Shown here piece after piece: positions 1 through 64,000 of a stretch of DNA of 64,000 bases. The position numbers were made by a program, and so were the translations under genes. The stretch's first letter is position 1, and each line of letters opens with the position of its first letter. Source of the DNA: Gammaproteobacteria bacterium. GTDB taxonomy: Bacteria > Pseudomonadota > Gammaproteobacteria > CBDBNL01 > G965229495. A model generated the notes under the pieces. The model was not told where the DNA came from. It did not search any database and saw nothing but the letters and a program-made list of their open reading frames with translations. Location of the stretch: NCBI GenBank assembly GCA_965229495.1, contig OZ245880.1:65937-129936 (forward strand), in the 5' to 3' direction.

Positions 1-913
1 CGTACTGCCATGGCGTCTTCGGGCAGGATCTCGGGGTTGGGGTTGGCGAGCGCCAGTATTAGCGGATTGGCCGCCATTTGCTTGACCATATCGGCGGTCA
101 AGACTCCGCCGACGCTCAAGCCCAGAAAGACATCCGCGCCGCCGATGACTTCCGCCAAGGTGCGCGCCTCAGTGTCTTGGGCAAACTGGGCTTTCTGCTC
201 GTCCATGCCTTTTTGCCTGCCAGCGTACACCACACCCGAGTTATCGCAAACGGTGATATTGGTTCGCGGCAAGCCCATGGCGACGAGCAAATTCAAGCAA
301 GCTATCGCCGCTGCGCCCGCGCCCGAGCTCACCAGCTTTACTTCTGCCAGCGGCTTTGCTACTAGCTCCAAGCCATTGATTAAGGCGGCGCATACCACTA
401 TGGCAGTGCCGTGCTGGTCGTCGTGAAACACTGGGATGCTCAAGCGTTCGCGCAACGCCTGCTCGACGATGAAACAATCCGGAGCTTTGATGTCTTCCAA
501 GTTTATGCCACCAAAGGTCGGTTCCAGCGCGGCGATGACTTCGATGAGCTTTTCCGGGTCCGCGCAATCGACTTCGATGTCGAACACATCAATACCAGCG
601 AATTTTTTGAACAGAACCCCTTTACCTTCCATCACTGGCTTGGAGGCCAGCGCGCCAATATTGCCAAGACCGAGCACCGCGCTGCCATTGCTGATGACGG
701 CTACCAGGTTGGCGCGGCTGGTGTACTTGAAGGAATCGCTGGGGTTGGCAGCTATTGCCCGACACGGCGCCGCGACCCCAGGCGAATACGCTAGCGCCAG
801 GTCGCGCTGATTGGTCAATTGCGTGGTGGCGACTAATTGGATTTTACCGGGCTTGGGGTATTGGTGGTAGTCGAGCGCGGCGCGGTCGAGTTCGTTGGTG
901 GTGTTATCGCTCA
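1..913 (-). CDS. maeB: NADP-dependent malic enzyme, N-terminal part (start codon at 913, 3' end beyond window start)
   Basis: Reverse-strand translation from the ATG at 911-913 gives [32 protein letters not shown]...[11 protein letters not shown]...[11 protein letters not shown], the malic-enzyme NAD-binding signature. It is open to position 1 and absent from the ORF track because it runs off the window. Confidence 0.8.
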
Positions 914-926
914 TGTTTTTTATTGG

Positions 927-2054
927 TTATAGGTTTAAGTCAACATCAGTCCACGCCCCGCCTTGACTCGCCGAGCGTGCTGCCGCCTCAATCGCCGCCA
1001 CGCCGACTAACCCCGAGTAAGCGTCAGGATAATTGGATTCGCTGCCTTCGATCAAGGCGCTAGCAATATCGCTATAAATGTTGGCAAAGGCGCCGAAGAA
1101 GCCTTCGGCGTGGCCGATGGCCACGCGCGCGGCGGCTGTAGCCGCCGAGCTTAGCTTGGGCGCCGAGCGTTCGATGATCTGGCTATTGCCATGCAGCGGT
1201 GTCCAGTACAGTTGGTTAGGTTGCTCTTGCGACCAGCGTAGGCCGCCTTTGCTGGCGAATACCTGTATGGTCAACCCGTGCTGCCGACCGAGGGCGACGG
1301 CGCTACTCCAAAGGCGCAAGGTCGCGCCGCCGTTGAGGCGGACGTTGAGCATGGCGTCGTCTTCTAAAGCTCGACCAGCAACGCAAGAGCAGAAATCGGC
1401 GCTGAGTTGTGCTGGTTGTTGCCCTGAGACGTAGCTCGCCAAGTGTAGAGCGTGAATGCCGCAATCGGCAAACACCGATGATACCCCAGCTTGCTCGGGG
1501 TCGTAGCGCCAGCGCACTCGGGGATTGTCAGCGTCATCGGCGTCGGCGTGGTGCCCGTGGGCGAATTCGGCGACTATCAAGCGCACCTCGCCAAGTTCAC
1601 CCGAAGCCACCATGGCGCGCGCTTGCCGCACCAGCGCGTAACCCGAGTAACCATAATTCACCGCGCAAATCTTGCCTTGGCGGCGTGCGCAAGCAACCAC
1701 GTCACGGGCTTCGGCGAGAGTCATGGTCAGCGGTTTTTCGCAGAGCACGTTGAAGCCAGCCTCAAGCCAAGCCTTGGTGATCTCGTGGTGCGTAGCGTTG
1801 GGCGTGGCGATGGTAACCAGATCGAGTTTGTCTGGGCGTTGGCGCTCGGCTTGCAGCATTTGCCGCCAATCGGAGTACACGCGCTCAGGCTCTAGGCCCA
1901 AGCTCAAGCCGAATTTGCGTCCGGCTTCGGGGTCGATGTCAAAAGCTCCAGCGCGTAGTTGGAGGATGCCGTCTAAGCCGGCAGCAACGCGGTGCGTCAG
2001 CCCGATTTGGCTATGAGCGCCTCCACCGATCATCCCCCAGTTGAGTTTTTTCAT
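927..2054 (-). CDS. Gfo/Idh/MocA family NAD(P)-dependent oxidoreductase
   Basis: 375-aa ORF with the N-terminal Rossmann motif MKKLNWGMIGGGAHSQIGLTHR typical of Gfo/Idh/MocA dehydrogenases. Confidence 0.75.
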   Translation of the reverse strand: MKKLNWGMIGGGAHSQIGLTHRVAAGLDGILQLRAGAFDIDPEAGRKFGLSLGLEPERVYSDWRQMLQAERQRPDKLDLVTIATPNATHHEITKAWLEAGFNVLCEKPLTMTLAEARDVVACARRQGKICAVNYGYSGYALVRQARAMVASGELGEVRLIVAEFAHGHHADADDADNPRVRWRYDPEQAGVSSVFADCGIHALHLASYVSGQQPAQLSADFCSCVAGRALEDDAMLNVRLNGGATLRLWSSAVALGRQHGLTIQVFASKGGLRWSQEQPNQLYWTPLHGNSQIIERSAPKLSSAATAAARVAIGHAEGFFGAFANIYSDIASALIEGSESNYPDAYSGLVGVAAIEAAARSASQGGAWTDVDLNL

Positions 2055-2069
2055 TTTTTCAATGCTAAT

Positions 2070-2735
2070 CTAATCGCCTAGGGCAAAGTCTGCTTCCGGC
2101 CAGTTATTCGCCTCGGCTACTCGCTTGAGCTCGGAGTCGGGATTAACCACAACTGGGTTATCGACGATCTTGAGCAAAGGCAGGTCATTGCGAGAGTCGC
2201 TGTAAAACCAGGCTCCCGGCAGTTGGTATTTTGGGTTGTGCTGCAACCAGTCGTTGAGCTTGGTTATCTTGCCGCCTTGGAAGCAGGGCACACCGTTGAC
2301 CTCTGGGGCAAAATGCTCGCCTTGGATTTTAATGTCAGTGCCAATCAATTCCACTGCCAAGTGCTGCGCCAGAGGTTCGAGTAAGAAGCTGGGCGTGGCG
2401 CTGATGAGCAGCACACGCGCGCCGCGCTCTTTGTGCGCCGTTATGGTCTTCACTGCCTTGGGGCGGAGCATGGGCAGTATCCGCGCTTGAAAGAAATCCG
2501 CGCGCAAAGCGCGCAGGGCGCCGAGGTCGAGGTGGCTTATGATGCTCATCTTATAAGCGGTGTACTCAGCCATATCCAGAGTGCCTTGGTAATATTGCCC
2601 GCCAAAATGGTCGCGCATCCGCGCATAATCGGCTTTATCGAAGCAGCCGCGCTCGGCGAGAAAATCTCCCCAGTTAGAATCGCTATCGCCTTCGAGGATG
2701 GTAAGGTCAACGTCGAATAGAGCCAAGTAGGGCAT
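2070..2735 (-). CDS. HAD-IB family hydrolase (phosphoserine-phosphatase-like)
   Basis: 221 aa; HAD motif I FDVDLT at the N-terminus and a C-terminal SDSRNDLPLL motif-IV-like segment. Confidence 0.7.
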   Translation of the reverse strand: MPYLALFDVDLTILEGDSDSNWGDFLAERGCFDKADYARMRDHFGGQYYQGTLDMAEYTAYKMSIISHLDLGALRALRADFFQARILPMLRPKAVKTITAHKERGARVLLISATPSFLLEPLAQHLAVELIGTDIKIQGEHFAPEVNGVPCFQGGKITKLNDWLQHNPKYQLPGAWFYSDSRNDLPLLKIVDNPVVVNPDSELKRVAEANNWPEADFALGD

Positions 2736-2741
2736 ATGTGA

Positions 2742-5558
2742 ATGGTGTCAGAGTTAATTGATTTAATACCAGCAAGTATACAGAGCTTTGCCCACGCTCG
2801 ACACCAGCAATGGCGGCAATCCGAGCCGCGTTTGCGCCATTGGCTGGATCAAGCCAGTCAACAGCAGTTATTGGGTTATTGTCGTCTGCTGTGCTTGAGC
2901 GATTATGCCGATAGCATCTGGCGGCGCACGCCCGAACCCTTGAGCTTGCTCGACGATAAATTCGAAACCGTACCCGAATGCGACGGAGTTGAGTTAAACC
3001 TCACCGCCGCCGAGCGCGAGCTCCGCCGCTGGCGCCAGCGCAATCAGTTTCGGCTGATCTATCAGGACCTGCTACCAAGCGCGAATAGCGAGCAGAGCTT
3101 CGTTACAACAACTAGCAGGCTGAGCGTCGACGCCGAGCGCGTGTTGTTGGCAGCGTTGCGCCTAGCTCAGGCTCATCAATTAGCTAAGCCCGCCAGCGCT
3201 CCCGTGCGCGAATGGGCTCAGCAACCGCTACAGGCCATAGCTATGGGCAAGCTCGGCGCGGGCGAACTCAACCTGTCCTCGGACGTCGATTTGATCCTGG
3301 TTATGTCCACCAGCAACGCCGAAGCCGGAGTGCAAGACCGCGTCGAGCGCTTTTATCGGCGCGTGGCGCAGGTGTTTCTTGATTTGGTGCACAAGAGCAC
3401 GGCCGATGGTCGCGTGCTCCGCGTCGATTTACGCTTGCGACCTTTTGGCGCCAGCAGCTCTATAGTTATCGGCCAACGCGCGCTGCTGGATTATTACCGG
3501 CAACACGGCCGCGAGTGGGAGCGTTACGCGCTTTTGAAGGCTAGGCTGCTCGGCGCTGGCGAAGGTGGTTCTTGGCTCGACCAGTTGCAGCAATTCGTCT
3601 ATAGACCCTTCCGCGATTTTCGATCGCTAGCGCAACTGCGCAAGTTGCGCCAGCTCATCGCCGAGCAGCCCAGCGACGCCCATAGCTTGGATATCAAACG
3701 CTGCCCAGGTGGCATTCGCGACGCCGAATTCGTCGTCCAAGCGCTGCAGTTGATCAACGGCGGTCGTTATCGCTCGCTGCAGCGGCGCGGCTTTTTGGCG
3801 GCGACGCAGGCTTTGCAAGCCAAGGACTTGCTCAACCCAGAAGAGCGCTCCAGTCTAGACGCCGCCTACCTACTACTACGCCACACCGAGCACAAAATCC
3901 AAGCTCGCGCCGACCGCCAAAGCCATACTTGGCCGCAAGACCGTACGTTGCAAGAGCGCATAGCTTTCGCGCTTGGCTTGCGAGCGGATGAACTCGAGCA
4001 GCGCATCGCTGCGAGTAGACAAACAGTGCTCGGGCTCATAGATAAATACCTTGGCACTGGGGGGCAGACATTAGCACCGCCGTCGCCAGACACTGCCAGC
4101 GCCCCCGACTTGAGCGACCTCAAAGGTAAATTTGCCCACCGCCAGCAGGAGTTTCGGAGTTTGTGTCAGCAAGCGCAGCAATTATGTGCACGCGGTGATA
4201 TTGGCGCCGACTACGGCGAGCCGTTGAAAAAATTACTCGCGAGCATAGCTGGGCGCGCTAACTATCTAGCCCTACTGCTTGAGGCACCACACACTTTAGC
4301 GGTCGCTTTGAATTTGATGCAGCGGAGCGCTTGGTGCGCCGCGCAGATTTGCCAGCACCCTTTGATCCTGGAGCATTTCGCCGTGCGCTCGGGTGCGCAC
4401 CCCGAGCGCGGTAGCTTCGCCGATCTCCAGCGTCATTACCTTGATTATCTAAGTGGCTTACTCGCAGAAATTCCTGATAACGATTTAGAGGCGCAGATGG
4501 ACGCGCTCCGCCGCTTCAAGCTGCATAGCCATATGCACGTCGCGCGCTTGGATCTATTGCAGGATTTACCGCTGATGTTGGTCTCCGATCATCTTAGCGC
4601 CATCGCCGACGCCCTGCTCACAGCCGCCGCCAGCATGGCTTGGCAGCAATTACTCGTCAAGCTCGGAGTGCGGCCGAGCTTGGCGGACGGCACTCCAGCC
4701 AGCATCGATAACTTCATGGTGCTGGGGATGGGCAAACTCGGCGGCATCGAGCTCGGTTACGGCTCCGATTGCGACATGGTCTTTCTTTACGACCCACCGA
4801 GCGCTGCGGCTTGCCTGGTCAGCGCCAACGCTCCCGAGAAGGCGCGCGCGGAGCCTATGAGCAACCAGCAATTCTTTCTGCGCCTGGGGCAGCGGATATT
4901 GCACCTCCTTAGCAGCTACACCACCGCTGGCCGAGTCTTTGCCACCGATCTGCGTTTGCGCCCGCAGGGTAATAAAGGCTTGCTGGTAAGCAATATCGTC
5001 GCCTACGCCGATTATCAGACTAACGAAGCCTGGACTTTCGAGACCCAAGCGCTGACGCGGTCGCGCGTCGTCAGCGCTGGTAGCGCGCTGCGCGCGCGTT
5101 TTGACAGCATTCGCGCCCAGTGCTTGCAGCGAGAGCGTTCACCTCAGCAATTGCAGACCGAGATTGTCGCCATGCGCCAGCGTATCGCCAGTAATAAGGA
5201 TCGGTCTGGACGTGCAGGTTTTGACCTAAAGCTCGGCGCGGGCGGCCTGGTCGATATAGAATTCCTGGTGCAATATCTATTGCTGCAACACGCGCAGCGG
5301 CATCCGAGCATTTACGAACATTCTGATAACTGCCGCCAGCTAGACGTCTTGCTCGCCGAAGGCTTGCTCGACGCCAGCATTGTCGAACAATTGCGCGCTT
5401 GCTGGCTAGAATTACGCCAGTTGGCGCATAGCTGCCAACTGCAATCGACTCAGCCCGAGGTGGACGTGGTCGTAGCCTCGGAACATCGCCCCGCCAGCTG
5501 CGACCAAGTACTCGCTGCCTGGCAGCGGGTTTTCGGCAAGCACTGGAGCAAAACTTAA
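2742..5558 (+). CDS. glnE: Bifunctional glutamine synthetase adenylyltransferase/adenylyl-removing enzyme
   Basis: 938 aa with two nucleotidyltransferase halves (DLRLRPFGASS...; second half GMGKLGG...DLRLRPQG), as in GlnE. Confidence 0.9.
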   Translation: MVSELIDLIPASIQSFAHARHQQWRQSEPRLRHWLDQASQQQLLGYCRLLCLSDYADSIWRRTPEPLSLLDDKFETVPECDGVELNLTAAERELRRWRQRNQFRLIYQDLLPSANSEQSFVTTTSRLSVDAERVLLAALRLAQAHQLAKPASAPVREWAQQPLQAIAMGKLGAGELNLSSDVDLILVMSTSNAEAGVQDRVERFYRRVAQVFLDLVHKSTADGRVLRVDLRLRPFGASSSIVIGQRALLDYYRQHGREWERYALLKARLLGAGEGGSWLDQLQQFVYRPFRDFRSLAQLRKLRQLIAEQPSDAHSLDIKRCPGGIRDAEFVVQALQLINGGRYRSLQRRGFLAATQALQAKDLLNPEERSSLDAAYLLLRHTEHKIQARADRQSHTWPQDRTLQERIAFALGLRADELEQRIAASRQTVLGLIDKYLGTGGQTLAPPSPDTASAPDLSDLKGKFAHRQQEFRSLCQQAQQLCARGDIGADYGEPLKKLLASIAGRANYLALLLEAPHTLAVALNLMQRSAWCAAQICQHPLILEHFAVRSGAHPERGSFADLQRHYLDYLSGLLAEIPDNDLEAQMDALRRFKLHSHMHVARLDLLQDLPLMLVSDHLSAIADALLTAAASMAWQQLLVKLGVRPSLADGTPASIDNFMVLGMGKLGGIELGYGSDCDMVFLYDPPSAAACLVSANAPEKARAEPMSNQQFFLRLGQRILHLLSSYTTAGRVFATDLRLRPQGNKGLLVSNIVAYADYQTNEAWTFETQALTRSRVVSAGSALRARFDSIRAQCLQRERSPQQLQTEIVAMRQRIASNKDRSGRAGFDLKLGAGGLVDIEFLVQYLLLQHAQRHPSIYEHSDNCRQLDVLLAEGLLDASIVEQLRACWLELRQLAHSCQLQSTQPEVDVVVASEHRPASCDQVLAAWQRVFGKHWSKT

Positions 5559-5562
5559 ATCA

Positions 5563-6819
5563 ATGATCAGAAAACGTTTATTCATTTGGGCTTTGATGGC
5601 GAGTTCGGCGCTACCTTTGGCAGCAGAGGAAGCTTTGTTGCTGGATCGCATCGTGGCAGTGGTCAACGACGAGATCATCTTACTCTCTGAACTCGAGCAG
5701 CGCGCTCAGCAGCAACGCGGACAAGTTATCGACGACGAGCAGTTGCTGCAGGCGATGATCCTGGAGAATATTCAATTGCAGCTCGCCCGACGCTTTAACA
5801 TCAGCGTTGCCAACAGCGAGGTCAACGCCATTCTTGAGGAGCAGGCTTTGCGCGCTGGCTTGGCTCTGAGCGTTTATCTACGCGCGCTGGAAGGCGAGGG
5901 CGCTGATTTGCTAGCGCTGCGCGCCAACATCCAGCGTCAGCTCTTATTGCAGAAAACCCGTGGTCAATTGCTCGGGCGTAGCATCAGCGTGCGCGACGAC
6001 GAGATCGAAGCCTTCTTCGCCACGCGCGCCGCCGCCGAGGCTTTCGGCGTCGAATACAAGATCGGCTACATCGGCGCTGACGCCGAGCACGAGGAGCTGG
6101 TGCAAGGAATATACGAAGACTTGCAAGAGCAGAACTTCAGCGTCGTGAGCGCGCGTTGGCAAGACGACGAGCGCTTGCGTGTGCGTTCTTTGGACTGGCA
6201 ACCAGCGGTGCAACTACCGACGCTATTCGCCGAATTGGCGCCAGGCTTGCAAGTGGGGAGCACGCACGCGCCGGTGCGCAATAACCGTGGTTGGAACCTG
6301 GTTACATTGCTCGATCAGCGCCTGGCTTATAGCAGCATTAACGAATATCAGATCACTAGCATCAGCTTGGCGAGCAATCCAGTGCGCGACCGACAAGCCA
6401 CCGAGGCTTTGGCGCGTGAACTTTATCAACAGCTACAAGCCGACGCCAGCGATATCGTTAGCTTGGCGCGTACTTATTCTGACGACGCCTTGAGCGCTGG
6501 CAGCGGCGGCGACCTCGGTTGGCGCGCTAGCAAGCCCGCCAGCTTTGCCAATGCCTTCTGGGAGCGATTGACGCGAGCTCAGGTCGGCGATTTACTACTG
6601 AACAACGCCGATGGCGATTGGCAAATAGTCCTACTGCGAGACGTTCGTAGTAGCGACAACAGCTTGGAGCGCGCCAACGCCTCGGCGCGCCAAGTGATCT
6701 TCGAGACCAAAATGCGCCAAGCGCTACCCAAATGGTTAGAAGAAGTGCGCAATCAAGCCTACGTCGAAGTAAAAATCGACGCTCTAGCTGGCGATAACTC
6801 TGGGACGGTGGAGTTGTAG
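5563..6819 (+). CDS. Periplasmic chaperone / peptidyl-prolyl isomerase, SurA-like
   Basis: Signal peptide MIRKRLFIWALMASSALPLAAEE. The N-terminal segment LDRIVAVVNDEIILLSEL resembles the SurA N-domain, and the C-terminus has a parvulin-like SGGDLGW segment. Confidence 0.6.
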   Translation: MIRKRLFIWALMASSALPLAAEEALLLDRIVAVVNDEIILLSELEQRAQQQRGQVIDDEQLLQAMILENIQLQLARRFNISVANSEVNAILEEQALRAGLALSVYLRALEGEGADLLALRANIQRQLLLQKTRGQLLGRSISVRDDEIEAFFATRAAAEAFGVEYKIGYIGADAEHEELVQGIYEDLQEQNFSVVSARWQDDERLRVRSLDWQPAVQLPTLFAELAPGLQVGSTHAPVRNNRGWNLVTLLDQRLAYSSINEYQITSISLASNPVRDRQATEALARELYQQLQADASDIVSLARTYSDDALSAGSGGDLGWRASKPASFANAFWERLTRAQVGDLLLNNADGDWQIVLLRDVRSSDNSLERANASARQVIFETKMRQALPKWLEEVRNQAYVEVKIDALAGDNSGTVEL

Positions 6820-7039
6820 GGGGTAGTTACACCCGTAGCGATGGTAGCACTGGCATAAGTCATGATGCTACTTTGATTTTTTCTGCTTCAGAGCCAGATG
6901 GCGAGCCAAGCCAATCTGCCGAAGCTGGTTATCTTGCCGCTGTCAGTGTGAATACGGAAGGTACAGGCAACTTGCCAGCTAATAGCGACGATGCAAGCGC
7001 GAATTTGGATTTATCATAATCCGAGGATTTGTTCGGTTT

Positions 7040-7150
7040 TTGAAGTAATATATGCGTGAGGGGGATGTGCTTATGAATAACCAAAAACAAGCAATTGCCC
7101 TAAAGCTGGTTTTGTTGCTGCTGTTGAGCGGCGCGCATAGTGTGGGCATA
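7040..7150. repeat. Direct repeat copy 1 (~90 bp). Encodes a lipoprotein-leader-like fragment MNNQKQAIALKLVLLLLLSG... (ORF 7073-7192).
   Basis: About 85% identical to 8160-8265; both copies carry ...gtgcttatgaataaccaa(a/g)aacaagcaattgccc...ttgttgctgctgttg... Confidence 0.7.
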
Positions 7151-7224
7151 CGAGCTTGCATTAGTATTGCGCTACCGGTCGCGCGCTTGTAGAGCTGGGA
7201 GTGAATTTATAGAGGAGAATAATT

Positions 7225-7869
7225 ATGCCATATACAAATAAACTACGTGTGCAGCAAGATTATGAGCGCGGACGGCTGGCGGTAGACGTTTACAAGCCTA
7301 AAGATGAGCGTGGGGTGGGCCGCTGGAAGCTTACTCTTTCTGGTGATGACGAGGCTACTGGCTTGAAAGCGCAGGCTTATAAATCACTAGCAACTGGCGA
7401 GGTGGTTATAGCTTTTGGTGGTACTGATTCGCTAGGTAATGGCTTTGGTAAGGATTTGCTCGCTGATTTGGGCTTTGTGTTTGGCTATCTGCAAAAGCAA
7501 CTCAGAGCTGGGCTAGATTTTTGCGCTGAAGTGATTGATATTGAGGTGCAGTCTGGTCGTTATCAAGGGATTGCAAAAGAAGACGTATTAAAAAATATAT
7601 CGCTTGCTGGGCATAGCCTGGGAGGCGGTATAGCGCAGCTAGCGGGTTACATATTTGGGATTGCTGGCACGACGATGGATGCTCCTGGAGTTAAGCGCAT
7701 TTGTAAAGATGATAGCTTTAAGAATTATGTGGATCATTTGCGCGGGCACTATGCGCATTTGGTACAAACCAAGTTGGGGGAGGGAAAAGCAGATTTTAGG
7801 TGCTTTACTGAATTTGGTAGTGCAATCAATTTGGTAGGTGGTAAGCATCACGGTAAAAAATTAGAATGA
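7225..7869 (+). CDS. Lipase class 3 (alpha/beta-hydrolase, GHSLGG nucleophile elbow), putative secreted lipase or effector
   Basis: 214 aa; VVIAFGGTDSLGNGFGKDLLADLG followed by GHSLGGGIAQLAGY matches the lipase_3 core. Strong SD agaggag lies 8 nt upstream, in a low-GC islet. Confidence 0.6.
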   Translation: MPYTNKLRVQQDYERGRLAVDVYKPKDERGVGRWKLTLSGDDEATGLKAQAYKSLATGEVVIAFGGTDSLGNGFGKDLLADLGFVFGYLQKQLRAGLDFCAEVIDIEVQSGRYQGIAKEDVLKNISLAGHSLGGGIAQLAGYIFGIAGTTMDAPGVKRICKDDSFKNYVDHLRGHYAHLVQTKLGEGKADFRCFTEFGSAINLVGGKHHGKKLE

Positions 7870-8090
7870 ATAATGTTAAAGGTTTTTTCTCTATGTTAGC
7901 TTCTATCGCAGTGGTGGCTATTTTTGGACCTGTCACAATAGCTTATCCATCAGCTATTATGATGGCTGGGAATAATTTTTTTTCAAGCAGCACGATAAGG
8001 GTGTTATGCTGGAAGCTTTGCAGCAGCGATATAAATCTTTATGAAATACTAACCTTATTAATTGAACAGGAACATGCTCCTTGCTTCTAA
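7866..8090 (+). CDS. Small secreted or membrane protein, translationally coupled to the lipase (candidate immunity or partner)
   Basis: 74-aa ORF overlapping the lipase stop by 4 nt, with the hydrophobic N-terminus MNNVKGFFSMLASIAVVAIFGPV. Confidence 0.3.
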   Translation: MNNVKGFFSMLASIAVVAIFGPVTIAYPSAIMMAGNNFFSSSTIRVLCWKLCSSDINLYEILTLLIEQEHAPCF

Positions 8091-8159
8091 CTTAATTGTT
8101 AGTGCTTTTTTATCAAGAGTAAATTCTGCTTTGGCGCTTGGCTGGGAGATTGATAGTCT

Positions 8160-8265
8160 GGTTGGAGTAATATATGCAACAGGGTTGTGCTTATGAATAA
8201 CCAAGAACAAGCAATTGCCCGAAGGCTGTTTTTGTTGCTGCTGTTGGGCTTAGTGGGCTGCGCGC
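8160..8265. repeat. Direct repeat copy 2 (~90 bp)
   Basis: Matches 7040-7150 and carries an intact lipobox leader MNNQEQAIARRLFLLLLLGLVGC. Confidence 0.7.
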
Positions 8266-8430
8266 ATAATGCGGGCGGTGGTGGGGGGTTCTGCTGGGCT
8301 TGCGAATGATGGTAATGGCATCGTAGCTGAGGGGATTGTGCTGAGTGAGGCTGGTGGCGTTCAAGTCGCCGTCTACTATTATGGGGCAGTCGCGGTTGGT
8401 GAGTTGGAGCTGGATTGTTGTCGGCATTAG
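8193..8430 (+). pseudogene. Small lipoprotein gene interrupted by a frameshift at a G6 homopolymer tract
   Basis: ATG 8193 gives leader + lipobox LVGC + AHNAGGGGG, then a stop at 8307. Shifting frame at the gggggg run reads through SAGLANDGNGIVAEGIVLSEAGGVQVAVYYYGAVAVGELELDCCRH to ~8430. Confidence 0.35.
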
Positions 8431-8972
8431 TGGTTTTGAATGAGCTCGATTAAGTCTGCGAGGTCGGCGGCTGGGGTTTTATTGCCGCTTTGGAAGCGGA
8501 TGTGCGCTGTGCTCAGGTAGAGATGCTCGCGTTCGCTACGGAGCTTGGTCAAGATTGCTCGGCGCTTGGCGCTGTCGGCGGCAGGGTCGGAACTGCTGGC
8601 ACCGAGCAGGGGTCTATTGCTGCAACTGCGTAGGCGCGCGAGTTGTACCTCTATATCGACCTCGACGTATATTACTGTGCTGTGGGCGCGGAGCAGCTCG
8701 CGGTTTTGCTCTCTGAGGACGACACCGCCGCCAGTGGCGATGACGCAGTCGTGCTTCTGCAACAATAGCTGCAGTTGTTGGCTTTCGCGCTCGCGAAAGC
8801 CCTCCTCGCCTTCGGCGTCAAAAATCCAGCCGATATCGACTCCAGTGGCCTTTTCAATCTCTTGGTCGCTATCGTAAAAATCATAAGCCAAAGCCCGCGC
8901 CAGCTTATTGCCGAGCGTCGACTTGCCAGCGCCCATGCTGCCTATTAGGGTTATTCGTGTCGGCATTGGCAA
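8427..8972 (-). CDS. aroK: Shikimate kinase
   Basis: 181 aa; Walker A GSMGAGKSTLGNKLA; typical AroK. Confidence 0.85.
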   Translation of the reverse strand: MPMPTRITLIGSMGAGKSTLGNKLARALAYDFYDSDQEIEKATGVDIGWIFDAEGEEGFRERESQQLQLLLQKHDCVIATGGGVVLREQNRELLRAHSTVIYVEVDIEVQLARLRSCSNRPLLGASSSDPAADSAKRRAILTKLRSEREHLYLSTAHIRFQSGNKTPAADLADLIELIQNH

Positions 8973-9075
8973 TGATGAAGCGATATCATGGTACGGTTAT
9001 AGAGGGCATACTATAGCACTGCGGTTAAGTTGCCAGCGTCGGTTTGGCGAAGCAGTGATTGCTTTTGCTATTCCA

Positions 9076-9104
9076 GTTGACATGGCGCACGTATAAGCGT
9101 ACGA
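9076..9104 (+). promoter_or_regulatory. Putative sigma70 promoter of yefM-yoeB (TTGACA-N17-TACGAT) with an embedded imperfect palindrome
   Basis: ttgacatggcgcacgtataagcgtacgat lies about 28 nt upstream of the yefM ATG. The cgtataagcgtacg dyad could be the antitoxin operator. Confidence 0.4.
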
Positions 9105-9131
9105 TGGCAGAAACAACTTGAGGAGCAAATT

Positions 9132-9374
9132 ATGACTATTCTGAATGCCACTGAGGCGCGCGCTAATTTGTACGGGCTGATTGACAAAACTGCGGAGAAT
9201 CATCAGCCGATTATGATTACCAGCAAGCGTAGCAACGCGGTGCTGATTGCGGAGGAAGACTGGAACGCTATAGCCGAGAGCCTTTATCTGTCTTCGTTTC
9301 CGGGCATGGTGGAGTCGATCAAGGAGGGAATGCAGGTCGATTTGTCGACTTGCGCTGAGGAACTCGATTGGTGA
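9132..9374 (+). CDS. yefM: Type II antitoxin, Phd/YefM family
   Basis: 80 aa, MTILNATEARANLYGLIDKTAE...; overlaps the downstream toxin by 7 nt. Confidence 0.85.
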   Translation: MTILNATEARANLYGLIDKTAENHQPIMITSKRSNAVLIAEEDWNAIAESLYLSSFPGMVESIKEGMQVDLSTCAEELDW

Positions 9375-9634
9375 ACTGGCGCTTGCTCTACACTAGGCAA
9401 GCGCAAAAAGACGCTAAGAAACTAGCTGCAGCCGGACTGAAACCGAAGGCCGAGAAGCTACTCGCGCTGCTCAGAGAGAACCCTTACGCTAATCCCCCAC
9501 CGTACGAAAAACCGGTCGGCCAACTCGCCGGCGCCTATTCGCGGCGAATAAATATCCAGCACAGGCTGGTCTACCAAGTCTACGAAGAGCTAAGCACAGT
9601 AAAGGTTATTCGCTTGTGGACGCATTACGAATGA
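9368..9634 (+). CDS. yoeB: Type II toxin, YoeB/Txe family mRNA interferase
   Basis: 88 aa; RINIQHRLVYQV...IRLWTHYE matches the YoeB C-terminus. Confidence 0.85.
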   Translation: MVNWRLLYTRQAQKDAKKLAAAGLKPKAEKLLALLRENPYANPPPYEKPVGQLAGAYSRRINIQHRLVYQVYEELSTVKVIRLWTHYE

Positions 9635-9991
9635 TGACAATAGCGCCCATAGAAGCAGCCTTGTACTCATAAAACCCGAAAACTCTATGGATAAATTAGC
9701 CATGTGCGCGCCGGATTTGGCGGCTAGTAATATCTAGAAGATTGCTGAGTTTTTTTCGCATTGCGTTACCGAGGCGCACGGCGCTGATGGCGAGCTGCAG
9801 CGCAAGATCGATTGGGACTATACATCTAGGATGCATACGCGATCAATGCCCGGTCTTCAACCAATGGCTCAATAAAATCGAAGCACTCGCGCCCACTAAC
9901 CAATAACATCTAGAATCACCAGACACAATAGGCACAGATAAGCATTGCACCAATCTGCGTTTATCCGTGATCATCTTTGCTTCCTACACCA

Positions 9992-10894
9992 ATGCCCAAT
10001 AAATTCGCCCACTTCCCCACCCTTGAAGACTACGTTGGCAACACCCCGCTCGTGCGCTTGCAGCGCTTGGTGCAAAACCCCAGCAGTGTCGTCCTGGCAA
10101 AGCTCGAAGGCAACAACCCGGCTGGCTCGGTGAAAGACCGACCAGCGTTGAACATGATCCGCGCGGCAGAGGTACGCGGCGAAATACAGCCCGGCGATTG
10201 CTTAATAGAGGCGACCTCGGGCAACACCGGCATAGCGCTCGCTATGGTCGCCGCCGTTCGTGGCTACAAAATGATCCTCATCATGCCGACCAATTCCAGC
10301 GAAGAGCGCAAAATCACCATGCGCGCTTACGGCGCCGAGCTCATAGAAGTAAGCAAAGAAGAGGGCATGGAAGGCGCGCGCGATCTCGCCCTTGCCATGG
10401 AGGCGCAGGGACAGGGCAAAATACTTAACCAATTCGCCAACCCAGACAACCCAGCCCAGCACTACCAAAGCACCGCCGTCGAAATTTGGCAGCAAACCGC
10501 TGGCAGCGTCACCCACTTCGTATCTTCCATGGGCACCACTGGCACCATCGTCGGCTCCAGCCGTTACTTCAAAGAGCAGAACCCTAACATTCAAATAATC
10601 GGCCTGCAACCAGCCAGCGATGCCGAAAAGATCCCCGGCATTCGCCGCTGGCCGCCGGAGTACCTACCCAGCATCTACGACGCCAGCAATATCGACGAGA
10701 TCGCCTACATCTCGCAAAGTCAAGCCGAAAGCACTGCCAGGCTACTAGCGCAAAAAGAAGGTCTCTTCATTGGCGTGTCCGGCTCTGCCGCCATCAGCCA
10801 CGCCATCAATATTGCCAACGAGCAAGATAACACAGTAGCCGTAGCCATAGCCTGCGATCGCGGCGACCGTTATCTCTCCACTGGCGTCTGGTAA
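9992..10894 (+). CDS. cysM: Cysteine synthase B (O-acetylserine sulfhydrylase B)
   Basis: Near-collinear with E. coli CysM (NTPLVRLQRL...LEGNNPAGSVKDRPALNMI...GDRYLSTGVW). Start taken at MPNKF; the ORF-track start at 9977 is also possible. Confidence 0.85.
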   Translation: MPNKFAHFPTLEDYVGNTPLVRLQRLVQNPSSVVLAKLEGNNPAGSVKDRPALNMIRAAEVRGEIQPGDCLIEATSGNTGIALAMVAAVRGYKMILIMPTNSSEERKITMRAYGAELIEVSKEEGMEGARDLALAMEAQGQGKILNQFANPDNPAQHYQSTAVEIWQQTAGSVTHFVSSMGTTGTIVGSSRYFKEQNPNIQIIGLQPASDAEKIPGIRRWPPEYLPSIYDASNIDEIAYISQSQAESTARLLAQKEGLFIGVSGSAAISHAINIANEQDNTVAVAIACDRGDRYLSTGVW

Positions 10895-11194
10895 GACAGC
10901 CTTTTATTCAACAAAAAACATCAACAACACTGTGCCGCTGGAGCACAACGCACTTCCAGCAAAGCTTTCTCTCAATTATTACCTGCCCAAGCTACATTGA
11001 TGCAACAGCCACATCAAAGCAATAAATGACTGCCCCCACCATAAGCAAAGCTGGCGCTACAGCCGCTGTAGAACCCCATGTCAAATTATGTACGAGTGGT
11101 ACCAAAAAGGGTATTGTTAATTGAATATAGTTCCAATATATTTTTGATATATTTTTCAATGCCTTATCAGCAGAGAATCTATACCTAATTAAGA

Positions 11195-11599
11195 ATGCCA
11201 AAACTTTTAGACTATTTGACCGTTCCGTTGGCAATTATACGAAAGGTGCCAACTACGAAACGATTGGTTTTTGTCGCCATAATCCTGCTTGTAGTCAGCG
11301 AGTCCTTTGCTCTATTATTTAATTTATTCGGTGAATTGCTTAGCTACTTGGCAGCAATTGGGATTTTTGCGGTCTATTTGTACTGCGGTAGAAAAGCTCG
11401 ACAAAATGCCAAGGCAACTTTCTATTTTCTACTACCCTGCTTACTATTTACCGTTATTCCATTTGTCTATAACTTCTGGTCTTCAGAGGACGCTTTCTCG
11501 TGGTTTACTTTTATTTGGAATAGCCTGCCATTTGCATTCAGCTTCCTACTACCTGTTCTTTTGCTAATGTGGGTGTACTACAAGCTACCAAACGATTAA
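11195..11599 (+). CDS. Hypothetical small membrane protein (about 4 TM), low GC
   Basis: 134 aa, strongly hydrophobic, in an AT-rich patch immediately upstream of the TIR-STAND gene. Overlaps the antisense ORF 10992-11234, which is probably spurious. Confidence 0.3.
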   Translation: MPKLLDYLTVPLAIIRKVPTTKRLVFVAIILLVVSESFALLFNLFGELLSYLAAIGIFAVYLYCGRKARQNAKATFYFLLPCLLFTVIPFVYNFWSSEDAFSWFTFIWNSLPFAFSFLLPVLLLMWVYYKLPND

Positions 11600-11639
11600 G
11601 CCGTTACGCCGTACTCTGGCTCACTGCTATGGCTAGCTG

Positions 11640-11725
11640 TTGGATAGCCTAAGCATCGTTTATCGAACCACAGATGCACACAGATAAACACAGATAGCAG
11701 AAGAGGCTAGCGAAGCACGACCCCC
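11640..11725. repeat. Dispersed MITE/REP-like repeat, L module copy (reverse orientation)
   Basis: ...gatgcacacagataaacacagatagcagaagagg(c/t)tagcgaagcacg... recurs at 14715-14780 in the same orientation; the L module recurs in opposite orientation at 53665-53710 and 56070-56110. Confidence 0.7.
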
Positions 11726-11831
11726 TGCCTCCTACCAACTAAAAATCGGCGCTCCCAGTTACAATCTGTGCTTGCATTTACCAAGCACGGATTGAAGCCA
11801 AAATAACCCAAGCCTCGCACCCCCAAAACCC

Positions 11832-14582
11832 ATGAGCAAAATATTTATCAGCTACAGCCATAAAGACGAAATCTGGAAAGATCGTTTGCGAGAGCAATTA
11901 GGTGCATTAGCTCGTGAAGGCTACTTCTCGGTCTGGGATGATCGGCAAATTGACCTAGGCGGCGACTGGTTTGCAGAAATTAAGCGCGAATTAAACCAAG
12001 CTAAAGTTGCTGTCATGCTCGTCAGCGCCAGCTTTCTCAATTCAAGTTTCATATTGACCGAAGAAATTCCCATCATGCTCCGCCGCAGGAAACAAGAGGG
12101 TATGCTACTAATCCCTTTAGTCATAAGACCCTGTGCTTGGCAAGATATACCCTGGCTTAGCGTCATCCCAGGCGGGTATAAAGATAACGTACCTTTATCA
12201 AAGTTGAGCAAACATAAACGAGAGGAAGCCCTCGCGGAATTAACCAGAAAAATCAAAGTCCGCATTGATAAGGCACCCACCACCCAAACCCCCACCATCC
12301 TCAGCGACCGCCTACCCACCGTCAAGGGTAAATTCTTTGGTCGTGAACAAGAATTGCAACTACTCGACGACGCTTGGCGTAGCGAGCAAAGCACCATCGT
12401 CGAGTTTGTCGCCTCCGGCGGCACCGGCAAAACCAAGCTGCTACGCCATTGGCTCGACCGCTCTATGGCTGATAAAGCCATGGGAATCAACGCGGTCATC
12501 GCTTGGTCTTTCTACTCGCAAGGCGCCAGCGAAGACAAGCAAATTTCCTCCAGGCTGTTCTTCGACCACGCCCTCGCCGAGCTCGGCTCACAACTTACAG
12601 AGTTCAAAACTGAGGAAGCCCGTGGCGAACACTTGGCAAAATTGCTGCGTCAGCACCGCTGCCTGCTAATCCTCGACGGTCTGGAACCACTACAACACGC
12701 CACTTCAGCCAACCGTGGTGAACTCAAAGACCGCGCCCTGCGGCAAATGCTCAGGACCCTGGCGCTCGACAACCAAGGACTCTGCGTCATCACCACGCGC
12801 ATCGCCGTCGACGAGCTCAAAGATCGCCAACCCCAAGTCATCCAGAAAGAACTCGATAACCTCCAAGCAGCAGACGCCGTCGAGTTACTCAAATACCTCC
12901 AAGTCCAAGGCACCGATGAAGAGCTCCAAGCAGCAGCACAAGAATATAGCTGCCACGCGCTCTCGGTCAGCTTACTCGGTAACCTCTTGCACAAACTCCA
13001 CGGCGGCGACATCCGTAAACGCGACCGAGTCCCCGATCTCGCAGACAGCGCTAGCGTAGACAAAGACAGCCGCCATGCCTTCAAAATCATGCAAGCCTAC
13101 GAGCGCTGGTTTAGCGAAGATAAGCAATACAGCGCCGAACTCGCCCTGCTCCGACTGCTCGGTCTCTTCGACCATCCTATCGAACTAGATGTTCTACAAG
13201 TATTGCAGCAGGCGCAAATCCCTCAGCTCACCGAGGGTATCAAACCCAACGCTTGGAGCAGTGCCATCGCCGCGCTCCGCGACGACCACCACCTGCTCGC
13301 CCAAGCCAACAATCCCCAAGACGACCAACTCGACTGCCACCCGCTCATCCGCGCCTACTTCGCCCACCAGCTACAAAATCAAGCCCCAGACGCTTGGCAA
13401 GCCGCACATACAAAGCTCTATGACTACTACAAAGACCTTCAAAGCAAAGAACAACCCGATACCCTCGCAGAAATGCAGCCGCTCTTTCGCGCCGTCGCCC
13501 ACGGCTGCGCCGCTGGCCTCCACCAGCAAGCGCTGATAGAAGTCTACTGGCTCCGTATTCAGCGTTCTAGCAAATACTACATGTGGCATCAACTTGGCGC
13601 TTTTAGCGACGATCTAGCAACAGTGGCGCATTTCTTTGCTACTCCGTGGCATACTCCAGCGCCGAGTTTGCCCTCAAATTACCAAGCCGTAACACTCGGC
13701 TGGGCTGGCTTTTGCTTACGCGCCCTCGGTCGCCTGCGCGAAGCCCAGCAGCCTATGCAGGCGAGCGAAGAAATGGCGGCTGAGCAAAAAGACTGGAGAA
13801 ATGCCGCTCAAGCCGCCAGCAACCTCAGCGAACTGCAACTCACCCTCGGCGAAGTCGAAGCCGCCGTCGCCAGCGCCGCGCGCAGCGTCGGCCACGCCGA
13901 CCGCTCCGAGAACTTATTCCAGCGCATGGCTAGACGCACCGCCCACGCCAATGCCCTGCATCAATACGGCGACCAAGACGCCGCGCTTGCGCTCTTCCAA
14001 GCAGCCGAAGAATTGCAAAAGCAATTACAGCCTGAATACCCGCAGCTCTATTCGCTGCCAGGATTTCGCTACTGCGACCTGCTGCTGGCGCTGGGCGAAA
14101 GTCAGCAAGTGCTGGATAGAGCTCAGCAAACGTTAGCATGGGTAACCGAAGCGAAATTAGGCTTACTAGATATAGCCTTAGACCACCTTAGCCTTGGCCG
14201 CGCCCACCTCCAGCAGCAACAACCAGAGCCAGCACAACAGCACCTCGACCAAGCCGTCGACGGTCTACGCGCAGCCGGAGCACAACATCACCTACCTCGT
14301 GGCCTCCTCGCGCGCGCCGAGCTCTACCGCCAGCAAGGCGACTACGGCAAAGCCGATCAAGACCTGCAAGAAGTCTTCGAAATCGCCGAGCGCAGCGAAA
14401 TGCAGCTCCACCTCTGCGACTACCACCTAGCCACCGCCAAACTCCTCCGCACCCGCACCGACCAAGCTCTGGATCAAAACCAAGCAACCATCACCCACCA
14501 CCTCCAAACCGCCCAGCAAATCATCGACCAAACCCACTACCACCGCCGCCTCCCCGAACTCAATCACCTCCTCACCACCTAA
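11832..14582 (+). CDS. TIR-NB-ARC-TPR protein (STAND NTPase, NLR-like; candidate antiphage defence sensor/effector)
   Basis: 916 aa with an N-terminal TIR domain (FISYSHKD...VMLVSASFLNSSF). NB-ARC motifs follow: Walker A FVASGGTGKTKL, Walker B CLLILDGLE, RNBS-B GLCVITTR, GLPL-like CHALSVSLLG. The C-terminal ~400 aa is helical and TPR-like. Confidence 0.8.
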   Translation: MSKIFISYSHKDEIWKDRLREQLGALAREGYFSVWDDRQIDLGGDWFAEIKRELNQAKVAVMLVSASFLNSSFILTEEIPIMLRRRKQEGMLLIPLVIRPCAWQDIPWLSVIPGGYKDNVPLSKLSKHKREEALAELTRKIKVRIDKAPTTQTPTILSDRLPTVKGKFFGREQELQLLDDAWRSEQSTIVEFVASGGTGKTKLLRHWLDRSMADKAMGINAVIAWSFYSQGASEDKQISSRLFFDHALAELGSQLTEFKTEEARGEHLAKLLRQHRCLLILDGLEPLQHATSANRGELKDRALRQMLRTLALDNQGLCVITTRIAVDELKDRQPQVIQKELDNLQAADAVELLKYLQVQGTDEELQAAAQEYSCHALSVSLLGNLLHKLHGGDIRKRDRVPDLADSASVDKDSRHAFKIMQAYERWFSEDKQYSAELALLRLLGLFDHPIELDVLQVLQQAQIPQLTEGIKPNAWSSAIAALRDDHHLLAQANNPQDDQLDCHPLIRAYFAHQLQNQAPDAWQAAHTKLYDYYKDLQSKEQPDTLAEMQPLFRAVAHGCAAGLHQQALIEVYWLRIQRSSKYYMWHQLGAFSDDLATVAHFFATPWHTPAPSLPSNYQAVTLGWAGFCLRALGRLREAQQPMQASEEMAAEQKDWRNAAQAASNLSELQLTLGEVEAAVASAARSVGHADRSENLFQRMARRTAHANALHQYGDQDAALALFQAAEELQKQLQPEYPQLYSLPGFRYCDLLLALGESQQVLDRAQQTLAWVTEAKLGLLDIALDHLSLGRAHLQQQQPEPAQQHLDQAVDGLRAAGAQHHLPRGLLARAELYRQQGDYGKADQDLQEVFEIAERSEMQLHLCDYHLATAKLLRTRTDQALDQNQATITHHLQTAQQIIDQTHYHRRLPELNHLLTT

Positions 14583-14624
14583 GCTACAGCACCAAACCAC
14601 CCCTCAGCAGCGAAGCTTGGCCGG

Positions 14625-14850
14625 CATGTAGCGCCGAGTTGTACTCGGCAGGAGGCGAGTTTACGAGCCTCCCCACCACTCCACGTTCATCCCAGCACCT
14701 CAACCTAAACCAAAGCATCATTTAACCACAGATGCACACAGATAAACACAGATAGCAGAAGAGGTTAGCGAAGCACGGTGCCTTGGGAGCGCGTGGCGTC
14801 TCGCCCGCCGTGTAAACAGTGAATCCAATAGGTTCGGCATCTAACCCAAA
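14625..14850. repeat. Composite repeat: double-hairpin element (gccgagttgtactcggc + ggaggc...gcctcc) then L and R modules of the dispersed repeat
   Basis: Direct repeat of 15196-15365 flanking the small ORF 14956-15186. Contains palindromes; the R module is ...ggagcgcgtggcgtctcgcccgccgtgtaaacagtgaa... Confidence 0.65.
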
Positions 14851-14955
14851 CACCAGCCAATCCACCCTCCAGCCGCTCTCCAATTTCAGCTTCCCAGTTG
14901 TTGCAATAACATCTCGCATAAGTTAGACTACTAACTCAACCACTCATAAAGTAAC

Positions 14956-15186
14956 ATGAACGCCATAGTCTTCGACACCCACCTGTTTGTTAGCGAGCTG
15001 AAAGTAGCAGGCTTTAACGATAAACAGGCCGAGGCTGTAGTCAACACCATAAGAAAAGCGCACAAAGCAGCAGATATCGCCACCAAAGCTGATCTGCGTG
15101 AATTGGAATATCGCTTAACGATCCGCGTCGGGACAATGCTAGCGGTTGCCGTCGGCGCACTCGCAGTACTCATAAAAGTCCTGTAG
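14956..15186 (+). CDS. Small coiled-coil protein, DUF1640-like
   Basis: 76 aa, MNAIVFDTHLFVSELKVAGFNDKQAEAVVN...ATKADLRELEYRL..., typical of the DUF1640 family; sits between repeat copies. Confidence 0.45.
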   Translation: MNAIVFDTHLFVSELKVAGFNDKQAEAVVNTIRKAHKAADIATKADLRELEYRLTIRVGTMLAVAVGALAVLIKVL

Positions 15187-15195
15187 CTGCGCTGG

Positions 15196-15365
15196 TGGAG
15201 CGCCGAGTTGTACTCGGCAGGAGACGCCCGCATGGGCGTCTCCCAAAAAGCACCTTCTTAAACTAAACCAACAACTTGCAGCAAGCACGGTGCCCTAGGA
15301 GCGCGGGCGTCTCGCCCGCCGTGTAAACAGTGAACCCGTAGGGTTCGGCTTTTGGGCAAATAAGG
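15196..15365. repeat. Second copy of the double-hairpin + R-module repeat
   Basis: gcgccgagttgtactcggcaggagacgcccgcatgggcgtctcc ... gcacggtgccctaggagcgcgggcgtctcgcccgccgtgtaaacagtgaacc. Confidence 0.65.
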
Positions 15366-15454
15366 TTACTTGAGCAGCGGGGGTTAATAGAGCTGGATTT
15401 TTAGTAGAGTGCATAATTGAGCAAAGCACCATAGCCGACTGCGAGCCTCTCAGT

Positions 15455-15780
15455 CGATCCGATTCACTGCTATTGCTGGCTCTGATGATTGCTTCAGCAA
15501 TTTGTGCCGTAGCTGGGTGGGGTTGGAAGGATGGCCTGCGGCGCTTTTATACGGCGGGCGAGAGGGTCGCGCGCCCGGGAAACCGCGCCCAGGCATAATC
15601 CAGCAAAGCTCTATGGTCTATTATCTACTCGCACTATTCTGATGCACTGCTGTTGCTAGCTACTTGGGTGGCTCAAGCGGTTTGTGCTTTGATTATGTTG
15701 GGTTGGAAGTATGGCCTTCGGCGCTTTTTACACGGCGAGCGAGACGCTCGCGCTCCCAGGCATAATCCAGTGTAGTGGGT
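15455..15780. repeat. Two diverged tandem units (~145 bp each) related to the R module
   Basis: Unit 1 ends ...ggcctgcggcgcttttatacggcgggcgagagggtcgcgcgcccgggaaaccgcgcccaggcataatccagc. Unit 2 ends ...ggccttcggcgctttttacacggcgagcgagacgctcgcgctcccaggcataatccagtg. These are not CRISPR-like (no uniform repeat/spacer structure). Confidence 0.6.
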
Positions 15781-16829
15781 TATTCGTAGCCTTGTGGGTT
15801 TTGGGTTTGCCAGTTGTGGGTGGAGGTGCACATGGTTTGGATGGTGCGGGTGGCTTGCCAGTTGAATAGTTGCTGGGCGAGGCTGGGGTCGGCGTAGCAG
15901 GTGGCGACGTCGCCTGGGCGTGGGGTGGTGATTTGATGTTTGATTTGAACGCCGGTGCTACTTTGGTAGGCGGCGAGCATTTCTAATACTGAGTAGCCTC
16001 TGCCGGTGCCGAGGTTGACGGCGCGGCATTCGCTTTGGCTTTCGCTGGCTTGGCTGGTGGTGGCGTCGGTGCTTTGCTGGAGGTAGATTAGGGCGCGGAG
16101 ATGGCCTTCGGCGAGGTCTTGGACGTGGATATAGTCGCGGACGCCGCTGCCGTCAGGGGTGGGGTAGTCGGTGCCGAAGACTTGTACTTGCTCGAGCTTG
16201 CCGCAGGCGACCTGGCTGATGACGGGCATGAGATTATTGGGGATGCCTTTGGGGTCTTCGCCAATTCTGCCGCTGGGGTGCGCGCCGACAGGATTGAAGT
16301 AACGCAGGATGCTGATGCGCCAACCTGGCTCCGAGCGCGCCAGGTCAAAGAGCATTTGCTCGATCATGGCTTTGCTGTGGCCGTAGGTGTTGGTGGGCTT
16401 GATGCTTTCCTGCTCGGTGATGGGTACGCGCTCGGCGTCGCCATAGACTGTCGCCGAGGAGCTGAATATCAGGGTTTGGCAGCGATGCTGCTGCATACAC
16501 TGCAGGAGGCTGATTGTTGAATTGAGGTTGTTATCGTAATAACGCAGCGGCTGGGCGACGGATTCGCCCACGGCTTTGAGGCCGGCGAAGTGGATGACGG
16601 CGTCGAAGCTGCTGGCGGCGAATAGCTGGGCGAGGGCGGCTTGGTCGCGCAGGTCGATGATATGCCAGGCGAAGTCTGTGCCCGCCAGCTCGCGCACTCG
16701 GTGTAGGGCTTGCTCGGAGCTGTTGCTAAGATTATCGACTACGCTGACTTCGAAGCCGGCTTCGAGCAGGGCGAGGGCGGTGTGCGAGCCGATATAGCCG
16801 GCGCCGCCGGTGAGGAGTACGTGTGGCAT
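15780..16829 (-). CDS. galE: UDP-glucose 4-epimerase
   Basis: 349 aa; TGGAGYIGSH Rossmann motif, a YGHSK-like catalytic region, collinear with GalE. Confidence 0.9.
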   Translation of the reverse strand: MPHVLLTGGAGYIGSHTALALLEAGFEVSVVDNLSNSSEQALHRVRELAGTDFAWHIIDLRDQAALAQLFAASSFDAVIHFAGLKAVGESVAQPLRYYDNNLNSTISLLQCMQQHRCQTLIFSSSATVYGDAERVPITEQESIKPTNTYGHSKAMIEQMLFDLARSEPGWRISILRYFNPVGAHPSGRIGEDPKGIPNNLMPVISQVACGKLEQVQVFGTDYPTPDGSGVRDYIHVQDLAEGHLRALIYLQQSTDATTSQASESQSECRAVNLGTGRGYSVLEMLAAYQSSTGVQIKHQITTPRPGDVATCYADPSLAQQLFNWQATRTIQTMCTSTHNWQTQNPQGYE

Positions 16830-16830
16830 A

Positions 16831-18102
16831 TTAAAGATCTTCTTCGTCTTCGATGACGGCGCTGAGTTGGGCTTTGTCGACGAAGCCTTGCTCGATATGT
16901 ACGGTTTGCACCAGGTAGTTATTGATGCGCAAGCAGACGTTGGCTTCGGGCAGGTTTTCCAGGCGCTCGATTATGAGACCGTGCAAGGTTACGCCTTGCC
17001 AATGCGGCAGGTTCCAGCCGAGGCGGCGATTGATGGCGCGGATGTTGACTTTGCCATCTATGAGATAACTGCCGTCGGGCTGCTTGCTTATGAGCTCGTC
17101 GCCTTGGTTTTTCATGTCGCCGAGGAGCTCGTCGAGCAGATCCGAGAGCGTGATCAAGCCTTGGAAGGCGCCGTGCTCGTCGACGACGAAGCAGGAATCG
17201 GCGTTGGCGCTACGCAACTGGCTGAATAGCGTTAGCAGCGGCATGGTCTCGGGGACGAAGAGTAATTTCTGCGTGTTCTTGCGGACTCTGGCGGCGCTGA
17301 GTTTATCGGCTTGGCTGAGCGCGAGCAGCGTGCGCATTCGTATGACGCCTTCGACTTTGTCCATGTCGCGGTCGTAAACTACCAGCCGACTATGGTCGAT
17401 GTTGCTGAGCTCGGTGAGTTGGGTGTTTTCCAGGTCGGAGACGTCGATGCCCGCGAGTTCTTTTTTGGGCACCAGGATGTCTTCGGCGCGCATACTATCC
17501 AGATCGAGGATGCTGATGATGACGTCGCGATGCCTCGAGGAGAGCATGGTGCTGGGGTCCGATATCACCGAGCGCAGGTCTTCGAGATTGTAATTGCTGG
17601 TGTTGCTGTCTTTGGCGAGCTTGTCTTTGCTCAGTAGCAGGTTGGCGAATTTGACCACCAAGGTGCTGAAGGGTTTGAAGAGGAGGTCGATTGCGGTCAG
17701 CGGGTAGGCGTAGAGCCGAGCCATAAGGTCGGCGTTGCGCAGGGCGTAGTTCTTGGGCGTGATTTCGGCGAATACCAGCACGACCACGGTGAGCGCTATC
17801 GACGACAGCACGATGGCGCCCTCGCCCCAGACGCGGATGGTTATCAGCGTTACCAGGCTCGATAGCAGGATGTTGGATAGGTTATTGCCGAGCAGGATGG
17901 TCGCGAGTATTCGATCCTGGCGCGTGAGCAGGCGATTGAGCAGCTTGGAGCTGCGCGGCGGCTTGGTGGTGCTGCGGAGTTGGCTGCGGAGCTTGTGCCT
18001 ATTGGTTGCGAGTAAGGAGGTTTCCGAGGACGAGAAGAAGCACGAGAGCAGCAGCAAAAATAAGACGCCGGCGAGTGCCAGGATGAGGAAGTGATTGCTC
18101 AT
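16831..18102 (-). CDS. CNNM/CorC/HlyC family transporter (DUF21-CBS-CorC_HlyC)
   Basis: Real start taken at the internal MSNHFLILALAGVLFLLLL (ATG 18100-18102). The ORF-track N-terminal Arg-rich extension overlaps argH and is not credible. CBS pair and C-terminal CorC/HlyC domain are present. Confidence 0.75.
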   Translation of the reverse strand: MSNHFLILALAGVLFLLLLSCFFSSSETSLLATNRHKLRSQLRSTTKPPRSSKLLNRLLTRQDRILATILLGNNLSNILLSSLVTLITIRVWGEGAIVLSSIALTVVVLVFAEITPKNYALRNADLMARLYAYPLTAIDLLFKPFSTLVVKFANLLLSKDKLAKDSNTSNYNLEDLRSVISDPSTMLSSRHRDVIISILDLDSMRAEDILVPKKELAGIDVSDLENTQLTELSNIDHSRLVVYDRDMDKVEGVIRMRTLLALSQADKLSAARVRKNTQKLLFVPETMPLLTLFSQLRSANADSCFVVDEHGAFQGLITLSDLLDELLGDMKNQGDELISKQPDGSYLIDGKVNIRAINRRLGWNLPHWQGVTLHGLIIERLENLPEANVCLRINNYLVQTVHIEQGFVDKAQLSAVIEDEEDL

Positions 18103-19502
18103 GCTGAGGGCTCGGTGGCGGTTAGTTGCTGAGCGGCGAGTAGCTGCTGGCGGACTTGGTCGAGCGCGGTGCCGCCGAAGACGGCGCGCGCGGCGATTAC
18201 CGCGTCGAGCGTTAGCGCTGAGTAAATGTCCGGCTCTATGCGCGAATCGACGCTTTGCAGGTCGGCGAGGCTGAGTTCGCTGATGTTGCAACTCTGGGCG
18301 ATGGCGAGCGCGACGATGCGGCCGCTGATGCTGTGGGCGTCGCGGAAGGGGATGGCCTTACGCACCAGGTAATCGGCGAGATCGGTGGCTTCGAGGTAAC
18401 CGAGCTCGGTGGCAGCGCGCATGGCTGGGGCTTGAATGTCCATGCTGGCTATGAGACCTGCGTACACGTGCAAGCAATCGCTGACGGTGTGTACGCTATC
18501 AAACAGGGCTTGTTTGTCTTCCTGGAAGTCTTTGTTATAAGCCAGGGGCGTGGCTTTGAGCATGACTAGTAGGGAATTGAGGTTGCCGATGACGCGGCCG
18601 CTTTTGCCGCGCACGAGTTCGGGGATGTCGGGGTTTTTCTTCTGCGGCATTATCGAGGAGCCGGTGCAGTAGGCATCGGCGAGCACGACAAAGCCGAAGT
18701 GGCTCGACGACCAGAGCACGAGCTCTTCGCTAATGCGCGATAGGTGCGTTACCAGGATGGCGGCGGCAGCGGCGAATTCGATGAGGTGGTCGCGGGCGCT
18801 GACGGCGTCGAGCGAGTTCGCCATGGGCTGGGCGAAGCCGAGTAGTTGGGCGCTCAAGTGCCGGTCTAAAGGATAGCCGCTGCCGGCGAGCGCGGCGGCT
18901 CCGAGTGGACATTCGTTGGCGCGCCTTTGGCAATCGCGGAGGCGAGTGTAATCGCGCTGTAGCATTTGCCACCAGGCTAGTAAATGCTGAGCGCAACTGA
19001 TGGGCTGGGCGTGCTGCATGTGGGTGTAGCCGGGCATTATGGTCTCGACGTGCTGCTCGGCTTGCAGGAGTATGGCAGCTTGCAGTGCTTTGATTTGCGG
19101 GCAGATTTTATCGATGCTGTTGCGTAGGTAGAGGCGGGTGTCGGTGGCGACCTGGTCGTTGCGCGAGCGGCCGGTGTGCAGCTTTTTGCCGAGATCGCCG
19201 ACCAGTGCTATGAGCCGCGTTTCGATGTTGCTGTGGACGTCTTCCTGCTCGACGCTCCAAGTGAATTCGCCGCTAGCAATTTCGCCTTGGATTTGGGTAA
19301 GCGCCGCGATTAGCTGCTTGGCTTCGGTTGCGCTTAGCACGTTGGCTTTTTCCAGGACTTGGACGTGGGCGCAGGAGGCGGTGATGTCCTCGACGTAAAG
19401 TTCTTTATCGAAGCTGACCGAGGCGGTGAATTCGGCGGCGAATTGATCCAGTGGTTCTTGAAAGCGACCTCCCCAGAGGTTCTTATTCATAGGGGTTGAC
19501 AT
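18099..19502 (-). CDS. argH: Argininosuccinate lyase
   Basis: MSTPMNKNLWGGRFQEPLDQFAAEF... plus the fumarate-lyase signature GSS(I)MPQKKNPD. Start at M73 (19502) or M77 (19490) of the tracked ORF; the upstream extension is spurious. Confidence 0.85.
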   Translation of the reverse strand: MSTPMNKNLWGGRFQEPLDQFAAEFTASVSFDKELYVEDITASCAHVQVLEKANVLSATEAKQLIAALTQIQGEIASGEFTWSVEQEDVHSNIETRLIALVGDLGKKLHTGRSRNDQVATDTRLYLRNSIDKICPQIKALQAAILLQAEQHVETIMPGYTHMQHAQPISCAQHLLAWWQMLQRDYTRLRDCQRRANECPLGAAALAGSGYPLDRHLSAQLLGFAQPMANSLDAVSARDHLIEFAAAAAILVTHLSRISEELVLWSSSHFGFVVLADAYCTGSSIMPQKKNPDIPELVRGKSGRVIGNLNSLLVMLKATPLAYNKDFQEDKQALFDSVHTVSDCLHVYAGLIASMDIQAPAMRAATELGYLEATDLADYLVRKAIPFRDAHSISGRIVALAIAQSCNISELSLADLQSVDSRIEPDIYSALTLDAVIAARAVFGGTALDQVRQQLLAAQQLTATEPSA

Positions 19503-20314
19503 TGTGGGCAGTAGAAGGTGTTGCGATTGGCGAGGCGCAAGCTGAATATCGGGCGACGGCAGCGCGGGCAGGGTTGGTCGGCGCGGCCATAAACTTTCAG
19601 GGCTTGGGCGAAGTAGCCCGGGTTGCTGACGCCAGAGACGAAGTCGCGTAAGGTGGTGCCGCCCTGGCGGATCGATTGCCGTAAGACTTTTTTGATCTGG
19701 CGGCTGAGCTCGTGGCATTGCTCAAGCGCAAGCTGGTTGGCCGGGCGCAGAGGGTGTATGCGAGCTCCGAATAGGGCTTCGGAGGCGTAAATGTTGCCGA
19801 CTCCGACGACGACGCTGGCGTCCATTATCAGATTCTTGATGGGCTTTTTGCGACCTTGGCAGAGCTGGTGTAACTTGGCGCCGTTGAAGCCGCGCTGCAA
19901 GGGCTCGACGCCGAGTTTTTGTAGCCATTTGCTCGATTGGCCTGGAGCGATGTACTCGAAAAGGCCGAAGCGCCGAGGGTCGTGGTAGCGGAGGAGGTGG
20001 TCATTGATGCTGAGTTCTATGTGGTCGTGCTTGCGCTTGGCTTCTGCGGCGTTGCTCAGGCGGAGCGAGCCGCTCATGCCGAGGTGTACGAGTAAGGAGG
20101 CTGGTTGCTGCTCGGGGCGATTCAGGTTGAATATTAGGTATTTGCCGCGCCTGTGGAGGTCGCTGACCGTGCTGCCGATGAGTAGGCTTTCGATGTTCGG
20201 GATTATGCGCGTGCGCAGGCTGCGGTTGTGTATTTGGACAGCGCGGATGGTCTCGCCGACAACATAGGGTTTGAGCGCCAAGGCTGTGGTTTCAACCTCG
20301 GGGAGTTCGGGCAT
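19487..20314 (-). CDS. mutM: Formamidopyrimidine-DNA glycosylase
   Basis: 275 aa, MPELPEVETT..., C-terminal zinc finger CPRC...CPQC. Confidence 0.9.
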   Translation of the reverse strand: MPELPEVETTALALKPYVVGETIRAVQIHNRSLRTRIIPNIESLLIGSTVSDLHRRGKYLIFNLNRPEQQPASLLVHLGMSGSLRLSNAAEAKRKHDHIELSINDHLLRYHDPRRFGLFEYIAPGQSSKWLQKLGVEPLQRGFNGAKLHQLCQGRKKPIKNLIMDASVVVGVGNIYASEALFGARIHPLRPANQLALEQCHELSRQIKKVLRQSIRQGGTTLRDFVSGVSNPGYFAQALKVYGRADQPCPRCRRPIFSLRLANRNTFYCPQCQPL

Positions 20315-20402
20315 GGTGTTGAGATGCTAGAGTAAGTTTTCTCAGCTGGACTTCGGTCTGTGAATGAGATTGGGCAATAAGGATCTTTTGCCGAGATCGC
20401 AA

Positions 20403-21377
20403 TTACAGGCTGTCGACTACTTTGCGCTCGCCGATTAGCTCCTGCTCGGTGGCTTGCATCTTCTCGCGGCTGAAGTCGCTGCACTCTAAGCCTTCGACTA
20501 CGGTGTAGTTGCCGTTCTGACAAACGCAAGGGAAGGAATAGTACAAGCCCTCGGCGATGCCGTAAGCGCCTTCGGAGTAGACCGCCATGGACACGTAGTC
20601 GCCAGATTCGCTGCCGCGAACCCAATCGCGCATGTGGTCGATGGCTGCGTTAGCTGCCGAGGCGGCGCTGGATAGACCGCGAGCTTTGATGATGGCGGTG
20701 CCGCGATGTTGTACGTCGGGGATCATCGTCTGCTTGTACCAATCTTCGGCTACCAGGGAGGCAGCGGGTTTGCCGTTTATAGTGCAGTGGGCGATGTCGG
20801 GGTATTGCGTCGCCGAGTGATTGCCCCAGATTATTGCTTTGCGGATGGCGCTATTGAGCGAGTTGGTCTGCTGCGCTAGCTGGGCGATGGCTCGGTTGTG
20901 GTCGAGGCGCGTCATCGCGGTGATGTTTCGGGGATTGAAGTTCGGGGCGTTGTTGGCGAGGATGCGGGCGTTGGTGTTGGCAGGATTACCGACTACTATG
21001 AGCTTGCAATCTGGATTAGCGTGGGCAAGAGCCTTGCCTTGCTCGGCGAATATCTTGCCGTTGGCGGCGAGTAAATCCGAGCGCTGCATGTCGGCGGTGC
21101 GCGGTTTGGCGCCAACGAGAAAACCGTAATCAGCATTAGCAAAGGCGGCGTTGGCGTCGGAGTGGGCTTCGACGCCGTGTAGCAACGGGAAGGCGCAATC
21201 GTGGAGCTCCATGATGGTGCCTTGCAAGGCTTGCATAGCTTGGGGTATCTCCAGCAGCGATAGCACTACTGGCTGATCTGGACCGAGGAAAGACCCGCCA
21301 GCGATGCGGAAGAGTAGGGAATAACTGATTTGACCGGCGGCGCCAGTTACGACTATTTTTGCGGGTTGCTTAGCCAT
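20403..21377 (-). CDS. mdh: Malate dehydrogenase (NAD)
   Basis: 324 aa, [17 protein letters not shown]...; cytosolic-type MDH. Confidence 0.9.
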
Positions 21378-21454
21378 GGTGAGTTTGTTTGCTATTTAGA
21401 AGGCGAGCATTTTAATAGCTATGTAGTTAGTTTTAGTAGTTCTTGTTGCTCGCA

Positions 21455-21482
21455 TTGACTTTAGCCGATGGCGAACTAAAAT
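21455..21482 (+). promoter_or_regulatory. Putative sigma70 tRNA promoter (TTGACT-N16-TAAAAT) with GC-rich discriminator tcgccgcc
   Basis: Consensus-like -35/-10 about 45 nt upstream of the tRNA-Val 5' end. The GC discriminator is typical of stringently controlled stable-RNA promoters. Confidence 0.5.
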
Positions 21483-21527
21483 TCGCCGCCTTTGCCTAGA
21501 TGCTTGGGCAAATCCCCACCAACTCAT

Positions 21528-21603
21528 GGGTGCTTAGCTCAGCTGGGAGAGCATCGCCCTTACAAGGCGAGGGTCGCAGGTTCAAGCCCTGCAGCACCCA
21601 CCA
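21528..21603 (+). tRNA. tRNA-Val (anticodon TAC)
   Basis: Cloverleaf folded by hand: acceptor GGGTGCT/AGCACCC, anticodon loop CTTACAA, T-arm GCAGG-TTCAAGC-CCTGC, encoded CCA. Confidence 0.9.
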
Positions 21604-21607
21604 TTTC

Positions 21608-21684
21608 GGAGCGGTAGTTCAGTCGGTTAGAATACTGGCCTGTCACGCCAGGGGTCGCGGGTTCGAGTCCCGTCCGCTCCGCCA
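21608..21684 (+). tRNA. tRNA-Asp (anticodon GTC)
   Basis: Acceptor GGAGCGG/CCGCTCC, anticodon loop CTGTCAC, T-arm GCGGG-TTCGAGT-CCCGT, encoded CCA; 4 nt after tRNA-Val. Confidence 0.9.
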
Positions 21685-21774
21685 TTGTTTGAGATTAGGC
21701 CGCTTGATGCTTTGCGCGTTGCCTTTTTGTGATAGTGTGAATCTTCATTATCCCTGCCCACCATTGATGCGATT

Positions 21775-22044
21775 ATGAGTCAAGTATTTTGCCAGAAATA
21801 TCAACGCCTGCTGCCAGCGATGGCCAAGGCGCCGATGCCTGGGCCTATGGGTGAGCAATTGCAACAACAATATTCGCAGCAAGCATGGGACGAATGGCTC
21901 AAGCTGCAAACTATGCTTATCAATGAGAAGCAGCTAAGCCTTGTGGATCCTTCGGCGCGTAGCTATTTGAGCGAGCAACGGCAGAAATTCATGCAAAATC
22001 AAGAGCACGATACTGCTGCGGGTTACGTGCCTTTGGCAGGTTAG
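21775..22044 (+). CDS. yggX: Fe(2+)-trafficking / oxidative-damage protection protein YggX
   Basis: 89 aa; WDEWLKLQTMLINEKQLSLVDPSARSYL matches YggX (WQHKQTMLINEKKLNMM...). Confidence 0.8.
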   Translation: MSQVFCQKYQRLLPAMAKAPMPGPMGEQLQQQYSQQAWDEWLKLQTMLINEKQLSLVDPSARSYLSEQRQKFMQNQEHDTAAGYVPLAG

Positions 22045-22055
22045 AGTGACCTTCG

Positions 22056-22496
22056 TTGATTCACATGAGGCTTTATCCCTATCTCAGCTACGCTGGTGCT
22101 TTGCCTTTTGTGGCTTGCGCTGGGTTGCTGAGTTTGGGTGTCAATTCTTTGCCGGTTTTGGGCGCGACTTATGACGTTCTGTTGGTATACGCGCTGGTTA
22201 TAAATTCTTTTTTGGCTGGGGCGCATTGGGGTCAGCATATCGGGCTGTCGGGTGTGTGGAGCTGGCGCCTGCCGGTGTTCAGCAATATCAGCGCCGTACT
22301 GCTGTGGCTGGGCTTTTTGTTAGCGCCAACAACGCTATTGCTGGCGCTGTTTATCCTCAACTTTGCCGCTATGTTGTTGATAGATCGCCGCTTATTGCAA
22401 GCTGGGGTCATTAGCGAGCACTACTGGCAAACGCGCTGGCGAGTTAGCTTGGTGGTTATCGCTTGTTTGCTGGTGGCTGGGTTTGCTGGCGGTTGA
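22056..22496 (+). CDS. Hypothetical integral membrane protein
   Basis: 146 aa, 4-5 predicted TM segments. Confidence 0.4.
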   Translation: MIHMRLYPYLSYAGALPFVACAGLLSLGVNSLPVLGATYDVLLVYALVINSFLAGAHWGQHIGLSGVWSWRLPVFSNISAVLLWLGFLLAPTTLLLALFILNFAAMLLIDRRLLQAGVISEHYWQTRWRVSLVVIACLLVAGFAGG

Positions 22497-22528
22497 TTTT
22501 TGCAGCCTTGGTGTAAGAGTAGTCCCAC

Positions 22529-22553
22529 AAAAAAGCCCGCAGCAGCGGGCTTT
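22529..22553. terminator. Bidirectional rho-independent terminator (aaaaaa-GCCCGC-agca-GCGGGC-ttt)
   Basis: Perfect 6-bp GC stem with a 4-nt loop, flanked by an A-run and a T-run, between convergent ORFs. Confidence 0.55.
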
Positions 22554-22576
22554 GAGGAAGTTGGTCTGTTGAGTGC

Positions 22577-22660
22577 TTAGGTTACTTTGTAGACGACGTA
22601 GCCAATGCCAAACGCCATAAAACTGACGAAACAAATGAAGTAGATAGTCTCGAAATCCAT
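22577..22660 (-). CDS. Possible 27-aa hydrophobic micro-protein (MDFETIYFICFVSFMAFGIGYVVYKVT)
   Basis: Short ORF just downstream of the terminator hairpin on the minus strand; a single TM helix. Not in the ORF track (<60 aa). Confidence 0.2.
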   Translation of the reverse strand: MDFETIYFICFVSFMAFGIGYVVYKVT

Positions 22661-22912
22661 TTTAATTTCCTCTTGCTACGATATAAAAAACGCTTACTAA
22701 CAAAATCATAGCTAAAAAGCTATTGACCCAAAAGCCCAAAGGTAATTCTGAGTTTTGGTTATTGATGTATAAATCAATAGCTTCTTTAGCTGATGCGCCA
22801 GAGCCGGCAAACAACAAGCCGAAAGCTATATTCCTCTGCTCTTTACTTAACATAACTCATTGTACTAAATATTCGATTAAGTGTATAGCGCCAATGGAGC
22901 ATGGCGGCATAG

Positions 22913-24190
22913 CTATAACTCTGCCACCAACTCCGCGAAGGCTTGGCCGCGTGCGCTAAAGTTGGCGAATTGGTCGAAGCTGGCGCAGGCTGGCGCTAGT
23001 AGTACAACATCGCCGCTTTGCGCCCTTTGCGCGCACCAGCGCACTGCTGCTGGCAACTCACGAGCTAGGTAGCAATAGACGGCGTCGCTCCAACTTGCGA
23101 ACATCGCCTCGGCTTGCTCGCCGATCAACGCCACCGCGCGCACGTACTGGCGCAGCTCGGGTATAAGCTCGGCATAGTCTTGCTCACCTTTGGCGCGACC
23201 GCCAGCTATTAGCAATATCTTGCCTACCGAACCTGCTCCCAGTCCCACCAACGAGGCTCTGGTGGCGGCTAAGTTGGTCGCCTTTGAATCGTCCACGTAA
23301 CTAACACCGCGTACTTCGCGAACTAATTGGCTGCGATGCGCTAAACCTTGGTAGCTAGTGAGAGCGGCGGCAGCTTGGCGCAAATCTATACCGAGCAAAC
23401 TCGCGCAGCTAGCTGCCACCATGGCATTGAGGTAATTGCATTGGCTCAAGGTCGATAGTCGCGGTGGAGTTATGGCTTCCGTACCCACGCGCCATTCGTC
23501 GCTGCCACCAAAGACCCAAGCGTCTTTGCTTGATGCCGAGAAGCTGTAACTCTCGCCGCTATGCTTGATAGGAGTGCAGAGCTCTTGGTCGTGGTTATAG
23601 ATGGCGTTCTGGCAACCTTGAAAGATTATGCGCTTGATGCGCGCGTAGTTTTCTAGGCTATGGTGGCGGTCGAGGTGATCGGGGCTGATATTGAGTAGCG
23701 CTGCCAGTCGAGCGCGCAGATTCAGTGCGTTATTGAGTTCGAGCTGGAAACTCGATAGCTCCAACACGTAAAAATCGCAATCCTGCTCCAGCAAATCGAG
23801 CATAGGCTTGCCTAAATTGCCGCCAATGCCAACTCGCCAGCCGCTGCTTTCCAAGATATGCCCGAGCATACTGGTTACGGTGCTTTTGCCGTTGGAGCCG
23901 GTGATTAGCGCTAGTGGCAAGCTGTTGCTAGCTCCCTCGAAATAATTGATAAACAAGCCGAGATCGTTGGTGAGAAGGTGTTGCAGGTCTAGTAGTGCTG
24001 GGTGCGCAGGGTCTACTCCTGGACTCAATAAAATGCGCTCGGCTGTGGCTAGATGTACGCGCTCCAAAGGATAGACTTGTTGTAGCTTGGAGTTATCGTC
24101 GAATATACGATAAGACAAGCCACGCCGTTGGCACCAGCGCTCGTAGGCTTGACCAGTGCTCCCATAGCCGACTATGGCGTAAAAACTCAT
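22913..24190 (-). CDS. murD: UDP-N-acetylmuramoyl-L-alanine--D-glutamate ligase
   Basis: 425 aa, collinear with E. coli MurD (ITGSNGKSTV...LLAPACASFDQFANFSARGQAF). Confidence 0.85.
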   Translation of the reverse strand: MSFYAIVGYGSTGQAYERWCQRRGLSYRIFDDNSKLQQVYPLERVHLATAERILLSPGVDPAHPALLDLQHLLTNDLGLFINYFEGASNSLPLALITGSNGKSTVTSMLGHILESSGWRVGIGGNLGKPMLDLLEQDCDFYVLELSSFQLELNNALNLRARLAALLNISPDHLDRHHSLENYARIKRIIFQGCQNAIYNHDQELCTPIKHSGESYSFSASSKDAWVFGGSDEWRVGTEAITPPRLSTLSQCNYLNAMVAASCASLLGIDLRQAAAALTSYQGLAHRSQLVREVRGVSYVDDSKATNLAATRASLVGLGAGSVGKILLIAGGRAKGEQDYAELIPELRQYVRAVALIGEQAEAMFASWSDAVYCYLARELPAAVRWCAQRAQSGDVVLLAPACASFDQFANFSARGQAFAELVAEL

Positions 24191-24266
24191 TGCTTGAGAC
24201 CTGCGAGATAATCCATGATGCGTTGCATAATAGCCGAACTATTAGCCTAACAGTCCTCACCAAAAC

Positions 24267-25220
24267 TTGAGCAACAACCATCCCCATCCCCAAACCGAGC
24301 TCCGAGTACTAGACCCAGGTGCGCTCAGCAGCGTTCAAGACCAAGGGCGGAGATTTTTGCGTCGTTTTGGTGTTCCAACCTCGGGAGCTTGCGATCCGAT
24401 CTTCGCTGCTTGCGCTAACGCTCTGGTTGGAAACATAAGCGAGCTGCCAGTGCTGGAGATGGCACTGCTCGGGCCTAGGCTAGAGGCTACCAATCATTCT
24501 TGTTTGCTGGCGGTCGCCGGCAATTGCCAAGCTCAAATTGCCAGCGCGCAGGGCACTCGGGAATTACCGAGTTGGCGCGCTTTCTGGCTGCATCCTGGTG
24601 AATATTTACAAGTCAAAATAAAGCGCGGTTATTGCTACTTGGCAGTGGCTGGGGGTTGGCAGAGCAGCAGCGATTTGGGTAGTTGCTCGAGTTATCCGCT
24701 CGCCAATCTGGGAGCAGCACGTCTAGCTGCAGATGCTGTCTTGCCAGCAAAAACCATCACTGACCGTGAGCCACTAACAGCTCCACCGTTCGCACACCAG
24801 CGCCAAGCCATCCGCGTGCTCCTCAACGATTGCGCCAATTTCAGCGCCACCAGCTACACAACCTTCATCCGCTGCTCTTACAAGGTTAGCAACGATTCCA
24901 ACCGCATGGGTTTGAGATTGCGCGGCCCTAGCATCGCGGTGCGCGCGCGTAAGCTATCTACGGCTACTGTGCCCGGTAGCGTGCAAGTCCCCGAGGACGG
25001 GCAGCCGATAGTGTTATTGGTAGACGCGCAAACCAGCGGTGGCTATCCACAGATTGGTCAAGTCATCAGCGCCGACTTACCGCGCTCGGCTCAAGCTGGC
25101 GCTGGTGCCGAGCTCCGCTTCCGCGCCGTCAGCCTCAAGCAAGCGCGTCAAGCCGGGCAAATACTCGAGCAGCAATTACAGCAATGGCAGCGGACTTTGA
25201 CCCCTGCTGGTTTAGAATAA
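24267..25220 (+). CDS. pxpC: 5-oxoprolinase subunit C / allophanate-hydrolase-subunit-2-like (KipA/PxpC family)
   Basis: 317 aa; LRVLDPGALSSVQDQGRRFLRRFGVPTSGACD... matches the PxpC/KipA N-terminus. Confidence 0.7.
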   Translation: MSNNHPHPQTELRVLDPGALSSVQDQGRRFLRRFGVPTSGACDPIFAACANALVGNISELPVLEMALLGPRLEATNHSCLLAVAGNCQAQIASAQGTRELPSWRAFWLHPGEYLQVKIKRGYCYLAVAGGWQSSSDLGSCSSYPLANLGAARLAADAVLPAKTITDREPLTAPPFAHQRQAIRVLLNDCANFSATSYTTFIRCSYKVSNDSNRMGLRLRGPSIAVRARKLSTATVPGSVQVPEDGQPIVLLVDAQTSGGYPQIGQVISADLPRSAQAGAGAELRFRAVSLKQARQAGQILEQQLQQWQRTLTPAGLE

Positions 25221-25257
25221 AGCTCAAAGCATATCCACTCACCCTCGACAAACAATC

Positions 25258-28200
25258 ATGCGTAGCCTAGTAGATCTAGCCCTGGTGTACAAACGCACAG
25301 TGCTGATGCTGATGTTACTCCTCGCCGCCAACGGCGTCGTTGCCTATTTCAGCATACCCAAGGAAGAATCCCCCGATGTCAACTTCCCAGCGCTGTACAT
25401 CACGACCACGCTCTCGGGCATCTCCGCGCAAGACGCCGACCGCCTCATCGTAACTCCCATCACCCGCGAGCTCCAAGGCTTGGACGGGCTGAAAGAGATT
25501 AGCAGCACCGCCGCCGAGGGCTACGGTGGCATCTTGCTCGAATTCGATTCCGGCATAGATATCGACACGGTAATGCCCGATGTGCGCGAGAAAGTCGATA
25601 GCGCCAAGGCCGACTTGCCCCAAGACGCCGACGAACCCGACATTGCCGAATTCAATGTTGCTCTATTCCCAGTGATGAGTATCGCTTTATCGGGAGACGT
25701 CGACGAACGCATCTTGTTCGACGCCGCCGACCAACTGCAGGATTTGATCGAAGCCGTCGAGGAGGTCTTGGAGGTCAATATCAACGGCAAGCGCGACGAC
25801 CTGGCTGAAGTCGTGATCGATCCCAATAAGCTTGAAGCCCACGATCTATCGCTAGAAGAAATCATCGATTTATCAGTGAACAACAACCAGCTAATAGCCG
25901 CCGGCGCCATCGACACCGGTCAAGGCTTGCTAAGCGTGAAAGTCCCCGGGCTAATCGAAAGCGAACAAGACATCCTCAGCCTGCCCATCAAGCGCTCGGG
26001 GGAGAAGGTGATAACTTTTGAGGACGTCGCCTGGGGTCAACTAACCTACACCGACCCCAGCAGCTACGCACGCTTTAACAACCAACGCACCGTAGTCCTC
26101 GACGTCAGCAAGCGCATCGGCGCTAACCTGCTGAGTATGGTCGAAAAGATCAAGTTCATAATTGAAGAGCGCCGCGACAGCCTACCCGACGGCCTCGACA
26201 TCACTTACACCCTGGACCAATCCATCGGCGTCCAAGAAAGCCTGAGCTCGCTGTTTAACAACGTCGTCGCCGCGACCCTGCTGGTCATCATCGTCGCCAT
26301 GGTAGCTTTGGGCGTGCGCTCGTCGTTGCTCATCGGCGTCAACATCCCGATGTCGTTCTTGATAGCTCTGATGGTTATCAATATGCTCGGCTTCACCCTC
26401 AACATAGTGGTGTTTTTCGCGTTGATCTTGAGCGTCGGGATGCTGGTCGACGGCGCTATTGTGGTCACCGAATTTGCCGATATGCGCATGTTGCAAGGCG
26501 CGAACAAACTCGAGGCCTACCGCGAGGCCTCGAAGCGTATGGCTTGGCCGATAATAGCCTCGACCGCGACCACGCTGGCAGTATTTTTTCCGCTGCTATT
26601 CTGGCCGGACATCATCGGCGAATTCATGGTCTACATCCCGATCACGGTGCTGATAACGCTCACCGCTTCCCTAGTCATGGCGCTGGTGGTGTTGCCGGTA
26701 ATCGGCTCGATATTCGGCAAGCCCAATAGCCAAGCAGTGGCGACCAAGGAGATGCTCAAAGCCTCCAACGAGCGCCGCTACAACGACATCAAAGGCATCA
26801 CTGGCGCTTACATCAGCACCCTGCGCGTCTTCATTCGCTGGCCGATCCTGGCGCTGGCGCTGGCGATCGGCGCCTTGGTGGGCTCGATCATGGTTTACGG
26901 CAAGCACGGCAAGGGCGTCGAATTCTTCCCTTACATCGAGCCCGAGAACGCCCAGATCGACATCCGTGCCCGTGGCGATCTCTCGCTCGACGAACGCGAC
27001 GCCATCGTGCGCCGCATCGAAGCCATCGCTCTCGCCGAGCCCTCGTTTGAGTATCTGACGACCACGGTGCTCACCGAAGGCGCCGACAACGCAGCCAAAG
27101 ACTTAATCGGCCGTATCAGTCTCAGGCTGACCGATTGGCAAATGCGCCCCAAAGCCAACGACATCCTCAACAGGTTTCGTGAGCAGGCCGACGTAATCCC
27201 TGGAGTCTTAATAGAGACGAGAGTTGAGGAAGGTGGCCCACCAGCCGACGCCGACATCGTCTTTGAAGTGCAATCGCTCGACAAACCGGCGCTCGACGCT
27301 TACGTCAATCGTATTGCCCGCGCCATGCGCGACATGCCCGAATTGCGCGACGTGCGCGATTCGCGTCCGCTCGACGGCATCGATTGGGAACTCAACGTCG
27401 ACCGCGAGGAGGCGGCGCGCTTTGGCGCCTCGGTGAACAGCATCGGCAACATGGTCAAGATGGTAACCAACGGCGTAACCATCTCTGATTACGTCCCCGA
27501 AGGCTCGGACGACAAAGTCGATATCCGCCTGCGTTACCCCAGCGACGCGCGTAACTTTGATCAGCTATTGGAATTGCGCATCCCCATAGCTGGCACCTCG
27601 GTGCCGCTAAAAAACTTCGCCAGCTTCTCGCCGCAACCCAAGGAAAGCGAGATCGCGCGCAAGGCTGGCTATTACTACTACACCATGCAAGCCAACGTCG
27701 GCGCTGGCGAACGCGTCGACCTCATGAGCGCCAAGATCGCCGAATTACTCGATGGCTCCGATCGACCCGAGAGCGTAACCTGGAGCTTTGGCGGCCAGCA
27801 GGAAGACCAAGCCAAATCGCAGCAATTTCTCACCCAAGCCTTCTCCGTGGCTATCTTCATAATGCTGATCATCCTGGTAACCCAGTTCAATAGCTTCCGC
27901 CAAGCGCTGCTCATTCTCTCGGCAGTGGTATTCTCCAGCGCCGGTGTGTTCTGGGGCTTGCTGATTCGCGGCGAGGCTTTTGGCATCGTCATGAGCGGCA
28001 TCGGCATCATCGCCCTCGCTGGCATCGTGGTCAACGCCAACATCATCTTCATCGACACCTTCAACAAGCTCCGCGCCGAGGGTCTCGGCGCCGAAGACGC
28101 CGTAATCCAAACTTGCGCGCAGCGTTTCCGCCCGATCATCCTCACCGCCATCACCACCGTCTCCGGGCTCATGCCCATGGTCTTGGGCATGAGCGTCGAC

Positions 28201-28452
28201 TTTGTAACCGGCACCATCAGCTTCGGCGCGCCGTCGACGCAGTGGTGGGTGCAGCTAGCCACAGCCATCGCTGGCGGCCTCACCTTTGCCACCGTCATAA
28301 CCCTATTGCTAACCCCAGCCATGCTGGCGATGGGCGCGCGCTTCACCGATAAAAGAAAGCTCAAAGCCCAGCAGCGCGCGCAGCCAAAGGCAGAGGAGGC
28401 AGAAGAAGCGACTGACGCTACTGGTACCGAAGAAGCTCTACCCGCTACGTAG
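25258..28452 (+). CDS. RND-family efflux transporter permease (AcrB/AcrD/AcrF-like)
   Basis: 1064 aa, 12-TM RND topology with two large periplasmic loops. No adjacent MFP or OMP genes. Confidence 0.85.
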   Translation: MRSLVDLALVYKRTVLMLMLLLAANGVVAYFSIPKEESPDVNFPALYITTTLSGISAQDADRLIVTPITRELQGLDGLKEISSTAAEGYGGILLEFDSGIDIDTVMPDVREKVDSAKADLPQDADEPDIAEFNVALFPVMSIALSGDVDERILFDAADQLQDLIEAVEEVLEVNINGKRDDLAEVVIDPNKLEAHDLSLEEIIDLSVNNNQLIAAGAIDTGQGLLSVKVPGLIESEQDILSLPIKRSGEKVITFEDVAWGQLTYTDPSSYARFNNQRTVVLDVSKRIGANLLSMVEKIKFIIEERRDSLPDGLDITYTLDQSIGVQESLSSLFNNVVAATLLVIIVAMVALGVRSSLLIGVNIPMSFLIALMVINMLGFTLNIVVFFALILSVGMLVDGAIVVTEFADMRMLQGANKLEAYREASKRMAWPIIASTATTLAVFFPLLFWPDIIGEFMVYIPITVLITLTASLVMALVVLPVIGSIFGKPNSQAVATKEMLKASNERRYNDIKGITGAYISTLRVFIRWPILALALAIGALVGSIMVYGKHGKGVEFFPYIEPENAQIDIRARGDLSLDERDAIVRRIEAIALAEPSFEYLTTTVLTEGADNAAKDLIGRISLRLTDWQMRPKANDILNRFREQADVIPGVLIETRVEEGGPPADADIVFEVQSLDKPALDAYVNRIARAMRDMPELRDVRDSRPLDGIDWELNVDREEAARFGASVNSIGNMVKMVTNGVTISDYVPEGSDDKVDIRLRYPSDARNFDQLLELRIPIAGTSVPLKNFASFSPQPKESEIARKAGYYYYTMQANVGAGERVDLMSAKIAELLDGSDRPESVTWSFGGQQEDQAKSQQFLTQAFSVAIFIMLIILVTQFNSFRQALLILSAVVFSSAGVFWGLLIRGEAFGIVMSGIGIIALAGIVVNANIIFIDTFNKLRAEGLGAEDAVIQTCAQRFRPIILTAITTVSGLMPMVLGMSVDFVTGTISFGAPSTQWWVQLATAIAGGLTFATVITLLLTPAMLAMGARFTDKRKLKAQQRAQPKAEEAEEATDATGTEEALPAT

Positions 28453-28487
28453 TAAAGTTTACGGGCGCGGATTCGGCGGTTAGATAA

Positions 28488-30044
28488 GTGCAGCTAATAT
28501 TGCAGTCCTTAGCGGCGCTGGTCTTGGGCGCGCTGCTGGTGCTGGGATTTGCTCCCTTCAATTACTGGTGGGCGTACACGGCGGCACTGGTGGCGTTCAC
28601 CATCTTGCTGCAGTACCAAAGCCCGGGGGTCGCGGCTTGGCTGGGGCTGTTGCTCGGCGTTGGTCAGTTCGGGATTGGTACCTCTTGGGTTTACGTCAGC
28701 ATCTACAACTTCTCTGCCGCTGGCAGCGGCACCGCCAGTGCGCTCACCGCTTTGCTCGTGCTTTATCAAGCCTTGTTCATCGCACTGGCGTGTTGGCTGT
28801 ACGCCAAGCTCAGCCACAAGCACCTAAAGCAAAGCGCGCACCACCAAAGCATAATTCCGGCCCTGCTGCTCTTCGGTAGCTTGTGGCTGCTGGCTGAAAT
28901 TCCACGCAGCCATCTACTCAATGGCTTTCCCTGGTTACTAACTGGTTACGCCTTCTTCGACACGCCATTGACTGGCTGGGGCAAACTCGGCGGCGTTAGC
29001 GCCACTGGCGCCGCCGCCATCTTGATCGTAGTATTGCTCAGCTTCATCGTCCAGCGCGCGCCTTTGCTGGGCTTGCGCGCCGTGAAAATGCGCAGCTTGC
29101 TAGCGCTACTGGCGATAGGCTTGTTGCTGGTAACCGGTGGCGCCTTGCGCGACACCTTGCGCTGGCGCCCGCTCAGCGACGACGGTCACACTTTTGCGCT
29201 CATTCAAGGCAACATCAACCAAGCCGACAAATGGCGCCGCGACAAGCGCGGCGAAATCGTCGCGCGCTACGAGCGCTTGCTAGAGCAGGCTTGGCAGCGC
29301 AGCGACGTCATCGTACTGCCCGAAGTGGCGCTGCCTTTTCACCTGCACCAGAACTACGACTGGTACCAATCCTGGCAGCAGCGCGCGCTGGAAGACAACA
29401 AAACGCTCGTTGTCGGCGTGCTCACAGCAGACTCCGAGCGCCGTAATTACAACAGCGTGCTCGGCCTCGGCGCCAAGGGCGATTTCACCGAGAACATCTA
29501 CCATAAGAAAATACTCGTGCCTTTTGGCGAGTATTTGCCGCTACCGCCAGGCTTGAGCAAATTAGTGCGCAACCTGGCGAATTTTTCCATGAGCGCAGGG
29601 CCGCCAGACCAAGCTCCGCTTATTAGTCAACACGGAGCTCTAGCGCCCTTAGTTTGTTATGAGATTGCCTTTGATGCCTACACCGCGCGCCAAGCGCGCA
29701 CTGCCAACGCCATAGTAACGATCAGCAACGACTCCTGGTTCGGCCGATCGCTCGGCCCTGAGCAGCACGCGCAGATCGCGCGGATGCGTTCTATAGAAAA
29801 TGAAACCTACGTCCTCCGCACCACCAGCACTGGCATCAGCTTCGCCAGCGACCCTAGCGGCAAAGTCATCAGCAGCATCGAGCCTTGGCAAGAAGGCATA
29901 GCCTACGGCAAATACTTCCAAGCCAGCACGACCGACGCCACACCATTCTCGCGCTACGGCTTCTGGCCCATCTACACCCTACTGCTACTAATCGCCGCCA
30001 CCAGCGCCACAGCTCTGCGCCAAGGCTCGGCATCAAGCCCTTAA
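28488..30044 (+). CDS. lnt: Apolipoprotein N-acyltransferase
   Basis: 518 aa; N-terminal multi-TM region plus C-terminal CN-hydrolase domain (VVLPEVALP...). Confidence 0.85.
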   Translation: MQLILQSLAALVLGALLVLGFAPFNYWWAYTAALVAFTILLQYQSPGVAAWLGLLLGVGQFGIGTSWVYVSIYNFSAAGSGTASALTALLVLYQALFIALACWLYAKLSHKHLKQSAHHQSIIPALLLFGSLWLLAEIPRSHLLNGFPWLLTGYAFFDTPLTGWGKLGGVSATGAAAILIVVLLSFIVQRAPLLGLRAVKMRSLLALLAIGLLLVTGGALRDTLRWRPLSDDGHTFALIQGNINQADKWRRDKRGEIVARYERLLEQAWQRSDVIVLPEVALPFHLHQNYDWYQSWQQRALEDNKTLVVGVLTADSERRNYNSVLGLGAKGDFTENIYHKKILVPFGEYLPLPPGLSKLVRNLANFSMSAGPPDQAPLISQHGALAPLVCYEIAFDAYTARQARTANAIVTISNDSWFGRSLGPEQHAQIARMRSIENETYVLRTTSTGISFASDPSGKVISSIEPWQEGIAYGKYFQASTTDATPFSRYGFWPIYTLLLLIAATSATALRQGSASSP

Positions 30045-30064
30045 CTTTCAAACAAATTGCCATT

Positions 30065-30922
30065 ATGAGCCTGCAATACAATAATTCCCCTACTGAACTG
30101 ACAATGCCTCTACTAGTCATGGAGCCATCAGCATATGCGAGTAATAGATGCGCCTATCGTGATGATGAAAATAGCATTTGGCTATATCAAGCTAACTGCT
30201 TAGAGTTTATGGATAGCTTAATCAATAAGTTCCCGCAAGGTAAATTCGATATGATATTTGCTGACCCGCCATATTTTCTCTCAAATGGTGGGATTAGTTG
30301 CCGTGCTGGTAAGATGGTTAAAGTAGATAAAGGCACTTGGGATAAATCTAGAGGTGCCGAGCTTAACCATGAATTTAATTTAGCCTGGTTATCTCGCGCA
30401 CAAAAGCTACTGAAGGACAATGGCACCATATGGGTTTCTGGCACCCATCACGTAATACATTCTATAGGATATGGCATGCAACAATTGGGCATGAAAATTC
30501 TCAATGATATTTCTTGGGAAAAGCCCAATCCACCACCAAATTTATCTTGCCGCTACTTTACTCATTCTACTGAAACCCTAATGTGGGCTGCCAAGAATTT
30601 GAAATCAAAGCATGTCTTCAATTATCAAGATATGCGAGCACAAAACGATGGTAAACAAATGAAGACAGTTTGGCGAATAAAGCCCCCAGCAAAATCCGAG
30701 AAAAACTTTGGTAAACACCCCACTCAAAAGCCAGTAGAACTATTGGAGAGAATAATACTAGCTAGCACAAATAAGGACGATTTAATTCTAGACCCATTTG
30801 CTGGCAGCTCTACAACTGGAGTTGCTGCAATTTTAACTGATCGAAAATTTGTTGGCTGCGAATTAGAAGAAGATTTTATATCTTTGTCGGAAAAACGTTT
30901 AGCTATGGCGGTCGCGAAGTAA
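30065..30922 (+). CDS. Beta-class DNA methyltransferase (DPPY motif IV, probable N6-adenine), R-M system M subunit
   Basis: Motif IV FADPPY precedes motif I DPFAGSSTTGVAA (circularly permuted beta-class order). Real start is ATG 30065 (MSLQYNN); the tracked ORF start 29885 overlaps lnt. Low GC. Confidence 0.8.
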   Translation: MSLQYNNSPTELTMPLLVMEPSAYASNRCAYRDDENSIWLYQANCLEFMDSLINKFPQGKFDMIFADPPYFLSNGGISCRAGKMVKVDKGTWDKSRGAELNHEFNLAWLSRAQKLLKDNGTIWVSGTHHVIHSIGYGMQQLGMKILNDISWEKPNPPPNLSCRYFTHSTETLMWAAKNLKSKHVFNYQDMRAQNDGKQMKTVWRIKPPAKSEKNFGKHPTQKPVELLERIILASTNKDDLILDPFAGSSTTGVAAILTDRKFVGCELEEDFISLSEKRLAMAVAK

Positions 30923-30951
30923 CACTAACTTTAAACTTATGAGAGTGCAAA

Positions 30952-31494
30952 ATGATAAAAGATGGAACTGGTGGTGGCAATACCATAACTGGATTAAATT
31001 TCGAGAAAAAATCTGACATAGTCGAGCTTCTTAAGCAGATTCCAGGCTACGATGTCAGGCTAAAAGGTGGCAATAATTATCACGAAATATATTATGCTGG
31101 TATTCTTGTCGCCAAGTGTTACAAGAAGCATGACTTTTATAAGTATTTCCTAGAAAAAGAGCATGGTATCTACTGGCGGCAATATATTTCTCGCCAATTA
31201 CTTCCAGATAGTGCTTTACTCATTATTGTGCGGGAGACTTTGTTTATCATTGAGATAAAATACCAACAGGTTGCAGGCTCTGTCGACGAAAAATTGCAAA
31301 CTTGTGATTTTAAGCGCAAGCAATATCTCAAGCTAGTTTCACATCTCGGCATAAAAGTAGAATACGTTTATGTTTTGAGCGATTTTTTCAACAAAGAAGA
31401 GTATTCTGATGTATTAGCTTACATACACAGCGTAAATTGTCATTATAAATTCAATCAATTACCTTTATCTTGGTTAGGGCTGCCCTATGACTAA
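30952..31494 (+). CDS. Putative type II restriction endonuclease (PD-(D/E)XK)
   Basis: 180 aa, AT-rich. PD...EIK arrangement (LLPDSALLIIVRETLFIIEIKYQ). Sits 30 nt downstream of the MTase on the same strand. Confidence 0.5.
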   Translation: MIKDGTGGGNTITGLNFEKKSDIVELLKQIPGYDVRLKGGNNYHEIYYAGILVAKCYKKHDFYKYFLEKEHGIYWRQYISRQLLPDSALLIIVRETLFIIEIKYQQVAGSVDEKLQTCDFKRKQYLKLVSHLGIKVEYVYVLSDFFNKEEYSDVLAYIHSVNCHYKFNQLPLSWLGLPYD

Positions 31495-31621
31495 TTGAGA
31501 ACTCTGACAACAAAAACACAAACACGTATTGCGCTGGCGATTATGAGTTTGCTGTGTAATGGGGCATCCTCTCTGCTGACTCATACTTGTGCGACGCTAT
31601 ACACTTATAAACCTTATCTCA

Positions 31622-32371
31622 TTAAAAGGCGTAATTTAAGCTTAGCCGACCGCCATCGACATAGATGGTTTCACCGGTGATATAGCTGGCCTTGCTCGAG
31701 CACAAGAAGGCGACGACATCGCCGATCTCGCGAGCGCTGCCAACTCGCCCCAGAGGAGTGCGCGACATGGCAGCTTTGAGGGCCTCTGGGTTGGCGTTGA
31801 CCCCAGCCATCATGGCAGTATCAATAGAGCCAGGGCCAACGGCATTGACGCGGATATTATTCTGAGCCAGCGCAATCGCTGCTACTTTGGTTAATTGCAT
31901 CAAGCCACCCTTGGAAGCGCAGTAAGCGGGAATGGTGGCAATGGCGACTTGGGCATTGACCGAAGTCATGTTGACTATGGCTCCAGCTATTTCATGCTCC
32001 AGCATGGTGCGCGCGGCCATCTGGGTGGCAATAAAGGCGCCGCGCAAGTTGACGTTGATAACTTTATCAAAGCTTTCAACATCGTAGCTGAGGAAATCTC
32101 CTGGCATAGCCACGCCAGCGTTATTGACCAAGGCGTGCAGCGGGCCGTGATCAGCAGCAATAGCGGCAAACATAGCATCAATCTGATCCAGTTCGCCCAT
32201 ATCACAAGTGATTGCCGCCGCTGCCCCCAGCTTCTCAGCTGCCTCATTAACGCCGTCGGCGTTCACATCAGCGATGATCACGCTATAGCCATCTTCCTTT
32301 AGTGCCTCAGCGCAGGCGTAACCAATACCCTGCGCCGCGCCAGTAATCAGTGCTAGTGGTTTGCTTGTCAT
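31622..32371 (-). CDS. SDR family oxidoreductase (3-oxoacyl-ACP reductase/acetoin reductase-like)
   Basis: 249 aa, TGAAQGIGYACA cofactor motif and a YCASKGG catalytic motif. Confidence 0.8.
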   Translation of the reverse strand: MTSKPLALITGAAQGIGYACAEALKEDGYSVIIADVNADGVNEAAEKLGAAAAITCDMGELDQIDAMFAAIAADHGPLHALVNNAGVAMPGDFLSYDVESFDKVINVNLRGAFIATQMAARTMLEHEIAGAIVNMTSVNAQVAIATIPAYCASKGGLMQLTKVAAIALAQNNIRVNAVGPGSIDTAMMAGVNANPEALKAAMSRTPLGRVGSAREIGDVVAFLCSSKASYITGETIYVDGGRLSLNYAF

Positions 32372-32409
32372 GGCTTTACTCCTTTGTTAGTCATTAACAT
32401 TAACCAGAT

Positions 32410-32431
32410 GAGACCTTTGTAAAAAGGCTCT
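32410..32431. promoter_or_regulatory. Palindromic operator-like motif GAGACCTTT-N4-AAAGG(C/T)TCT upstream of the SDR gene; second copy at 38447-38468 upstream of proX
   Basis: gagacctttgtaaaaaggctct lies 39 nt upstream of the SDR start. gagacctttgcgaaaaggttct lies 31 nt upstream of the proX start. Both have the same orientation relative to the gene. Confidence 0.45.
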
Positions 32432-32755
32432 TTTTGCCCGCAGCTTTGTTGTCAATTGTTTATGTGACCAGCCCATTTTTTGCAACAGATTAGCTGCCAA
32501 GAGTGAATAGTGTACCCTTAAAATCTATCATCTATCTGAATAAACTAACTAAACACAAGCAGTCGCCTGCGCGCCCTTGATGCGCGCTGATAACACAGCC
32601 TCTTCGTTGGTCAGAGGCAACAGCAAAATCGCAGCCCTCAGGGCCAACAAGCCTACGCTGCTATATAGCCAACTACATCCTGATATAATTGCTCGCCGCA
32701 TATAAACCGCAGCCGACAAACTCAGTAATCTCAATATCACCAGAGGTATCCAGCT

Positions 32756-33487
32756 ATGGCTGATTCAAATAATTTTGACGATAACTTCAATAAGGTTTGG
32801 GCGATTCTGACCAGGGTCGCAGCGCGCCAAGAGCAGACCGAGGTCCAGATGGCCGAAACTGATAAGCGGCTCAATGAGCTCCGTGTCCAAACAGCCGAAA
32901 CTGATAAGCGGCTGGTCGAAACTGATAAGCGGTTGAATGAACTCCGTATCCAAACGGCCGAGACTGATAAGCGGCTGGCCGAAACTGATAAGCGATTGAA
33001 TGAACTCCGTATCCAAACGGCCGAGACCGATAAGCGGCTCAACAAGCTGATGGCTGGTAACGAGACGATGCAAAGCTTCATAAAAAATGACTCTGATGCT
33101 TGCGAGCAGCACTTTGTCGATAGCCTGGATAGCCACGACTTGATAGTAGCTGGAGTTAAGTTTGACGAGATTTACTCGAATGTCCGCAAAAAGCGCGGTG
33201 GTAAAAACATTGAGCTCGACGCGTTACTGATCAACGGCGATAGCATTGCGCTCATGGAAGTTAAGAAAAAATTGCACTTAAATGATGTTATCAAAGTGCG
33301 CAACAACCTCATAGGGCGATTCCGCGACCTCTTCCCAGAGCACCAAGCCAAGCGCTTGCTCGTGCTCGTAGCTGGCAAAAGCATCAACGCCGATGCTGAA
33401 GCCAAAGCCTTGGAGTCTGGCTTCGTGGTGCTCAGCTTCAAAGCGCGCGCACTACATATGCAAACTCAGCAAGCTCGATACTACTAG
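32756..33487 (+). CDS. Tandem-repeat coiled-coil protein with C-terminal PD-(D/E)XK-like (DUF3782-like) domain
   Basis: 243 aa. Residues 33-95 are heptad repeats AETDKRL/NELRIQT. The C-terminus (...KNIELDALLINGDSIALMEVKKKL...) has a D...E-x-K arrangement consistent with a restriction-endonuclease-like fold. Confidence 0.5.
   Translation: MADSNNFDDNFNKVWAILTRVAARQEQTEVQMAETDKRLNELRVQTAETDKRLVETDKRLNELRIQTAETDKRLAETDKRLNELRIQTAETDKRLNKLMAGNETMQSFIKNDSDACEQHFVDSLDSHDLIVAGVKFDEIYSNVRKKRGGKNIELDALLINGDSIALMEVKKKLHLNDVIKVRNNLIGRFRDLFPEHQAKRLLVLVAGKSINADAEAKALESGFVVLSFKARALHMQTQQARYY
32852..33040. repeat. 21/42-bp tandem repeats encoding (AETDKRL-NELRIQT)n
   Basis: gccgaaactgataagcggctcaatgagctccgtgtccaaaca and variants, about 4.5 copies. 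The repeats generate spurious long antisense ORFs. Confidence 0.8.
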
Positions 33488-33635
33488 GGAAGATGAGAGT
33501 GTTCACCTAACGACAGAAAAATCATAAGCCGATGGAAGTTCACATATATTGATTTATGTAATATCAGGATCATATGCCAGGTGCAGCTTTCTTGAAATAT
33601 GAAAATATATCTTTTAGTGAACATTCTCCTATCAA

Positions 33636-33992
33636 TTACCGCCAAGACCGCTCTCCGTCCCTGACGATTACCCCTTGGCGCACGAGCTCGGAGCTTATCG
33701 CACCTCTGGTCCTGCCAAAATGCTGCGCGAGTTCGGCTATAGATTTGCCTTGGCGAAATAGCTCGGCGACTTCTTGTCTTAGCTCCTCGGTCCAAGGGCG
33801 ACCAGCATTGGCCGGCCTATTCTCCGCTGCCGATGATTTGCTCGGCAGCTTAACATGATTCAGCACTGTGAAAAGAGCGCGCACAATGTCCGGCGAGTTA
33901 TACGGGCTATCGTCGGCAAAAGTCTCACCCGTCGTCGGGTCGACGCCGTTGGCAAGTAGCTTGACGATCTCTTGGGCTCGGTCAATTTCCAT
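33636..33992 (-). CDS. Hypothetical protein with C-terminal helix-turn-helix
   Basis: 118 aa; GKSIAELAQHFGRTRGAISSEL is HTH-like; convergent with the repeat protein. Confidence 0.35.
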   Translation of the reverse strand: MEIDRAQEIVKLLANGVDPTTGETFADDSPYNSPDIVRALFTVLNHVKLPSKSSAAENRPANAGRPWTEELRQEVAELFRQGKSIAELAQHFGRTRGAISSELVRQGVIVRDGERSWR

Positions 33993-34054
33993 AAGCTATT
34001 CCGATTAGACGTCTGGACGGCGGGGCAGCATCACATAGCGGCTACTCGCGCACG

Positions 34055-34774
34055 CTAGCTCAAAAAATCTGCCACCAGCGCATTAAATATCTGCTCTTTT
34101 TCCAAGTGCACGGCGTGGGCGCAGTTGGGCAGCGCTGCCAAGTGCGAGTCGGGGATTTGGCGCCAGAGCTCGTTAATCTGTGGCCAGCGGTAGGTGCGGT
34201 CGTGCTCGCCCCAGAGGATTAAAGTCGGGCAACTAATTTTCTCTAGGTTGTCTCGGCGCGACCAGTTCTCCAGCGCCGTCAAAGCTGCTTGCAGCGCCTG
34301 AGCGCTCGAACGCCGCGCCAGCGCCGCGCACTCGGGGTAGCCCGGAGCTTGCTGATAATCGAGAAACCAAGTCGCCGATACTCTATCGGCAAAGGCATCA
34401 ACGCCTTCCTCCTCCGCGCGCTGGCGCGAGGTCGCAAAGCTCTCGAAGCGCCCAGGCAGATCGCCGGCAGCGGCAGTGCCATACAGCACCAAGCGCTGGA
34501 CGCGCTGCGGTGCCAACGCTACCATTTCCTGCACGATCATCCCTCCCATCGAATGCCCGAGCAGGTCGAATTGCTCTACGCCTTTTTGATCTAGCCCTGT
34601 GAGCACGTATTCGGCAAAACCAGCGATGGTGTCGGGAGCTACTGCTGCGTTATTGGCGCCAAAGCCAGGCAAATCCGGAGTAATGACTTCTCGCGTATCG
34701 CCCCAAGCGCGCCGCTGCGACTGCCACTGCACGCCACCACCCATGAAACCATGCACTAATACCAAAGGCTTCAC
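34055..34774 (-). CDS. Alpha/beta hydrolase
   Basis: 239 aa, HGFMGGG oxyanion region and GHSMGG nucleophile elbow. Confidence 0.75.
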   Translation of the reverse strand: MKPLVLVHGFMGGGVQWQSQRRAWGDTREVITPDLPGFGANNAAVAPDTIAGFAEYVLTGLDQKGVEQFDLLGHSMGGMIVQEMVALAPQRVQRLVLYGTAAAGDLPGRFESFATSRQRAEEEGVDAFADRVSATWFLDYQQAPGYPECAALARRSSAQALQAALTALENWSRRDNLEKISCPTLILWGEHDRTYRWPQINELWRQIPDSHLAALPNCAHAVHLEKEQIFNALVADFLS

Positions 34775-36303
34775 TTACGCTTCCCCTGGACAATGCGGTC
34801 GAGGATCATGGCGCAGAAGAGTATGGAGAAGCCGGCGAGGATGCCTTGGCCGACGTTGGCGTATTGCAAGGCTTCGAGCACGTCTTCGCCCAAGCCCTTG
34901 GCGCCAATCAAAGAGGCAACGACCACCATCGCCAGCGACAGCATGATGGTCTGGTTAATGCCAGCGCGGATCGATGGACTCGCCAGCGGCAAGTCGATAC
35001 GCGTGAGCAAATACCACTTGCTGGCGCCGAAAGACAACGCCGCCTCGCGCACGTGCTCCGGCACCCCGCGCAAGCCCAGCACTGTCAGGCGCACCACCGG
35101 CGTGCCGCCGAAGATCATGGTGGTTACCACCGCCGCTGGCTTGCCAGTGCCAAAAAAAGCGATCACTGGGATCATGAAAACAAAGGCGGGCATGGTTTGC
35201 ATGAAGTCCATAATCGGCTGGATGAAAGCGTAAAAACGCTTGCGCCGAGCGCAAAACATCCCCAGCGGAATGCCGATGACGATAGATAGGCAAGCGGCGG
35301 TGCCGAGCAGCGCCAGCGTGGTCATTGCCTTCTCCCAAAAGCCCAGCAGGCCCATATACGCCAGGAAGGCGCCAGAGTAAATCGCCGTGCTCGTGCCCGC
35401 TGACAGCCAGGTCAGCAACACGATAAAAGAAGCTATCACCAGCCACGGCGTTTGCACAAAGACCAGCTCCAGCGTGTCGAGCACCAAGCGAATCCCCGCC
35501 GTGATCAAGTCGAACAGACCTTCGCCGTTAGTTACGCAAAAATTGAAGAAAAGCTCCACCCAGTCGATGGCGGTTAGGCGGATTTGCAGCAGAGTCGGGA
35601 AGTCGTCCAAGACCTTAAAAGCCCCAGGGAAGCTGTAATTGATGATAGTCGCCACCGCTATCAAGCTGGCGAACACCGCGCTCAGCACGACGTCGCGCAT
35701 GGGCATACCGTGGCGGATGCTGCCATCAGAAAGCCAATCGGAGAAACGCCGCTCTAAGATGCTATTGGCGCTCACCGCTTGCGCCAGCTTCACCGCCAGC
35801 AACAGCACAACGCCCACCAGCGCTATCCAAATACCCTGCGCCTCCAACTGCTGCGCCTCCAGCCGAATGCCGCCGATGGCGTCCTCCAAAGACTGTACGG
35901 TACGCCGATAAACCTCGATCTTATCGGAGTTGCTGTCGATGGCGGCGGCGAGCTGCTGGCGTCGCAGCTCCAAGGTATTTTCGATAGAAGCAATACGAGC
36001 GCGCGCCGCCGAAGATAGATCGCCGAAGAGCCCGCGCGTTATTTGCACCCAAGCGATAGTTTCAAGGATCAAAAAAGCCAGCGCCCAATTCCACAGCCCA
36101 CGCGCGCCGAACCAAACCGGGCCGAATAAGCCAGCAAAGAAGTTGAAGCTGGGGGTGAACTTGGCGCTGGCACCGATCTTTTCAAATTGACCAGCGTAGT
36201 AGCTGGGATTGGTGCGCACGAAGGTACCGACGCGGTCGCGGCGCTCTTGCGCCATTTGCTCGGCGACTCCAGCGCGCGCTTCTAGGGCTGCGGGCATACT
36301 CAT
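34771..36303 (-). CDS. proW: Glycine betaine/proline ABC transporter permease with extended N-terminal domain
   Basis: The C-terminal 280 aa are a ProW/OpuAB-type permease core (EAA loop). The N-terminal ~230 aa are extra TM plus coiled coil. Confidence 0.8.
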   Translation of the reverse strand: MSMPAALEARAGVAEQMAQERRDRVGTFVRTNPSYYAGQFEKIGASAKFTPSFNFFAGLFGPVWFGARGLWNWALAFLILETIAWVQITRGLFGDLSSAARARIASIENTLELRRQQLAAAIDSNSDKIEVYRRTVQSLEDAIGGIRLEAQQLEAQGIWIALVGVVLLLAVKLAQAVSANSILERRFSDWLSDGSIRHGMPMRDVVLSAVFASLIAVATIINYSFPGAFKVLDDFPTLLQIRLTAIDWVELFFNFCVTNGEGLFDLITAGIRLVLDTLELVFVQTPWLVIASFIVLLTWLSAGTSTAIYSGAFLAYMGLLGFWEKAMTTLALLGTAACLSIVIGIPLGMFCARRKRFYAFIQPIMDFMQTMPAFVFMIPVIAFFGTGKPAAVVTTMIFGGTPVVRLTVLGLRGVPEHVREAALSFGASKWYLLTRIDLPLASPSIRAGINQTIMLSLAMVVVASLIGAKGLGEDVLEALQYANVGQGILAGFSILFCAMILDRIVQGKRK

Positions 36304-37370
36304 GCTATCTCGGCTCCTTCCACTACCGTGCGCAAGATATCGCTGCGCGTTACCACGCCGACGTCTTTACCATCAGCAGCGACGACGATTGGCGCGTCGT
36401 CGGCGATGGCCATATTTATCAGCGCGCTCAAGCTGGCGTCTTCGTCGACGCGCGGCGCTGCTGCTGACAGCTCGCCGTTGACCGCCGCCAAGTATTGATC
36501 AACAGGCTGCATCACGGCGTGGGCGCGCACTACTTTCAAACGCGAGATACCAGCGACGAAGTCGGCGACGTAGGCGTCGACTGGGTTCATGACTATGTCC
36601 TCGGCAGTGCCTATCTGCACGATGCGGCCGTCGCGCATGATCGCTATGCGGTCGCCGACGCGCACCGCTTCGTCCAAGTCGTGGGTGATGAACACCGTGG
36701 TCTTTTGCAAGATCGCCGAAAGCCGGATGAATTCATCCTGCAATTGCCGCCGAATCAGCGGGTCCAGCGCCGAGAAAGGCTCGTCCATCAGCAGGATGTC
36801 GGGGTTGGCAGCCAAGGCGCGCGCCAAGCCGACGCGCTGCTGCATTCCGCCGGAAAGTTCGTGGGCGTATTTATTGCCCCAGGCACCGAGCTCGACGATA
36901 TCGAGAATTTGCGCGGCTTGCGCCAGGCGTTCGTTCTTGTTGACCTTGCGAATCTCCAGCGGCATCGCGACGTTATCGAGCACCGAGCGGTGCGGCAGCA
37001 AGGCAAAATTTTGGAAGACCATGCCGATCTTCTGGTTGCGAAAATCTTGCAGCTGCCTCGGCGCCAACTGCATCACCTCGACACCTTCAACGCTGATGCT
37101 GCCAGCAGTGGGCTCGAGCAGGCGGTTGAAATGACGCACCAGAGTAGACTTACCGCTGCCGGATAAGCCCATGACGCAGAATATCTCGCCGCGATTGATC
37201 GACAGGTTGGCATCGGCGACGCCGACCACGGCGTTGAAGCGGCTGAGCACTTCGGCTTTATCCAGGCCCTCGGTCTGAATAGCGCGCAAGGCTTCATCGG
37301 CGCGCTCGCCGAAGAGCTTCCAGACCCCGCGCACCTCGATCATCGGCGACGATTTATCTGCTGGCGTCAT
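36300..37370 (-). CDS. proV: Glycine betaine/proline ABC transporter ATP-binding protein with tandem CBS domains
   Basis: Walker A GLSGSGKST, signature LSGGMQQRV, Walker B ILLMDE, C-terminal CBS pair. Confidence 0.9.
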   Translation of the reverse strand: MTPADKSSPMIEVRGVWKLFGERADEALRAIQTEGLDKAEVLSRFNAVVGVADANLSINRGEIFCVMGLSGSGKSTLVRHFNRLLEPTAGSISVEGVEVMQLAPRQLQDFRNQKIGMVFQNFALLPHRSVLDNVAMPLEIRKVNKNERLAQAAQILDIVELGAWGNKYAHELSGGMQQRVGLARALAANPDILLMDEPFSALDPLIRRQLQDEFIRLSAILQKTTVFITHDLDEAVRVGDRIAIMRDGRIVQIGTAEDIVMNPVDAYVADFVAGISRLKVVRAHAVMQPVDQYLAAVNGELSAAAPRVDEDASLSALINMAIADDAPIVVAADGKDVGVVTRSDILRTVVEGAEIA

Positions 37371-37384
37371 TAACCCTTAGCCAT

Positions 37385-37422
37385 AAAAAAAACTGGGGGC
37401 GAGCAAAGGCGCCCACCCCCAG
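37385..37422 (-). terminator. Intercistronic hairpin + U9 tract between proX and proV (terminator/attenuator-like)
   Basis: On the minus strand the stem CTGGGGG(T)GGGCGCC...CCCCCAG is followed by ttttttttt and ends 14 nt before the proV start. Confidence 0.4.
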
Positions 37423-37450
37423 TCCAATTCCTAACTTCAGACAGTAAGAC

Positions 37451-38416
37451 TCATAGCCCTAACCAAGAGTCGACACGATCAGGGTTGGCTTCTACCCAAG
37501 CCAGAGCCACGTCAGCCGGGTCTTTGCCCTCGCCTGATATCTGGTAGGCAAAGCCGCTAACGTCGTCAGCCTGCAGAGCAAAGCGACCAAAGAACTCGGC
37601 TATCGCTGGCGAACGCTCTGCCAAGGACTTCGACCAAGCGATCTGCACTTGCTTCAAAGCATCCTTGGTAGCTACCCGAGACTTATCGTACCAATCCGGG
37701 TCGTCCGAAGGCTGCACCATCACGTAGTCGGCGGGGTTATAGGTTGGCTCGGTCAGCATCTCAACGTCGAACATAAACCAAATAGCGTGCGGCTTGTAGC
37801 AGTAAAAAGCGTAACCTTCGTTCTTGGCGATGGAGTCTTTCACGCGCGCGGTCTTGACGCTTTCCTCAGCGCGGATAGGCTCGATAAAGTCGAGCAGGCC
37901 GTAGTCGCGCACTTTGACTTCGTTGACGTTCGCCGAAGCCCAGCCGGGCGCGCCGATCCACATCTCACCGCGACCGTTACCATCGCTATCCATTTTCATG
38001 GCAACGTCTGGTCGACCGAGGTCGGCGATATCGGTGATGTTATTAGCTTTACCAAAATCTTGCGACACGCAAAAGCCCTGGTTGCCTTCGTAAGGATTAC
38101 TCGAGAGCATCACCGTGCCGGCGCCGTCGACGTACTTCTTGGTGAAGCTTTCCTGGTTGGGCAGCCAGACATCGGGGTGGACGTCGATATCGCCCTTGCC
38201 TTGGTCCATGGCTTGGAAGATAGTCGCGTTATTGCCGGGCACCAGCTCGGCCTCGCCGCCGATGCGCAATTCGACCACCGTCTTCAGCAAATGGGCGATG
38301 GCTTGGGCACCAGTCCAAGACGGCACACCGATGGCGACGCGTTCGGAGGCGCTCAGCGCTGAAGCCGATAAAGCTAAAGCCGAGGCTAGGGCGAAGCTTG
38401 TTAATTGTTTTTTCAT
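37451..38416 (-). CDS. proX: Glycine betaine-binding periplasmic protein
   Basis: 321 aa with signal peptide and ProX-type substrate-binding fold. Confidence 0.8.
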   Translation of the reverse strand: MKKQLTSFALASALALSASALSASERVAIGVPSWTGAQAIAHLLKTVVELRIGGEAELVPGNNATIFQAMDQGKGDIDVHPDVWLPNQESFTKKYVDGAGTVMLSSNPYEGNQGFCVSQDFGKANNITDIADLGRPDVAMKMDSDGNGRGEMWIGAPGWASANVNEVKVRDYGLLDFIEPIRAEESVKTARVKDSIAKNEGYAFYCYKPHAIWFMFDVEMLTEPTYNPADYVMVQPSDDPDWYDKSRVATKDALKQVQIAWSKSLAERSPAIAEFFGRFALQADDVSGFAYQISGEGKDPADVALAWVEANPDRVDSWLGL

Positions 38417-38545
38417 TGTTGTTTCCTCGTGTTGTTATGAAAGGGTGAGACCTTTGCGAAAAGGTTCTTATTGCAAAGGCTTCAAATTATGCAAAGCTCT
38501 CATTCTATGCGAGCTAATGAACTCGGCGGCAAAAATAGTCTTCGC

Positions 38546-39562
38546 TCAGGCTCTGAGTATGTCCTCATAAGCGAATAAAGCCGCCGAACCGCCAGTGTGC
38601 AGAAACAGCACCTTGGCATCGGCGGCAAAGAAGCCAGAGCGCACTAGGCCGATCAAGCCTGCCATGGCTTTCGCCGAATAAACTGGGTCGAGCAAAATAG
38701 CCTCCGAGCGTGCGGTCATGCGAATCGCCTCCAAGGTCGACTCGGCAGCGACGCCGTAGCCAGGGCCGACGTAGCCATCGTCGACTATAACCTTATCTAC
38801 CGGCAATGCGGCACCACCGAGCAGCGCCAGAGTTTTCTCGGCGAGCGCGTGCACTGCTGCAACCTGCTTGGTTTGCGGGTGGCGCACGCTAATGCCCAGC
38901 ACTGGCAAATCAGATCCCATAGCCTGCAAGCCAGCCAGTAAGCCAGCGTGCGTGCCAGCGCTGCCGCTGGCGACTACCAAATAATCGAAGTCGATACCCA
39001 GCTCCTGAGATTGAGCGCCTATCTCTTGCGCGCAGCTCGCGTAGCCGAGAGCGCCGATAGCGTTGGAGCCGCCGCCAGGTATGAAATAGGGCTTCGCCCC
39101 ATCAGCGCGCAGGCGCTGGCATAGCGCCTCAGCCTCGGCGTTCATATCCAGCCCAGCGGGGCGAAATTCCAAGGTCGCGCCAAATAACTCGTCTAGGAAA
39201 ACATTGCCAGTGCTCTCGTAATCGCTCGCAGCGTCTGCCACTCGCCGCTCTAGCAAAGCATGGCACTTGAGACCAAATTTACACGCTGCTGCCGCCGTTT
39301 GCCGCACGTGGTTGGATTGCACCGCGCCTTGGGTAACCAGGGTATCCGCGCCTTGCAATAGCGCTTCGCCGAGCAGGAATTCCAGCTTGCGCGTTTTGTT
39401 GCCACCGGTGGCCAAGCCAGTGCAATCGTCGCGCTTGATGAATAACTGTGGGCCCGAGAGCTGCTCCTGCAAGCGCTCCATAGGCTCAATCGGCGTCGGC
39501 TGATGGCAAAGGTCTACTCGGGCAAATTGCGCACAATCTAGTGTTATGCTATTAGTTGGCAT
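38546..39562 (-). CDS. D-cysteine desulfhydrase / ACC deaminase family PLP enzyme
   Basis: 338 aa, PLP-lysine region TGGNKTRKLEFLLGEA. Confidence 0.75.
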   Translation of the reverse strand: MPTNSITLDCAQFARVDLCHQPTPIEPMERLQEQLSGPQLFIKRDDCTGLATGGNKTRKLEFLLGEALLQGADTLVTQGAVQSNHVRQTAAAACKFGLKCHALLERRVADAASDYESTGNVFLDELFGATLEFRPAGLDMNAEAEALCQRLRADGAKPYFIPGGGSNAIGALGYASCAQEIGAQSQELGIDFDYLVVASGSAGTHAGLLAGLQAMGSDLPVLGISVRHPQTKQVAAVHALAEKTLALLGGAALPVDKVIVDDGYVGPGYGVAAESTLEAIRMTARSEAILLDPVYSAKAMAGLIGLVRSGFFAADAKVLFLHTGGSAALFAYEDILRA

Positions 39563-39873
39563 TTTTGTTTGTAATTCAATTTACTGTATCACTTTGCAAT
39601 TTTCATGTACTTAAACAGCATAGTTCTCAATTACTGAGACTATCTCATTGCGTATCAGGCGCTCGTCATTCACTTGCTCTATGTGAAAATCCAGGATCAT
39701 CTCAACGACATTTTTAACTCTAATATTGCCTCACGCTCAGAGTAAGCAAAGGCGAATAAGTTATCGTGCCCTTCAACTCTCGCCAAATAGCCCCGCCGTC
39801 TTTTTCTATGACTACGTTGTTTTGCATGATTTTTTACTACAGGAGAGTTCGTGATGCCCTGGAACGAAGTATA

Positions 39874-41937
39874 TCAAGTATGCCGCAAGCGATACACCTG
39901 CCATCCCAATAACGCCAGAAATACCAGGCTGCCAAGCGCGTTGACCAGTAATTGCTGCGGCCATAGGCAGGCAATGCCTAGCGCCAGGCAGAGCACGCGC
40001 AAGGCAAGGCTCAAGCGCAGCTCCAGCCAGCCTTGCATACAGGCAGCGAGGGCGTAAATTCCGACTAATGCGGATATTGCCACTTGCAGTGCCGCGAGCC
40101 AATCGCTCGCCAGTATAGGCGTGAGGGCAAATAATATCGGCATGATGTATAAACCCTTGGCGAGCTTCCAACTGGCAAAACCAGTGGCCATCGGTGGTGA
40201 TTTGGCGATGGCGGCGGCGGTGAAGGCGGCGAGGCAGACTGGCGGAGTAACGTTAGAATCTTGACTAAGCCAGAAGATAATCATGTGCGCCGATAGCAGC
40301 GCCGGGCTCAAGGTCTCTGGGCTCAGCACTAGCTCGCGTAAGCTCACCAGCAACTCCAGTGGTAAGTCCGCGATCAGTTGCTCGGCTGCCTCTAAGCTCG
40401 CCAATCCACCAGCGCTAGCCACCTCCGGCGCCACCAGGCTCAACAAGGCTTGCGCTTCGATCGCCAGATCGCCGCTGACCAGGGCTGTTGCCAAAAAGCT
40501 ATCGCTGATCATGCCCGCTAGCGCGGGCGCCGAGAGCGTCGCCAGCACGATATAAGCGGCGGTAACTGGCAAGCCCATGCCCAGTACTAAAGACGCCAGG
40601 GCTATCAAAGCAATAGCCAGGATGATATTGCCAGAAGCCCAGGTCGATATCATCAACGAGAAAGTGTTGCCAACTCCAGCGGTGGCTATGACGTTGACGA
40701 TCAAGCCCACCGCGCACAGCAGCACCGCCGTGCCGATCATATTTTTCGCACCCAGCGCCATGGCGTCTAATATCTCGCGCCAGCCCATAGGTTTCGCGCC
40801 CAACCAACTACTGGCAACAATAGCCACGATGCTGATAACGGCGGCGTATTCCGGGGTAAAGCCGAGCATGAGCAGGCTTATCAGCAGGCTAATGGGCAGC
40901 ACGAAGCTGAGGCCGCCGTTCTTGAAGGCTTGCTTGAAGCTGGTGTTGTCGCTGCTATCCGGACGCAAACCTTGTTTGCGCGCCTCGATGCGCACCATAA
41001 AGGCCACCGAGGCGAAGTACAGCAAGGCTGGCAGCAGCGCGGCGACGATTATGCGCTCGTAAGCTATGTTGGTATAGCTGACCATGACGAAGGCGCCAGC
41101 GCCCATAATCGGCGGCATTAGCTGGCCGCCAGTGGAAGCAGCGGTCTCGACGCCGCCGGCAAACTTCGCCGAAAAACCAGCGCGTTTCATCAGCGGGATG
41201 GTCAAGACTCCAGTTGACGCGGTATTGGCGACCGCAGAGCCAGAGATAGTGCCAGTCAAAGCCGACGCTATTACCGCTATGAAACCGGGGCCGCCGACCA
41301 TGCGCCCAGCGACAGCGCGCGCCAATTGCACGATAAATTCGCCAGCACCAGAGCGTAGCAGAAAGGCACCGAAGAGTATGAAGAGAAAAACGTAAGTCGA
41401 GGATATGCGCGCGATGTTGCCAAAGAGCGCGTCGTCGCCATACAGCGAGCGAAACATCAAGGTTTCCAGCGATAAGCCGGGGAAGCGAAACACCCCGCCC
41501 AAGTATTGCCCCCAGAAGGCGACATAGGATAGCGCCAGCACGATGAGCACTGGTATCACCCAGCCAGCGGTTCTCCGAGTGAGCTCTATAGCAGCAACGA
41601 TGAGCACGCCACCAGCAAACCAATCCCAAGAGCTTAGGCGCACACCGCGAGCGTAGATCGCATCTTCGGCGCTGAATGCGTGGATCGCCGCCCAAGCCAC
41701 CAAAGCACCAAATAGCAGGTCAAGCCAGCACCATTTGCCAGAGCCAAAGATCGGATAAACCAAAGCCGCCAGCAAGCCGAAGCCGGCGAAGTGCAGAGCG
41801 TTGCGCCCTAGCTCAGAAACATCGGCGGAAAAGACGAAGTATAGATGCGCCAGCGCGATAACTATTGCCAGCGCAAAAGCCACGCGCCGCCAAACTCCAG
41901 AGAAAATGTCGTTCTCCACGAGGTTGGCGGCGCGCAT
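39874..41937 (-). CDS. TRAP transporter fused permease (TAXI-type DctQ-DctM fusion)
   Basis: 687 aa polytopic membrane protein adjacent to a TAXI binding protein. Confidence 0.8.
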   Translation of the reverse strand: MRAANLVENDIFSGVWRRVAFALAIVIALAHLYFVFSADVSELGRNALHFAGFGLLAALVYPIFGSGKWCWLDLLFGALVAWAAIHAFSAEDAIYARGVRLSSWDWFAGGVLIVAAIELTRRTAGWVIPVLIVLALSYVAFWGQYLGGVFRFPGLSLETLMFRSLYGDDALFGNIARISSTYVFLFILFGAFLLRSGAGEFIVQLARAVAGRMVGGPGFIAVIASALTGTISGSAVANTASTGVLTIPLMKRAGFSAKFAGGVETAASTGGQLMPPIMGAGAFVMVSYTNIAYERIIVAALLPALLYFASVAFMVRIEARKQGLRPDSSDNTSFKQAFKNGGLSFVLPISLLISLLMLGFTPEYAAVISIVAIVASSWLGAKPMGWREILDAMALGAKNMIGTAVLLCAVGLIVNVIATAGVGNTFSLMISTWASGNIILAIALIALASLVLGMGLPVTAAYIVLATLSAPALAGMISDSFLATALVSGDLAIEAQALLSLVAPEVASAGGLASLEAAEQLIADLPLELLVSLRELVLSPETLSPALLSAHMIIFWLSQDSNVTPPVCLAAFTAAAIAKSPPMATGFASWKLAKGLYIMPILFALTPILASDWLAALQVAISALVGIYALAACMQGWLELRLSLALRVLCLALGIACLWPQQLLVNALGSLVFLALLGWQVYRLRHT

Positions 41938-41991
41938 GGACTATGCCTTAGTTGATGCAGCGCTGCCGTGCCTACGGCAGCGCTGATGCTT

Positions 41992-43014
41992 TTATTGGGC
42001 TACCAGGTTGGCTGGAACGTTAATACCGGCTTCACGGTAATAACGCAGCGCGCCTGGGTGCAGCGGTGCTGGTAGGCCAGCGATAGCTTTCTCCAGCGCC
42101 ATAGCTTTGGTGGCTGAGTGAATGGCGTTGAGGAAGGGCAAATTCTCGTACATGACCTTGGTTATTTGATAGACATGGTCTTCGGGCACCGAGCTATGCG
42201 TCGCCAGGAAATTGGGCTGGGCGATGGTCATGATGTCCTGCTCCTGCCCAGGATAGGTGCCAGCCTCGATGTTGAAGGGCGTCCACAAGCCGAAGCCGCC
42301 GTCAGCCTTTTGTGCTTGGCTGGGGGTAAAGCTCAGCAAGCGCACGGCGTCGCCTTTGGCTGCGAATAGCTTGGTTATCGCGCCGGTGGGCACGCCAGCA
42401 GGAGTAGAAATGCCCACTACTTGACCATTTTGCAGCGCGTCTGCCGAGGGACCGTAGCCAGCGTAGAACAGATCAAAGCTAGCGTCCATATCCAAGCCGA
42501 GGTTCGCCAGGATAGTGCGGTTGGAGCCGATGGTGCCGGAGTTCTGCCGCCCCATAGCCATCTTGCTGCCAGATAAATTCAACACCGCGCTGATATCACC
42601 CGCGCCAGCCTGGTCGGCAGCAACGACAAATTGCTCGACATTCTGCCAGAGCATCGACACCGAGCGCAGATGCTCTTGCTTGCCATCGGCAGCAACTGGA
42701 CCGGTTCCAGTCCAAGCGTAGTAGCCGAACAAACCCTGCAATATCGCGAATTGGGCTTCGTTCAAGCGCAGCAAGCGGACGTTCTCACCCGAGCCCGCCG
42801 AGTTGATCGCCGACATGCCGATCTTTTGCTTCGGTTGCAGCTTGACCTTGGTGAGCGTGGCAATAGCTACGCCGACTGGATAGTAAGTACCGCCAGTAGA
42901 CGCCGTCGCCAGCAAATAATCCCCGCCCTCGGCGCGCGCCGACAGCGAAAAACTCAGCGAACCAACCGCCAGCAGCACCGCCAGCAAAGCCTTCACAGTT
43001 TTATTATTGCTCAT
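41992..43014 (-). CDS. TAXI-family TRAP transporter solute-binding protein
   Basis: 340 aa, signal peptide, GGTYYPVGVAIATL TAXI signature. Confidence 0.85.
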   Translation of the reverse strand: MSNNKTVKALLAVLLAVGSLSFSLSARAEGGDYLLATASTGGTYYPVGVAIATLTKVKLQPKQKIGMSAINSAGSGENVRLLRLNEAQFAILQGLFGYYAWTGTGPVAADGKQEHLRSVSMLWQNVEQFVVAADQAGAGDISAVLNLSGSKMAMGRQNSGTIGSNRTILANLGLDMDASFDLFYAGYGPSADALQNGQVVGISTPAGVPTGAITKLFAAKGDAVRLLSFTPSQAQKADGGFGLWTPFNIEAGTYPGQEQDIMTIAQPNFLATHSSVPEDHVYQITKVMYENLPFLNAIHSATKAMALEKAIAGLPAPLHPGALRYYREAGINVPANLVAQ

Positions 43015-43266
43015 AGCAAATCTCCATATTGTTGTTGTAAGACGATATGCGCGCGTGGGCGCGCATCATGGGCATTATAGGTCAGACTCAACCTGCAGCC
43101 CCCGCGCAGCGCCGCCCCGGATGCAAGATTAAAATTGTTGTGTTAATATGCGCTTGATTTAAGGCAGTAATGTCAAGCTAGCTTTACAATTTGGCATAGG
43201 TCTATCCTGTAGCACGCGCCATCGGCAGAGCTAGCACAATATAAAAACAACAATGGAGGAAAGATA

Positions 43267-44133
43267 GTGATACCCGGAAACTTTGAATATCAGGCGCCGA
43301 AGACTTTGAGCGAGGCGATTAGTATTATCGCTGGCAATGAGGACGCGAAGATTATCGCCGGTGGCCATAGCCTGTTGCCGATGATGAAGTTGCGCTTCGC
43401 CGAACCGACGCATCTGGTCGACTTAAAACACATCGAAGAGCTACGCGGCATCAGCCTTGAAGGCGATCGCCTGGTCATCGGCGCGATGACTTCGGAGAGC
43501 GCGGTGCTCAGTTCTGAGCTGGTGCAAAAGCATTGCCCGCTGCTGACCGATGCAGTCAGCCAAATCGCCGACCCGCAAGTACGCAACAAGGGCACCATCG
43601 GCGGCGATATCGCCCACGGCGACCCTGGCAATGATCACCCGGCGATTATGCTGGCGCTGGATGCCGAGTTCGTCATCAATGGTCCCAATGGCACGCGCCG
43701 CCAAGCCGCCAACGGCTTTTTCCTCGGCACTTATTGGACTGGCCTGGAGCAAGGCGATATCCTCTCGCAAGTAATCGTGCCGGTGTTCACGGCGGGCATG
43801 GGTTACGGCTTTCACAAGCTAAAACGCAAAACCGGCGACTACGCCACGGCAGCTGCGCCAGTGGTAGTAAAGATGGCGGCGGGGGTCATTAAAGAGATTC
43901 GCATCGCGCTGACCAATCTCGGCCCTTGCGCTTTCCGCGCCGAGGCCGCCGAGCAGCTTTTGGCTGGTAAGGCGCTCAACGACGACTTGTTAAATCAAGC
44001 CTGCGACTTGGTACGCTCGGCCTGCGAGCCAGCGGAAGATTTGCGCGGCGATAGCGAATACAAATCCCACATGGCGGCCGAGATGGCTCGGCGCTCAATC
44101 CTGGACGCGGTCAAAATGGCAGGAGGCAATTGA
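43267..44133 (+). CDS. coxM: CO dehydrogenase medium (FAD-binding) subunit
   Basis: GTG start after ggagga; [14 protein letters not shown]...[16 protein letters not shown]-binding PCMH domain. Confidence 0.85.
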
Positions 44134-44627
44134 TCATGGCTAAGCAACACATTCAATTCAATCTCAACGGCGAAGACGTCGAGGTATTAGTAGAGCCGCG
44201 CGAGTTACTCGTGCACACGCTGCGCGAGCGGCTGAATTTGACTGGCACCCACATCGGCTGCGAGACCAGCCATTGCGGGGTGTGCACGGTGGACTTGGAC
44301 GGCGAATCGGTCAAGTCGTGCACGGTGCTCGCGGTGCAAGCCGACGGCGCCGAGGTCATGACCGTCGAGGGTATGGCGGGCTCCGAAGGGCTGCACGCCG
44401 TGCAAGAAGCCTTCATCGAAGAGCACGGGCTGCAGTGCGGCTTTTGCACCACTGGCATGATGGTACGCGCCTATCGCTTCCTGGCGGAAAACCCCGACCC
44501 CAGCGAGGAGGAAATCCGCCACGGCATGGCGGGCAACCTCTGTCGCTGCACCGGCTATCAGAACATCATTAAAGCTGTGGCTTCCGCAGCCAAAAAGCTG
44601 CAGGCTCAGCAAGCTGCGTCTGCTTGA
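44130..44627 (+). CDS. coxS: CO dehydrogenase small [2Fe-2S] subunit
   Basis: Two cysteine clusters, CETSHCGVC and CGFCTTG...CRCTGY. Confidence 0.9.
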
Positions 44628-44643
44628 AGGAAGGAGTAAGAAA

Positions 44644-47052
44644 ATGTACATAGATAATAATGACAAAGTCGACCCTCGCGTCGACGAATTAAAAGGCATC
44701 GGCTGCTCGCGCAAGCGCAAAGAAGACCCGCGCTTCGTCCAAGGCAAGGGCAATTACGTCGACGATATCAAGCTGCAAGGTATGCTCTTCGCCGATATGG
44801 TGCGTAGCCCCTACGCGCACGCGCGCATCAAAAGCATAAATAAAGATAAAGCCTTGGCGCTAAAAGGCGTACACGCGGTTTTGACCGCTGACGACCTCAA
44901 GCCGCTGAGCTTGCACTGGATGCCGACTCTGGCTGGCGACGTTCAAGCGGTATTAGCCGATGACAAAGTCCACTTCCAATACCAGGAAGTCGCGGTGGTC
45001 ATCGCCGACGATCGCTACATCGCCGCCGATGCCATCGAGCTGGTTGAAGTCGAGTACGAAGTCTTGCCCGTATTGGTAGACGCCAAGCAAGCGATGGCGA
45101 AAGACGCGCCGGTTTTGCGCGAAGACTTAGTCGGCAAAATGGAAGGCGCGCACTCCAAGCGCATCCACGATAACCACATCTTCCGCTGGGAAGCCGGCGA
45201 TAAAGAGCCGACAGACCGGGCTTTTGAAAACGCCGAAGTCACGGTCAGTCAACATATGTACTACCCGCGTGTGCACCCCAGCCCGCTGGAGACTTGCGGC
45301 TGCGTCGCTTCTTTTGATAAAGTTAAAGGCCACTTGACGGTCTACCTGACCTCGCAAGCGCCGCACGTGGTGCGCACCGTGGTCTCGCTGTTATCGAAGC
45401 TGCCGGAGAGCGCCATCCGCGTGGTCTCACCCGACATCGGCGGCGGCTTTGGTAACAAAGTCGGGGTTTATCCGGGTTACGTAACCGCGATCGTCGCCTC
45501 GATTGTTCTAGGACGCCCAGTGAAATGGGTAGAAGACCGCATGGAAAACCTTTCCACCACCGCTTTCGCGCGCGATTACCACATGACCGGCGAATTAGCC
45601 GCCGATAAAGACGGACGCATCAAAGGCTTGCGCGTCGACGTATTGGCAGACCACGGCGCCTTTGACGCCTGCGCCGACCCGACTAAATTCCCCGCCGGTC
45701 TCTTCCACATCTGCACCGGCTCCTACGATATCCCAGTGGCGCACGTCAAGGTCGACGGCGTTTACACCAACAAAGCCCCCGGTGGCGTCGCTTACCGCTG
45801 CTCCTTCCGCGTTACCGAAGCGGTGTATTTAATCGAGCGCATGATGGACGTGCTGGCGCAAAAGCTCGGCATCGACAAAGCCGAGATTCGCCGCCGCAAC
45901 TTCGTCAAGCGCGAGCAATTCCCCTACAAAACCGCGCTCGGCTGGGAGCTCGACAGCGGCGATTACCACACCGCGCTCGACAAAGTGCTCCAAGCCGTCG
46001 ACTACGATGGCTTGCGCCGCGAGCAAGCCGAGAAGCGCGCGAAAGGCGAGCTAATGGGCATCGGCCTGGTATCCTTCACCGAGATAGTCGGCGCTGGCCC
46101 CACGCGCAATTGCGACATCCTCGGCATCGGCATGTTCGATAGCGCCGAGATTCGCGTTCACCCCACCGGCAGCGTCATCGCGCGCATGGGCACCATCACC
46201 CAGGGCCAGGGGCACCAAACGACTTACGCGCAGATCATCGCCTCCGAGCTCGGCCTCAATTCGGACGACATCCAAATCGAAGAAGGCGACACCGACACCG
46301 CCCCCTACGGCCTCGGCACCTACGGCTCACGCTCGACTCCAGTCGCCGGCGCCGCCACGGCGATGGCAGCGCGCAAAGTCCGCGCCAAAGCCAAGAAGAT
46401 CGCCGCACATTTGCTCGAAGTCGCCGAAGACGACTTGGAGTGGGACATCGACCGCTTCAAAGTCAAAGGCGTACCAGATCAAGAGAAAACCATGAAAGAA
46501 ATCGCTTGGGCGGCGTACAACGATTTGCCGGAAAACATGGAGCCGGGGCTGGAGGCAGTAAATTATTACGACCCACCGAACTTCACTTACCCATTCGGCA
46601 TTTACCTCTGCGTGTTGGATATCGACCGCTTCACCGGCGTAGCATCGGTGCGACGTTTTTACGCGCTCGACGATTGCGGTACGCGCATCAACCCGATGAT
46701 CATCGATGGCCAAATCCACGGCGGCCTCAACGAAGGCTTCGCCGTCGCCATGGGTCAGGAGTTACCCTTTGACGAAGACGGCAACGCCCTCGGCAATACC
46801 TTCATGGATTACTTCATCCCGACCTTTGTCGAAACCCCGCACTGGGAAACCGACTACACGGTAACGCCCTCGCCGCACCACCCGCTCGGTGCCAAAGGCG
46901 TCGCCGAGTCGCCGCACGTCGGCTCAATCCCCTGCTTCACCTCGGCAGTGGTCGACGCCTTCGCGCACATGGATGTTACTCATATGGATATGCCGCATAA
47001 CTCTTACCGCGTCTGGAAGAAGATCAACGAGTTGGGCTTGAATAAAAGATAG
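44644..47052 (+). CDS. coxL: Form I CO dehydrogenase large (molybdopterin) subunit
   Basis: 802 aa; active-site loop VAYRCSFR is diagnostic of form-I CoxL, and the M-S-L gene order is also form I. Confidence 0.9.
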   Translation: MYIDNNDKVDPRVDELKGIGCSRKRKEDPRFVQGKGNYVDDIKLQGMLFADMVRSPYAHARIKSINKDKALALKGVHAVLTADDLKPLSLHWMPTLAGDVQAVLADDKVHFQYQEVAVVIADDRYIAADAIELVEVEYEVLPVLVDAKQAMAKDAPVLREDLVGKMEGAHSKRIHDNHIFRWEAGDKEPTDRAFENAEVTVSQHMYYPRVHPSPLETCGCVASFDKVKGHLTVYLTSQAPHVVRTVVSLLSKLPESAIRVVSPDIGGGFGNKVGVYPGYVTAIVASIVLGRPVKWVEDRMENLSTTAFARDYHMTGELAADKDGRIKGLRVDVLADHGAFDACADPTKFPAGLFHICTGSYDIPVAHVKVDGVYTNKAPGGVAYRCSFRVTEAVYLIERMMDVLAQKLGIDKAEIRRRNFVKREQFPYKTALGWELDSGDYHTALDKVLQAVDYDGLRREQAEKRAKGELMGIGLVSFTEIVGAGPTRNCDILGIGMFDSAEIRVHPTGSVIARMGTITQGQGHQTTYAQIIASELGLNSDDIQIEEGDTDTAPYGLGTYGSRSTPVAGAATAMAARKVRAKAKKIAAHLLEVAEDDLEWDIDRFKVKGVPDQEKTMKEIAWAAYNDLPENMEPGLEAVNYYDPPNFTYPFGIYLCVLDIDRFTGVASVRRFYALDDCGTRINPMIIDGQIHGGLNEGFAVAMGQELPFDEDGNALGNTFMDYFIPTFVETPHWETDYTVTPSPHHPLGAKGVAESPHVGSIPCFTSAVVDAFAHMDVTHMDMPHNSYRVWKKINELGLNKR

Positions 47053-47061
47053 CCCACGGCA

Positions 47062-47652
47062 ATGAAAGTAACCATAGAGAAAACATTCGCCGTCAATGGC
47101 CCCAGCGCCAACGCCTGGTCGATCCTGACCGACATCCCCAAAGTAGCCGGGTGCATTCCTGGCGCCGAGATCAGCACTGAGACCGCCCCAGGCTGCTACG
47201 AGGGCAAAGTTAAAGCCAAGATTGGCCCGGCGGTGATGGTGTTCAACGGCACTGTTACTGTCGACAACATCGACGAGCAACAGCGCGAAATCCGCATCAC
47301 CGGCAAGGGTCAGGATAGCAAGGGCACCTCGTCGGCGGAAATGAAACTCCGCGCTTGGCTCACGGAGCCAGAGCCGCAGCAGTGCCAATTGCAGGGCGAG
47401 GCTGAAGTCTCGGTTACCGGCAAAGTCGCCAGCCTCGGCGGGCGCATGCTCACCCAAGTCGCCGGGCAAATCCTCGACCAGTTCGGCACCAGGTTTGACG
47501 CCACCGTCGTTGCCATGGGCGCAGGCGCCGCAGCCGCAGCCGCGCAAGAAACGCTCGCCGAAGCACCCAAAGAGTTGAACGGCCTGGCGTTCGCTTGGTC
47601 GGTTATCACAGGCTTCCTGCGCTCCCTGTTTGGCGGCAAGGGAAGTAATTGA
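47062..47652 (+). CDS. coxG: CoxG (SRPBCC-fold CO dehydrogenase accessory subunit)
   Basis: MKVTIEKTFAVNGPSANAWSILTDIPKVAGCIPG matches the CoxG N-terminus. Confidence 0.8.
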   Translation: MKVTIEKTFAVNGPSANAWSILTDIPKVAGCIPGAEISTETAPGCYEGKVKAKIGPAVMVFNGTVTVDNIDEQQREIRITGKGQDSKGTSSAEMKLRAWLTEPEPQQCQLQGEAEVSVTGKVASLGGRMLTQVAGQILDQFGTRFDATVVAMGAGAAAAAAQETLAEAPKELNGLAFAWSVITGFLRSLFGGKGSN

Positions 47653-48556
47653 GCCGGGTGCTATGCAGCAGAGCGCTCGCCAGTTAATAGAGTCCACGCA
47701 AGCCAAACTAGCCGAGACCGGTTACATCGCCGACCGCGACCTCGCCACCAGCATGGTGCTGTTCCAGCAATTGGGGCGGCCGATCTTATTCGAGGGCGCC
47801 CCTGGAGTCGGCAAGACCGAGATCGCCTACGCGCTGGCGCAAGTCAACGGCTGCCGCCTCATCCGCCTGCAATGCTACGAGGGCTTAGACGCGCAAGCCA
47901 CGCTCTACGAGTGGAACTATCAATACCAGTTGCTCTCGCTGCGGCTGATGGAGATCGAAAAAGTCCAGCAGCAGCAAATCAGCTCAGCGATCTTCTCGCG
48001 CCAATACTTGCTTGAGCGCCCGCTATTGCAAGCCATCACCCAAGAGACTTCGCCGGTATTGCTCATAGACGAGATCGACCGCGCCGACGAGGAGTTCGAG
48101 GCTTTTCTGCTGGAGCTACTCTCGGAGTACCAGGTGACCATCCCCGAATTGGGCACCATCAAAGCCCGAGCCAAGCCGCACGTAGTCTTAACCTCCAATG
48201 GCACCAGAGAGCTTTCCGATGCTCTCAAGCGCCGTTGCCTCTATCACTACCTGGAGTTCCCAGAATTTGACAAAGAGCTGTCCATAGTCTTGCGGCGGCT
48301 GCCAGAGACCGGCGCGCAATTGGCGCGGCAGATAGTCGGCTTCGTCCAGCAATTGCGCCAGATGAACCTCTCGCGCCGCCCCGGTATCGCCGAGACGCTC
48401 GATTGGGCGGCGGCGCTGCTGCGCCTCAACATCACCAGCCTCGAGCAAGAGCCCGAAGCCTTGCTCGATAGCATGATCTGCCTGCTGAAATCGCGCGAAG
48501 ACCGCCTGAACGTCAACGAGCTCGACTTGCAGCGGCTGGCGGCCAAATCTGTTTGA
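47630..48556 (+). CDS. coxD: MoxR-type AAA+ ATPase CoxD
   Basis: Walker A GAPGVGKTE, Walker B LLIDEIDRA. Confidence 0.85.
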   Translation: MAAREVIEPGAMQQSARQLIESTQAKLAETGYIADRDLATSMVLFQQLGRPILFEGAPGVGKTEIAYALAQVNGCRLIRLQCYEGLDAQATLYEWNYQYQLLSLRLMEIEKVQQQQISSAIFSRQYLLERPLLQAITQETSPVLLIDEIDRADEEFEAFLLELLSEYQVTIPELGTIKARAKPHVVLTSNGTRELSDALKRRCLYHYLEFPEFDKELSIVLRRLPETGAQLARQIVGFVQQLRQMNLSRRPGIAETLDWAAALLRLNITSLEQEPEALLDSMICLLKSREDRLNVNELDLQRLAAKSV

Positions 48557-49741
48557 ATGATGCCGAATCCAGAGCTCTTGAATGCCAGCGAACTCGAGCT
48601 ACGCCTACGCATAGCGCTATTGGCTTTTCTGCGCCTGGCGCGCGCTCAGGGGCACGTCAACGGCATCGCCGAGAGCATAGAAGTAGCGCGCGCGCTAAAG
48701 CTCATCGACATCCTCGATAAAGACGCCGTACGCACTTGCCTGCGCGCGCTGGTGTGCTCGAACCAGCGCCAGTGGGACGGCTTTCCCGAGCTCTTCGACC
48801 AGTTCTGGCTCGCCAATAACCTCCGCAGCGAAATCACCCCGAACCAGAAAAGCCCGGTGGGTCAACGCCAGGATGGCAAGCAGGGCGGTCAAGCCACCAG
48901 CACGCGCCCGTCTCTGGAGCTCGACCTCGCGGGCGAAGGCAATAGCTCGGCGACCGACCACAGCGGCGCCGCCGACGGCGCCTCGGCCTTTGAAGTCGAC
49001 GATAGCGCCGACTTTGCCTTCATCCAGGACGCCGAGCAAATGCGCGCCGCCGAGCAAGTCGCCGAGAAGATTGCCCGCAGCATGTCGCGCCGCCTGGTGC
49101 GCCGCCTGCGCAGCAGCAAGCAGCCGCGCAAGCTCGACTTGCGCCGAACCCTGCGCGCCGCCATGCCACGCGGCGGCGAACCTTTGAACCTGTTTTATAG
49201 CGCCAGGCAGCGACGCCATTGGCAACTCGTCGTCCTGCTCGACGTCAGTAAATCGATGTCGCTGTATTCGACTTTATTCCTGCGCTTCGCGCGCGGCTTG
49301 CTGAATCTATTTGACCGCGCCAACGTCTTCGCCTTCCACACTCGCTTGGTCTCGCTAACCGCAGCGCTGCAAAGCAGCAACCTCGAAGAGCTGCGCGACC
49401 GCCTCAAGCTGCTGTCGGCGGGTTGGGCTGGCGGCACCAAAATCGGCGAGTCCCTGAGCTATTGTTGCGAGCAGCACGCGCCGTTGTTCACCAAGCGCAC
49501 CATTGTCCTGGTGCTGAGCGATGGCCTCGACACTGGCGACCTCAGCCTGCTGGCGAGCAACCTGCAGCGCATCCGCGCCCGCATCCATCGCCTGGTCTGG
49601 CTCAACCCCTTGCTGGGTCGCGCTGGCTACCAGCCGCGCGCTGGCGGTATGCAAGCGGCGCTGCCGCACATAGATCGCTTTTTGCCCGCCAATAGCCTCC
49701 GCAGCCTCGAAGCTTTGGAAGGCGAGTTCGCGCGTTTGTAG
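48557..49741 (+). CDS. coxE: VWA-domain protein CoxE
   Basis: C-terminal VWA with MIDAS-like VLLDVSKSM...SDGLD. Confidence 0.8.
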   Translation: MMPNPELLNASELELRLRIALLAFLRLARAQGHVNGIAESIEVARALKLIDILDKDAVRTCLRALVCSNQRQWDGFPELFDQFWLANNLRSEITPNQKSPVGQRQDGKQGGQATSTRPSLELDLAGEGNSSATDHSGAADGASAFEVDDSADFAFIQDAEQMRAAEQVAEKIARSMSRRLVRRLRSSKQPRKLDLRRTLRAAMPRGGEPLNLFYSARQRRHWQLVVLLDVSKSMSLYSTLFLRFARGLLNLFDRANVFAFHTRLVSLTAALQSSNLEELRDRLKLLSAGWAGGTKIGESLSYCCEQHAPLFTKRTIVLVLSDGLDTGDLSLLASNLQRIRARIHRLVWLNPLLGRAGYQPRAGGMQAALPHIDRFLPANSLRSLEALEGEFARL

Positions 49742-49743
49742 CC

Positions 49744-50484
49744 ATGCTCCCAGCCGATTTATTGCACGAGGCGCACAAGCTGCAGCAGCAAGGCAAGGTC
49801 TTGGCGCTGGCGACCGTGGTGCGCACCGAGGCTTCGACCTCCGCCAAAGCTGGCGCCAAAGCCCTGGTAGACTCCGAGGGCACCATATCTGGCTGGGTCG
49901 GTGGCGGCTGCGCCCAGCCCGCCGTAGTCAAAGCTGCCCAGCTAGTGTTAGCAGATCAGCAGCCGCGCTTGATCCGCGTCAGCCCCAAGTCGGATAGGGT
50001 GCATCCAGAGGGCATCATCAATTACGCCTCCAGTTGCTCCAGCGGTGGCATGCTGGATATCTTCATTGAGCCTATGACCACCCGCCACATCGTCGCCATC
50101 TTCGGCAGCTCGCCACTAGCCGCAGACTTGGCGAAGCTCTGCCCAATGGCTGGCTTTGAGGCGCGCCCTTGCGCCGCCGAAGCTGAGGCACCCACGCAAG
50201 CGCTGCCCCCCTTCGCCGTAGTAGTCGCCACCCAGGGCCGAGGCGATATGCCAGCCCTGCGCGCCGCACTCGGCTCGGCAGCTCGCAACATCTTGTTGGT
50301 CGCCAGCGCCAACAAATCGGCGCGGTTACGCCAGCAGCTCGTAGAGCAAGGCCACGACCCGGAGCGCGTCGCCAGCGTCAAAGCGCCTTGCGGCGTCGAC
50401 ATTGGCGCCAGCACCCCAGCCGAGATCGCCTTCTCGGTTGTGGCGGAGTTGATACGGCTGAAAAACAGCCCTAACGAAAAGTGA
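49744..50484 (+). CDS. coxF: XdhC/CoxF family Moco insertion/sulfuration factor
   Basis: 246 aa, XdhC_CoxI N- and Rossmann-like C-domains. Confidence 0.75.
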   Translation: MLPADLLHEAHKLQQQGKVLALATVVRTEASTSAKAGAKALVDSEGTISGWVGGGCAQPAVVKAAQLVLADQQPRLIRVSPKSDRVHPEGIINYASSCSSGGMLDIFIEPMTTRHIVAIFGSSPLAADLAKLCPMAGFEARPCAAEAEAPTQALPPFAVVVATQGRGDMPALRAALGSAARNILLVASANKSARLRQQLVEQGHDPERVASVKAPCGVDIGASTPAEIAFSVVAELIRLKNSPNEK

Positions 50485-51095
50485 AAGTATCAGCCGTACT
50501 ACTAGCCGCGGGTGAGTCCAAGCGCATGGGCGCGGTCAATAAACTGACCTTGCCCATCAATGGCGAGTCCTTGGTTAGGCGCAGCGCCAAAACCCTATTG
50601 AAAGTCGGGTTACAAGAGATCGTCTGCGTACTCGGCCACGAGTCCGAGCGCGTAGCCGAGCTCTTAGCCGATTTAGCAGTACGCCCGGTCGTCAATGCCA
50701 GCTACCAGGACGGGCAAATGACCTCGGTAGCAAGCGGTCTCGCCGCCCTGCAACAAGACTGCGACGCCATCTTCATCTGCCTCGCCGACCAGCCCTTGCT
50801 CTCGGCGCACGAGCTCAACGTGCTCATCGCCAATTTTGAAGATTGCCGCGATAAGTCCATCGTCGTGCCCTACCACCAAGGCCAGCGCGGTAACCCCATA
50901 TTGCTGGCGGCGCGGCACCACCAGGACATCCTCGCGGGCGAGATCAATTTGGGTTGCAAAGGGCTGATAAAGCAGCATCCAGAGCTAGTCGCCAGCGTCG
51001 AGATGACGCGAGATTACTGCGTAGTCGATATGGATACGCCCAGCGATTACCAGGCGGTCTGCAAGCGCTTCAAGTATTCGCCCCCTTCATCGTAG
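50481..51095 (+). CDS. mocA: Molybdenum cofactor cytidylyltransferase (MobA-like NTP transferase)
   Basis: LLAAGESKRMG...NK nucleotide-binding N-terminus; consistent with MCD-type Moco in form-I CODH. Confidence 0.75.
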   Translation: MKVSAVLLAAGESKRMGAVNKLTLPINGESLVRRSAKTLLKVGLQEIVCVLGHESERVAELLADLAVRPVVNASYQDGQMTSVASGLAALQQDCDAIFICLADQPLLSAHELNVLIANFEDCRDKSIVVPYHQGQRGNPILLAARHHQDILAGEINLGCKGLIKQHPELVASVEMTRDYCVVDMDTPSDYQAVCKRFKYSPPSS

Positions 51096-51097
51096 CA

Positions 51098-51886
51098 ATG
51101 AGCAAAGACATCCACCAAATCATCCACGAAATGTACCAGCGCGGCAACCCCTTCGCCGTCGCCACCGTAGTTGAAACCACGGGTTCGTCCTCGGCAAAAA
51201 TCTCCTCCAAAGCCGTGATCGACCAGGCTGGGCGCGTAGTCGCCGGCTGGGTCGGCGGCGGTTGCGCCGAGTCCGGCACTTGCACCCAAGCCTTGGAGTG
51301 CATGAAAAGCGGCGAAGCGGCTATACTCGATATCGACTTGGACGACGAAGTCCTCGGCGCCGGTATGCCCTGCGGCGGCAGTATGCGCGTCTACATCGAG
51401 CCCATAATCCAAAAGCCGACCTTGTGGATTATGGGGCACGGGCGCGTCGCCGAAAGCCTGTGCGTCATGGCTGAGTTAATGAGCATCAAAACCGTAGTCA
51501 ACGACCCGATCCTGGAGCCGGAAAAATACCCGCCCAACACCACCTTGATCACCGACGATATCAACTACGCCCAGCTCAAACCGCTGGAATGCGATTACGT
51601 CGTCATCGCCACCCAACACAAAGGCGACCACGAATCGATGCAAATTGCCTTGAAGTCGCAAGCCAGCTACATCGCGCTCATCGCCAGCCGCAAGCGCGCC
51701 CAGCTCGTGCTCGATTATTTGCGAGAGCAAGGCTTCAGCCAGCAGGAGATTGCCGAGCGCGTCCTCGCCCCCGCCGGCCTCGACCTCGGCGCCCGCACCC
51801 CCGAAGAAATCGCCTTATGCGTCTTGAGCGAAATAACCCTGCGCCGCCGCGGCGGCTCCGGCCGACCTATGGCGCAGATGGGCTAA
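51098..51886 (+). CDS. Second XdhC/CoxI family protein
   Basis: Start taken at ATG 51098 (MSKDIHQII...); the tracked ORF start 50954 overlaps mocA. XdhC-like domains. Confidence 0.7.
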   Translation: MSKDIHQIIHEMYQRGNPFAVATVVETTGSSSAKISSKAVIDQAGRVVAGWVGGGCAESGTCTQALECMKSGEAAILDIDLDDEVLGAGMPCGGSMRVYIEPIIQKPTLWIMGHGRVAESLCVMAELMSIKTVVNDPILEPEKYPPNTTLITDDINYAQLKPLECDYVVIATQHKGDHESMQIALKSQASYIALIASRKRAQLVLDYLREQGFSQQEIAERVLAPAGLDLGARTPEEIALCVLSEITLRRRGGSGRPMAQMG

Positions 51887-51899
51887 GAGTTAAGGTGCC

Positions 51900-53117
51900 G
51901 TGCAATCCCTGCGTTCGCAATTCCCCATCTTCGGCGAGCAAGCTCGCCGCCAGCCGCTGCGCTACCTCGACAACGCCGCCACTACCCTCAAGCCATTAGC
52001 GGTCATCGATGCCATCAGCGACTGCCAAAGCCGCTTTAACGGCCCAGTGCACCGCGGGCTCTACGAATTGGCGGAGCAAGCCAGCCAGCACTACGAAGCC
52101 GCGCGCCAGCGCGTAGCGCAATTTGTCAACGCTCCCAGCCTTGAGAACATCGTCTTCACCGCCTCGGCAACGCAATCGATCAACCTGGTAGCTATGGCCT
52201 GGGCGCAGCAGCACATCGGCGCTGGCGATCAGATCTACCTCACGCGCTTGGAGCACCACAGCAACTACCTGCCTTGGCAGCGGTTGTGCTGGCAACGCCA
52301 AGCGCGCCTCAAGCTCATCGAACTCAAAGCCGACGGCAGTCTCGACCTTGACGGCGCCGAGGATCTATTTAGCCCACGCACCAAACTCATCGCCCTCAGC
52401 CACGCCTCCAACGTCACTGGCCTGCTGCTGCCGGTAGAGCAAATCTGCGCGCGCGCCCGCGCTGCTAACATCCCCACCGTGGTCGATAGCGCCCAAGCCG
52501 TGCACCATCAAGCTATAGACGTCCAAGCGCTCGGCTGCGACTTCTTAGCCTTCTCTGGGCATAAAATCTTCGGGCCCAATGGCATCGGCGTGCTCTACAT
52601 AAGCCCCAGCTACTTGGGGCAAATGCAGCCGCTCATGCTCGGTGGCGGCATGGTCGACAGCGTCGGCGCCGACTTTGCCAGCACGCAATTCGCCGAACCG
52701 CCTGCCAGCCTCGAAGCTGGATCGCAAAACCTGAGCGGCGCCCACGGCCTCGCCGCTGCTATAGACTTCTTGGAGACCACGCGCGCTCGCGCTGGCAGCG
52801 AATACCTCACCAAACTCGTCAGCGCCGCCAAGCAGCAACTGCGCGCCATTCCTGGAGTCGAGCTCTTGCCTTGCCCCGAAGACCAAGCCGGATCATTATT
52901 CGCCTTCAACCTCAGCGGCGTCCACCCACACGACGTCGCCCAAGTCGCCGCCGAAAGCAACTTGGCGCTGCGCGCTGGGCATCACTGCGCCCAGCCCTTG
53001 ATGCAATCTTTGGGAATAGCCGCCAGCGTCCGCGCCAGCTTCTCTTTTTATAACGACGCCGACGACATCGAAGCATTAGTCAGCGCCGTCCACCGCGCCC
53101 GCAAGGAATTTGCCTAA
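51900..53117 (+). CDS. sufS: Cysteine desulfurase (SufS/CsdA class V aminotransferase)
   Basis: 405 aa; PLP site FSGHKIFGPNGIG, catalytic Cys in HHCAQPL. Confidence 0.85.
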   Translation: MQSLRSQFPIFGEQARRQPLRYLDNAATTLKPLAVIDAISDCQSRFNGPVHRGLYELAEQASQHYEAARQRVAQFVNAPSLENIVFTASATQSINLVAMAWAQQHIGAGDQIYLTRLEHHSNYLPWQRLCWQRQARLKLIELKADGSLDLDGAEDLFSPRTKLIALSHASNVTGLLLPVEQICARARAANIPTVVDSAQAVHHQAIDVQALGCDFLAFSGHKIFGPNGIGVLYISPSYLGQMQPLMLGGGMVDSVGADFASTQFAEPPASLEAGSQNLSGAHGLAAAIDFLETTRARAGSEYLTKLVSAAKQQLRAIPGVELLPCPEDQAGSLFAFNLSGVHPHDVAQVAAESNLALRAGHHCAQPLMQSLGIAASVRASFSFYNDADDIEALVSAVHRARKEFA

Positions 53118-53641
53118 TGAGCGACATTGACAGAGACCAACTCAAACGCTTAGTCTTAGACCATTACAAAAAACCGCGCAACCGGGTTAGTGAACCAATG
53201 ACCGACGCCAGCGTCGTCGAACGCGGCCATAACCCGCAATGCGGCGATGAGATTGAAGTCGGACTTTACATTGAAGATCAAACAATCCGCGATATTAAAT
53301 TCCGCGGCCGCGGCTGCTCCATCTGCATAGCCACCGCCTCAATAATGACCGAGCACATTAAAGGCCAAACCCTCACAGCAAGCACCCAACTCGCCACCAC
53401 CACCCTCCACTGGCTCAAACACGAAATCCATACCAGCGCCAACTCCAACTCCAAAATTAACACCACCACCAACACTAATACCAATGCTAATGCCAACACC
53501 AACCTCACCTCAACACCTCCAACAGCGCCACCCATCCCGGCAATGGCCATCGCCCTCAACTTCCCCATCCGCTGGCGCTGCACCAGCCTCGCCTGGCAAG
53601 CCCTCCACACCGCCTTAACCGCAAGCACACGTACCGATTAA
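53117..53641 (+). CDS. sufU: SufU/IscU-like sulfur acceptor with Asn/Thr-rich linker
   Basis: QCGDEIEVGL...GRGCSICIATAS and C-terminal FPIRWRCTSLAWQAL match SufU (B. subtilis FPARIKCATLSWKAL). An unusual insert, NTTTNTNTNANANTN, lies between them. Confidence 0.75.
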   Translation: MSDIDRDQLKRLVLDHYKKPRNRVSEPMTDASVVERGHNPQCGDEIEVGLYIEDQTIRDIKFRGRGCSICIATASIMTEHIKGQTLTASTQLATTTLHWLKHEIHTSANSNSKINTTTNTNTNANANTNLTSTPPTAPPIPAMAIALNFPIRWRCTSLAWQALHTALTASTRTD

Positions 53642-53835
53642 GCGCCAAAATCCAAGCCAATCGGTGTTTATCTGTGTGCATCTATGCTTCGATACGCGAT
53701 GCTTGATCGAGCCGGGGGTGAGCCCTAACTGGCCTTGGTTGGGTGCTGCACTAACGTGGGCTTATTTGCCCATATGTTGGTCTCAAGCGCTCACTACACG
53801 GCGGGCGAGACGCCACGCGCTCCTAAGCCGGTGTT
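53412..53835. repeat. Duplicated segment copy 1: sufU 3' end + MITE-like L...R repeat
   Basis: Re-occurs at 55822-56250 (about 85% identical, with a ~50-bp indel). Confidence 0.75.
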
Positions 53836-53850
53836 TGCCCGGCTATGCTG

Positions 53851-54030
53851 CTAATCAGCTTCGAGTTTCTTGAGTATTTTGTTGGCTAGCGGCTCTTTAA
53901 TCTCCCTATGCCTTGGTACGGCCTCAACTACTCCTATCTTTGGGTTGACCCATAGCGAGTGAGATCGGCCTTCTCTTTTAAGATAACAGCCAGCCATACG
54001 CAGCTTACGCTCCAAGTCCAAGCGCTTCAT
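53851..54030 (-). CDS. hicA: HicA toxin (mRNA interferase)
   Basis: 59 aa, MKRLDLERKLRMAGCYLKREGRSHSLWVNPKIGVVEAVP... with the HicA GSH(x)W motif. Overlaps the hicB 3' end by 26 nt; not in the ORF track (<60 aa). Confidence 0.7.
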   Translation of the reverse strand: MKRLDLERKLRMAGCYLKREGRSHSLWVNPKIGVVEAVPRHREIKEPLANKILKKLEAD

Positions 54031-54244
54031 TTACTAGAATCTTATCTCTGATAGCATTCGCTGGCAGTCCTCGCAAAACATCCTCGCGTAAGTCTTGCAA
54101 AATAAGTTCTACGGCGCTTCTTAGATTTTCCTTGGTTGCTTCTATGGTCTCGCCCTGTCCATTAGCACCAGGCACCTCGAGGCAGATTGCCCAGTAGCCG
54201 CCTTCAGGCGCTTCTTCAATTATGGCAGTAAATTCTGATTGCAT
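54005..54244 (-). CDS. hicB: HicB antitoxin
   Basis: 79 aa, MQSEFTAIIEEAPEGGYWAICLEVPGANGQGETIEATKENL..., HicB RNase-H-like fold. Confidence 0.75.
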   Translation of the reverse strand: MQSEFTAIIEEAPEGGYWAICLEVPGANGQGETIEATKENLRSAVELILQDLREDVLRGLPANAIRDKILVNEALGLGA

Positions 54245-54324
54245 TTTTAATGCTCCTTATAGCGGATAAACTTGTCTCTTTTCACTCAATTTCTAGCAAT
54301 ATCTCTTTGTTCTGTTCATTGCTG

Positions 54325-55494
54325 CTATCTTGGTATTTGGGAGCAGGAGACTTCTTGGGTGTCGCCGTAGCGTGTGTCTTTTATGCTGGCTCGGCCTGTG
54401 CTTGATGAATATCCTAAGACTACATAGGTGAATGAAACGAGGTTTCCTGAGTAGGTGAATGTTTTGCCAGCGTAAACATGACTGCAAGGATCTTGCCTAA
54501 CCGCTGTGCTTGAAGAAGACTTACTGCTAGTCGAAGTGGAGCTGCTTTTATTTGAGCCATTTACCAAGTTTTCGTAGGCTTCTTGAGCTGATGAGTGTCC
54601 CTGCTTACCCGATTTACGGCACCAATACATGGCTTGATTTTTATCGGGAACGACCCCGATAGCCTCGCGATAAGCTTTGCATAAACCCCATTGACCGTAC
54701 TTATTACCCTGCTCGGCGGATAAAGTCCACCATTCAAAAGCCTTATCGTCGTCTTGGCCTACGCCTTTACCGTTAGCATACATCCAGCCTAAGCTGTACT
54801 GGGCGCTGGCATGGTTTTGCTCAGCGGCCTTGCGATACCACTTGACTGCTTCGGCATCGTTTTGCTCTACGCCTCTACCATTTGCATACATCCAGCCTAA
54901 GTTGTACTGAGCACTAGCATAACCTTGCTCGGCGGCCTTGCGGTACCACCTAACTGCTTCGGCATCGTTTTGCTCTACGCCTCTACCATTTGCATACATC
55001 CAGCCTAAGTTGTACTGAGCACTAGCATAACCTTGCTCGGCGGCCTTGCGGTACCACCTAACTGCTTCGGCATCGTTTTGCTCTACGCCTCTACCATTTG
55101 CATACATCCAGCCTAAATTAGCTTGAGCTATTTGATCGCCAGATTCGGCTAGTGCAACCATACCGGCAAATGCTTCTTCGTAGAGAGCCTTAGACCTAGA
55201 CGTATCTGCCTCTACCACTGAGCCATTTTTATAAAAAACAGCTAGGTTGTATAAGCCGATTGGATTATCCTGACTGGCAGATTTTTGCGCCCATCCGAAG
55301 GCTGCATCCAAGTCTTTTGCTACGCCATAGCCCCTTCTAAGCATACCGCTGAGCACGCCTTGGGAGTAAGCGTCGTCGGCTTGAGCACGCTGGAGAATTT
55401 CTGGATAGCTATTGATAGAGGTATCCTCGGCTATTGCGGCTGCAGGCAGTAGAGCAAGCAGCAGGGCGAGGAAAGTAAGTTTTGGTTTGTGCAT
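54325..55494 (-). CDS. Secreted Sel1-like repeat (SLR/TPR-like) protein
   Basis: Signal peptide followed by at least 7 Sel1 repeats (GxxYxxGxGVxQDxxxAxxWYxKAAxQG). Confidence 0.8.
   Translation of the reverse strand: MHKPKLTFLALLLALLPAAAIAEDTSINSYPEILQRAQADDAYSQGVLSGMLRRGYGVAKDLDAAFGWAQKSASQDNPIGLYNLAVFYKNGSVVEADTSRSKALYEEAFAGMVALAESGDQIAQANLGWMYANGRGVEQNDAEAVRWYRKAAEQGYASAQYNLGWMYANGRGVEQNDAEAVRWYRKAAEQGYASAQYNLGWMYANGRGVEQNDAEAVKWYRKAAEQNHASAQYSLGWMYANGKGVGQDDDKAFEWWTLSAEQGNKYGQWGLCKAYREAIGVVPDKNQAMYWCRKSGKQGHSSAQEAYENLVNGSNKSSSTSTSSKSSSSTAVRQDPCSHVYAGKTFTYSGNLVSFTYVVLGYSSSTGRASIKDTRYGDTQEVSCSQIPR
54780..55120. repeat. 108-bp tandem repeat x3 inside the Sel1 gene (two copies identical)
   Basis: catccagcctaagttgtactgagcactagcataaccttgctcggcggccttgcggtaccacctaactgcttcggcatcgttttgctctacgcctctaccatttgcata occurs twice perfectly plus one diverged copy. 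Confidence 0.8.
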
Positions 55495-55805
55495 GGCTTG
55501 ATTTTTGGGAATTGCGAATTCCTGGGATTATAGCAAGCGCGGCTAAGGGCAAATAACGTAAGTCTATACACCTATAGCTAATGCTAACCTGAATTCATTG
55601 GATAATCCGCAAGAATCCCATCGATTTGGGTTAAGTGGTTTATGTTTTGGGGCTTGTTGACAGTCCAAGTGTTGGTGATGAGACCGAGTTGGTGGCGCGG
55701 TGGAGGTTTTGGGAGGTAAAGTCTTGGTGGTGGGGCGCCCGGGCTTGGTAGATGAGGTCGGGGAGTGAGTTGGCGAGTTGATCAATAAGGCGGTGGGGTG
55801 AAGCG

Positions 55806-55994
55806 TTGGGTTGGTGCTTAGGGGGGCTAAAACACGAAATCAACACCAGCACCGCCCCCACCTCAACCCCTCCAATAGCACCACCCATCCCGGCAATGGC
55901 CATCGCCCTCAACTTCCCCATCCGCTGGCGCTGCACCAGCCTCGCCTGGCAAGCCCTCCACACCGCCTTAAGCACAAGCACACGTACCGATTAA
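55806..55994 (+). pseudogene. Duplicated 3' fragment of sufU (encodes ...PAMAIALNFPIRWRCTSLAWQALHTAL...)
   Basis: Copy 2 of the 53412-53835 segment; lacks the sufU N-terminal two-thirds. Confidence 0.55.
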
Positions 55995-56250
55995 ATGCCA
56001 AAATCTAAGCCAATGTTAAGAATTGGCAGTGTTGCATAGATGATCTGTGATTGCTACCAAGACAATCAATGTCTCTCTGTGTGCATCTGTGGCTCGATAA
56101 GCGATGCTTGATCGAGCAGGTGGTGAGATGCCGCGCCCTGGTGGGCTCGGTTGGGCGCGGTGATTATGTGGGCTTATTTGCCCAAAGACCGAAGCTGACG
56201 GCTTCATTTTTTACACGGCGTGGCGAGACGCCACGCGCTCCTAAGGAAAC
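55995..56250. repeat. MITE-like L...R repeat copy (part of duplicated segment copy 2)
   Basis: tgtgtgcatctgtggctcgataagcgatgcttgatcgagc ... gtgggcttatttgccca ... acacggcgtggcgagacgccacgcgctcctaagg; hairpin cgtggcg-aga-cgccacg. Confidence 0.7.
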
Positions 56251-56354
56251 TCTGATTAATTCTATTGTGGAGGCAAACTTTAAGTTTGCGTGAGTGGGTG
56301 TGCTGGGTGGGTTTATCGATACTGGCAATGCGGCGAATGCAGCTATAATCGCCT

Positions 56355-56466
56355 TAAATTATGCGGTGATTATTATATGGATACATCAGCATCGAAATTG
56401 TCCGAACTTTTCTTGGGATGCTGCCGCTCTTGCTGGTGAGCTGGCTGCTGTGAGCGTGCAAAGTTG
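56355..56466 (+). pseudogene. Truncated 5' fragment of fic, including conserved promoter-like upstream region from ~56310
   Basis: About 85% identical to 59710-59860. Start codon is mutated ATG>ATA; reads WIHQHRNCPNFSWDAAALAGELAAV then stops. Confidence 0.55.
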
Positions 56467-56506
56467 ATAAAGGCTTCAGTTATTAGCTGGCATGGTTGTG
56501 CTGGCG

Positions 56507-57061
56507 CTAGTAGGCTGTGGATGTTTTGGTGGTGGTTTGGCTTAGGCGCTTTTTAATGCGGCTGAGGGCGACTGGGGTTATGCCGAGGTAGCGGGCGATG
56601 TCGTTTTGCGTGAGCTTTTCGATGAGCTCTGGGTCGTTGTTGCAGATATTCAGGTAGCGCTCTTCGGCGCTGAGGCTGAGGAAGTCGTATTCGCGCTGCT
56701 CTTTGCGCAGATAGAGCCCTAGCAATTTTTGGATTACTTCTTCGGCGATGGCGTGTGATTCGTGCGTTGCTCGCAAGAGCTGGGCAAAGGGGATGCGAAT
56801 TAACTGAGCTGGCTCCAGCGCCACGAGGCTGAAGGTGCAGGGTAAGCCCTGGTGCGCGGCGCTGAGGCTGCCGATGATGCTGCCAGCGCGGATGAAGGAT
56901 TTGATGCCTTCTTTGCCATCGGACGAGATGTAGTAAGCCTTGAGCAGACCGGCGACGACGAAATACATGCTGTCGTCCAAATCACCCTGGTAAAACACGA
57001 TTTCGTGCTTTGCCAGCGCCAGCGGCGCGCCGCGCTGCTGGATAAATTCTGCAAGTGTCAT
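56507..57061 (-). CDS. Crp/Fnr family transcriptional regulator
   Basis: 184 aa; N-terminal cNMP-binding beta-roll and C-terminal HTH (RYLGITPVALSRIKKRL). Confidence 0.8.
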   Translation of the reverse strand: MTLAEFIQQRGAPLALAKHEIVFYQGDLDDSMYFVVAGLLKAYYISSDGKEGIKSFIRAGSIIGSLSAAHQGLPCTFSLVALEPAQLIRIPFAQLLRATHESHAIAEEVIQKLLGLYLRKEQREYDFLSLSAEERYLNICNNDPELIEKLTQNDIARYLGITPVALSRIKKRLSQTTTKTSTAY

Positions 57062-57147
57062 GGCGAGATTTTAACTTGGGTTAATGCTTTGATATTCTTG
57101 AGGCGCACAATGGTTGAATACAGGCAAGGATCAACATGGAAAGATGA

Positions 57148-57882
57148 ATGGCTATTAAAGATAAAACTATTGTCATCACTGGAGGTAGCTCTGGCATTGG
57201 CTATCAAATGCTGCGCTTGCTGCATTCTGCCAATAGGGTTTTGGTTATTGCTCGGCCTAGGCCTCGGCTGGAGGCATTGGCGCAGGAGTTTACTGGGGTA
57301 GAGCTTTATCCGGCTGATTTATCGAAGCCGCAGGAGTACGAGGCGGTGGCAACGCGCATTGGCCAGCAGCATCAGCATATAGACGTGCTAATCAATAACG
57401 CTGCCAGTCAGCACACGCCGACTTATCAAGACGATGATTTTAGTTACGCCGCTATTGCGCCGGAGATTAACTTGAATTTTACTGCTGTGTGCTCGCTGAG
57501 TTATTTGCTGCTGCCAATGCTTCTGCGCGCTAACCAGCAAGCGGTTATTGCCAATGTCAATTCCGGCCTGGCGCTAGCGCCCAAAACTAACTCGGCGGTT
57601 TATTGCGCTACCAAGGCGGCAATGGACGCTTTTTCTCGAAGCCTGAGCTATCAGCTAGAGGGCGGCAATGTGATGGTGATGCAGGCTTTTCTGCCTTTGG
57701 TCGATACGCCGATGACGCAGGGGCGTGGCAGCGGCAAGATGTCGGCGGCGCAAGCGGCGACAGAGATTTTGCGCGGTATTGAGCAGGGCGATAAAATCAG
57801 AGATATTGGCAAGGTGAAATTGCTGCGCTTGTTATTGGCTTTTGCTCCCGGCTTGGCGAGACGGATAATGCGAGGTTCATGA
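57148..57882 (+). CDS. SDR family oxidoreductase
   Basis: TGGSSGIG cofactor motif and a YCATKAA catalytic motif. Confidence 0.8.
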   Translation: MAIKDKTIVITGGSSGIGYQMLRLLHSANRVLVIARPRPRLEALAQEFTGVELYPADLSKPQEYEAVATRIGQQHQHIDVLINNAASQHTPTYQDDDFSYAAIAPEINLNFTAVCSLSYLLLPMLLRANQQAVIANVNSGLALAPKTNSAVYCATKAAMDAFSRSLSYQLEGGNVMVMQAFLPLVDTPMTQGRGSGKMSAAQAATEILRGIEQGDKIRDIGKVKLLRLLLAFAPGLARRIMRGS

Positions 57883-57886
57883 GCTT

Positions 57887-58318
57887 ATGAATAGGTTTTT
57901 CAGCGCTCTTATTGTTTTAGTGGTAGTAGCTACTCCGGCATTCGGTCAAGATATTGTCATTCGAGTTGTCGATATTGATATTGCACGGCCTGGGAATATC
58001 ATGGCGATGGTTTTTAGTGAAGATGGTTATCCAACTAAACACGACAAGGCTTTGCAGATGCAGAGCAAGCCTGCTGATAGTTCTGAGCTAGTATTCAGTT
58101 TTACGGTGAGTCAAAGCCCTTTGGCTATTAAGGTATTGCACGATGAGGATGAAAATGGTCAGACTACTAAAAACTGGACTGGCATTTGGCCAGCAGAGGG
58201 CTTGGGCTTTTCTAATGGCGCTCGGCTGCGATTGACGGGGCCGCCGAGTTTTGCCGATGCGAAGCTCGCTTTAGAAAGTATTGATGGTGCAATAATAGTC
58301 CCAGTGATTTATCCCTAG
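57887..58318 (+). CDS. DUF2141-family secreted protein
   Basis: 143 aa, signal peptide; KNWTGIWPAEGLGFSNGA matches the DUF2141 core. Confidence 0.55.
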   Translation: MNRFFSALIVLVVVATPAFGQDIVIRVVDIDIARPGNIMAMVFSEDGYPTKHDKALQMQSKPADSSELVFSFTVSQSPLAIKVLHDEDENGQTTKNWTGIWPAEGLGFSNGARLRLTGPPSFADAKLALESIDGAIIVPVIYP

Positions 58319-58329
58319 AGAGAGAAGCG

Positions 58330-58977
58330 ATGAAATCGATTGTAAAAGTAATGTTGGTGCTGGCGTTGTTTTTTGCCAGCACTTTTATCGTCTTGAAAGG
58401 CACTGGGATGATCACGGTGGACAAGATAGAGCTATGGCTGGAGGCGGCCAAGAGCTCGAATCATGTTTACGTCGCCGCTATTGTTATGCTGCTGCTCTTT
58501 GCCGATTTATTTGTGGCGGTGCCGACTCTGACTGTGATGATTTTGGCTGGTTATTTCCTGGGACCAGTGGCCGGCGCTGGCGCTGCGGTATCAGGTTTAT
58601 TGGCGGCAGGTGTTTGCGGCTATGGCATTAGCTGGAGATACGGCGATATTCTTATGCGTTTCTTGGTCAAAGAGGAGGGTCAGCGCGAGGAGGCACGGCG
58701 CACTTTCCAAGAGAACGGCGGCGTGGTGATTTTGCTGGCGCGCGCCGTACCGATTTTGCCGGAGGTGTCGGCTTGCATGGCGGGTATGACGCGGATGCCA
58801 TTGCTGAAATTCCTAGGGCTGTGGCTGGCGAGCTCGGTGCCCTATGCAACCATCGCGGCTTACGCTGGATCTATCAGCACGCTGGAAAACCCAACTCCAG
58901 CCATCCTCACGATGGTCGGGCTGACGACTTTTCTGTGGCTGGGGTGGTATTTGTTTAGAAGGAGAGTAGGGCGGTAG
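58330..58977 (+). CDS. DedA/TVP38/TMEM64 family membrane protein
   Basis: 215 aa, polytopic, glycine-rich re-entrant motif. Confidence 0.7.
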   Translation: MKSIVKVMLVLALFFASTFIVLKGTGMITVDKIELWLEAAKSSNHVYVAAIVMLLLFADLFVAVPTLTVMILAGYFLGPVAGAGAAVSGLLAAGVCGYGISWRYGDILMRFLVKEEGQREEARRTFQENGGVVILLARAVPILPEVSACMAGMTRMPLLKFLGLWLASSVPYATIAAYAGSISTLENPTPAILTMVGLTTFLWLGWYLFRRRVGR

Positions 58978-59165
58978 TGGGTTTAATGTAGGTGATTTGG
59001 CTGTTGAGTTGGCATGGTATTTGGTAGTGGGGTGGCTAAGTGTGTAGCGTCGCACGATACTGAGCTTGGGTGGAATTGAGCGAGAAGGAGCTTGTGGATA
59101 GGCTTGTTTTGGGCGCCAATTGGCGTACACTGGTTGGTGTTCGTATATTAATAGGCGCATAAATC

Positions 59166-59441
59166 ATGCTACAAGAAGCACGCATTAGCTCGCGTATCGA
59201 CGCGGGTTTGAAAAATGAAGCAGATTCGATCCTGGCACAGCTAGGCATCAAGCCCTCGCAGGCAATTACTATGTTTTACACCCAGATCGTCAGGCATCGG
59301 GGTATCCCTTTTGAACTCAAGCTTCCTAATGCTGAGACTGTGCAAGCTCTGAATGAAGATGTGAGCAATCAGCCAGCTTTCCACTCGGTTGAAGGGCTGA
59401 TGGCGGATTTGGATTCTGGCGAGGATGAATGCGCGCGCTAA
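59166..59441 (+). CDS. dinJ: Type II antitoxin RelB/DinJ family
   Basis: 91 aa, ribbon-helix-helix N-terminus; overlaps the toxin by 17 nt. Confidence 0.8.
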   Translation: MLQEARISSRIDAGLKNEADSILAQLGIKPSQAITMFYTQIVRHRGIPFELKLPNAETVQALNEDVSNQPAFHSVEGLMADLDSGEDECAR

Positions 59442-59679
59442 AGACTACAAGCGAGCAGTAAAAAGAGGCTGTGCGCCTGAGAAGCTAGAGCACATCATCC
59501 ATTTGCTCGCCACTGATCAAGCTCTACCGCGCAACGCGCGCCCGCACAAACTAACGGGTAACTACGACCAATTTTGGGAATGCCACATCGAAGCAGATTG
59601 GCTGCTTATTTACGAGCCCGTCAATAGCGATTTGCTGGTGCTGCGTCGCACCGGTAGCCATGCGGATTTGTTCGGGTGA
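59425..59679 (+). CDS. yafQ: Type II toxin YafQ/RelE family
   Basis: 84 aa; C-terminus HIEADWLLIYEPVNSDLLVLRRTGSHADLFG matches YafQ (HVEPDWILIYK...FERTGTHAALFG). Confidence 0.8.
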   Translation: MNARAKDYKRAVKRGCAPEKLEHIIHLLATDQALPRNARPHKLTGNYDQFWECHIEADWLLIYEPVNSDLLVLRRTGSHADLFG

Positions 59680-59760
59680 AATCGCTTTTATAGCTACTTC
59701 CTCCGGTCTGGCTGTGCGGCGAATATAGCTATAATCGCCTTAAATTATGCGGTGATTAAC

Positions 59761-60864
59761 ATGTGGATACACGAGCATCGAAATTGGCCGAACTTTTCTT
59801 GGGATGCTGCGGCTATTGCTGGCGAGCTGGCTGCTGTGCGCTATGCCCAAGGTCGCTTGCTGGGTCGGATGGAGGGCTTGGGTTTTGAGCTGCAGCGCGA
59901 GGCGGCTTTGACTACGCTGACTAAGGACGCTGTAAAGTCCGCCGCGATTGAGGGCGAAAGCTTGCCGCCAGCGGAGGTGCGCTCGTCTATCGCCCGCAGG
60001 CTTGGTATTGATATTGCTGGGCTTATCCCAGCAGGACGCGATGTTGAGGGCTTGGTGGAGATGATGCTGGACGGTACGCAAGGCTTTGCCGAGCCGCTAA
60101 CAAAGGAGCGTTTGTTTGCCTGGCACGCCGCGCTGTTTCCTGCAGGCAGAAGCGGTATGCATAAGATTCGCGTCGGCGCTTGGCGTTGCGTTGCTGCAGA
60201 TCCGATGCAAGTGGTCTCGGGCGCTATTGGCAGAGAAAAGCTTCACTTTGAGGCGCCAAGCGCTGAGCGTATTGAACGCGAAATGGCGGCTTTTCTAGAT
60301 TGGTTCGCAGGTGGTGATGCTATTGATCCGGTTATTAAAGCTGGCGTTGCTCATCTCTGGTTCGTGACCATTCACCCTTTTGAGGATGGCAATGGACGCA
60401 TCGCGCGCGCTATTGGCGATATGGCGTTGGCGCGCGCGGACGGGACAGCCAGTCGCTTTTATAGTCTTTCGACGCAAATTGCCGCCAAGCGCGCGGACTA
60501 TTACCAGCAGCTTGAGCGGCAGCAGCGCGCTAGCCCGGATATTACGGGTTGGCTGGCGTGGTTTTTGGCTTGCCTGGGCCGAGCTCTGGGTAATGCCGAG
60601 GGCGCGCTGGAGCAGGTGCTTTTCAAAGCCAGGCTGTGGGAATCGGTAAATCAAAATCCGCTCAACCCTCGGCAACGGCTAATAATCAACTGCATGTTAC
60701 GCGAAGATTTCCAAGGCTTTATGAATACCTCTAAATACGCTAAGCTGGCTAAATGCTCGAAAGATACCGCGCTGCGCGATATTCAAGAATTGAAAGCCCG
60801 AGCTATCTTTAGCCAAAACGCTAGCGGTGGGCGCAGCACGAGTTATCGGTTGGCGGGTTGGTAG
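59761..60864 (+). CDS. fic: Fic family protein (class II; N-terminal inhibitory SxxxEG motif + HPFEDGNGR active site)
   Basis: Canonical Fic motif HPFEDGNGRIAR. Upstream SAAIEGE matches the (S/T)xxxE(G/N) inhibitory helix. Start taken at ATG 59761; the tracked ORF uses GTG 59752. Confidence 0.85.
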   Translation: MWIHEHRNWPNFSWDAAAIAGELAAVRYAQGRLLGRMEGLGFELQREAALTTLTKDAVKSAAIEGESLPPAEVRSSIARRLGIDIAGLIPAGRDVEGLVEMMLDGTQGFAEPLTKERLFAWHAALFPAGRSGMHKIRVGAWRCVAADPMQVVSGAIGREKLHFEAPSAERIEREMAAFLDWFAGGDAIDPVIKAGVAHLWFVTIHPFEDGNGRIARAIGDMALARADGTASRFYSLSTQIAAKRADYYQQLERQQRASPDITGWLAWFLACLGRALGNAEGALEQVLFKARLWESVNQNPLNPRQRLIINCMLREDFQGFMNTSKYAKLAKCSKDTALRDIQELKARAIFSQNASGGRSTSYRLAGW

Positions 60865-60869
60865 TCTAT

Positions 60870-61042
60870 TCCTAGGGCTGTAGCTGGCGAGCTCGGTTCC
60901 TTATGCAACCATCGCGGCTTACGCTGGATCGATCAGTACGCGAGAAAACCCAACTCTAGCCATTCTCGCGATGATCGGCCTGACGACTTTTTGTGGTTGG
61001 GTTGGTATGTGTTTAGGAGTAGAGTGGGGCGGTAGTGGGCTG
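60870..61042. pseudogene. Duplicated 3' fragment of dedA (copy of 58808-58980, about 88% identity)
   Basis: ttcctagggctgtagctggcgagctcggttccttatgcaaccatcgcggcttacgctgg... matches the dedA end; reading frame broken. Confidence 0.55.
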
Positions 61043-61065
61043 TTGGCTTGCTTAGTGTGCTGGGC

Positions 61066-64000
61066 TTAGGTTTGTTGGGTTGCGACTGGGGCGCTGATGC
61101 GCGCCCAGTCCGGGTGGTTGCTGGGGCTGGTTACTTTGCCATCAGCGCTGAGGCCGTAAACATAAGGCCAAGCGCCAGTACTGCAGCGCAGCACATTGTC
61201 CTCGCCGTCGAGCACTGCCCAGTTGTCTTCGGGTAAGAGTTGATATTGGCGTAAGAGCTGGCCAGTGCTTGCGTCCCAGAGTCGGGCGGCGGCATCAGTG
61301 GAGGCCGTAATTATTTTGCTGTCGTCGTTGCTGAAAATTGCACTCTCTACTGAGTCTTGATGTGGCAAATTGAGTATGCAAGCGCCAGTGTTGGTGTCCC
61401 AGACCTTGGCAGTTTTATCAAGAGACGCAGTAACTATTTTGCTACCGTCATTGCTGAATACGGTACTAACTACCCCAGACCGATGCTGATCTAGCGTAAA
61501 CAGGCAGGCACCAGTGCTGGCATCCCAAACTTTGGTAGTATGATCGCTAGATGCGGTTGCCAACTTATTGTTGTCGTTGCTAAACACAGCGCTCCGTATC
61601 CGATCTTGATGTTGATCCAGAGTTAGCAGGCACGCGCCAGTGGTTGTGTCCCAAACTTTGGCAATTTTTTCGCCAGAAGCAGCGATCAGTTTGCCTCCGT
61701 CACTACTGAAAGCAATGTTAATTATTGTTTCTTTATGCTGCTTTAGAGTCAGGAGGCAGCTGCCATTGGAGACGTCCCAGACCTTGGCAGTGTTATCACC
61801 AGACGCAGTAGCTATTTTGCTGCCGTCGTTACTAAAGGCAGAGCTAAGTACCGGACCTTGGTGCTGCTCCAGAGTTAGAAGACAGACACCAGTGCTTGCG
61901 TCCCAGACCTTGGCGCTGTTGTCGCTAGAGGCGGTTATTACTTTACTGTTATCATGAGTAAAATCGACGCTACGCACTCGGCCTAGATACTTTTGCATAG
62001 CTAGGTTGCATTCATCTGCTCTTAGGCTCCAGATGGACACAGAGCTATTGTTAGACGCGGTTACTAATCTGCCGCTGTCGGCGCTTAGTGCTAAAAGGAA
62101 TATTGGTGTTCGCAAGTTTCTGCCCAAAGTCATGATACAGGCGCCGGTTGTTACGTCCCAGATACTAGCGGTTCGATCGCTGGATGCGGTAATTACTCTA
62201 TTACCATCAAAGCTAAAAGCGGCACTATTTACATCGCTCTTGTGTTGCTCAAGTGTTAGCAGACAGGAGCCAGTGATGGCGTCCCAGATTTTGGCAGTGG
62301 CATCGCAAGAGGCAGTTATTATTTTGCTGCCGTCGATGCTAAAGGCAGCGCTACGCACCAAGTCGTGATGTCCCTTTAGGGTTAGGAGGCAGGTGCCAGA
62401 GTTGGCATCCCAAACTTTGGCGGTGCGATCGTCAGATGTAGTTACTATTTGGCTACCATAGCTATTGAATATAGCGCTATTCAACCATTGTTCATGACCC
62501 TCTAAAGTTAGGATGCAGGTGCCAGTGGTGAGGTCCCAGATCTTGGCGGTGTAATCTCTAGATGCGGTAACTATTTTGCTGCTGTTGAAGGCAGCGCTAC
62601 TCACCGAGTCTTTATGTTCGTCTAGGGTTAGTAGGCAGGCATCAGTACTAGCATCCCATACTTTGGCGGTGCAATCATGAGAGGCAGTAACTATTTTGCT
62701 GGTGTCGCTATTGAAGTCGGCGCTATACACCGATTTTCTATGACCGACTAGAGTTAGCAGGCAAGCGCCAGTAGTGGCATCCCATACTTTGGCAGCGCTA
62801 TCGCTAGACGCGGTAACTATTCTGCTACCATCAGCGCTAAAGGCGGCGCTATTAACTCTGCCCTGATGTTGTGCGAGCGTTAGGATGCAGACGCCAGTGG
62901 CGGCGTCCCAGAGTTTGGCGGTACCATCATTAGAGGCGGTAATCACCTTGCTCCCATCTGAGCTAAAAGTAGCGTGATTGATACGACCGTGATGAGTATC
63001 GTTAAGTTGCAAAGCATGATTGGAGAGCGACTGTGGCTCATGTAGCAGGTGCGGTGATTCGACTGCAAAAACCATGCTTGATAAAAGCGTGGAGCTGGTA
63101 GAGTCCGCGGTGCAGCGGTAAGCGTAGGCGGCGGTTGCGCCATGTGGCTCGCCCTTGCATTCTTGCCAATGGCAATGCTCAAATCGTGCTTGGGCGATGT
63201 TGGCGCCTTGAAAGTTGCAGGATTGCAAGCACAAGCGCAGGAGGCGGCAGCCGCGCAGGTTGGCATTGGCGAAGTCAATATCAGCGTAGGTCGTATCTTG
63301 GTTTGAAGAACCAAAATAAGACTCGCTCAAGTCAAAGTCGCTAAGATTGGCGCCAGTCGGTGGCCTCCAGCCTCCAGGCTGCGCCTGACCTATTTGCACC
63401 AGTAGTTTGCGTAAAGCTTTAGGGTGATTTCCTGCGAGTAAATCTTGTTGCCACTGAATAAACAGTTCTTGATTTTTTTTGCTAGCATTGGTGGTGATCT
63501 CCCAAGCAAAGGTGCAGGTCTCGGCGCTTAGCTGTGGCCAGTCTTGGTAAGCCTGCAAATCTGGGCAGTTGAAGAGAGCTAGAGCCAAAAAGTATTCATA
63601 GAAAGAGCTATGGACAAAGGCGAAATCGCTGGCGCCGGAACGCACTAGCAAGTTGGCGTTGTGGAGCTCGGTGTGCAGCAGATTGCGCGCTTGTAGCTTG
63701 CTGCCTATCATTAGGCGTAATCCGGATTGGTTCTCTGCATATCCATCAAACCACTGGTCGAGCTCGGCTACTGGTAGAGCAGCGGCACGACGTTGCCACA
63801 GCTCTAGCGCTAGCGCTTGCAGCAGGCGGGTGCGGTCGTCGACGTTGAGCAGCGGGTTCTTGTCGCCGTCTCGTGCTATGCAGCGCTGAAAGAGCTCTTG
63901 GTAAACCAGAGCGGTATTGAGCGCGTGCCCGGATTGCTGCGCGGCGATTAGTTCGGGTATCAAGTCGCTTATATAGCGCGCTAGGATCGGCTTGCGCGCT
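61066..64000 (-). CDS. NACHT(STAND NTPase, C-terminal part)-pentapeptide repeat-WD40 (about 14 blades) protein; N-terminus beyond window end
   Basis: The reading frame is open to position 64000, so the tracked TTG start is probably internal. FAFVHSSFYEYFLALALF resembles the NACHT winged-helix end. Pentapeptide repeats (ANLSDFDLSE...ANLRGCRL...) follow, then repeated WD40 units ...TASxDxTAKVWDAxTGxCLLTLxxH.... Confidence 0.8.
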   Translation of the reverse strand, partial: ARKPILARYISDLIPELIAAQQSGHALNTALVYQELFQRCIARDGDKNPLLNVDDRTRLLQALALELWQRRAAALPVAELDQWFDGYAENQSGLRLMIGSKLQARNLLHTELHNANLLVRSGASDFAFVHSSFYEYFLALALFNCPDLQAYQDWPQLSAETCTFAWEITTNASKKNQELFIQWQQDLLAGNHPKALRKLLVQIGQAQPGGWRPPTGANLSDFDLSESYFGSSNQDTTYADIDFANANLRGCRLLRLCLQSCNFQGANIAQARFEHCHWQECKGEPHGATAAYAYRCTADSTSSTLLSSMVFAVESPHLLHEPQSLSNHALQLNDTHHGRINHATFSSDGSKVITASNDGTAKLWDAATGVCILTLAQHQGRVNSAAFSADGSRIVTASSDSAAKVWDATTGACLLTLVGHRKSVYSADFNSDTSKIVTASHDCTAKVWDASTDACLLTLDEHKDSVSSAAFNSSKIVTASRDYTAKIWDLTTGTCILTLEGHEQWLNSAIFNSYGSQIVTTSDDRTAKVWDANSGTCLLTLKGHHDLVRSAAFSIDGSKIITASCDATAKIWDAITGSCLLTLEQHKSDVNSAAFSFDGNRVITASSDRTASIWDVTTGACIMTLGRNLRTPIFLLALSADSGRLVTASNNSSVSIWSLRADECNLAMQKYLGRVRSVDFTHDNSKVITASSDNSAKVWDASTGVCLLTLEQHQGPVLSSAFSNDGSKIATASGDNTAKVWDVSNGSCLLTLKQHKETIINIAFSSDGGKLIAASGEKIAKVWDTTTGACLLTLDQHQDRIRSAVFSNDNNKLATASSDHTTKVWDASTGACLFTLDQHRSGVVSTVFSNDGSKIVTASLDKTAKVWDTNTGACILNLPHQDSVESAIFSNDDSKIITASTDAAARLWDASTGQLLRQYQLLPEDNWAVLDGEDNVLRCSTGAWPYVYGLSADGKVTSPSNHPDWARISAPVATQQT

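Follow-up and report, generated by a model that had tools for sequence, protein, structure and literature searches.

The gene at positions 11832-14582 of the window (the whole 64-kb stretch of DNA that was analysed) encodes a single-polypeptide bacterial NLR-like protein, which joins a TIR enzyme head to an NB-ARC-type switch and a TPR-like sensor tail. This tripartite TIR / NB-ARC-type STAND / TPR architecture and its NLR/Avs logic had been proposed in an earlier, sequence-only reading of the DNA, and Pfam, PADLOC, structure and family profile matches now agree on it. We think it probable that the protein works as an NLR-like switch of the antiviral-STAND or plant-TNL type, and that the repeats flanking its gene are ordinary REP-like recombination substrates. 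Sensors of this type, for cell suicide or antiviral defence, are known, as is the logic behind them, and this example leaves current concepts as they were.

Domain architecture of the protein

The gene and the domains and motifs of its product are as follows.

11832-14582, + strand: complete gene of the TIR / NB-ARC-type STAND / TPR protein, from the ORF list (ATG start; 916 aa; stop codon 14580-14582)
11832-12281, + strand: TIR effector domain, residues 1-150; codon of the candidate catalytic Glu78 at 12063-12065
12297-13391, + strand: STAND NTPase of the NB-ARC / AP-ATPase type, residues ~156-520
12429-12431, + strand: Walker A K200, in the motif GGTGKT (196-201)
12675-12677, + strand: Walker B D282, in the motif LLILDGLE (278-285)
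12792-12800, + strand: TTR (hhhTTR, RNBS-B), ITTR, residues 320-323
residues 374-383, + strand: variant CHAL..LLG at the GLPL position (CHALSVSLLG)
13338-13340, + strand: H503 of the MHD-like CHP, in DCHP (501-504), an MHD variant that keeps the His
13449-14579, + strand: TPR-like alpha-solenoid, presumed sensor, residues ~540-916

A tblastn search found one copy of the gene in the window, and its predicted start, MSKIFISYSH, is common to homologues. The gene is functional on the evidence of its intact ORF and of a dN/dS of 0.24 against the syntenic allele in a related contig (L021), a ratio that indicates purifying selection; in no segment along the gene is dN/dS clearly >1.

The head scores above the Pfam cut-offs for both TIR_2 (PF13676; residues 4-106, 54.4 bits vs 28) and TIR (PF01582; 24.6 bits vs 21.3), and TIR_2 is matched by 40/40 homologues. 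Its best match in the defence databases is the PADLOC ThsB-TIR model (residues 1-153, 90.6 bits). Glu78 is conserved in 39/40 homologues; its partners in profile alignments are the Glu of 'yEL' in 7uxr, a bacterial TIR, and that of 'dEL' in AtTIR 3jrn, an alignment to the 'EL' motif that needs a one-residue insertion. Judged by these alignments, the TIR looks catalytically competent, with Glu78 placed where the 'EL' motif of the alpha-C helix has its catalytic residue.

The central NTPase is an NB-ARC-type STAND. The motifs named in the sequence-only reading are all there, and all five (Walker A, Walker B, TTR, GLPL position and MHD-like) are invariant across the alignment of 40 homologues, the GLPL position and the MHD being variants. 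The Pfam NB-ARC model gives this protein 22.1 bits (E 1e-4), just below the gathering cut-off of 23.5, and reaches E<=1e-3 in 20/40 family members (best 9e-8); NACHT does so in 7/40. In this protein the NACHT HMM stays under its cut-off (17.6 bits vs 26.7), and the PADLOC bNACHT models give no match at E<=1. Because the 'DGLE' of Walker B is NACHT-like, the motifs alone do not assign the clade cleanly; the NBD-HD1-WHD fold by which the NB-ARC / AP-ATPase clade is recognised was found, and the middle region of the predicted structure matches Apaf-1 and the NB-ARC domain of NRC1.

The whole protein was modelled with a pLDDT of 81, and Foldseek matched the model to the STAND protein PH0952 (5.9e-13), Apaf-1 (8e-9), RPP1 (1.8e-8) and Avs3 (9.8e-8), with CED-4, MalT and NRC proteins as further matches. 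The tail, presumed from the letters to be a TPR-like sensor, scores above cut-off for TPR_12 (35 bits) and TPR_8 (30 bits) and is predicted as helical repeats over residues 545-915, with pLDDT mostly >90, forming a solenoid that resembles MalT domain III. Conservation is roughly even along the protein, and the sensor is not hypervariable. These points, the sub-threshold NB-ARC score and the lack of any segment with dN/dS clearly >1 count against the preferred reading given below, as does the fact that the best matches of the sensor, MalT and AfsR, are transcription regulators.

Flanking repeats and variation between strains

Three repeat modules lie around the gene.

11648-11727, + strand: repeat A, upstream copy, with three CACAGAT units at 10 bp spacing
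14630-14712, + strand: repeat module C, beginning 48 nt past the stop codon; REP-like and dispersed, perhaps serving as a terminator
14710-14785, + strand: repeat A, downstream direct copy, whose core 14724-14777 is identical to 11666-11719 at 53/54 positions
14771-14838, + strand: repeat module B, core GGCGTCTCGCCCGCCGTGTAAA, overlapping the 3' end of repeat A

Repeat A is ~75 nt long, and in an extended alignment its two copies differ by a 4-nt indel. A pattern made from its 41-nt core matches just those two sites and has zero matches in shuffled sequence, which bears out the same-orientation flanking repeat that had been noticed from the letters. The repeat had also been called dispersed, and rightly so: diverged inverted copies lie elsewhere in the window (53660-53704 and 56070-56109), and further copies are present in related contigs. 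It had further been described as hairpin-bearing, which does not hold, since neither copy folds better than shuffled controls (z -1.35 and -0.80); the clear hairpin belongs to module C, a perfect 7-bp stem GCCGAGT-tgt-ACTCGGC at 14633-14649. An attC-like integron site was therefore ruled out for repeat A. Module C has a second copy at 15199-15226 and many in related contigs, module B is likewise dispersed and occurs in both orientations, and all three modules are scattered across these genomes, also beside unrelated genes.

The locus, downstream of cysM, was compared between strains whose CysM is 99% identical. One of them carries a mosaic allele, 76% identical; in another (L022) the gene is interrupted by an IS; and two (L023 and L024) are 'empty', with a single copy of repeat A at the exact recombinant junction, of the upstream type on its left and the downstream type on its right, which continues directly into module B. 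Deletion between the repeats and insertion would explain this structure equally well. The sequence-only reading had held that a gene ubiquitous and syntenic among relatives, with the same flanks and no phage phenotype, would speak against its proposal; here the gene is divergent, IS-cut or absent among closely related contigs, and is thus neither.

Haplotype-specific variants are shared by both copies of repeat A within each haplotype, and the copies therefore evolve in concert. Being ~75 nt long, directly oriented and concertedly evolving, they would act as substrates of homologous recombination, by which the 3.06-kb unit may be deleted or re-inserted and segments exchanged between paralogues. 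The population data are a natural example of gene loss, replacement and shuffling through short intergenic repeats and paralogue recombination, with an allele series of occupied site, mosaic, IS-cut and exact empty site.

A dedicated mobile cassette is the alternative: the 3.06-kb unit would be integron-like, with repeat A as the attachment site of a site-specific recombinase. Direct repeats stand exactly at the boundaries of the indel, the three CACAGAT at 10-bp spacing resemble a protein-binding array, and a Sel1 protein gene (54325-55494) is likewise bracketed by longer direct repeats that contain repeat A copies. We nevertheless hold this to be very unlikely: apart from the missing hairpin, the CACAGAT pattern had no match in two loci of other paralogues (L019 and L020) or in the other loci examined at that time, the modules also occur beside unrelated genes, concerted evolution of both copies is what homologous exchange predicts, the gene loss in L022 went through an IS instead, and no integrase gene was found beside the unit in the window. 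Repeat A is a REP-like module found genome-wide and beside unrelated genes, and so is no marker of a dedicated cassette; the acquisition as a cassette suggested earlier loses its support here, and also from base composition, with a gene GC of 0.558 vs a window mean of 0.553. Low GC within the gene is confined to its TIR-coding part (0.45). The low-GC patch with a small membrane protein noticed upstream is real (GC 0.31-0.41 over 11100-11549), and the 134-aa ORF at 11195-11599 has ~4 hydrophobic segments; since it is kept in strains without the TIR gene, it lies outside the module.

Family, neighbourhood and proposed action

The STAND-TPR part belongs to a family of thousands of 50%-identity clusters, 2,722 of them at E<=1e-30, and full-length homologues at 39-45% identity are spread over many phyla. 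Among 150 representatives (39-57% identity over STAND-TPR), 58 carry this TIR type at the N-terminus and 72 carry others; ten N-termini that were scanned gave alpha/beta-hydrolase (DUF676/PGAP1), PNP_UDP, another TIR_2 type, SEFIR, trypsin-like protease, HNH and calcineurin-like phosphoesterase domains. The STAND-TPR chassis thus carries interchangeable N-terminal effectors of the conflict type. Close paralogues include double-TIR forms and swaps of TIR subtype at residue ~150, the boundary at which GC steps within the gene (nt ~12300).

These features bear on the idea of a regulatory STAND like MalT or AfsR, in which the TPR would sense a metabolite and the protein serve as scaffold or regulator, with the TIR as a non-enzymatic adaptor. 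We give this almost no credence: Pfam finds no DNA-binding domain, a Glu occupies the catalytic position in nearly all homologues, the chassis is elsewhere fused to nucleases and proteases, and the gene is dispensable between near-identical strains.

The preferred reading, an NLR-like switch, can be put in steps. By analogy with Avs proteins, ROQ1/RPP1 and ZmTNP-IIa, we infer the sensing mechanism and the antiphage role. The resting protein would be an ADP-bound, autoinhibited monomer, whose TPR solenoid may bind a protein ligand, most plausibly from a phage or another invader. Binding would free the NB-ARC for nucleotide exchange and oligomerisation, and the clustered TIR domains would then form composite NADase sites around Glu78. 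Depletion of NAD+, perhaps together with ADPR-type products, would lead to growth arrest or cell death (abortive infection), and no partner gene would be required.

The neighbourhood was searched for signs of such a role. In the window the gene has the housekeeping genes cysM and galE as neighbours and a Phd/YoeB pair 2.2 kb upstream. No known defence systems were found in a small set of ten neighbours of distant homologues at five loci, where further TIR proteins occur in L001 and one weak match to a candidate model (PDLC01094) in L004, and no full-length relatives were found on phage genomes, viral contigs or plasmids. PADLOC 2.0 models of Avs/AVAST types 1-5 match neither NTPase nor sensor at E<=1; the PADLOC matches are TIR-directed, and beyond the TIR the strongest is PDC-S27, which covers the P-loop at E 0.02. 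The sequence-only reading had spoken of a strong antiphage candidate, and with no Avs/bNACHT match and no defence-island, phage or plasmid context the case is weaker than that.

The same architecture could also serve regulated cell death, stress or self/non-self sensing of an endogenous or conspecific cue, as in fungal NLR allorecognition, plant TNPs or the NLR-like expansions that have been reported from multicellular bacteria. We regard such a non-antiviral sensor as unlikely, though several points agree with it: the missing defence-island, phage and plasmid association; a lineage expansion with several paralogues per genome; genomes with many WD40, pentapeptide, Sel1, toxin-antitoxin and IS elements; nearest named relatives from the filamentous Thiothrix and Thiofilum; and plant TNP knock-outs without a classical immune phenotype (Johanndrees et al., 2022; PMC9806590). 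Against it stand the strain-level presence and absence typical of defence genes, and the effectors found on the chassis, since HNH, protease, PNP, TIR, SEFIR and phosphoesterase effectors are a set typical of antiviral STANDs (PMC13581612).

The TIR might also be a Thoeris-like signal generator, making a cADPR-isomer or ADPR-conjugate messenger for an effector encoded elsewhere. The ThsB match is in its favour and plant TNL TIRs signal likewise, yet the gene has no effector gene next to it, ThsA-like or other, and none is conserved beside the paralogues examined. The membrane ORF persists without the TIR gene, a DUF1640-like neighbour ORF has a frameshift in L021 and is missing next to other paralogues, the paralogues lie in unrelated neighbourhoods, and directly toxic domains replace the TIR on the same chassis. 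TIRs in Avs and standalone TIR proteins have moreover been set aside as likely NAD+ depleters, not signal producers (10.64898/2025.12.03.692087), and we give the signal generator only a slim chance. Membership in Thoeris was rejected: the TIR fits the ThsB model, yet an adjacent ThsA-type effector gene is absent.

At least four paralogues lie on the source contig, and another contig (L029) has two of them 8 kb apart. Close paralogues are surrounded by IS elements, AAA/PDDEXK genes and a group II intron. The alleles of a single locus are mosaic, and their dS ranges from 0.09 to >2. It is conceivable, though on balance we doubt it, that the TIR-NB-ARC-TPR family of this uncultured gammaproteobacterial lineage amounts to an NLR repertoire like plant NLR clusters, with the repeats driving its diversification. 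Each genome would then have several loci, and one population dozens of variants at 70-83% identity. TIR heads would be exchanged at a fixed linker, and genes would be gained, lost and converted through the concertedly evolving REP-like repeats, which on this view would not be bystanders but would belong to a mechanism that diversifies a family of bacterial immune receptors.

Comparison with known systems

Avs1-5 were reportedly described as antiviral STAND proteins by Gao et al. in 2022. More recently, Avs7-24 were reported among 198 defence-associated STAND clades, in work that includes a 589-clade tree, and the TPR-like sensors of Avs families detect phage proteins, upon which the proteins oligomerise (Lee et al., Nature 2026; PMC13581612). 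Avs proteins resemble ours in combining an N-terminal toxic effector (TIR being one option), a STAND NTPase and a large TPR-like sensor in one chain, in swapping effectors on a conserved chassis, and in the Foldseek match to Avs3. They differ in that here the NTPase has motifs of the NB-ARC/AP-ATPase type, the sensor is MalT domain III-like, and neither a PADLOC AVAST/bNACHT match nor a defence-island or prophage context was found. The family is large and its NTPase and sensor are unrecognised by PADLOC 2.0 models, so annotating it would enlarge defence catalogues. The sequence-only reading had called the system uncharacterised, which fits this family but not its kind, because the architecture has already been described in bacteria (PMC9806590, PMC13581612, PMC11350192).

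One such case is TIR-II of E. coli, a TIR+TPR protein of which ~30% of homologues have an ATPase; it protects against phage by abortive infection, needs its TIR active site, and is described there as the TIR system with the widest distribution, being reported also in Caudoviricetes (Nat Commun 2024; PMC11350192). By its description it shares the single-gene TIR + TPR (+/- ATPase) architecture, whereas our family has no phage matches. A solved 824-aa 'tetratricopeptide repeat protein' with an N-terminal TIR (9m0n) matches over the TIR only (E 0.039). ThsB gives the best defence-database match of the TIR, but stands alone beside a ThsA-type effector, where here the TIR is fused to STAND-TPR. MalT and AfsR have DNA-binding output domains, and neither they nor PH0952 carry a TIR or other toxic effector. 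ROQ1 and RPP1 sense through LRR and C-JID instead of TPR, and their output is read by an EDS1 and helper-NLR pathway that bacteria lack.

Plant TNPs (TIR-NBARC-TPR, formerly XTNX) were described together with bacterial and fungal TIR-NB-TPR proteins, and one of them, ZmTNP-IIa, causes cell death for which it needs its P-loop and TIR Glu but no helper pathway (Johanndrees et al., 2022; PMC9806590); this is the mechanism we propose for our protein. By the published description they share with our protein the domain order and the P-loop, TTR (RNBS-B), Walker B, GLPL position and MHD, and differ in that here the GLPL is C-H-A-L and the MHD is C-H-P. If the proposed mechanism is right, plant TIR-NLRs and TNPs would have in this protein a compact bacterial counterpart encoded by one gene, a model for how an NB-ARC couples a TPR sensor to a TIR NADase without helpers, and a starting point for a search for the trigger.

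Domains and motifs of the TIR protein

The TIR gene is an ATG-started ORF of 916 aa at 11832–14582 (+) in the ORF list, with no second copy within the window. A reading made from the sequence alone had described its product as a TIR domain fused to a complete NB-ARC NTPase and a TPR-like sensor, and the HMM searches that it proposed (Pfam, PADLOC) place both outer domains above cut-off. The N-terminus matches Pfam TIR_2 (54.4 bits vs. cut-off 28) and TIR (24.6 bits vs. cut-off 21.3), residues 1–153 match the PADLOC ThsB-TIR model at 90.6 bits, and the C-terminal third matches TPR_12 (35 bits) and TPR_8 (30 bits). The middle region matches NB-ARC marginally (22.1 bits vs. cut-off 23.5, E 1e-4), with NACHT (17.6 bits) and AAA_22 scoring lower, and an NCBIfam scan of the protein gave no useful match. 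In an alignment of 40 homologues of 50–83% identity (A1), the motifs named beforehand are all invariant, namely Walker A (G196-G-x-G199-K200-T201), Walker B (L279-x-L281-D282-G283-x-E285), T321-T322-R323 and the motif at the GLPL position (C-H375-A-L...L-L-G383), as is an MHD-like motif (D501-C-H503-P504). Scanned one by one, all 40 members carry TIR_2, 27 TPR_MalT, 20 NB-ARC (best E 9e-8) and seven NACHT. The NTPase is best called NB-ARC/AP-ATPase-type, though its Walker B “DGLE” is NACHT-like. Conservation is even along the protein in A1, and the idea of a hypervariable sensor was rejected on this ground. A promoter and terminator scan of 11100–15300 was uninformative, its counts equalling the shuffled expectation.

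An AlphaFold2 model built on A1 reached a mean pLDDT of 81.2, and the helices of the sensor, whose structure prediction had been called for, mostly exceed 90. The closest PDB structure in Foldseek was the STAND-TPR protein PH0952 (6mfv, 5.9e-13), followed by Apaf-1 (8e-9) and the RPP1 TIR-NLR core (1.8e-8), with CED-4, Avs3, MalT and NRC proteins further down. The A1 sequence profile also matches the AfsR TPR region and Roq1 residues 14–235, and together with the structural matches this shows the three-domain description to be correct. A MalT-like regulator is a reading that we regard as extremely improbable; the Pfam scan shows no DNA-binding domain, Glu78 is conserved, and near-identical strains can dispense with the gene.

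Glu78 of the TIR domain is kept in 39 of the 40 homologues and the adjacent Glu77 in 28. A PDB search with the single TIR sequence found no match and a 12-sequence TIR profile (A3) was required, in which the partner of E78 is the “yEL” Glu of 7uxr, a bacterial TIR, and the “dEL” Glu of Arabidopsis AtTIR (3jrn), the catalytic position of TIR NADases. Judged from these alignments, the TIR domain is a putative enzyme. For PDB 9m0n, a TIR-N-terminal TPR protein, no describing paper was found.

The locus in closely related strains and its repeats

CysM, encoded beside the TIR gene, shares just 70% identity with its Oceanospirillum and Marinobacter counterparts. With cysM as query, a single ENA assembly (ERZ25074195) yielded copies of 94–99% identity on numerous contigs. 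Four of these contigs (L021–L024) have a common upstream flank and vary in gene content downstream of cysM, and four others (L025–L028, CysM 96–98%) have unrelated neighbours. At the syntenic place L021 encodes a TIR-STAND-TPR protein of 933 aa, its gene having repeat A, a direct repeat of about 75 nt, on both sides; in L022 the homology to the window ends 80 nt inside the TIR gene, followed by an rve-type IS; L023 and L024 are without the gene, and one repeat A runs straight into repeat module B. The comparison of relatives suggested by the sequence-only reading thus found the gene present, cut by an IS or absent, so that among cysM-locus relatives it is clearly not ubiquitous and syntenic, which supports its accessory nature. 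Twelve contigs of ERZ25074195 (34–75x coverage) have identical CysM and differ within a few kb in IS elements, a laminin-G/PKD gene and the TIR gene. These data indicate one uncultured gammaproteobacterium, present either as numerous strains living side by side or with genome copies that differ from one another.

Repeats around the TIR gene
11648–11727, repeat A, upstream copy, core 11666–11719 (by sequence comparison)
14710–14785, repeat A, downstream copy, direct, core 14724–14777
14630–14712, module C, with a perfect 7-bp hairpin at 14633–14649
Module B, core GGCGTCTCGCCCGCCGTGTAAA
15458–15728, 180-nt tandem unit

The two repeat A cores are identical at 53 of 54 positions, in line with the same-orientation copies first noted, and their extension includes a 4-nt indel. 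A 41-nt core pattern hits only both flanking sites in the window (0 matches in shuffles). Inverted, diverged copies lie at 53660–53704 and 56070–56109, and further copies in related contigs, so the repeat is dispersed as proposed. Its description as hairpin-bearing fails, together with the analogy to attC, since folding z-scores are −1.35 and −0.80 and not significant. Repeat A holds three CACAGAT units (CACAGATGCA CACAGATAAA CACAGATAG; window copy 11666–11697) spaced by exactly 10 bp, alike in all copies; this spacing would put them on the same helix face, and the triple resembles an array of binding sites for a protein. No match to the CACAGAT pattern occurred in L019, L020 or the other loci examined to that point, and repeat A was rejected as a constant partner of the gene family.

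The 1.2-kb spacer 3′ of the TIR gene is mosaic, with three or more additional repeat modules. In related contigs, modules B and C adjoin many unrelated genes as well as other paralogues; they are generic REP-like intergenic elements of the host genome. The galE-side spacer (15283–15770) is an array of modules with B(+) at 15283–15417 and two 180-nt tandem units (15458–15548 and 15638–15728, 73% identical), both of which end with an inverted B core and hold similar putative ORFs of 40–41 codons (…GW.WK.GLRRF…).

In the alignment, the single repeat A of L023 and L024 corresponds to the upstream copy at its left end and to the downstream copy at its right junction. Read from sequence, this junction is exactly what recombination between the direct repeats A would produce, and equally what a target site preceding a Campbell-type insertion would look like, so that loss and gain fit equally. 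Alternatively, the same structure could arise if DNA were deleted from the ~16-nt start of a module B (11712–11727) up to the longer B at 15283; this would also drop a DUF1640-like ORF. In each occupied haplotype both repeat A copies have haplotype-specific substitutions in common (window CACAGATAG/GAGG, L021 CACGGATAG/GAGC), which shows concerted evolution, that is, ongoing exchange between the copies. A dedicated mobile cassette, in the spirit of the cassette acquisition first suggested, would suit the flanking copies and the presence/absence pattern; repeat A is no constant partner of the family in the loci examined, B and C are generic, and we hold such a cassette to be very unlikely.

Several other features were recorded in the window.

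29885–30922, N6/N4 DNA methylase
30952–31494, small PD-(D/E)XK-like ORF, after the methylase
59752–60864, Fic/DOC + DUF4172 protein
61066–63963 (−), WD40 protein, 965 aa, at least 12 WD40 repeats (126-nt DNA periodicity)

The methylase and PD-(D/E)XK-like ORF (29885–31494) lie in a low-GC patch (GC 0.40) and are probably a type II restriction-modification pair. The WD40 protein was rejected as a second STAND protein, having N-terminal pentapeptide repeats and no NTPase; L027 encodes a similar one of 990 aa. A second repeat-bounded gene encodes a Sel1-repeat protein (54325–55494, −) with three 108-nt internal tandem repeats; in this region (53412–56250) the gene is bracketed by direct repeats of ~170–360 nt (53412–53772 vs. 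55825–56184, 79–93% identical), which include inverted copies of modules A and B. A 68-nt direct repeat (7062–7129 and 8182–8249, 91% identical) brackets a low-GC segment (7–8 kb, GC 0.44), where a 214-aa ORF (7225–7869) has no Pfam match. Throughout the window strand asymmetry follows coding direction, the coding strand being C- and A-rich: plus-strand genes have a GC skew of about −0.2 and an AT skew of about +0.2, and the signs flip for minus-strand genes at 16–21 kb.

Paralogues and exchangeable heads

Between the window and L021, the flanking proteins are 95–100% identical: Phd/YefM 100% (dS 0.37), YoeB 95% (dS 0.41, dN/dS 0.06) and CysM 99% (dS 0.13, dN/dS 0.02). The TIR protein is 76% identical (dS 0.58, dN 0.14, dN/dS 0.24), and dS ranges from 0.09 to >2 along the gene, exceeding 1 in the TIR part. 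Low dN/dS with uneven dS points to a mosaic formed by paralogue recombination under purifying selection, and a pseudogene was rejected on the dN/dS of 0.24. Positive selection was likewise rejected, sliding dN/dS being at most 0.41 except in the last 36 codons, where changes are too few. A protein search returned ~95 distinct sequences of 68–84% identity, all traced ones coming from ERZ25074195; the source contig of 2,682,840 bp carries four of them (P0001, P0037, P0069, P0087), several other contigs hold two or three each, and L029 has two 8 kb apart. Another position, on the downstream side of an FMN-dehydrogenase gene, is conserved between L019 and L029. Two TIRs occur in some paralogues and, in a few, an additional NACHT module or a SEFIR head; others have a different TIR, yet are 78–82% identical from residue ~150 on. 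In the window, GC steps from 0.45–0.49 to 0.57 at nt ~12300, the TIR/NTPase boundary, which is the same boundary as that of the paralogue TIR swaps. The stretch between the L029 paralogues (13174–17992) encodes two AAA-type ATPases and the reverse transcriptase of a group II intron, and L029 has an anti-Pycsar Apyc1-like metallo-beta-lactamase-fold gene 8 kb upstream.

An exhaustive search with the STAND-TPR chassis (residues 155–916) returned 7,550 representatives with E≤1e-3, of which 2,722 reach E≤1e-30. Alignments of the best 150 span the entire STAND-TPR part, with 39–57% identity (one at 81%), and full-length relatives come from Desulfobacterota, Nitrospinota, Acidobacteriota, Chloroflexota, KSB1 and others; in a scan of GTDB representatives relatives were only 34–64% identical and in other phyla. 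Among these 150 N-termini, 58 are of this TIR type, 72 are other domains and 20 are short or truncated. Domain scans of ten of the 72 found alpha/beta-hydrolase (DUF676/PGAP1-like), PNP_UDP phosphorylase, another TIR_2 type, SEFIR, trypsin-like protease, HNH and calcineurin-like phosphoesterase heads and one weak TIR/NPHP3-like match, with two lacking any match. Conflict systems are typically marked by swappable toxic heads on a single sensor chassis. In a Desulfobotulus MAG (L001, 3781–12778), a distant homologue is the third of three consecutive TIR genes (937, 674 and 961 aa).

Defence context, proposed mechanism and known systems

The gene had been put forward as a strong antiphage candidate following Avs/bNACHT logic. 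PADLOC gave no Avs or bNACHT match to the protein. Among ten neighbours of distant homologues no known defence system was found, only further TIR proteins in L001 and a weak candidate-system match (PDLC01094) in L004, and phage genomes, viral contigs and plasmids held no full-length relatives. Flanked by cysM and galE, the window gene has just a Phd/YoeB pair in its vicinity; this toxin-antitoxin pair (9132–9634) lies directly upstream of cysM and is kept in L021–L024. Neither adjacent small ORF was retained as partner, since the upstream membrane ORF is kept in strains without the TIR gene and the downstream DUF1640-like ORF carries a frameshift in L021 and is missing next to other paralogues. 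These results weigh against a defence role, which is put forward as a candidate. A non-antiviral cell-death or stress sensor would sit easily with such surroundings; the interchangeable heads resemble those of conflict systems, and we think this reading unlikely. A Thoeris-like signal generator whose effector is encoded elsewhere would agree with the ThsB-TIR match; the protein fails the PADLOC tests for Thoeris, and we give this reading a rather slim chance.

Alongside the directly observed architecture, motif conservation, purifying selection, modularity and accessory behavior, we favor as fairly probable, by analogy, an Avs/TNL-like mode of action, in which ligand-driven oligomerization would activate a TIR NADase and collapse NAD+. 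The resting protein would be an ADP-bound, autoinhibited monomer; a ligand binding the TPR solenoid would trigger nucleotide exchange and oligomerization via the NB-ARC domain, the clustered TIRs would form NADase sites around Glu78, and loss of NAD+ would lead to growth arrest or death. In Avs families, TPR-like sensors recognize phage proteins (PMC13581612). Cell killing by ZmTNP-IIa, a TIR-NBARC-TPR protein of plants, depends on its Glu and P-loop and proceeds without EDS1 (PMC9806590), and E. coli TIR-II, a TIR+TPR system of which ~30% of homologues have an ATPase, uses its TIR site to protect against phage (PMC11350192). Avs TIRs and standalone TIR proteins have also been set aside as likely NAD+-depleting effectors (10.64898/2025.12.03.692087).

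This kind of system is already known: bacterial TIR-NB-TPR proteins have been noted (PMC9806590), and the family may belong to one of the 198 STAND clades that a 2026 survey associates with defence, most of which have TPR-like sensors (PMC13581612). Less ordinary are the size of the unannotated family, its population-level paralogue mosaicism and the repeat-bounded presence/absence. By PADLOC models the protein fails the sequence tests for Avs1–5, bNACHT and Thoeris; it matches the plant TNPs in domain order and motif set, and we propose that it may work like Avs and TNL proteins.

Follow-up and report, generated by a model that had tools for sequence, protein, structure and literature searches.

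Aerobic CO dehydrogenase, the enzyme behind much of the bacterial consumption of atmospheric CO, has a unique Mo-S-Cu cluster as its catalytic center. The source of the sulfur in the cluster was stated not to be known in a maturation model published in 2014 (PMC4240915). In a 64,000-nucleotide stretch of DNA (the window) from an uncultured marine gammaproteobacterium, genes for a cysteine desulfurase (SufS) and a SufU-type sulfur carrier directly follow the cox genes of a form-I CO dehydrogenase. We asked whether this pair provides the sulfur of the CO dehydrogenase and, if so, where the sulfur would be delivered.

Organization of the cox-suf gene cluster

The cluster consisted of 11 tightly packed genes on the + strand (43267-53641) in the order coxM-S-L-G-D-E-F, mocA, coxI, sufS, and sufU. 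An earlier reading of the DNA from its letters alone (the sequence-only reading) had placed all of them correctly, except for two starts that we revised: coxD probably starts at ATG 47663, in a reading frame open from 47630, and coxI at ATG 51098, 2 nt past the mocA stop codon, and not at TTG 50954. With these starts, the intergenic gaps from coxM to sufU were -4, 16, 9, 10, 0, 2, -4, 2, 13, and -1 nt; the 13-nt spacing lies between coxI and sufS, and the stop codon of sufS overlaps the start codon of sufU as TAATG. A promoter and terminator scan of the cluster gave signals at the shuffled expectation and none above it. Among sequencing runs, the locus was listed in four from a single study, kept as contigs, and in no RNA run. 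We infer that the 11 genes are co-transcribed.

The first three genes encode the enzyme subunits in M-S-L order. CoxM (43267..44133, 288 aa) is the FAD-binding medium subunit with PF00941 (FAD_binding_5) and PF03450 (CO_deh_flav_C) domains, and an RBS-like GGAGG lies upstream of its gene. CoxS (44130..44627, 165 aa), the small subunit, has two [2Fe-2S] domains (PF01799 and PF00111), and its gene overlaps coxM by 4 nt. CoxL (44644..47052, 802 aa), the large subunit, scored 1470.7 bits against the form-I Mo-Cu enzyme model TIGR02416 (cut-off, 991.15), and its translation contained AYRCSFR, the active-site loop that carries the Cu-binding Cys (aa 383-389; 45790..45810). The loop [AS]YRCS[FL]R was found in 11 of the 11 related loci that spanned it, all of which were form I. 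Together with the coxD, coxE, and coxF accessory genes, the model score, the loop, and the gene order confirmed that the window encodes a genuine form-I CO dehydrogenase, predicted to oxidize CO; the sequence-only reading had proposed both the form-I assignment and the M-S-L order.

The accessory genes follow coxL. CoxG (47062..47652, 196 aa) is an SRPBCC-type protein (PF06240, E = 4.5e-17), CoxD (47663..48556, 297 aa) is a MoxR-type AAA+ ATPase with AAA_5 and AAA domains, a MadB-like match of 268 bits, and the Walker A motif GAPGVGKT, and CoxE (48557..49741, 394 aa) is a von Willebrand A protein (PF05762 VWA_CoxE, E = 6e-61). As had been read from the letters alone, two XdhC-family proteins and a MocA-like protein are encoded next. 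CoxF (49744..50484, 246 aa) and CoxI (51098..51886, 262 aa) both contain PF02625 and PF13478; the former showed 41-47% identity with the products of coxF-position genes of related clusters, and the latter 58-71% identity with 26 orthologues, among which the GGGCAES and MPCGG motifs were invariant. Between them lies a gene for a putative molybdenum cofactor (Moco) cytidylyltransferase (50481..51095, 204 aa) that matched PF12804; its best match was TIGR03310 at 157.7 bits, below the equivalog cut-off of 186.45, and the name MocA was given from this best match and the gene context.

Sequence features of SufS and SufU

The sufS gene (51900..53117) encodes a group II cysteine desulfurase of 405 aa with a class-V aminotransferase fold (PF00266, E = 2e-126). 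Its TIGR01979 score of 470.6 bits was narrowly under the cut-off of 475.1, which is consistent with a divergent subgroup. The PLP-binding Lys222, the catalytic Cys363 (RAGHHCAQ), and His344 of the HPHD motif were conserved, and Lys222 and Cys363 were invariant in SufS group A1. The HPHD motif aligned without gaps with the Bacillus subtilis motif that holds His342, a His typical of SufU-partnered SufS. In B. subtilis, this residue replaces SufU Cys41 on the zinc and is specific to SufS enzymes with a SufU partner (PMC8918507). A one-residue deletion at GGGMVD, compared with the canonical GGGxMI, was also considered and was ruled out by alignment with B. subtilis SufS, which showed a substitution and no indel.

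The sufU gene (53117..53641) encodes a predicted SufU-like sulfurtransferase of 174 aa (TIGR01994, 104.3 bits; cut-off, 92.5), the best PDB matches of which were IscU/SufU proteins. The Cys-Asp-Cys-Cys set of predicted zinc ligands was present as C42, D44, C67, and C155, and these four residues together with C70 were invariant across 27 orthologues. Motif comparison showed that C67 and C70 lie in GRGCSIC (53306..53326), in which the second zinc-ligand Cys is followed by an extra Cys to give a CxxC that aligns with C66..S69 of B. subtilis SufU. This extra Cys (GC-S-[IV]-C) was found in 48 of 50 cox-linked copies, compared with 3 of 83 canonical, sufBCD-linked copies. In the phylogenetic tree, the cox-type SufUs formed their own clade (SH-aLRT, 96), marked by the motifs NPRCGD, GC-S-[IV]-C, and R[KR][KR]CVLLAW.

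The window SufU also contained an Asn/Thr/Pro-rich linker insert (aa 105-139; 53429..53533, + strand) that was absent from 26 orthologues and made the protein about 29 residues longer than these. Its core is an imperfect 6-nt repeat, CCAACA x 10.8 (53439-53503), which identifies it as a hexanucleotide expansion. Thus the insert noted in the sequence-only reading is real, and it is a lineage-specific repeat expansion rather than a feature of the family. A duplicate of the sufU 3' end was found 2.4 kb downstream. Copy 1 of the direct repeat (53412..53827, + strand) comprises the sufU 3' end and the downstream intergenic element, and sequence comparison located copy 2 (55825..56245, + strand), with 80-100% identity by segment, which comprises the same element and an orphan sufU fragment of the last 56 codons with a stop at 55994 and 60 nt of the insert missing. 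The insertion between the copies carries, on the - strand, hicA (53851-54030; PF07927, E = 3e-8), a hicB-like gene (54005-54244) with a weak UPF0150 match (18.3 bits; cut-off, 27.3), and a gene for a 389-aa Sel1-repeat protein with a signal-peptide-like N-terminus (54325..55494; PF08238, E = 4e-63). The Sel1-repeat gene has internal 108-nt tandem repeats. The branches of the window proteins were long (0.69 for SufS and 1.2 for SufU), and given these branches and the linker expansion, the function of SufS and SufU may be reduced in the window strain.

Phylogeny and distribution of the sufS-sufU module

The window SufS belonged to a well-supported clade (FastTree, 99; IQ-TREE SH-aLRT, 100) of 56 entries, 52 of which were cox-linked and the remaining four of which had less than 750 nt of upstream DNA. 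Among the 47 members with at least 900 nt upstream, which were gathered from metagenomes by a motif pattern of the window's SufS group and are not a random sample of SufS, a CoxI orthologue lay directly upstream of sufS in 46 and mocA in one, and sufB, sufC, or sufD was found near none (0/47). An XdhC-family chaperone gene is therefore linked to the desulfurase gene in 46 of the 47. Two loci, L139 and L215, had mocA directly upstream of sufS and lacked coxI. Some relatives of the window SufS showed 92-96% identity, the named relatives at 51-54% were metagenome-assembled genomes of Gamma-, Beta-, and Deltaproteobacteria, and the sufBCD-linked control set consisted of canonical SufS with at most 47% identity among the matches listed. 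The full gene order from coxM to sufU was found again in several contigs. A second, small SufS clade nested among canonical SufS was also located in cox/mocA clusters, which suggests that SufS was recruited to these clusters independently. When SufS was searched for across the class at E <= 1e-115, one other match was obtained, which was sufBCD-linked; this threshold is too strict for divergent cox-type SufS, and the CoxL loci of the class were therefore examined directly for it. A tblastn search of plasmids gave two matches whose neighborhoods were inspected, and both were ordinary sufBCDSU operons.

When 12 other gammaproteobacterial genomes with form-I clusters were sampled, coxI was followed by a cox-type sufU, without sufS, in three. 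All three also had a separate housekeeping sufBCDSU operon with a canonical SufU. In the other nine, the form-I cluster contained neither gene, indicating that the sufS-sufU module is optional. No sufU was found in the sampled form-I clusters that lack mocA-coxI. The retention of a cox-type sufU beside coxI, without sufS, in genomes that possess SUF suggests that it is the carrier that is specific to cox clusters, with sufS resembling a passenger required where SUF is missing.

The source genome is a single contig of 2.68 Mb, estimated to be 95.9% complete. It gave no match to SufB, and its best match to SufC reached 93 bits (cut-off, 212.8), so that sufBCD, which the sequence-only reading had noted as lacking beside the pair, was absent from both the window and the rest of the genome. 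The ISC proteins IscS (680 bits), IscU, and IscA were present. The lack of SufB and SufC together with the complete IscS, IscU, and IscA indicated that the pair cannot feed a SUF scaffold and that general Fe-S assembly is already covered. The genome also encodes a xanthine dehydrogenase, an enzyme that needs a sulfido ligand, and its own XdhC is encoded beside IscS.

Proposed function of the SufS-SufU pair

From these comparisons, sufS-sufU probably constitutes a dedicated sulfur-mobilizing module at the end of the operon for maturation of the form-I CO dehydrogenase, and the most likely target of its sulfur is the molybdenum cofactor, either bound to CoxI or in CoxL. The sequence-only reading had already considered XdhC-bound Moco and the Mo-S-Cu site as destinations, and that idea now gains comparative support from the ISC-only genome, the clades of SufS and SufU, both confined to positions behind coxI in form-I cox clusters, the SufU signature, and the retention of SufU without sufS. 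The cox-linked lineages and the lack of SUF in the genome make the pair the best candidate yet for the sulfur donor of the Mo-S-Cu center.

In the proposed path, the PLP enzyme SufS would convert L-cysteine sulfur to a persulfide using Lys222 and Cys363, and the cox-type SufU would dock through its zinc site (C42, D44, C67, and C155) with SufS His344 as the swapped ligand, leaving SufU Cys42 as the persulfide acceptor. SufU would then transfer the sulfur onto the cytosine-dinucleotide form of Moco, made by MocA and held by CoxI as an XdhC/PaoD-like chaperone; alternatively, the acceptor may be the Mo site of CoxL, with CoxD assisting. Copper would subsequently be added by CoxD, CoxE, and CoxF to give the Mo-S-Cu center. 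We infer these transfer steps and the identity of the acceptor. There is a precedent in Rhodobacter capsulatus, where the desulfurase NifS4 is bound by XdhC and sulfurates the Moco that XdhC carries (PMC2997495). In the Oligotropha model, Moco is inserted first, and sulfuration then takes place within the folded apoenzyme with CoxD (PMC4240915), an order that a CoxI-bound acceptor fits less well.

It is also conceivable, but unlikely, that the pair assembles or restores both [2Fe-2S] clusters that CoxS requires, as a private, oxygen-tolerant Fe-S supply in which SufU, with four Cys and an Asp, serves as a small scaffold. The IscU/NifU fold of SufU, its IscU/SufU matches in the PDB, and the invariant Cys70 as a fourth thiol by the metal site would suit such a role. 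However, the pair is placed behind mocA-coxI and never behind coxS, clusters without mocA-coxI have no sufU, IscS, IscU, and IscA are complete in the genome, and the genomes with a cox-type SufU alone already have a full SUF system. Furthermore, canonical SufU is viewed as a zinc sulfurtransferase and not as a scaffold (PMC8918507).

The invariant extra Cys, which forms a CxxC at the zinc site, would permit joint carriage of sulfur and Cu(I), and in a bolder variant of the proposal the cox-type SufU brings both, or a preformed Cu-S unit, to Mo. SufU would then be the assembler of the Mo-S-Cu center and SufS a replaceable source of sulfur that joined the operon only in genomes lacking a housekeeping SufS; we consider this variant a long shot. 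Still less probable is a role in feeding the molybdopterin dithiolene through the MoaD thiocarboxylate, by which the pair would raise the Moco supply on CO dehydrogenase induction and not provide the terminal or bridging sulfido ligand. In E. coli, MoaD is fed by cysteine desulfurases, and the pair adjoins mocA, a Moco-tailoring gene, which in L139 and L215 lies directly upstream of sufS with no coxI. Against this, moaD, moeB, and moaE were not identified among the cluster genes, 46 of the 47 neighbors encode an XdhC-type chaperone, a handler of the finished cofactor, and IscS is at hand for housekeeping Moco synthesis. Finally, the view that the pair has no functional tie to the cox genes, being left over from a SUF operon that was lost or having hitch-hiked to a place behind the cox genes in this genome, is strongly disfavored: SufS and form-I CoxL were both absent from the five searched genomes of a sister family in the same order, so that the whole block may have been acquired, and the sufU 3' end is rearranged, but more than 50 metagenomic contigs show this order of genes as well, none of these loci is near sufBCD, the clades of SufS and SufU are both cox-only, and identities of 43-54% for SufS and 72-86% for CoxL argue against near-clonal copies of one mobile element.

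For the preferred reading, in which the pair sulfurates the cofactor of the CO dehydrogenase, a desulfurase and a carrier encoded behind coxI are concrete candidates for answering the question of the CO dehydrogenase sulfur source. The arrangement suggests that XdhC-type chaperones may work with lineage-specific sulfur donors and that the SufU fold has been put to new use beyond Fe-S assembly, and the variants with coxI and sufU only predict that specificity is set by the carrier and not by the desulfurase. In our literature search, no paper mentioned either SufS or SufU alongside coxMSL or XdhC.

Comparison with known sulfuration systems

The cox cluster of Oligotropha carboxidovorans (coxMSL-DEFG-H-I-K) shares with the window the form-I coxMSL, the AAA+ protein CoxD, the VWA protein CoxE, and the XdhC-like CoxF and CoxI (PMC4240915). 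Its gene list as published includes neither a cysteine desulfurase nor a SufU, whereas mocA, sufS, and sufU are added in the window; in addition, coxG precedes coxD in the window, and the Oligotropha membrane genes coxB, coxC, coxH, and coxK are not among the 11 genes.

The SufS-SufU system of B. subtilis (PDB ID: 5XT5; PMC8918507) resembles the window pair in fold, PLP Lys, catalytic Cys, zinc-swapping His, and Cys-Asp-Cys-Cys ligands, and both B. subtilis proteins were among the best PDB matches of the window proteins. The window genome differs from the B. subtilis SUF-like system in lacking a SufBCD acceptor, and SufS and SufU both fall in separate clades. At the position of Ser69, the window SufU carries a Cys (CxxC), and it also has the basic motif R[KR][KR]CV; in the window SufS, HRGLY stands where HRG[VI]H is found in most canonical SufS.

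In the eukaryotic ABA3/HMCS proteins, a SufS-like desulfurase domain likewise serves the Moco of xanthine-oxidase-family enzymes and passes sulfur to a cofactor-binding partner domain (PMC13653126). ABA3, however, combines two domains in one protein, the C-terminal one being of the MOSC type, and neither SufU nor XdhC takes part (PMC13653126).

The XdhC-NifS4 system of R. capsulatus is similar in that an XdhC-family chaperone and an L-cysteine desulfurase provide the sulfido ligand of a xanthine-oxidase-family enzyme (PMC2997495, PMC13653126). NifS4 is a shared and apparently essential desulfurase that the reviews do not describe as xdhC-linked (PMC2997495, PMC13653126). In contrast, the window encodes a group II SufS that depends on a SufU-type acceptor, the genes of the two belong to the operon of the enzyme itself, and the predicted target is the Mo-S-Cu center of CO dehydrogenase with its cytosine-dinucleotide (MCD) cofactor.

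Gene content and packing of the putative cox-suf operon

Assignment with Pfam and NCBIfam models placed eleven genes, all on the plus strand, within window 43267–53641, in agreement with the set proposed by the sequence-only reading (coxMSL-GDEF-mocA-xdhC2 and sufS-sufU, two XdhC-like factors among them). These were coxM (FAD subunit), coxS (two 2Fe-2S domains), coxL, coxG, coxD (MoxR-type AAA+ ATPase), coxE (VWA_CoxE protein), coxF (XdhC-family protein), mocA (best match, under the equivalog cut-off, to the MocA model TIGR03310), coxI (a second XdhC-family protein), sufS and sufU. CoxL scored 1470.7 bits against TIGR02416, the model of the aerobic CO dehydrogenase (CODH) large subunit (cut-off 991.15), and carried the previously proposed AYRCSFR loop at residues 383–389; the sequence indicated a genuine form-I enzyme. 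Comparison with orthologues revised the most likely starts of coxD and coxI to the ATGs at 47663 and 51098, and the successive intergenic gaps were then -4, 16, 9, 10, 0, 2, -4, 2, 13, and -1 nt. Thus, coxI and sufS were separated by 13 nt, and the sufS stop overlapped the sufU start in TAATG. Promoter-like and terminator-like sites in a consensus scan did not exceed the count in shuffled sequence. The natural reading is that the eleven genes would form one operon. Divergently upstream of coxM was a TAXI-type TRAP transporter gene (permease fused to the solute-binding subunit; 39874–43014, minus strand), and a Crp/Fnr-family regulator gene was located at 56507–57061 (minus strand). Window 30001–32000 had a GC content of 0.42, against about 0.55–0.60 in the surrounding DNA.

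The unusual Asn/Thr-rich insert noticed earlier in SufU proved to be an Asn/Thr/Pro-rich stretch at residues 105–139, approximately 29 residues longer than the linker of 26 orthologues; within it, CCAACA was repeated imperfectly over 10.8 units. A direct repeat of approximately 420 bp (53412–53827 and 55825–56245) comprised the final 56 sufU codons together with the downstream intergenic element; the second copy was short of 60 nt of the CCAACA tract and left an orphan sufU fragment at 55825–55994. The window's sufU itself was intact, with every invariant residue retained. Between the copies was a 2-kb insertion of lower GC with minus-strand genes: hicA (PF07927) and a gene with weak similarity to HicB (UPF0150, under cut-off) at 53851–54244, directly downstream of the operon, and a Sel1-repeat gene (54325–55494) encoding a signal-peptide-like N-terminus and a Ser-rich tail, with three near-identical 108-nt tandem units at 54749–55128. 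Four public runs from a single study yielded contigs with a few short-sided joints (e.g., 53401 to 55825) that would remove the 2.4-kb segment between the repeat copies, a weak hint of co-occurring strains without the insertion. Contig depth summed over these runs was several-fold above that of neighbouring genes at 53618–53991 and 56236–56422; GGCGAGACGCCACGCGCTCCTAAG was present at both sites, and the raised depth would fit a dispersed repeat element.

A genome without SUF

The window's genome is a single contig of 2.68 Mb (95.9% complete). The SufB model, which matched 14 of 14 control genomes, had no match in it, and the top SufC match reached 93 bits (cut-off 212.8), the level of an ordinary ABC ATPase; the absence of sufBCD read from the window therefore extended to the whole genome. 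By gene content, the window's SufS-SufU would have no SufBCD to feed and could not serve a SUF system in this genome. IscS (680 bits, over cut-off), IscU, and IscA were encoded, so general Fe-S assembly is covered by ISC. One further molybdenum hydroxylase, xanthine dehydrogenase, was found (XdhA, 566 bits; XdhB, 1062 bits; C1:1507–1511 kb). Far from xdhAB, its genuine XdhC (TIGR02964, 224 bits) was encoded convergently to iscS, about 470 nt from the iscS end (G000:C1:1042525–1044960; L245 4505–6960), a second chaperone-desulfurase neighbourhood that may or may not be meaningful. In searches of five genomes of a sister family in the same order, SufS and form-I CoxL were both absent from all five.

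Linkage of SufS and SufU clades to cox clusters

The closest relatives of the window's SufS were metagenomic proteins (92–96% identity), followed by a block at 51–55% identity, a few members of which carried the names of Gamma-, Beta- or Deltaproteobacteria MAGs. A degenerate DNA pattern from motifs common to this SufS group was run over metagenome contigs and gave 120 loci, which were annotated by tblastn with the window's proteins and SufB, SufC, and SufD of an annotated Polaromonas plasmid. Because these loci were a mix of cox-linked, sufBCD-linked and other genes, the pattern does not impose a cox link. The window's SufS fell in a 56-row clade (FastTree support 99; IQ-TREE SH-aLRT 100 in a 57-row subset), 52 rows of which were cox-linked; in the remaining four, under 750 nt of sequence preceded sufS. 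Among the 47 members with at least 900 nt upstream, the gene directly 5' of sufS encoded a CoxI orthologue (identity of 50% or more) in 46 and was mocA in one. By tblastn, none of the clade's loci contained sufB, sufC, or sufD, and 103 control SufS genes adjoining sufBCD all fell outside the clade. The complete order coxMSLGDEF-mocA-coxI-sufS-sufU recurred in several contigs (e.g., loci L138, L181, and L197), and the CoxL loop was [AS]YRCS[FL]R in all 11 loci covering it. A second small clade near mocA, in cox/mocA clusters (L143, L164, L165, and L171), was nested among canonical SufS; CoxL was 60–63% identical to the window's in three of the four loci, and L164 had AYRCSFR. This clade probably reflects a desulfurase that was recruited into cox clusters independently.

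Cox-linked SufU also formed a separate clade (SH-aLRT 96), with motifs NPRCGD, GC-S-[IV]-C, and R[KR][KR]CVLLAW, compared with NP[LT]CGD, GC[AS]IS, and R[IV]KCATLAW in canonical SufU. The extra cysteine (C-x-x-C) occurred in 48 of 50 cox-linked but 3 of 83 sufBCD-linked SufUs. C42, D44, C67, C70, and C155 were invariant across 27 aligned orthologues, and C70 of the window's SufU aligned with Ser69 of B. subtilis SufU. This cysteine might relay sulfur as a thiol, provide a fourth metal ligand or bind Cu(I). The canonical, sufBCD-linked SufU of genome G393 (L260 1872–2318) also had Cys at +3 (SCAIC); therefore, the extra cysteine is not confined strictly to cox-type SufU.

Form-I CoxL was found in 13 of 401 sampled genomes of the class, the window's genome included, and cox loci were compared for the remaining 12. 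Three had mocA-coxI followed by cox-type sufU (CxxC) with no sufS (G192, L247; G393, L249; G354, L251), four ended at coxI, four had neither mocA-coxI nor sufU, and one was arranged differently, with one gene of weak XdhC similarity (34% to CoxI) and neither mocA nor sufU. The form-I cluster L241 (G007:C77) had the order coxMSLG-coxF-mocA-coxI, with no coxD or coxE between coxG and coxF; sufS and sufU were absent from the 2.4 kb downstream. Each of the three sufU-only genomes had a housekeeping sufBCDSU operon elsewhere (L258–L260), whose SufU lay outside the cox-type clade and kept the canonical RVKCA C-terminal motif, so that a dedicated SufU paralogue stays beside coxI. These comparisons suggested that the carrier SufU would be the cox-specific part of the pair. 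The desulfurase was inside the cox operon in the one examined genome without its own SufS; that in-operon sufS goes with a missing housekeeping SufS is suggested, not established, by these four genomes only.

Proposed sulfur path

In the window's SufS, K222 (PLP lysine), C363 (catalytic cysteine), and the HPHD motif were retained. The second His of HPHD aligned without gaps to B. subtilis His342, which swaps onto the SufU zinc as a ligand and is found only in SufU-partnered SufS (PMC8918507). As all four zinc ligands of SufU were also retained, ordinary SufS-to-SufU persulfide transfer is expected. The pair's constant neighbour was the sub-module formed by mocA and coxI. PaoD, the chaperone of the cytosine-dinucleotide molybdenum cofactor (MCD), is reported as the protein that CoxI most closely resembles (PMC2997495), and Rhodobacter capsulatus XdhC binds a cysteine desulfurase that sulfurates the bound cofactor (PMC2997495, PMC13653126). 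For these reasons, and from gene position, we favour CoxI-bound Mo-MCD as the acceptor after SufU; copper would then be inserted through CoxD, CoxE, and CoxF. Alternatively, in line with the proposal for Oligotropha (PMC4240915), the [MoO3] site in folded CoxL could be sulfurated directly, with CoxD. The pair could possibly supply dithiolene sulfur for molybdopterin, but no moaD or moeB was identified among the cluster genes. A private Fe-S supply for CoxS is possible but agrees poorly with the pair's unvarying place behind mocA-coxI, with the ISC genes of this genome and with the full SUF systems that accompany cox-type SufU in other genomes. Chance hitch-hiking behind cox genes is effectively excluded by the conserved linkage.

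Comparison with known systems

A literature search of incomplete coverage found no paper on SufS together with coxMSL or XdhC together with SufU, nor any on CODH maturation and desulfurases that describes such a module, and a 2026 review on the sulfido ligand of Moco did not mention CODH, CoxD or SufU. The cox-linked pair would belong among the desulfurase systems dedicated to sulfurating the molybdenum cofactor, to which the window adds a natural SUF-free background and a genuine form-I enzyme, and its analysis the CxxC signature of cox-type SufU and the coxI-sufU-only variants.

Follow-up and report, generated by a model that had tools for sequence, protein, structure and literature searches.

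The window analysed here is a 64-kb stretch of DNA, which was compared with nine related metagenomic loci (L003-L011, each with 5-10 kb of flank, where several ORFs have no Pfam match). The last core gene ahead of sufU is the cysteine desulfurase gene sufS (51900-53117, + strand; Pfam Aminotran_5, E 2e-126), which is syntenic and ~90% identical in L006, L007, L010 and L011. It is followed by an intact sufU of 174 aa (53117-53641, + strand; Pfam NifU_N, 100% match to P0121), in whose product an N/T-rich low-complexity linker precedes the C-terminal Cys-ligand segment. Downstream, on the - strand, lie hicA (53851-54030; Pfam HicA_toxin, E 3e-8), an overlapping hicB-like gene (54005-54244, 79 aa; UPF0150-like, E 0.002, below the gathering score), and a gene for a secreted Sel1-repeat protein of 389 aa with three internal 108-nt repeats (54325-55494; Pfam Sel1, E 4e-63). 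The 470-bp module of hicA and the hicB-like gene is found again, 89.6% identical, at L006 16481-16953, ~6 kb from the sufU gene of that locus. The next module, M-C (56502-58964; genes assigned by Pfam), comprises a crp-like gene (56507-57061, - strand) and genes for an SDR (57148-57882), a DUF2141 protein (57887-58318) and DedA/VTT (58330-58977).

Further downstream on the + strand, dinJ/relB (59166-59441; Pfam RelB, E 7e-18) and yafQ (59425-59679; Pfam YafQ_toxin, E 6e-28), 96-98% identical to L004 and L008, precede an intact fic gene with DUF4172 and Fic domains (ATG at 59761, stop at 60864; Pfam; PADLOC SoFic, E 3e-41). The right-hand neighbour of this array, in the window as in L004 and L008, is a large WD40-repeat gene on the - strand, whose 3' part (61066-64000; Pfam WD40) continues past the window end and whose orthologues encode 1582-1637 aa. 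The composition of dinJ-yafQ (RelB/DinJ and YafQ) is that of a type II toxin-antitoxin (TA) pair, and so is that of HicA with its overlapping UPF0150-like ORF, with a weak antitoxin call. Pfam bears out the gene names that a sequence-only reading of this DNA had given to SufU, HicA, Sel1, Crp-like, SDR, DUF2141, DedA, DinJ, YafQ and Fic, as well as SufS and WD40, the hicB assignment being weak.

The stop codon of sufU is where the variable region sets in, and homology with the relatives stops within about 18 bp of it. Across the region, the GC content drops from 0.60-0.64 in the core to 0.45-0.55 and the coding-strand GC skew is reversed; a low-GC accessory hotspot rich in defence and TA genes starts here. 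The cargo downstream of sufU differs in every lineage among the nine related loci and includes TA pairs, GmrSD and a radical-SAM/AAA/helicase set. The proposal that each cassette carries a TA pair fails for the relatives that have GmrSD or the radical-SAM/AAA/helicase set instead. Two or three copies of the sufU 3' end are present per locus, and conservation of sufS-sufU across five lineages peaks in the 80 nt at 53529-53608 (99% identity vs roughly 92% typical).

Self-BLAST and a repeat search of the 64-kb window recovered all three duplications (A, B and C) that had been proposed from the letters alone, at the positions given there and with E values of ~1e-45 to 1e-67. Repeat A1 (53412-53835, aligned part 53412-53827) consists of the last ~230 nt of sufU and ~190 nt of an intergenic repeat with the motifs X (53664-53686) and Y (53793-53814). 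A2 (55825-56250, aligned part 55825-56245) starts at sufU codon ~99 and contains a displaced, non-functional sufU 3' fragment, a 52-nt insert and a copy of the X/Y repeat. As A1 has ~41 nt of extra linker and A2 the 52-nt insert, the overall identity of the pair is only 72%; its coding core of 169 nt is 93% identical (E 6e-67) and includes a perfect run of 91 nt (53528-53618 = 55881-55971). The B pair is gap-free and 89.6% identical (E 3e-45), B2 (59708-59841) overlapping the 5' end of the intact fic and B1 (56322-56455) being a copy of its promoter-like site and first ~32 codons. B1 had been called a dead fic fragment, and rightly so, for its ATG is changed to ATA and the reading then runs into stop codons. 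In the C pair (89.0% identity, E 3e-58, a single 1-nt gap), C1 (58809-58981) is the functional dedA 3' end and C2 (60868-61039) a fragment inactivated by an in-frame stop and a 1-nt deletion, which starts 3 bp past the fic stop and ends 27 bp short of the stop of the convergent WD40 gene.

In each case a full-length gene (sufU, dedA or fic) is intact and the displaced end (A2, C2 or B1) is dead. The repeats follow one another as A1, A2, B1, C1, B2, C2; the interleaving is therefore limited to B and C, and the order A1...B1...A2...B2 proposed earlier has to be corrected, A2 adjoining B1 at a distance of 70 bp without interleaving. Altogether, five repeat-bracketed cassettes are present in the 64-kb window, the Sel1 gene being the second gene of the cargo bracketed by the A pair. 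The longest identical runs (91 nt in A, 29-32 nt in B and C) are, in our judgement, of sufficient length for RecA-type pairing. C1 and C2 of the window have the derived bases GCAACC in common, which are absent from the other copies, and this suggests gene conversion between the repeats.

Indel polymorphism in relatives had been named as a test of cassette insertion, and it was found at sufU. The L010 locus is unoccupied, with a single copy of the sufU end and hicA-hicB directly after sufU, whereas in L007 sufU-A1 is followed by 5.9 kb of cargo, by A2 and then by the same hicA-hicB; a ~165-bp segment of sufU is thus present once in L010 and twice in L007. This polymorphism proves gain or loss, without showing how the duplication first arose; the difference could equally be due to a deletion between A1 and A2 or to double-crossover transfer of a pre-formed block. 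Unrelated cargo lies between the copies of the sufU end in the window, L006, L007 and L011, and in L003 a dedA 3' fragment 6.8 kb downstream of dedA brackets yet other cargo. Insertion of small cassettes at gene ends, as claimed before, is what these fragments mark.

On their left side, the displaced sufU fragments begin at no fewer than three places (the equivalents of window positions 53308, 53412 and 53528), which is unexpected for a single site-specific recombinase. One boundary is identical in A2 of the window, A2 of L007 and L009, and the two others are those of L006 A2/L007 A3 and of L011 A2; later trimming may have altered the boundaries. In L009, the A2 junction is present with 56 bp of its left flank in inverted orientation. 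That the window, L007 and L009 agree in one boundary could be due to a fixed core of recombination instead of shared ancestry. Identity of the core segment to functional copies is 100% for the proximal fragments (window A2, L011 A2), 96% for L007 A2 and 91% for the distal ones (L007 A3, L006 A2). L011 A2 matches the functional sufU ends in other lineages at ~97% identity and its own A1 at only 92.6%, a pattern that points to inter-lineage recombination.

The modules further downstream have equally sharp and reused ends. M-C recurs at ~92% identity and with unchanged ends in three contexts that are unrelated to one another (L003, L005, and window/L004/L008), and in L009 fic is a stand-alone unit in another context (window 59715-60859) with the same left end. 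The B-type duplication in L004 is longer, comprising dinJ-yafQ and the 5' part of fic (~1.1 kb) in a layout T-B-M-C-T-B-F-C. The B1|crp junction is common to the window and L004, and the fic|C2 junction to the window, L004 and L008, the orthologous DNA of L004 and L008 being 85-98% identical to the window here. Both junctions are of about the same age as the lineage splits and not recent; their crossover signatures are consequently erased, so that the mechanism behind them is one that we infer. Divergence between the same genomes varies from module to module (84.9-98.3% identity), and C2, present in both L004 and L008, changes faster than its neighbours (84.9% vs 90-98%). No empty site for B or C was found among the nine related loci.

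The earlier statement that the window contains no integrase or transposase holds for every scanned ORF of at least 140 aa: Pfam revealed no Phage_integrase, Resolvase, Recombinase or transposase domain in these, the ORFs outside the scan being those in the stretch from 44.6 kb on, which is 93% identical to the annotated cox genes of L006, and one at 2742-5558. Tyrosine or serine recombinases are likewise missing from the gene tables of L003-L011 within the 5-10 kb of flank, where some ORFs are unannotated, and none was found with the cassettes of L007 and L011, which lie between sufU fragments of little divergence. Furthermore, no decayed integrase was seen in any of the ten loci (the window and nine relatives). 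An Rpn/Transposase_31 nuclease gene is located at the distal end of the L006 and L007 arrays; with the Transposase_31 protein of the relatives, tblastn gave no match in the window. An integron cassette array was rejected, since neither intI nor attC was found and the repeats are coding gene ends: intI is absent next to the array, where the upstream genes (cox, xdhC, sufS, sufU) have no integrase domain, and the window repeats show no hairpin excess on attC-like folding (single-strand z-scores -0.03 to -1.19). Xer-dependent modules (pdif modules/IMEX) were rejected as well, because no dif-like XerC/XerD 28-bp site flanking the modules matched with up to 3 mismatches, the pattern being the E. 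coli-type consensus that a divergent dif could escape. Insertion of a transposon or IS was discarded, the window having no transposase and duplications of 130-420 bp; the IS copies of L004 and L008 lie at different sites and came in later. Neither the sufU core nor the fic promoter repeat occurs in IMG/VR viral contigs, and no candidate for a circular donor was found in plasmids (fic alone, 64-69%), viral contigs or JGI metagenomes.

The fragments are real scars of repeated insertion of small TA/defence cassettes beside sufU, seemingly with no dedicated recombinase involved. The reading that we favour, tentatively and at somewhat less than even chances, is homology-anchored single-crossover insertion followed by block exchange between lineages. 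In this view, the 7.6-kb stretch is the sufU-proximal part of a horizontally acquired hotspot rich in defence and TA genes. Incoming DNA would have brought foreign cargo joined to the conserved end of a gene that the recipient already had (sufU 3', dedA 3' or dinJ-yafQ-fic 5') and recombined with the chromosome via that homology alone, either in a Campbell-type single crossover of a circle or in an equivalent one-ended event. The product would have the order intact gene, cargo, displaced partial gene end; with each further insertion at an anchor, older fragments would move outward, and ordinary homologous recombination would carry whole blocks from one related lineage to another. A cassette may also be looped out through the repeats at its sides, and TA modules could bias the survival of repeat-flanked cassettes. 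We infer this crossover, the circle behind it and the stabilisation by TA modules from data that they fit; the repeat-mediated cassette exchange suggested in the sequence-only reading is likewise compatible with the data, though a trans-acting integrase may be at work instead. A duplication of ~100-1000 bp, as a Campbell-type event would leave, flanks the insert of L007, and the repeats of the window (130-420 bp) and of L004 (~1.1 kb) compare with 109-950 bp reported for E. coli single crossovers (PMC3240628). A bolder version, to which we give a rather low probability, is that the stretch of ~80-90 nt that is ultra-conserved at nucleotide level at the 3' end of sufU, an essential gene (and, by analogy, dedA 3' and fic 5'), may serve as a portable attachment site for a pool of defence/TA cassettes that circulate in this uncultured clade, forming a recombinase-free, integron-like platform that would depend on host homologous recombination or on an unrecognised trans-acting enzyme, e.g. 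the Rpn/Transposase_31 nuclease, with TA modules protecting from loop-out.

Integration by an integrase, too, leaves an intact gene and a displaced end as its textbook product, and this fit counts against the single-crossover reading. The fragments may instead be classical site-specific scars, left by tyrosine or serine integrase islands that brought a replacement gene end (attL/attR) to the sufU and dedA 3' ends and the fic 5' end, the integrase having been lost or acting in trans or in cis from elsewhere, with tandem accretion like that of CIMEs (cis-mobilizable elements); we regard this as less likely than the single crossover, though the strongest of its competitors. The displaced ends, the most diverged being furthest from the gene, agree with the accretion model (PMC5704250; tycheposon arrays), the left boundary is exactly the same in window A2, L007 A2 and L009, and the sufU core, unusually conserved and with 91 nt perfectly identical between A1 and A2, resembles an att core. 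Against such islands speak at least three classes of sufU boundary, repeats that extend to 420-1100 bp and take in an entire TA operon as well as intergenic repeat DNA, the failure to find an integrase in the scanned window ORFs or the nine relatives, even beside the L007 and L011 cassettes, and the absence of the sufU core and fic promoter repeat from IMG/VR viral contigs.

Tandem duplication with reciprocal loss, in which a unit such as dinJ-yafQ-fic-crp-SDR-DUF2141-dedA was doubled, B1 and C2 are stubs, and the A pair arose similarly with later replacement of its cargo, appears improbable. The L004 layout looks like two tandem units with complementary losses, each gene survives exactly once, and the fragments are dead and change faster than their neighbours; but the scheme requires a triplication or two deletions ending 3-5 bp from retained genes, and against it stand the crp-to-dedA block with the same sharp ends in the unrelated L003 and L005 contexts, the stand-alone fic of L009 with its unchanged left end, and the empty site and the unrelated cargo between sufU copies across genomes. 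An assembly artefact, i.e. concatenation of strain variants into false near-duplicates, has a negligible probability: metagenome assembly, with several related populations occurring together, underlies the relatives and possibly the source, yet the copies, with differences of 7-28%, are no collapsed repeats, the fragment divergence tracks lineage divergence, and B1|crp (L004), fic|C2 (L004, L008) and multiple sufU fragments (L006, L007, L011) recur in independent contigs of different coverage, by which this explanation is effectively refuted.

Homology-anchored single-crossover insertion would give the same topology as Campbell-type integration, namely intact gene, insert and duplicated homologous segment. 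Campbell-type single crossovers are known chiefly from laboratory constructs and plasmid integration, and to our knowledge a natural, recurrent cassette-accreting hotspot of this type is not an established category; no circular form was seen here. Sedentary chromosomal integrons are like the locus in having an array of small shuffled cassettes with several TA pairs and repeats between them, and TA cassettes have been proposed as stabilisers of integron cassette arrays. In contrast to integrons, the locus has no intI, gene-end repeats instead of attC, and cassettes in both orientations with apparently their own promoters. MGE-free hotspots between core genes carry lineage-specific accessory and defence cargo without mobile-element genes, recombination in the flanking core being the supposed driver; they resemble the locus in their fixed core-adjacent site with variable cargo, but double-crossover replacement leaves no duplicated gene ends, whereas duplicated anchors are the rule here. 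Homology-facilitated illegitimate recombination (HFIR), which is marked by 3-10 bp of microhomology at its illegitimate joint, shares with our proposal a one-sided homologous anchor beside a conserved gene and the lack of a dedicated recombinase; it usually yields a deletion of recipient DNA of similar size and not a duplication of the anchor (PMC3240628), whereas duplication is seen here. For E. coli, circle-chromosome single crossovers with duplications of 109-950 bp have been described (PMC3240628). In CIME/integrative element accretion, each new insertion at the gene end displaces the earlier elements outward while leaving the target gene intact (PMC5704250). Tandem accretion and CIMEs (e.g., ICESt1-related elements at the fda 3' end in Streptococcus thermophilus) agree with the locus in this intact target and outward displacement and differ from it in that no integrase, even a decayed one, was seen in the ten loci, that its repeats, at 130-1100 bp, are far longer and have several boundaries, and that one anchor is a gene 5' end with its promoter and the neighbouring TA operon. 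The tycheposon islands of Prochlorococcus, too, occupy fixed sites with partial target-gene copies among cargo blocks, mostly without mobility genes (10.1101/2020.12.28.424599); tycheposons encode tyrosine/serine integrases and mostly target tRNA genes, whereas here the ends of protein-coding genes are used and no integrase was found.

The locus represents a well-known type of genomic island in an unusual form. By what route accessory and defence genes get into hotspots without mobile-element genes is an open question in bacterial genomics, for which it offers a concrete and testable case, with one gene end repeatedly duplicated with different cargo, an occupied/empty pair, and five bracketed cassettes within 64 kb. 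Should an integrase be found, this would be an ordinary decayed-island array whose target, the 3' end of sufU, is new. If single-crossover insertion via short conserved gene ends is true, the ends of essential genes would be natural landing pads, and the displaced fragments would record the order of acquisitions.

The observation of the sequence-only reading is confirmed, and its interpretation holds in part. Between sufU and the window end lies a genuine hotspot in which cassettes have accumulated; it shows gain/loss polymorphism, and no recombinase is visible in it. Comparison of the window with itself by BLAST recovered the three claimed duplications at their expected places. Indels bring pair A (sufU 3' end plus an intergenic repeat; 53412-53827 versus 55825-56245, E 6e-67) down to 72% identity over its whole length; the coding core reaches 93% and includes a 91-nt run without any mismatch. 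Pair B (fic promoter and 5' end; 56322-56455 versus 59708-59841, E 3e-45) and pair C (dedA 3' end; 58809-58981 versus 60868-61039, E 3e-58) are 89.6% and 89.0% identical, respectively, and the identical runs inside the three pairs measure 29-91 nt. Pfam confirms sufS, sufU, hicA, Sel1, crp-like, SDR, DUF2141, dedA/VTT, dinJ, yafQ, DUF4172-Fic and WD40 genes (the last extends past the window end); the identification of hicB is weak. The topology is the same in every case: cargo stands between an intact gene and a dead, incomplete copy of that gene's end. In the displaced copy B1, ATG is changed to ATA and the frame reads into stop codons, and C2 is broken by a frameshift and an in-frame stop. 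Along the DNA, the copies follow one another as A1, A2, B1, C1, B2, C2; therefore, of the interleaving suggested for all three pairs, that of B with C holds and that of A with the others does not. The dead B1 retains a good sigma-70-like promoter match (56322-56349; CTGGCA-16-TATAAT, 10/12), which is aimed into the convergent crp-like gene from its 3' end and could drive antisense transcription.

The cox-xdhC-sufS core has a GC content of 0.60-0.64, against 0.45-0.55 from the sufU end to the window end. Together with the coding-strand GC skew, which here is reversed versus the core genes, and with fic, which fits the SoFic defence model of PADLOC, this makes the region look like acquired accessory DNA. 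Elsewhere in the window, lnt is directly followed by a low-GC islet (29885-31494, GC 0.42), which is probably a small restriction-modification insertion: it carries a gene for a type II DNA methyltransferase (N6_N4_Mtase) and an ORF of 180 aa with a faint match to PD-(D/E)XK.

A close relative is absent from the species-representative genome collection, where a SufS search gave matches of ~30% identity at best. Homologue searches with DedA, SufU and Fic found the related clade solely in two ENA metagenome assemblies, ERZ25074195 and ERZ25074194, with roughly 25 sufU-clade contigs, and nine related loci (L003-L011) were read with 5-10 kb around each. Upstream of sufU, the window is collinear with L006, L007, L010 and L011 (about 90-94% identity); homology stops no more than about 18 bp from the stop codon of sufU, and the DNA that follows is different in each locus. 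It consists of hicA-hicB in L010; of a 5.9-kb radical-SAM/AAA/helicase block, a displaced sufU end (A2), hicA-hicB as in L010 and a second, older sufU fragment (A3) split by the short repeat X, with a Transposase_31 (Rpn-like) gene beyond, in L007; of three unknown genes, hicB, an old sufU fragment and Transposase_31 in L006; and of GmrSD followed by a sufU fragment with X and Y repeats in L011. L008 reads hicB, old sufU fragment, IS remnant, crp-SDR-DUF2141-dedA, dinJ-yafQ, fic, C2, WD40. Since L010 aligns on its left to the A1 side of L007 and on its right to the A2 side, it is the unoccupied form of the L007 site, which L007 exceeds by the cargo and by one sufU-end copy of ~165 bp. The alignment to relatives that had been proposed as an empty-site check thus reveals gain/loss polymorphism. 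A toxin-antitoxin (TA) pair, expected in each cassette, is not universal cargo, as GmrSD in L011 and the radical-SAM/AAA/helicase block in L007 show.

On their left side, the displaced sufU fragments begin at no fewer than three different points (window equivalents 53308, 53412 and 53528), one of which is common to three loci. Their divergence rises with distance from sufU, and the identity of their core segment to functional sufU copies takes values of 100%, 96-97.5% and 91%. Positions 53529-53608 are the most conserved 80-nt stretch of sufS-sufU (99% mean pairwise identity versus typically roughly 92%, five lineages). This part is adjoined by the least conserved one (69-82% identity), the N/T/S-rich low-complexity SufU linker (53420-53520), which is very variable in length and lies directly before the C-terminal Cys-ligand segment; SufU proteins of the clade (P0121-P0144) have 154-202 aa. 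The A2 copy of L011 is about 97% identical to the functional sufU ends of other lineages and 92.6% identical to its own A1, which indicates inter-lineage recombination at this site. Some 8 kb of accessory genes in L009 lie between inverted ~150-bp copies (11579-11728, 19880-20033) that are homologous to L006 5635-5784, a stretch around the 3' end of the IspD/NTP_transf_3-like gene that precedes xdhC. A sufU fragment, also inverted, is found in this region as well; pieces of the sufU surroundings thus travel with cassettes.

The crp-to-dedA block (56502-58964) was found again in L003, L005, L004 and L008 at about 92% identity, with sharp, constant ends (5 bp past the crp stop; last dedA codons) and flanks representing three unrelated contexts. 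For DNA beyond the window end, the flanks of the orthologous arrays in L004 and L008 were used. The stretch from B1 through WD40 has a collinear counterpart in L004, but the left duplicate is longer there (dinJ-yafQ-fic5' / crp..dedA / dinJ-yafQ-fic / dedA3'); L008 possesses C1 and C2, with an IS remnant in the place of B1. L003 carries a 76-nt dedA 3' fragment 6.8 kb downstream of dedA with unrelated cargo between, and in L009 fic stands alone, its left end being the same as that of repeat B. Compared module by module with L004/L008, the window is 89-94% identical in the crp-to-dedA genes, 96-98% in dinJ-yafQ, 95% in fic and 85% in C2. From these values it follows that the B and C junctions are older than the split of these lineages, so that the window's B and C events are not recent, and that the modules of the array differ in their histories. 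Derived bases common to C1 and C2 of the window and missing from all other copies suggest gene conversion between the two. The C2 copies have a 1-nt deletion in common with the L003 fragment, which was dropped as evidence of common origin: the deletion lies within a T-run, and the L003 fragment is overall no closer to the C2 type. In L005 (1-2645 versus window 25169-27179), the crp-to-dedA block lies 640 bp from a homologue (94% identity) of the window's AcrB-family gene, and that homology extends 51 bp into the 3' end of the carboxyltransferase gene upstream. This is a further breakpoint lying at a gene end, and the block here occupies a different chromosomal position. In L004 (5752-8126, 10706-12764), two different DDE_Tnp_1 insertion sequences disrupt the two dinJ copies, each at another point, and the yafQ copies seem to be intact.

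Two routes to the topology of intact gene, cargo and dead gene end are known: site-specific integration with a replacement gene end, and a single crossover with a circular molecule. For the duplications we tentatively favour homology-driven insertion, in which a circular molecule carrying a gene fragment and cargo would enter the chromosome by a single crossover, because of the sizes and content of the duplications, the several boundaries, the missing integrase, the identical runs and the L011 A2 copy. Experimental single crossovers gave duplications of 109-950 bp, and homology-facilitated illegitimate recombination normally deletes recipient DNA (PMC3240628); the duplications here span 130-1100 bp, and some contain an entire TA operon or repeat DNA from between genes. 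Integration by an integrase-bearing element with a replacement gene end and tandem accretion is a possible but less likely alternative. The topology is that of textbook attL/attR with tandem accretion (PMC5704250), which tycheposon islands likewise fit (10.1101/2020.12.28.424599), the sufU-fragment boundary shared by three loci agrees with it, and the view is limited to 5-10 kb around each relative; several different sufU-fragment boundaries and the lack of an integrase across the ten loci argue against it. Tandem duplication with reciprocal loss would account neatly for the interleaving of B and C but leaves the reused module ends and the unrelated cargo without explanation, and we regard it as improbable. 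An assembly artefact is ruled out, since independent contigs contain the same junctions.

Pfam revealed no integrase or transposase domain in the scanned window ORFs of at least 140 aa, in agreement with the sequence-only reading, and no integrase was seen in the ten loci (5-10 kb around each relative), including cassettes with little-diverged flanking fragments. Furthermore, no dif-like sites, no attC-like or other single-strand structures and no excess hairpin folding in the repeats were found; Rfam detected no family in the region and two tRNAs only, far off. The sufU core had no match in JGI metagenomes or IMG/VR viral contigs, the fic promoter repeat had none in IMG/VR, and PLSDB plasmids share only fic (64-69% identity). 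A common boundary motif (GGCTGTGG / CTAGNNGGCTGTGG) was rejected, as its enrichment was weak (7 versus 2.35 expected) and one copy lay off-boundary. The likeness of the DNA after C2 to the left end of the crp module, which if real would imply a circular or tandem junction, was likewise discarded (local alignment score 24 versus 20 +/- 3 for shuffles). Transposase_31 (YhgA/Rpn-like PD-(D/E)XK) lies directly after the oldest sufU fragment in L006 (13377-14288) and L007 (17663-18574), and in L009 (6189-7145), where its 3' end is partly repeated in tandem, it is embedded in a type I restriction-modification operon; as the window has none (tblastn), it was rejected as the local recombinase.

Other repeats are present as well. 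Direct X copies (11648-11719 and 14710-14777; 41-nt identical run) bracket a TIR-NB-ARC-TPR gene (11832-14582, within 11648-14838; PADLOC ThsB-like TIR, E 2.5e-26), which looks like another repeat-bracketed defence cassette; the X motif also occurs, inverted, after each sufU 3' copy (A1, A2). The duplicated 5' end of a small lipoprotein-like ORF (MNNQ.QAIA...; 7040-7129 versus 8162-8249, 87% identity, lipobox Cys lost in the first copy) brackets a 214-aa protein with a GHSLGG lipase-like motif and no Pfam match and a 74-aa ORF, and may represent one more case of a small cassette enclosed by a duplicated gene end. Tandem or dispersed intergenic repeats of about 130/260 bp between cassettes (L006 14372-17635, L008 11197-12078, L004 18930-19783, window 15200-15770) contain GGGCTTATTTGCCCA and the Y motif TTTACACGGCGGGCGAGACGCC and form a REP/MITE-like family with no identified transposase. 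X and Y were rejected as ends of an autonomous element, as the flanks around the L009 Transposase_31 gene are not conserved.

TA-mediated stabilisation has been proposed for integron arrays, and TA pairs may similarly stabilise the repeat-flanked cassettes against loop-out. The locus is best filed as an integration hotspot or an array of decayed islands; its scars point to insertion anchored by homology, the mechanism that we infer.
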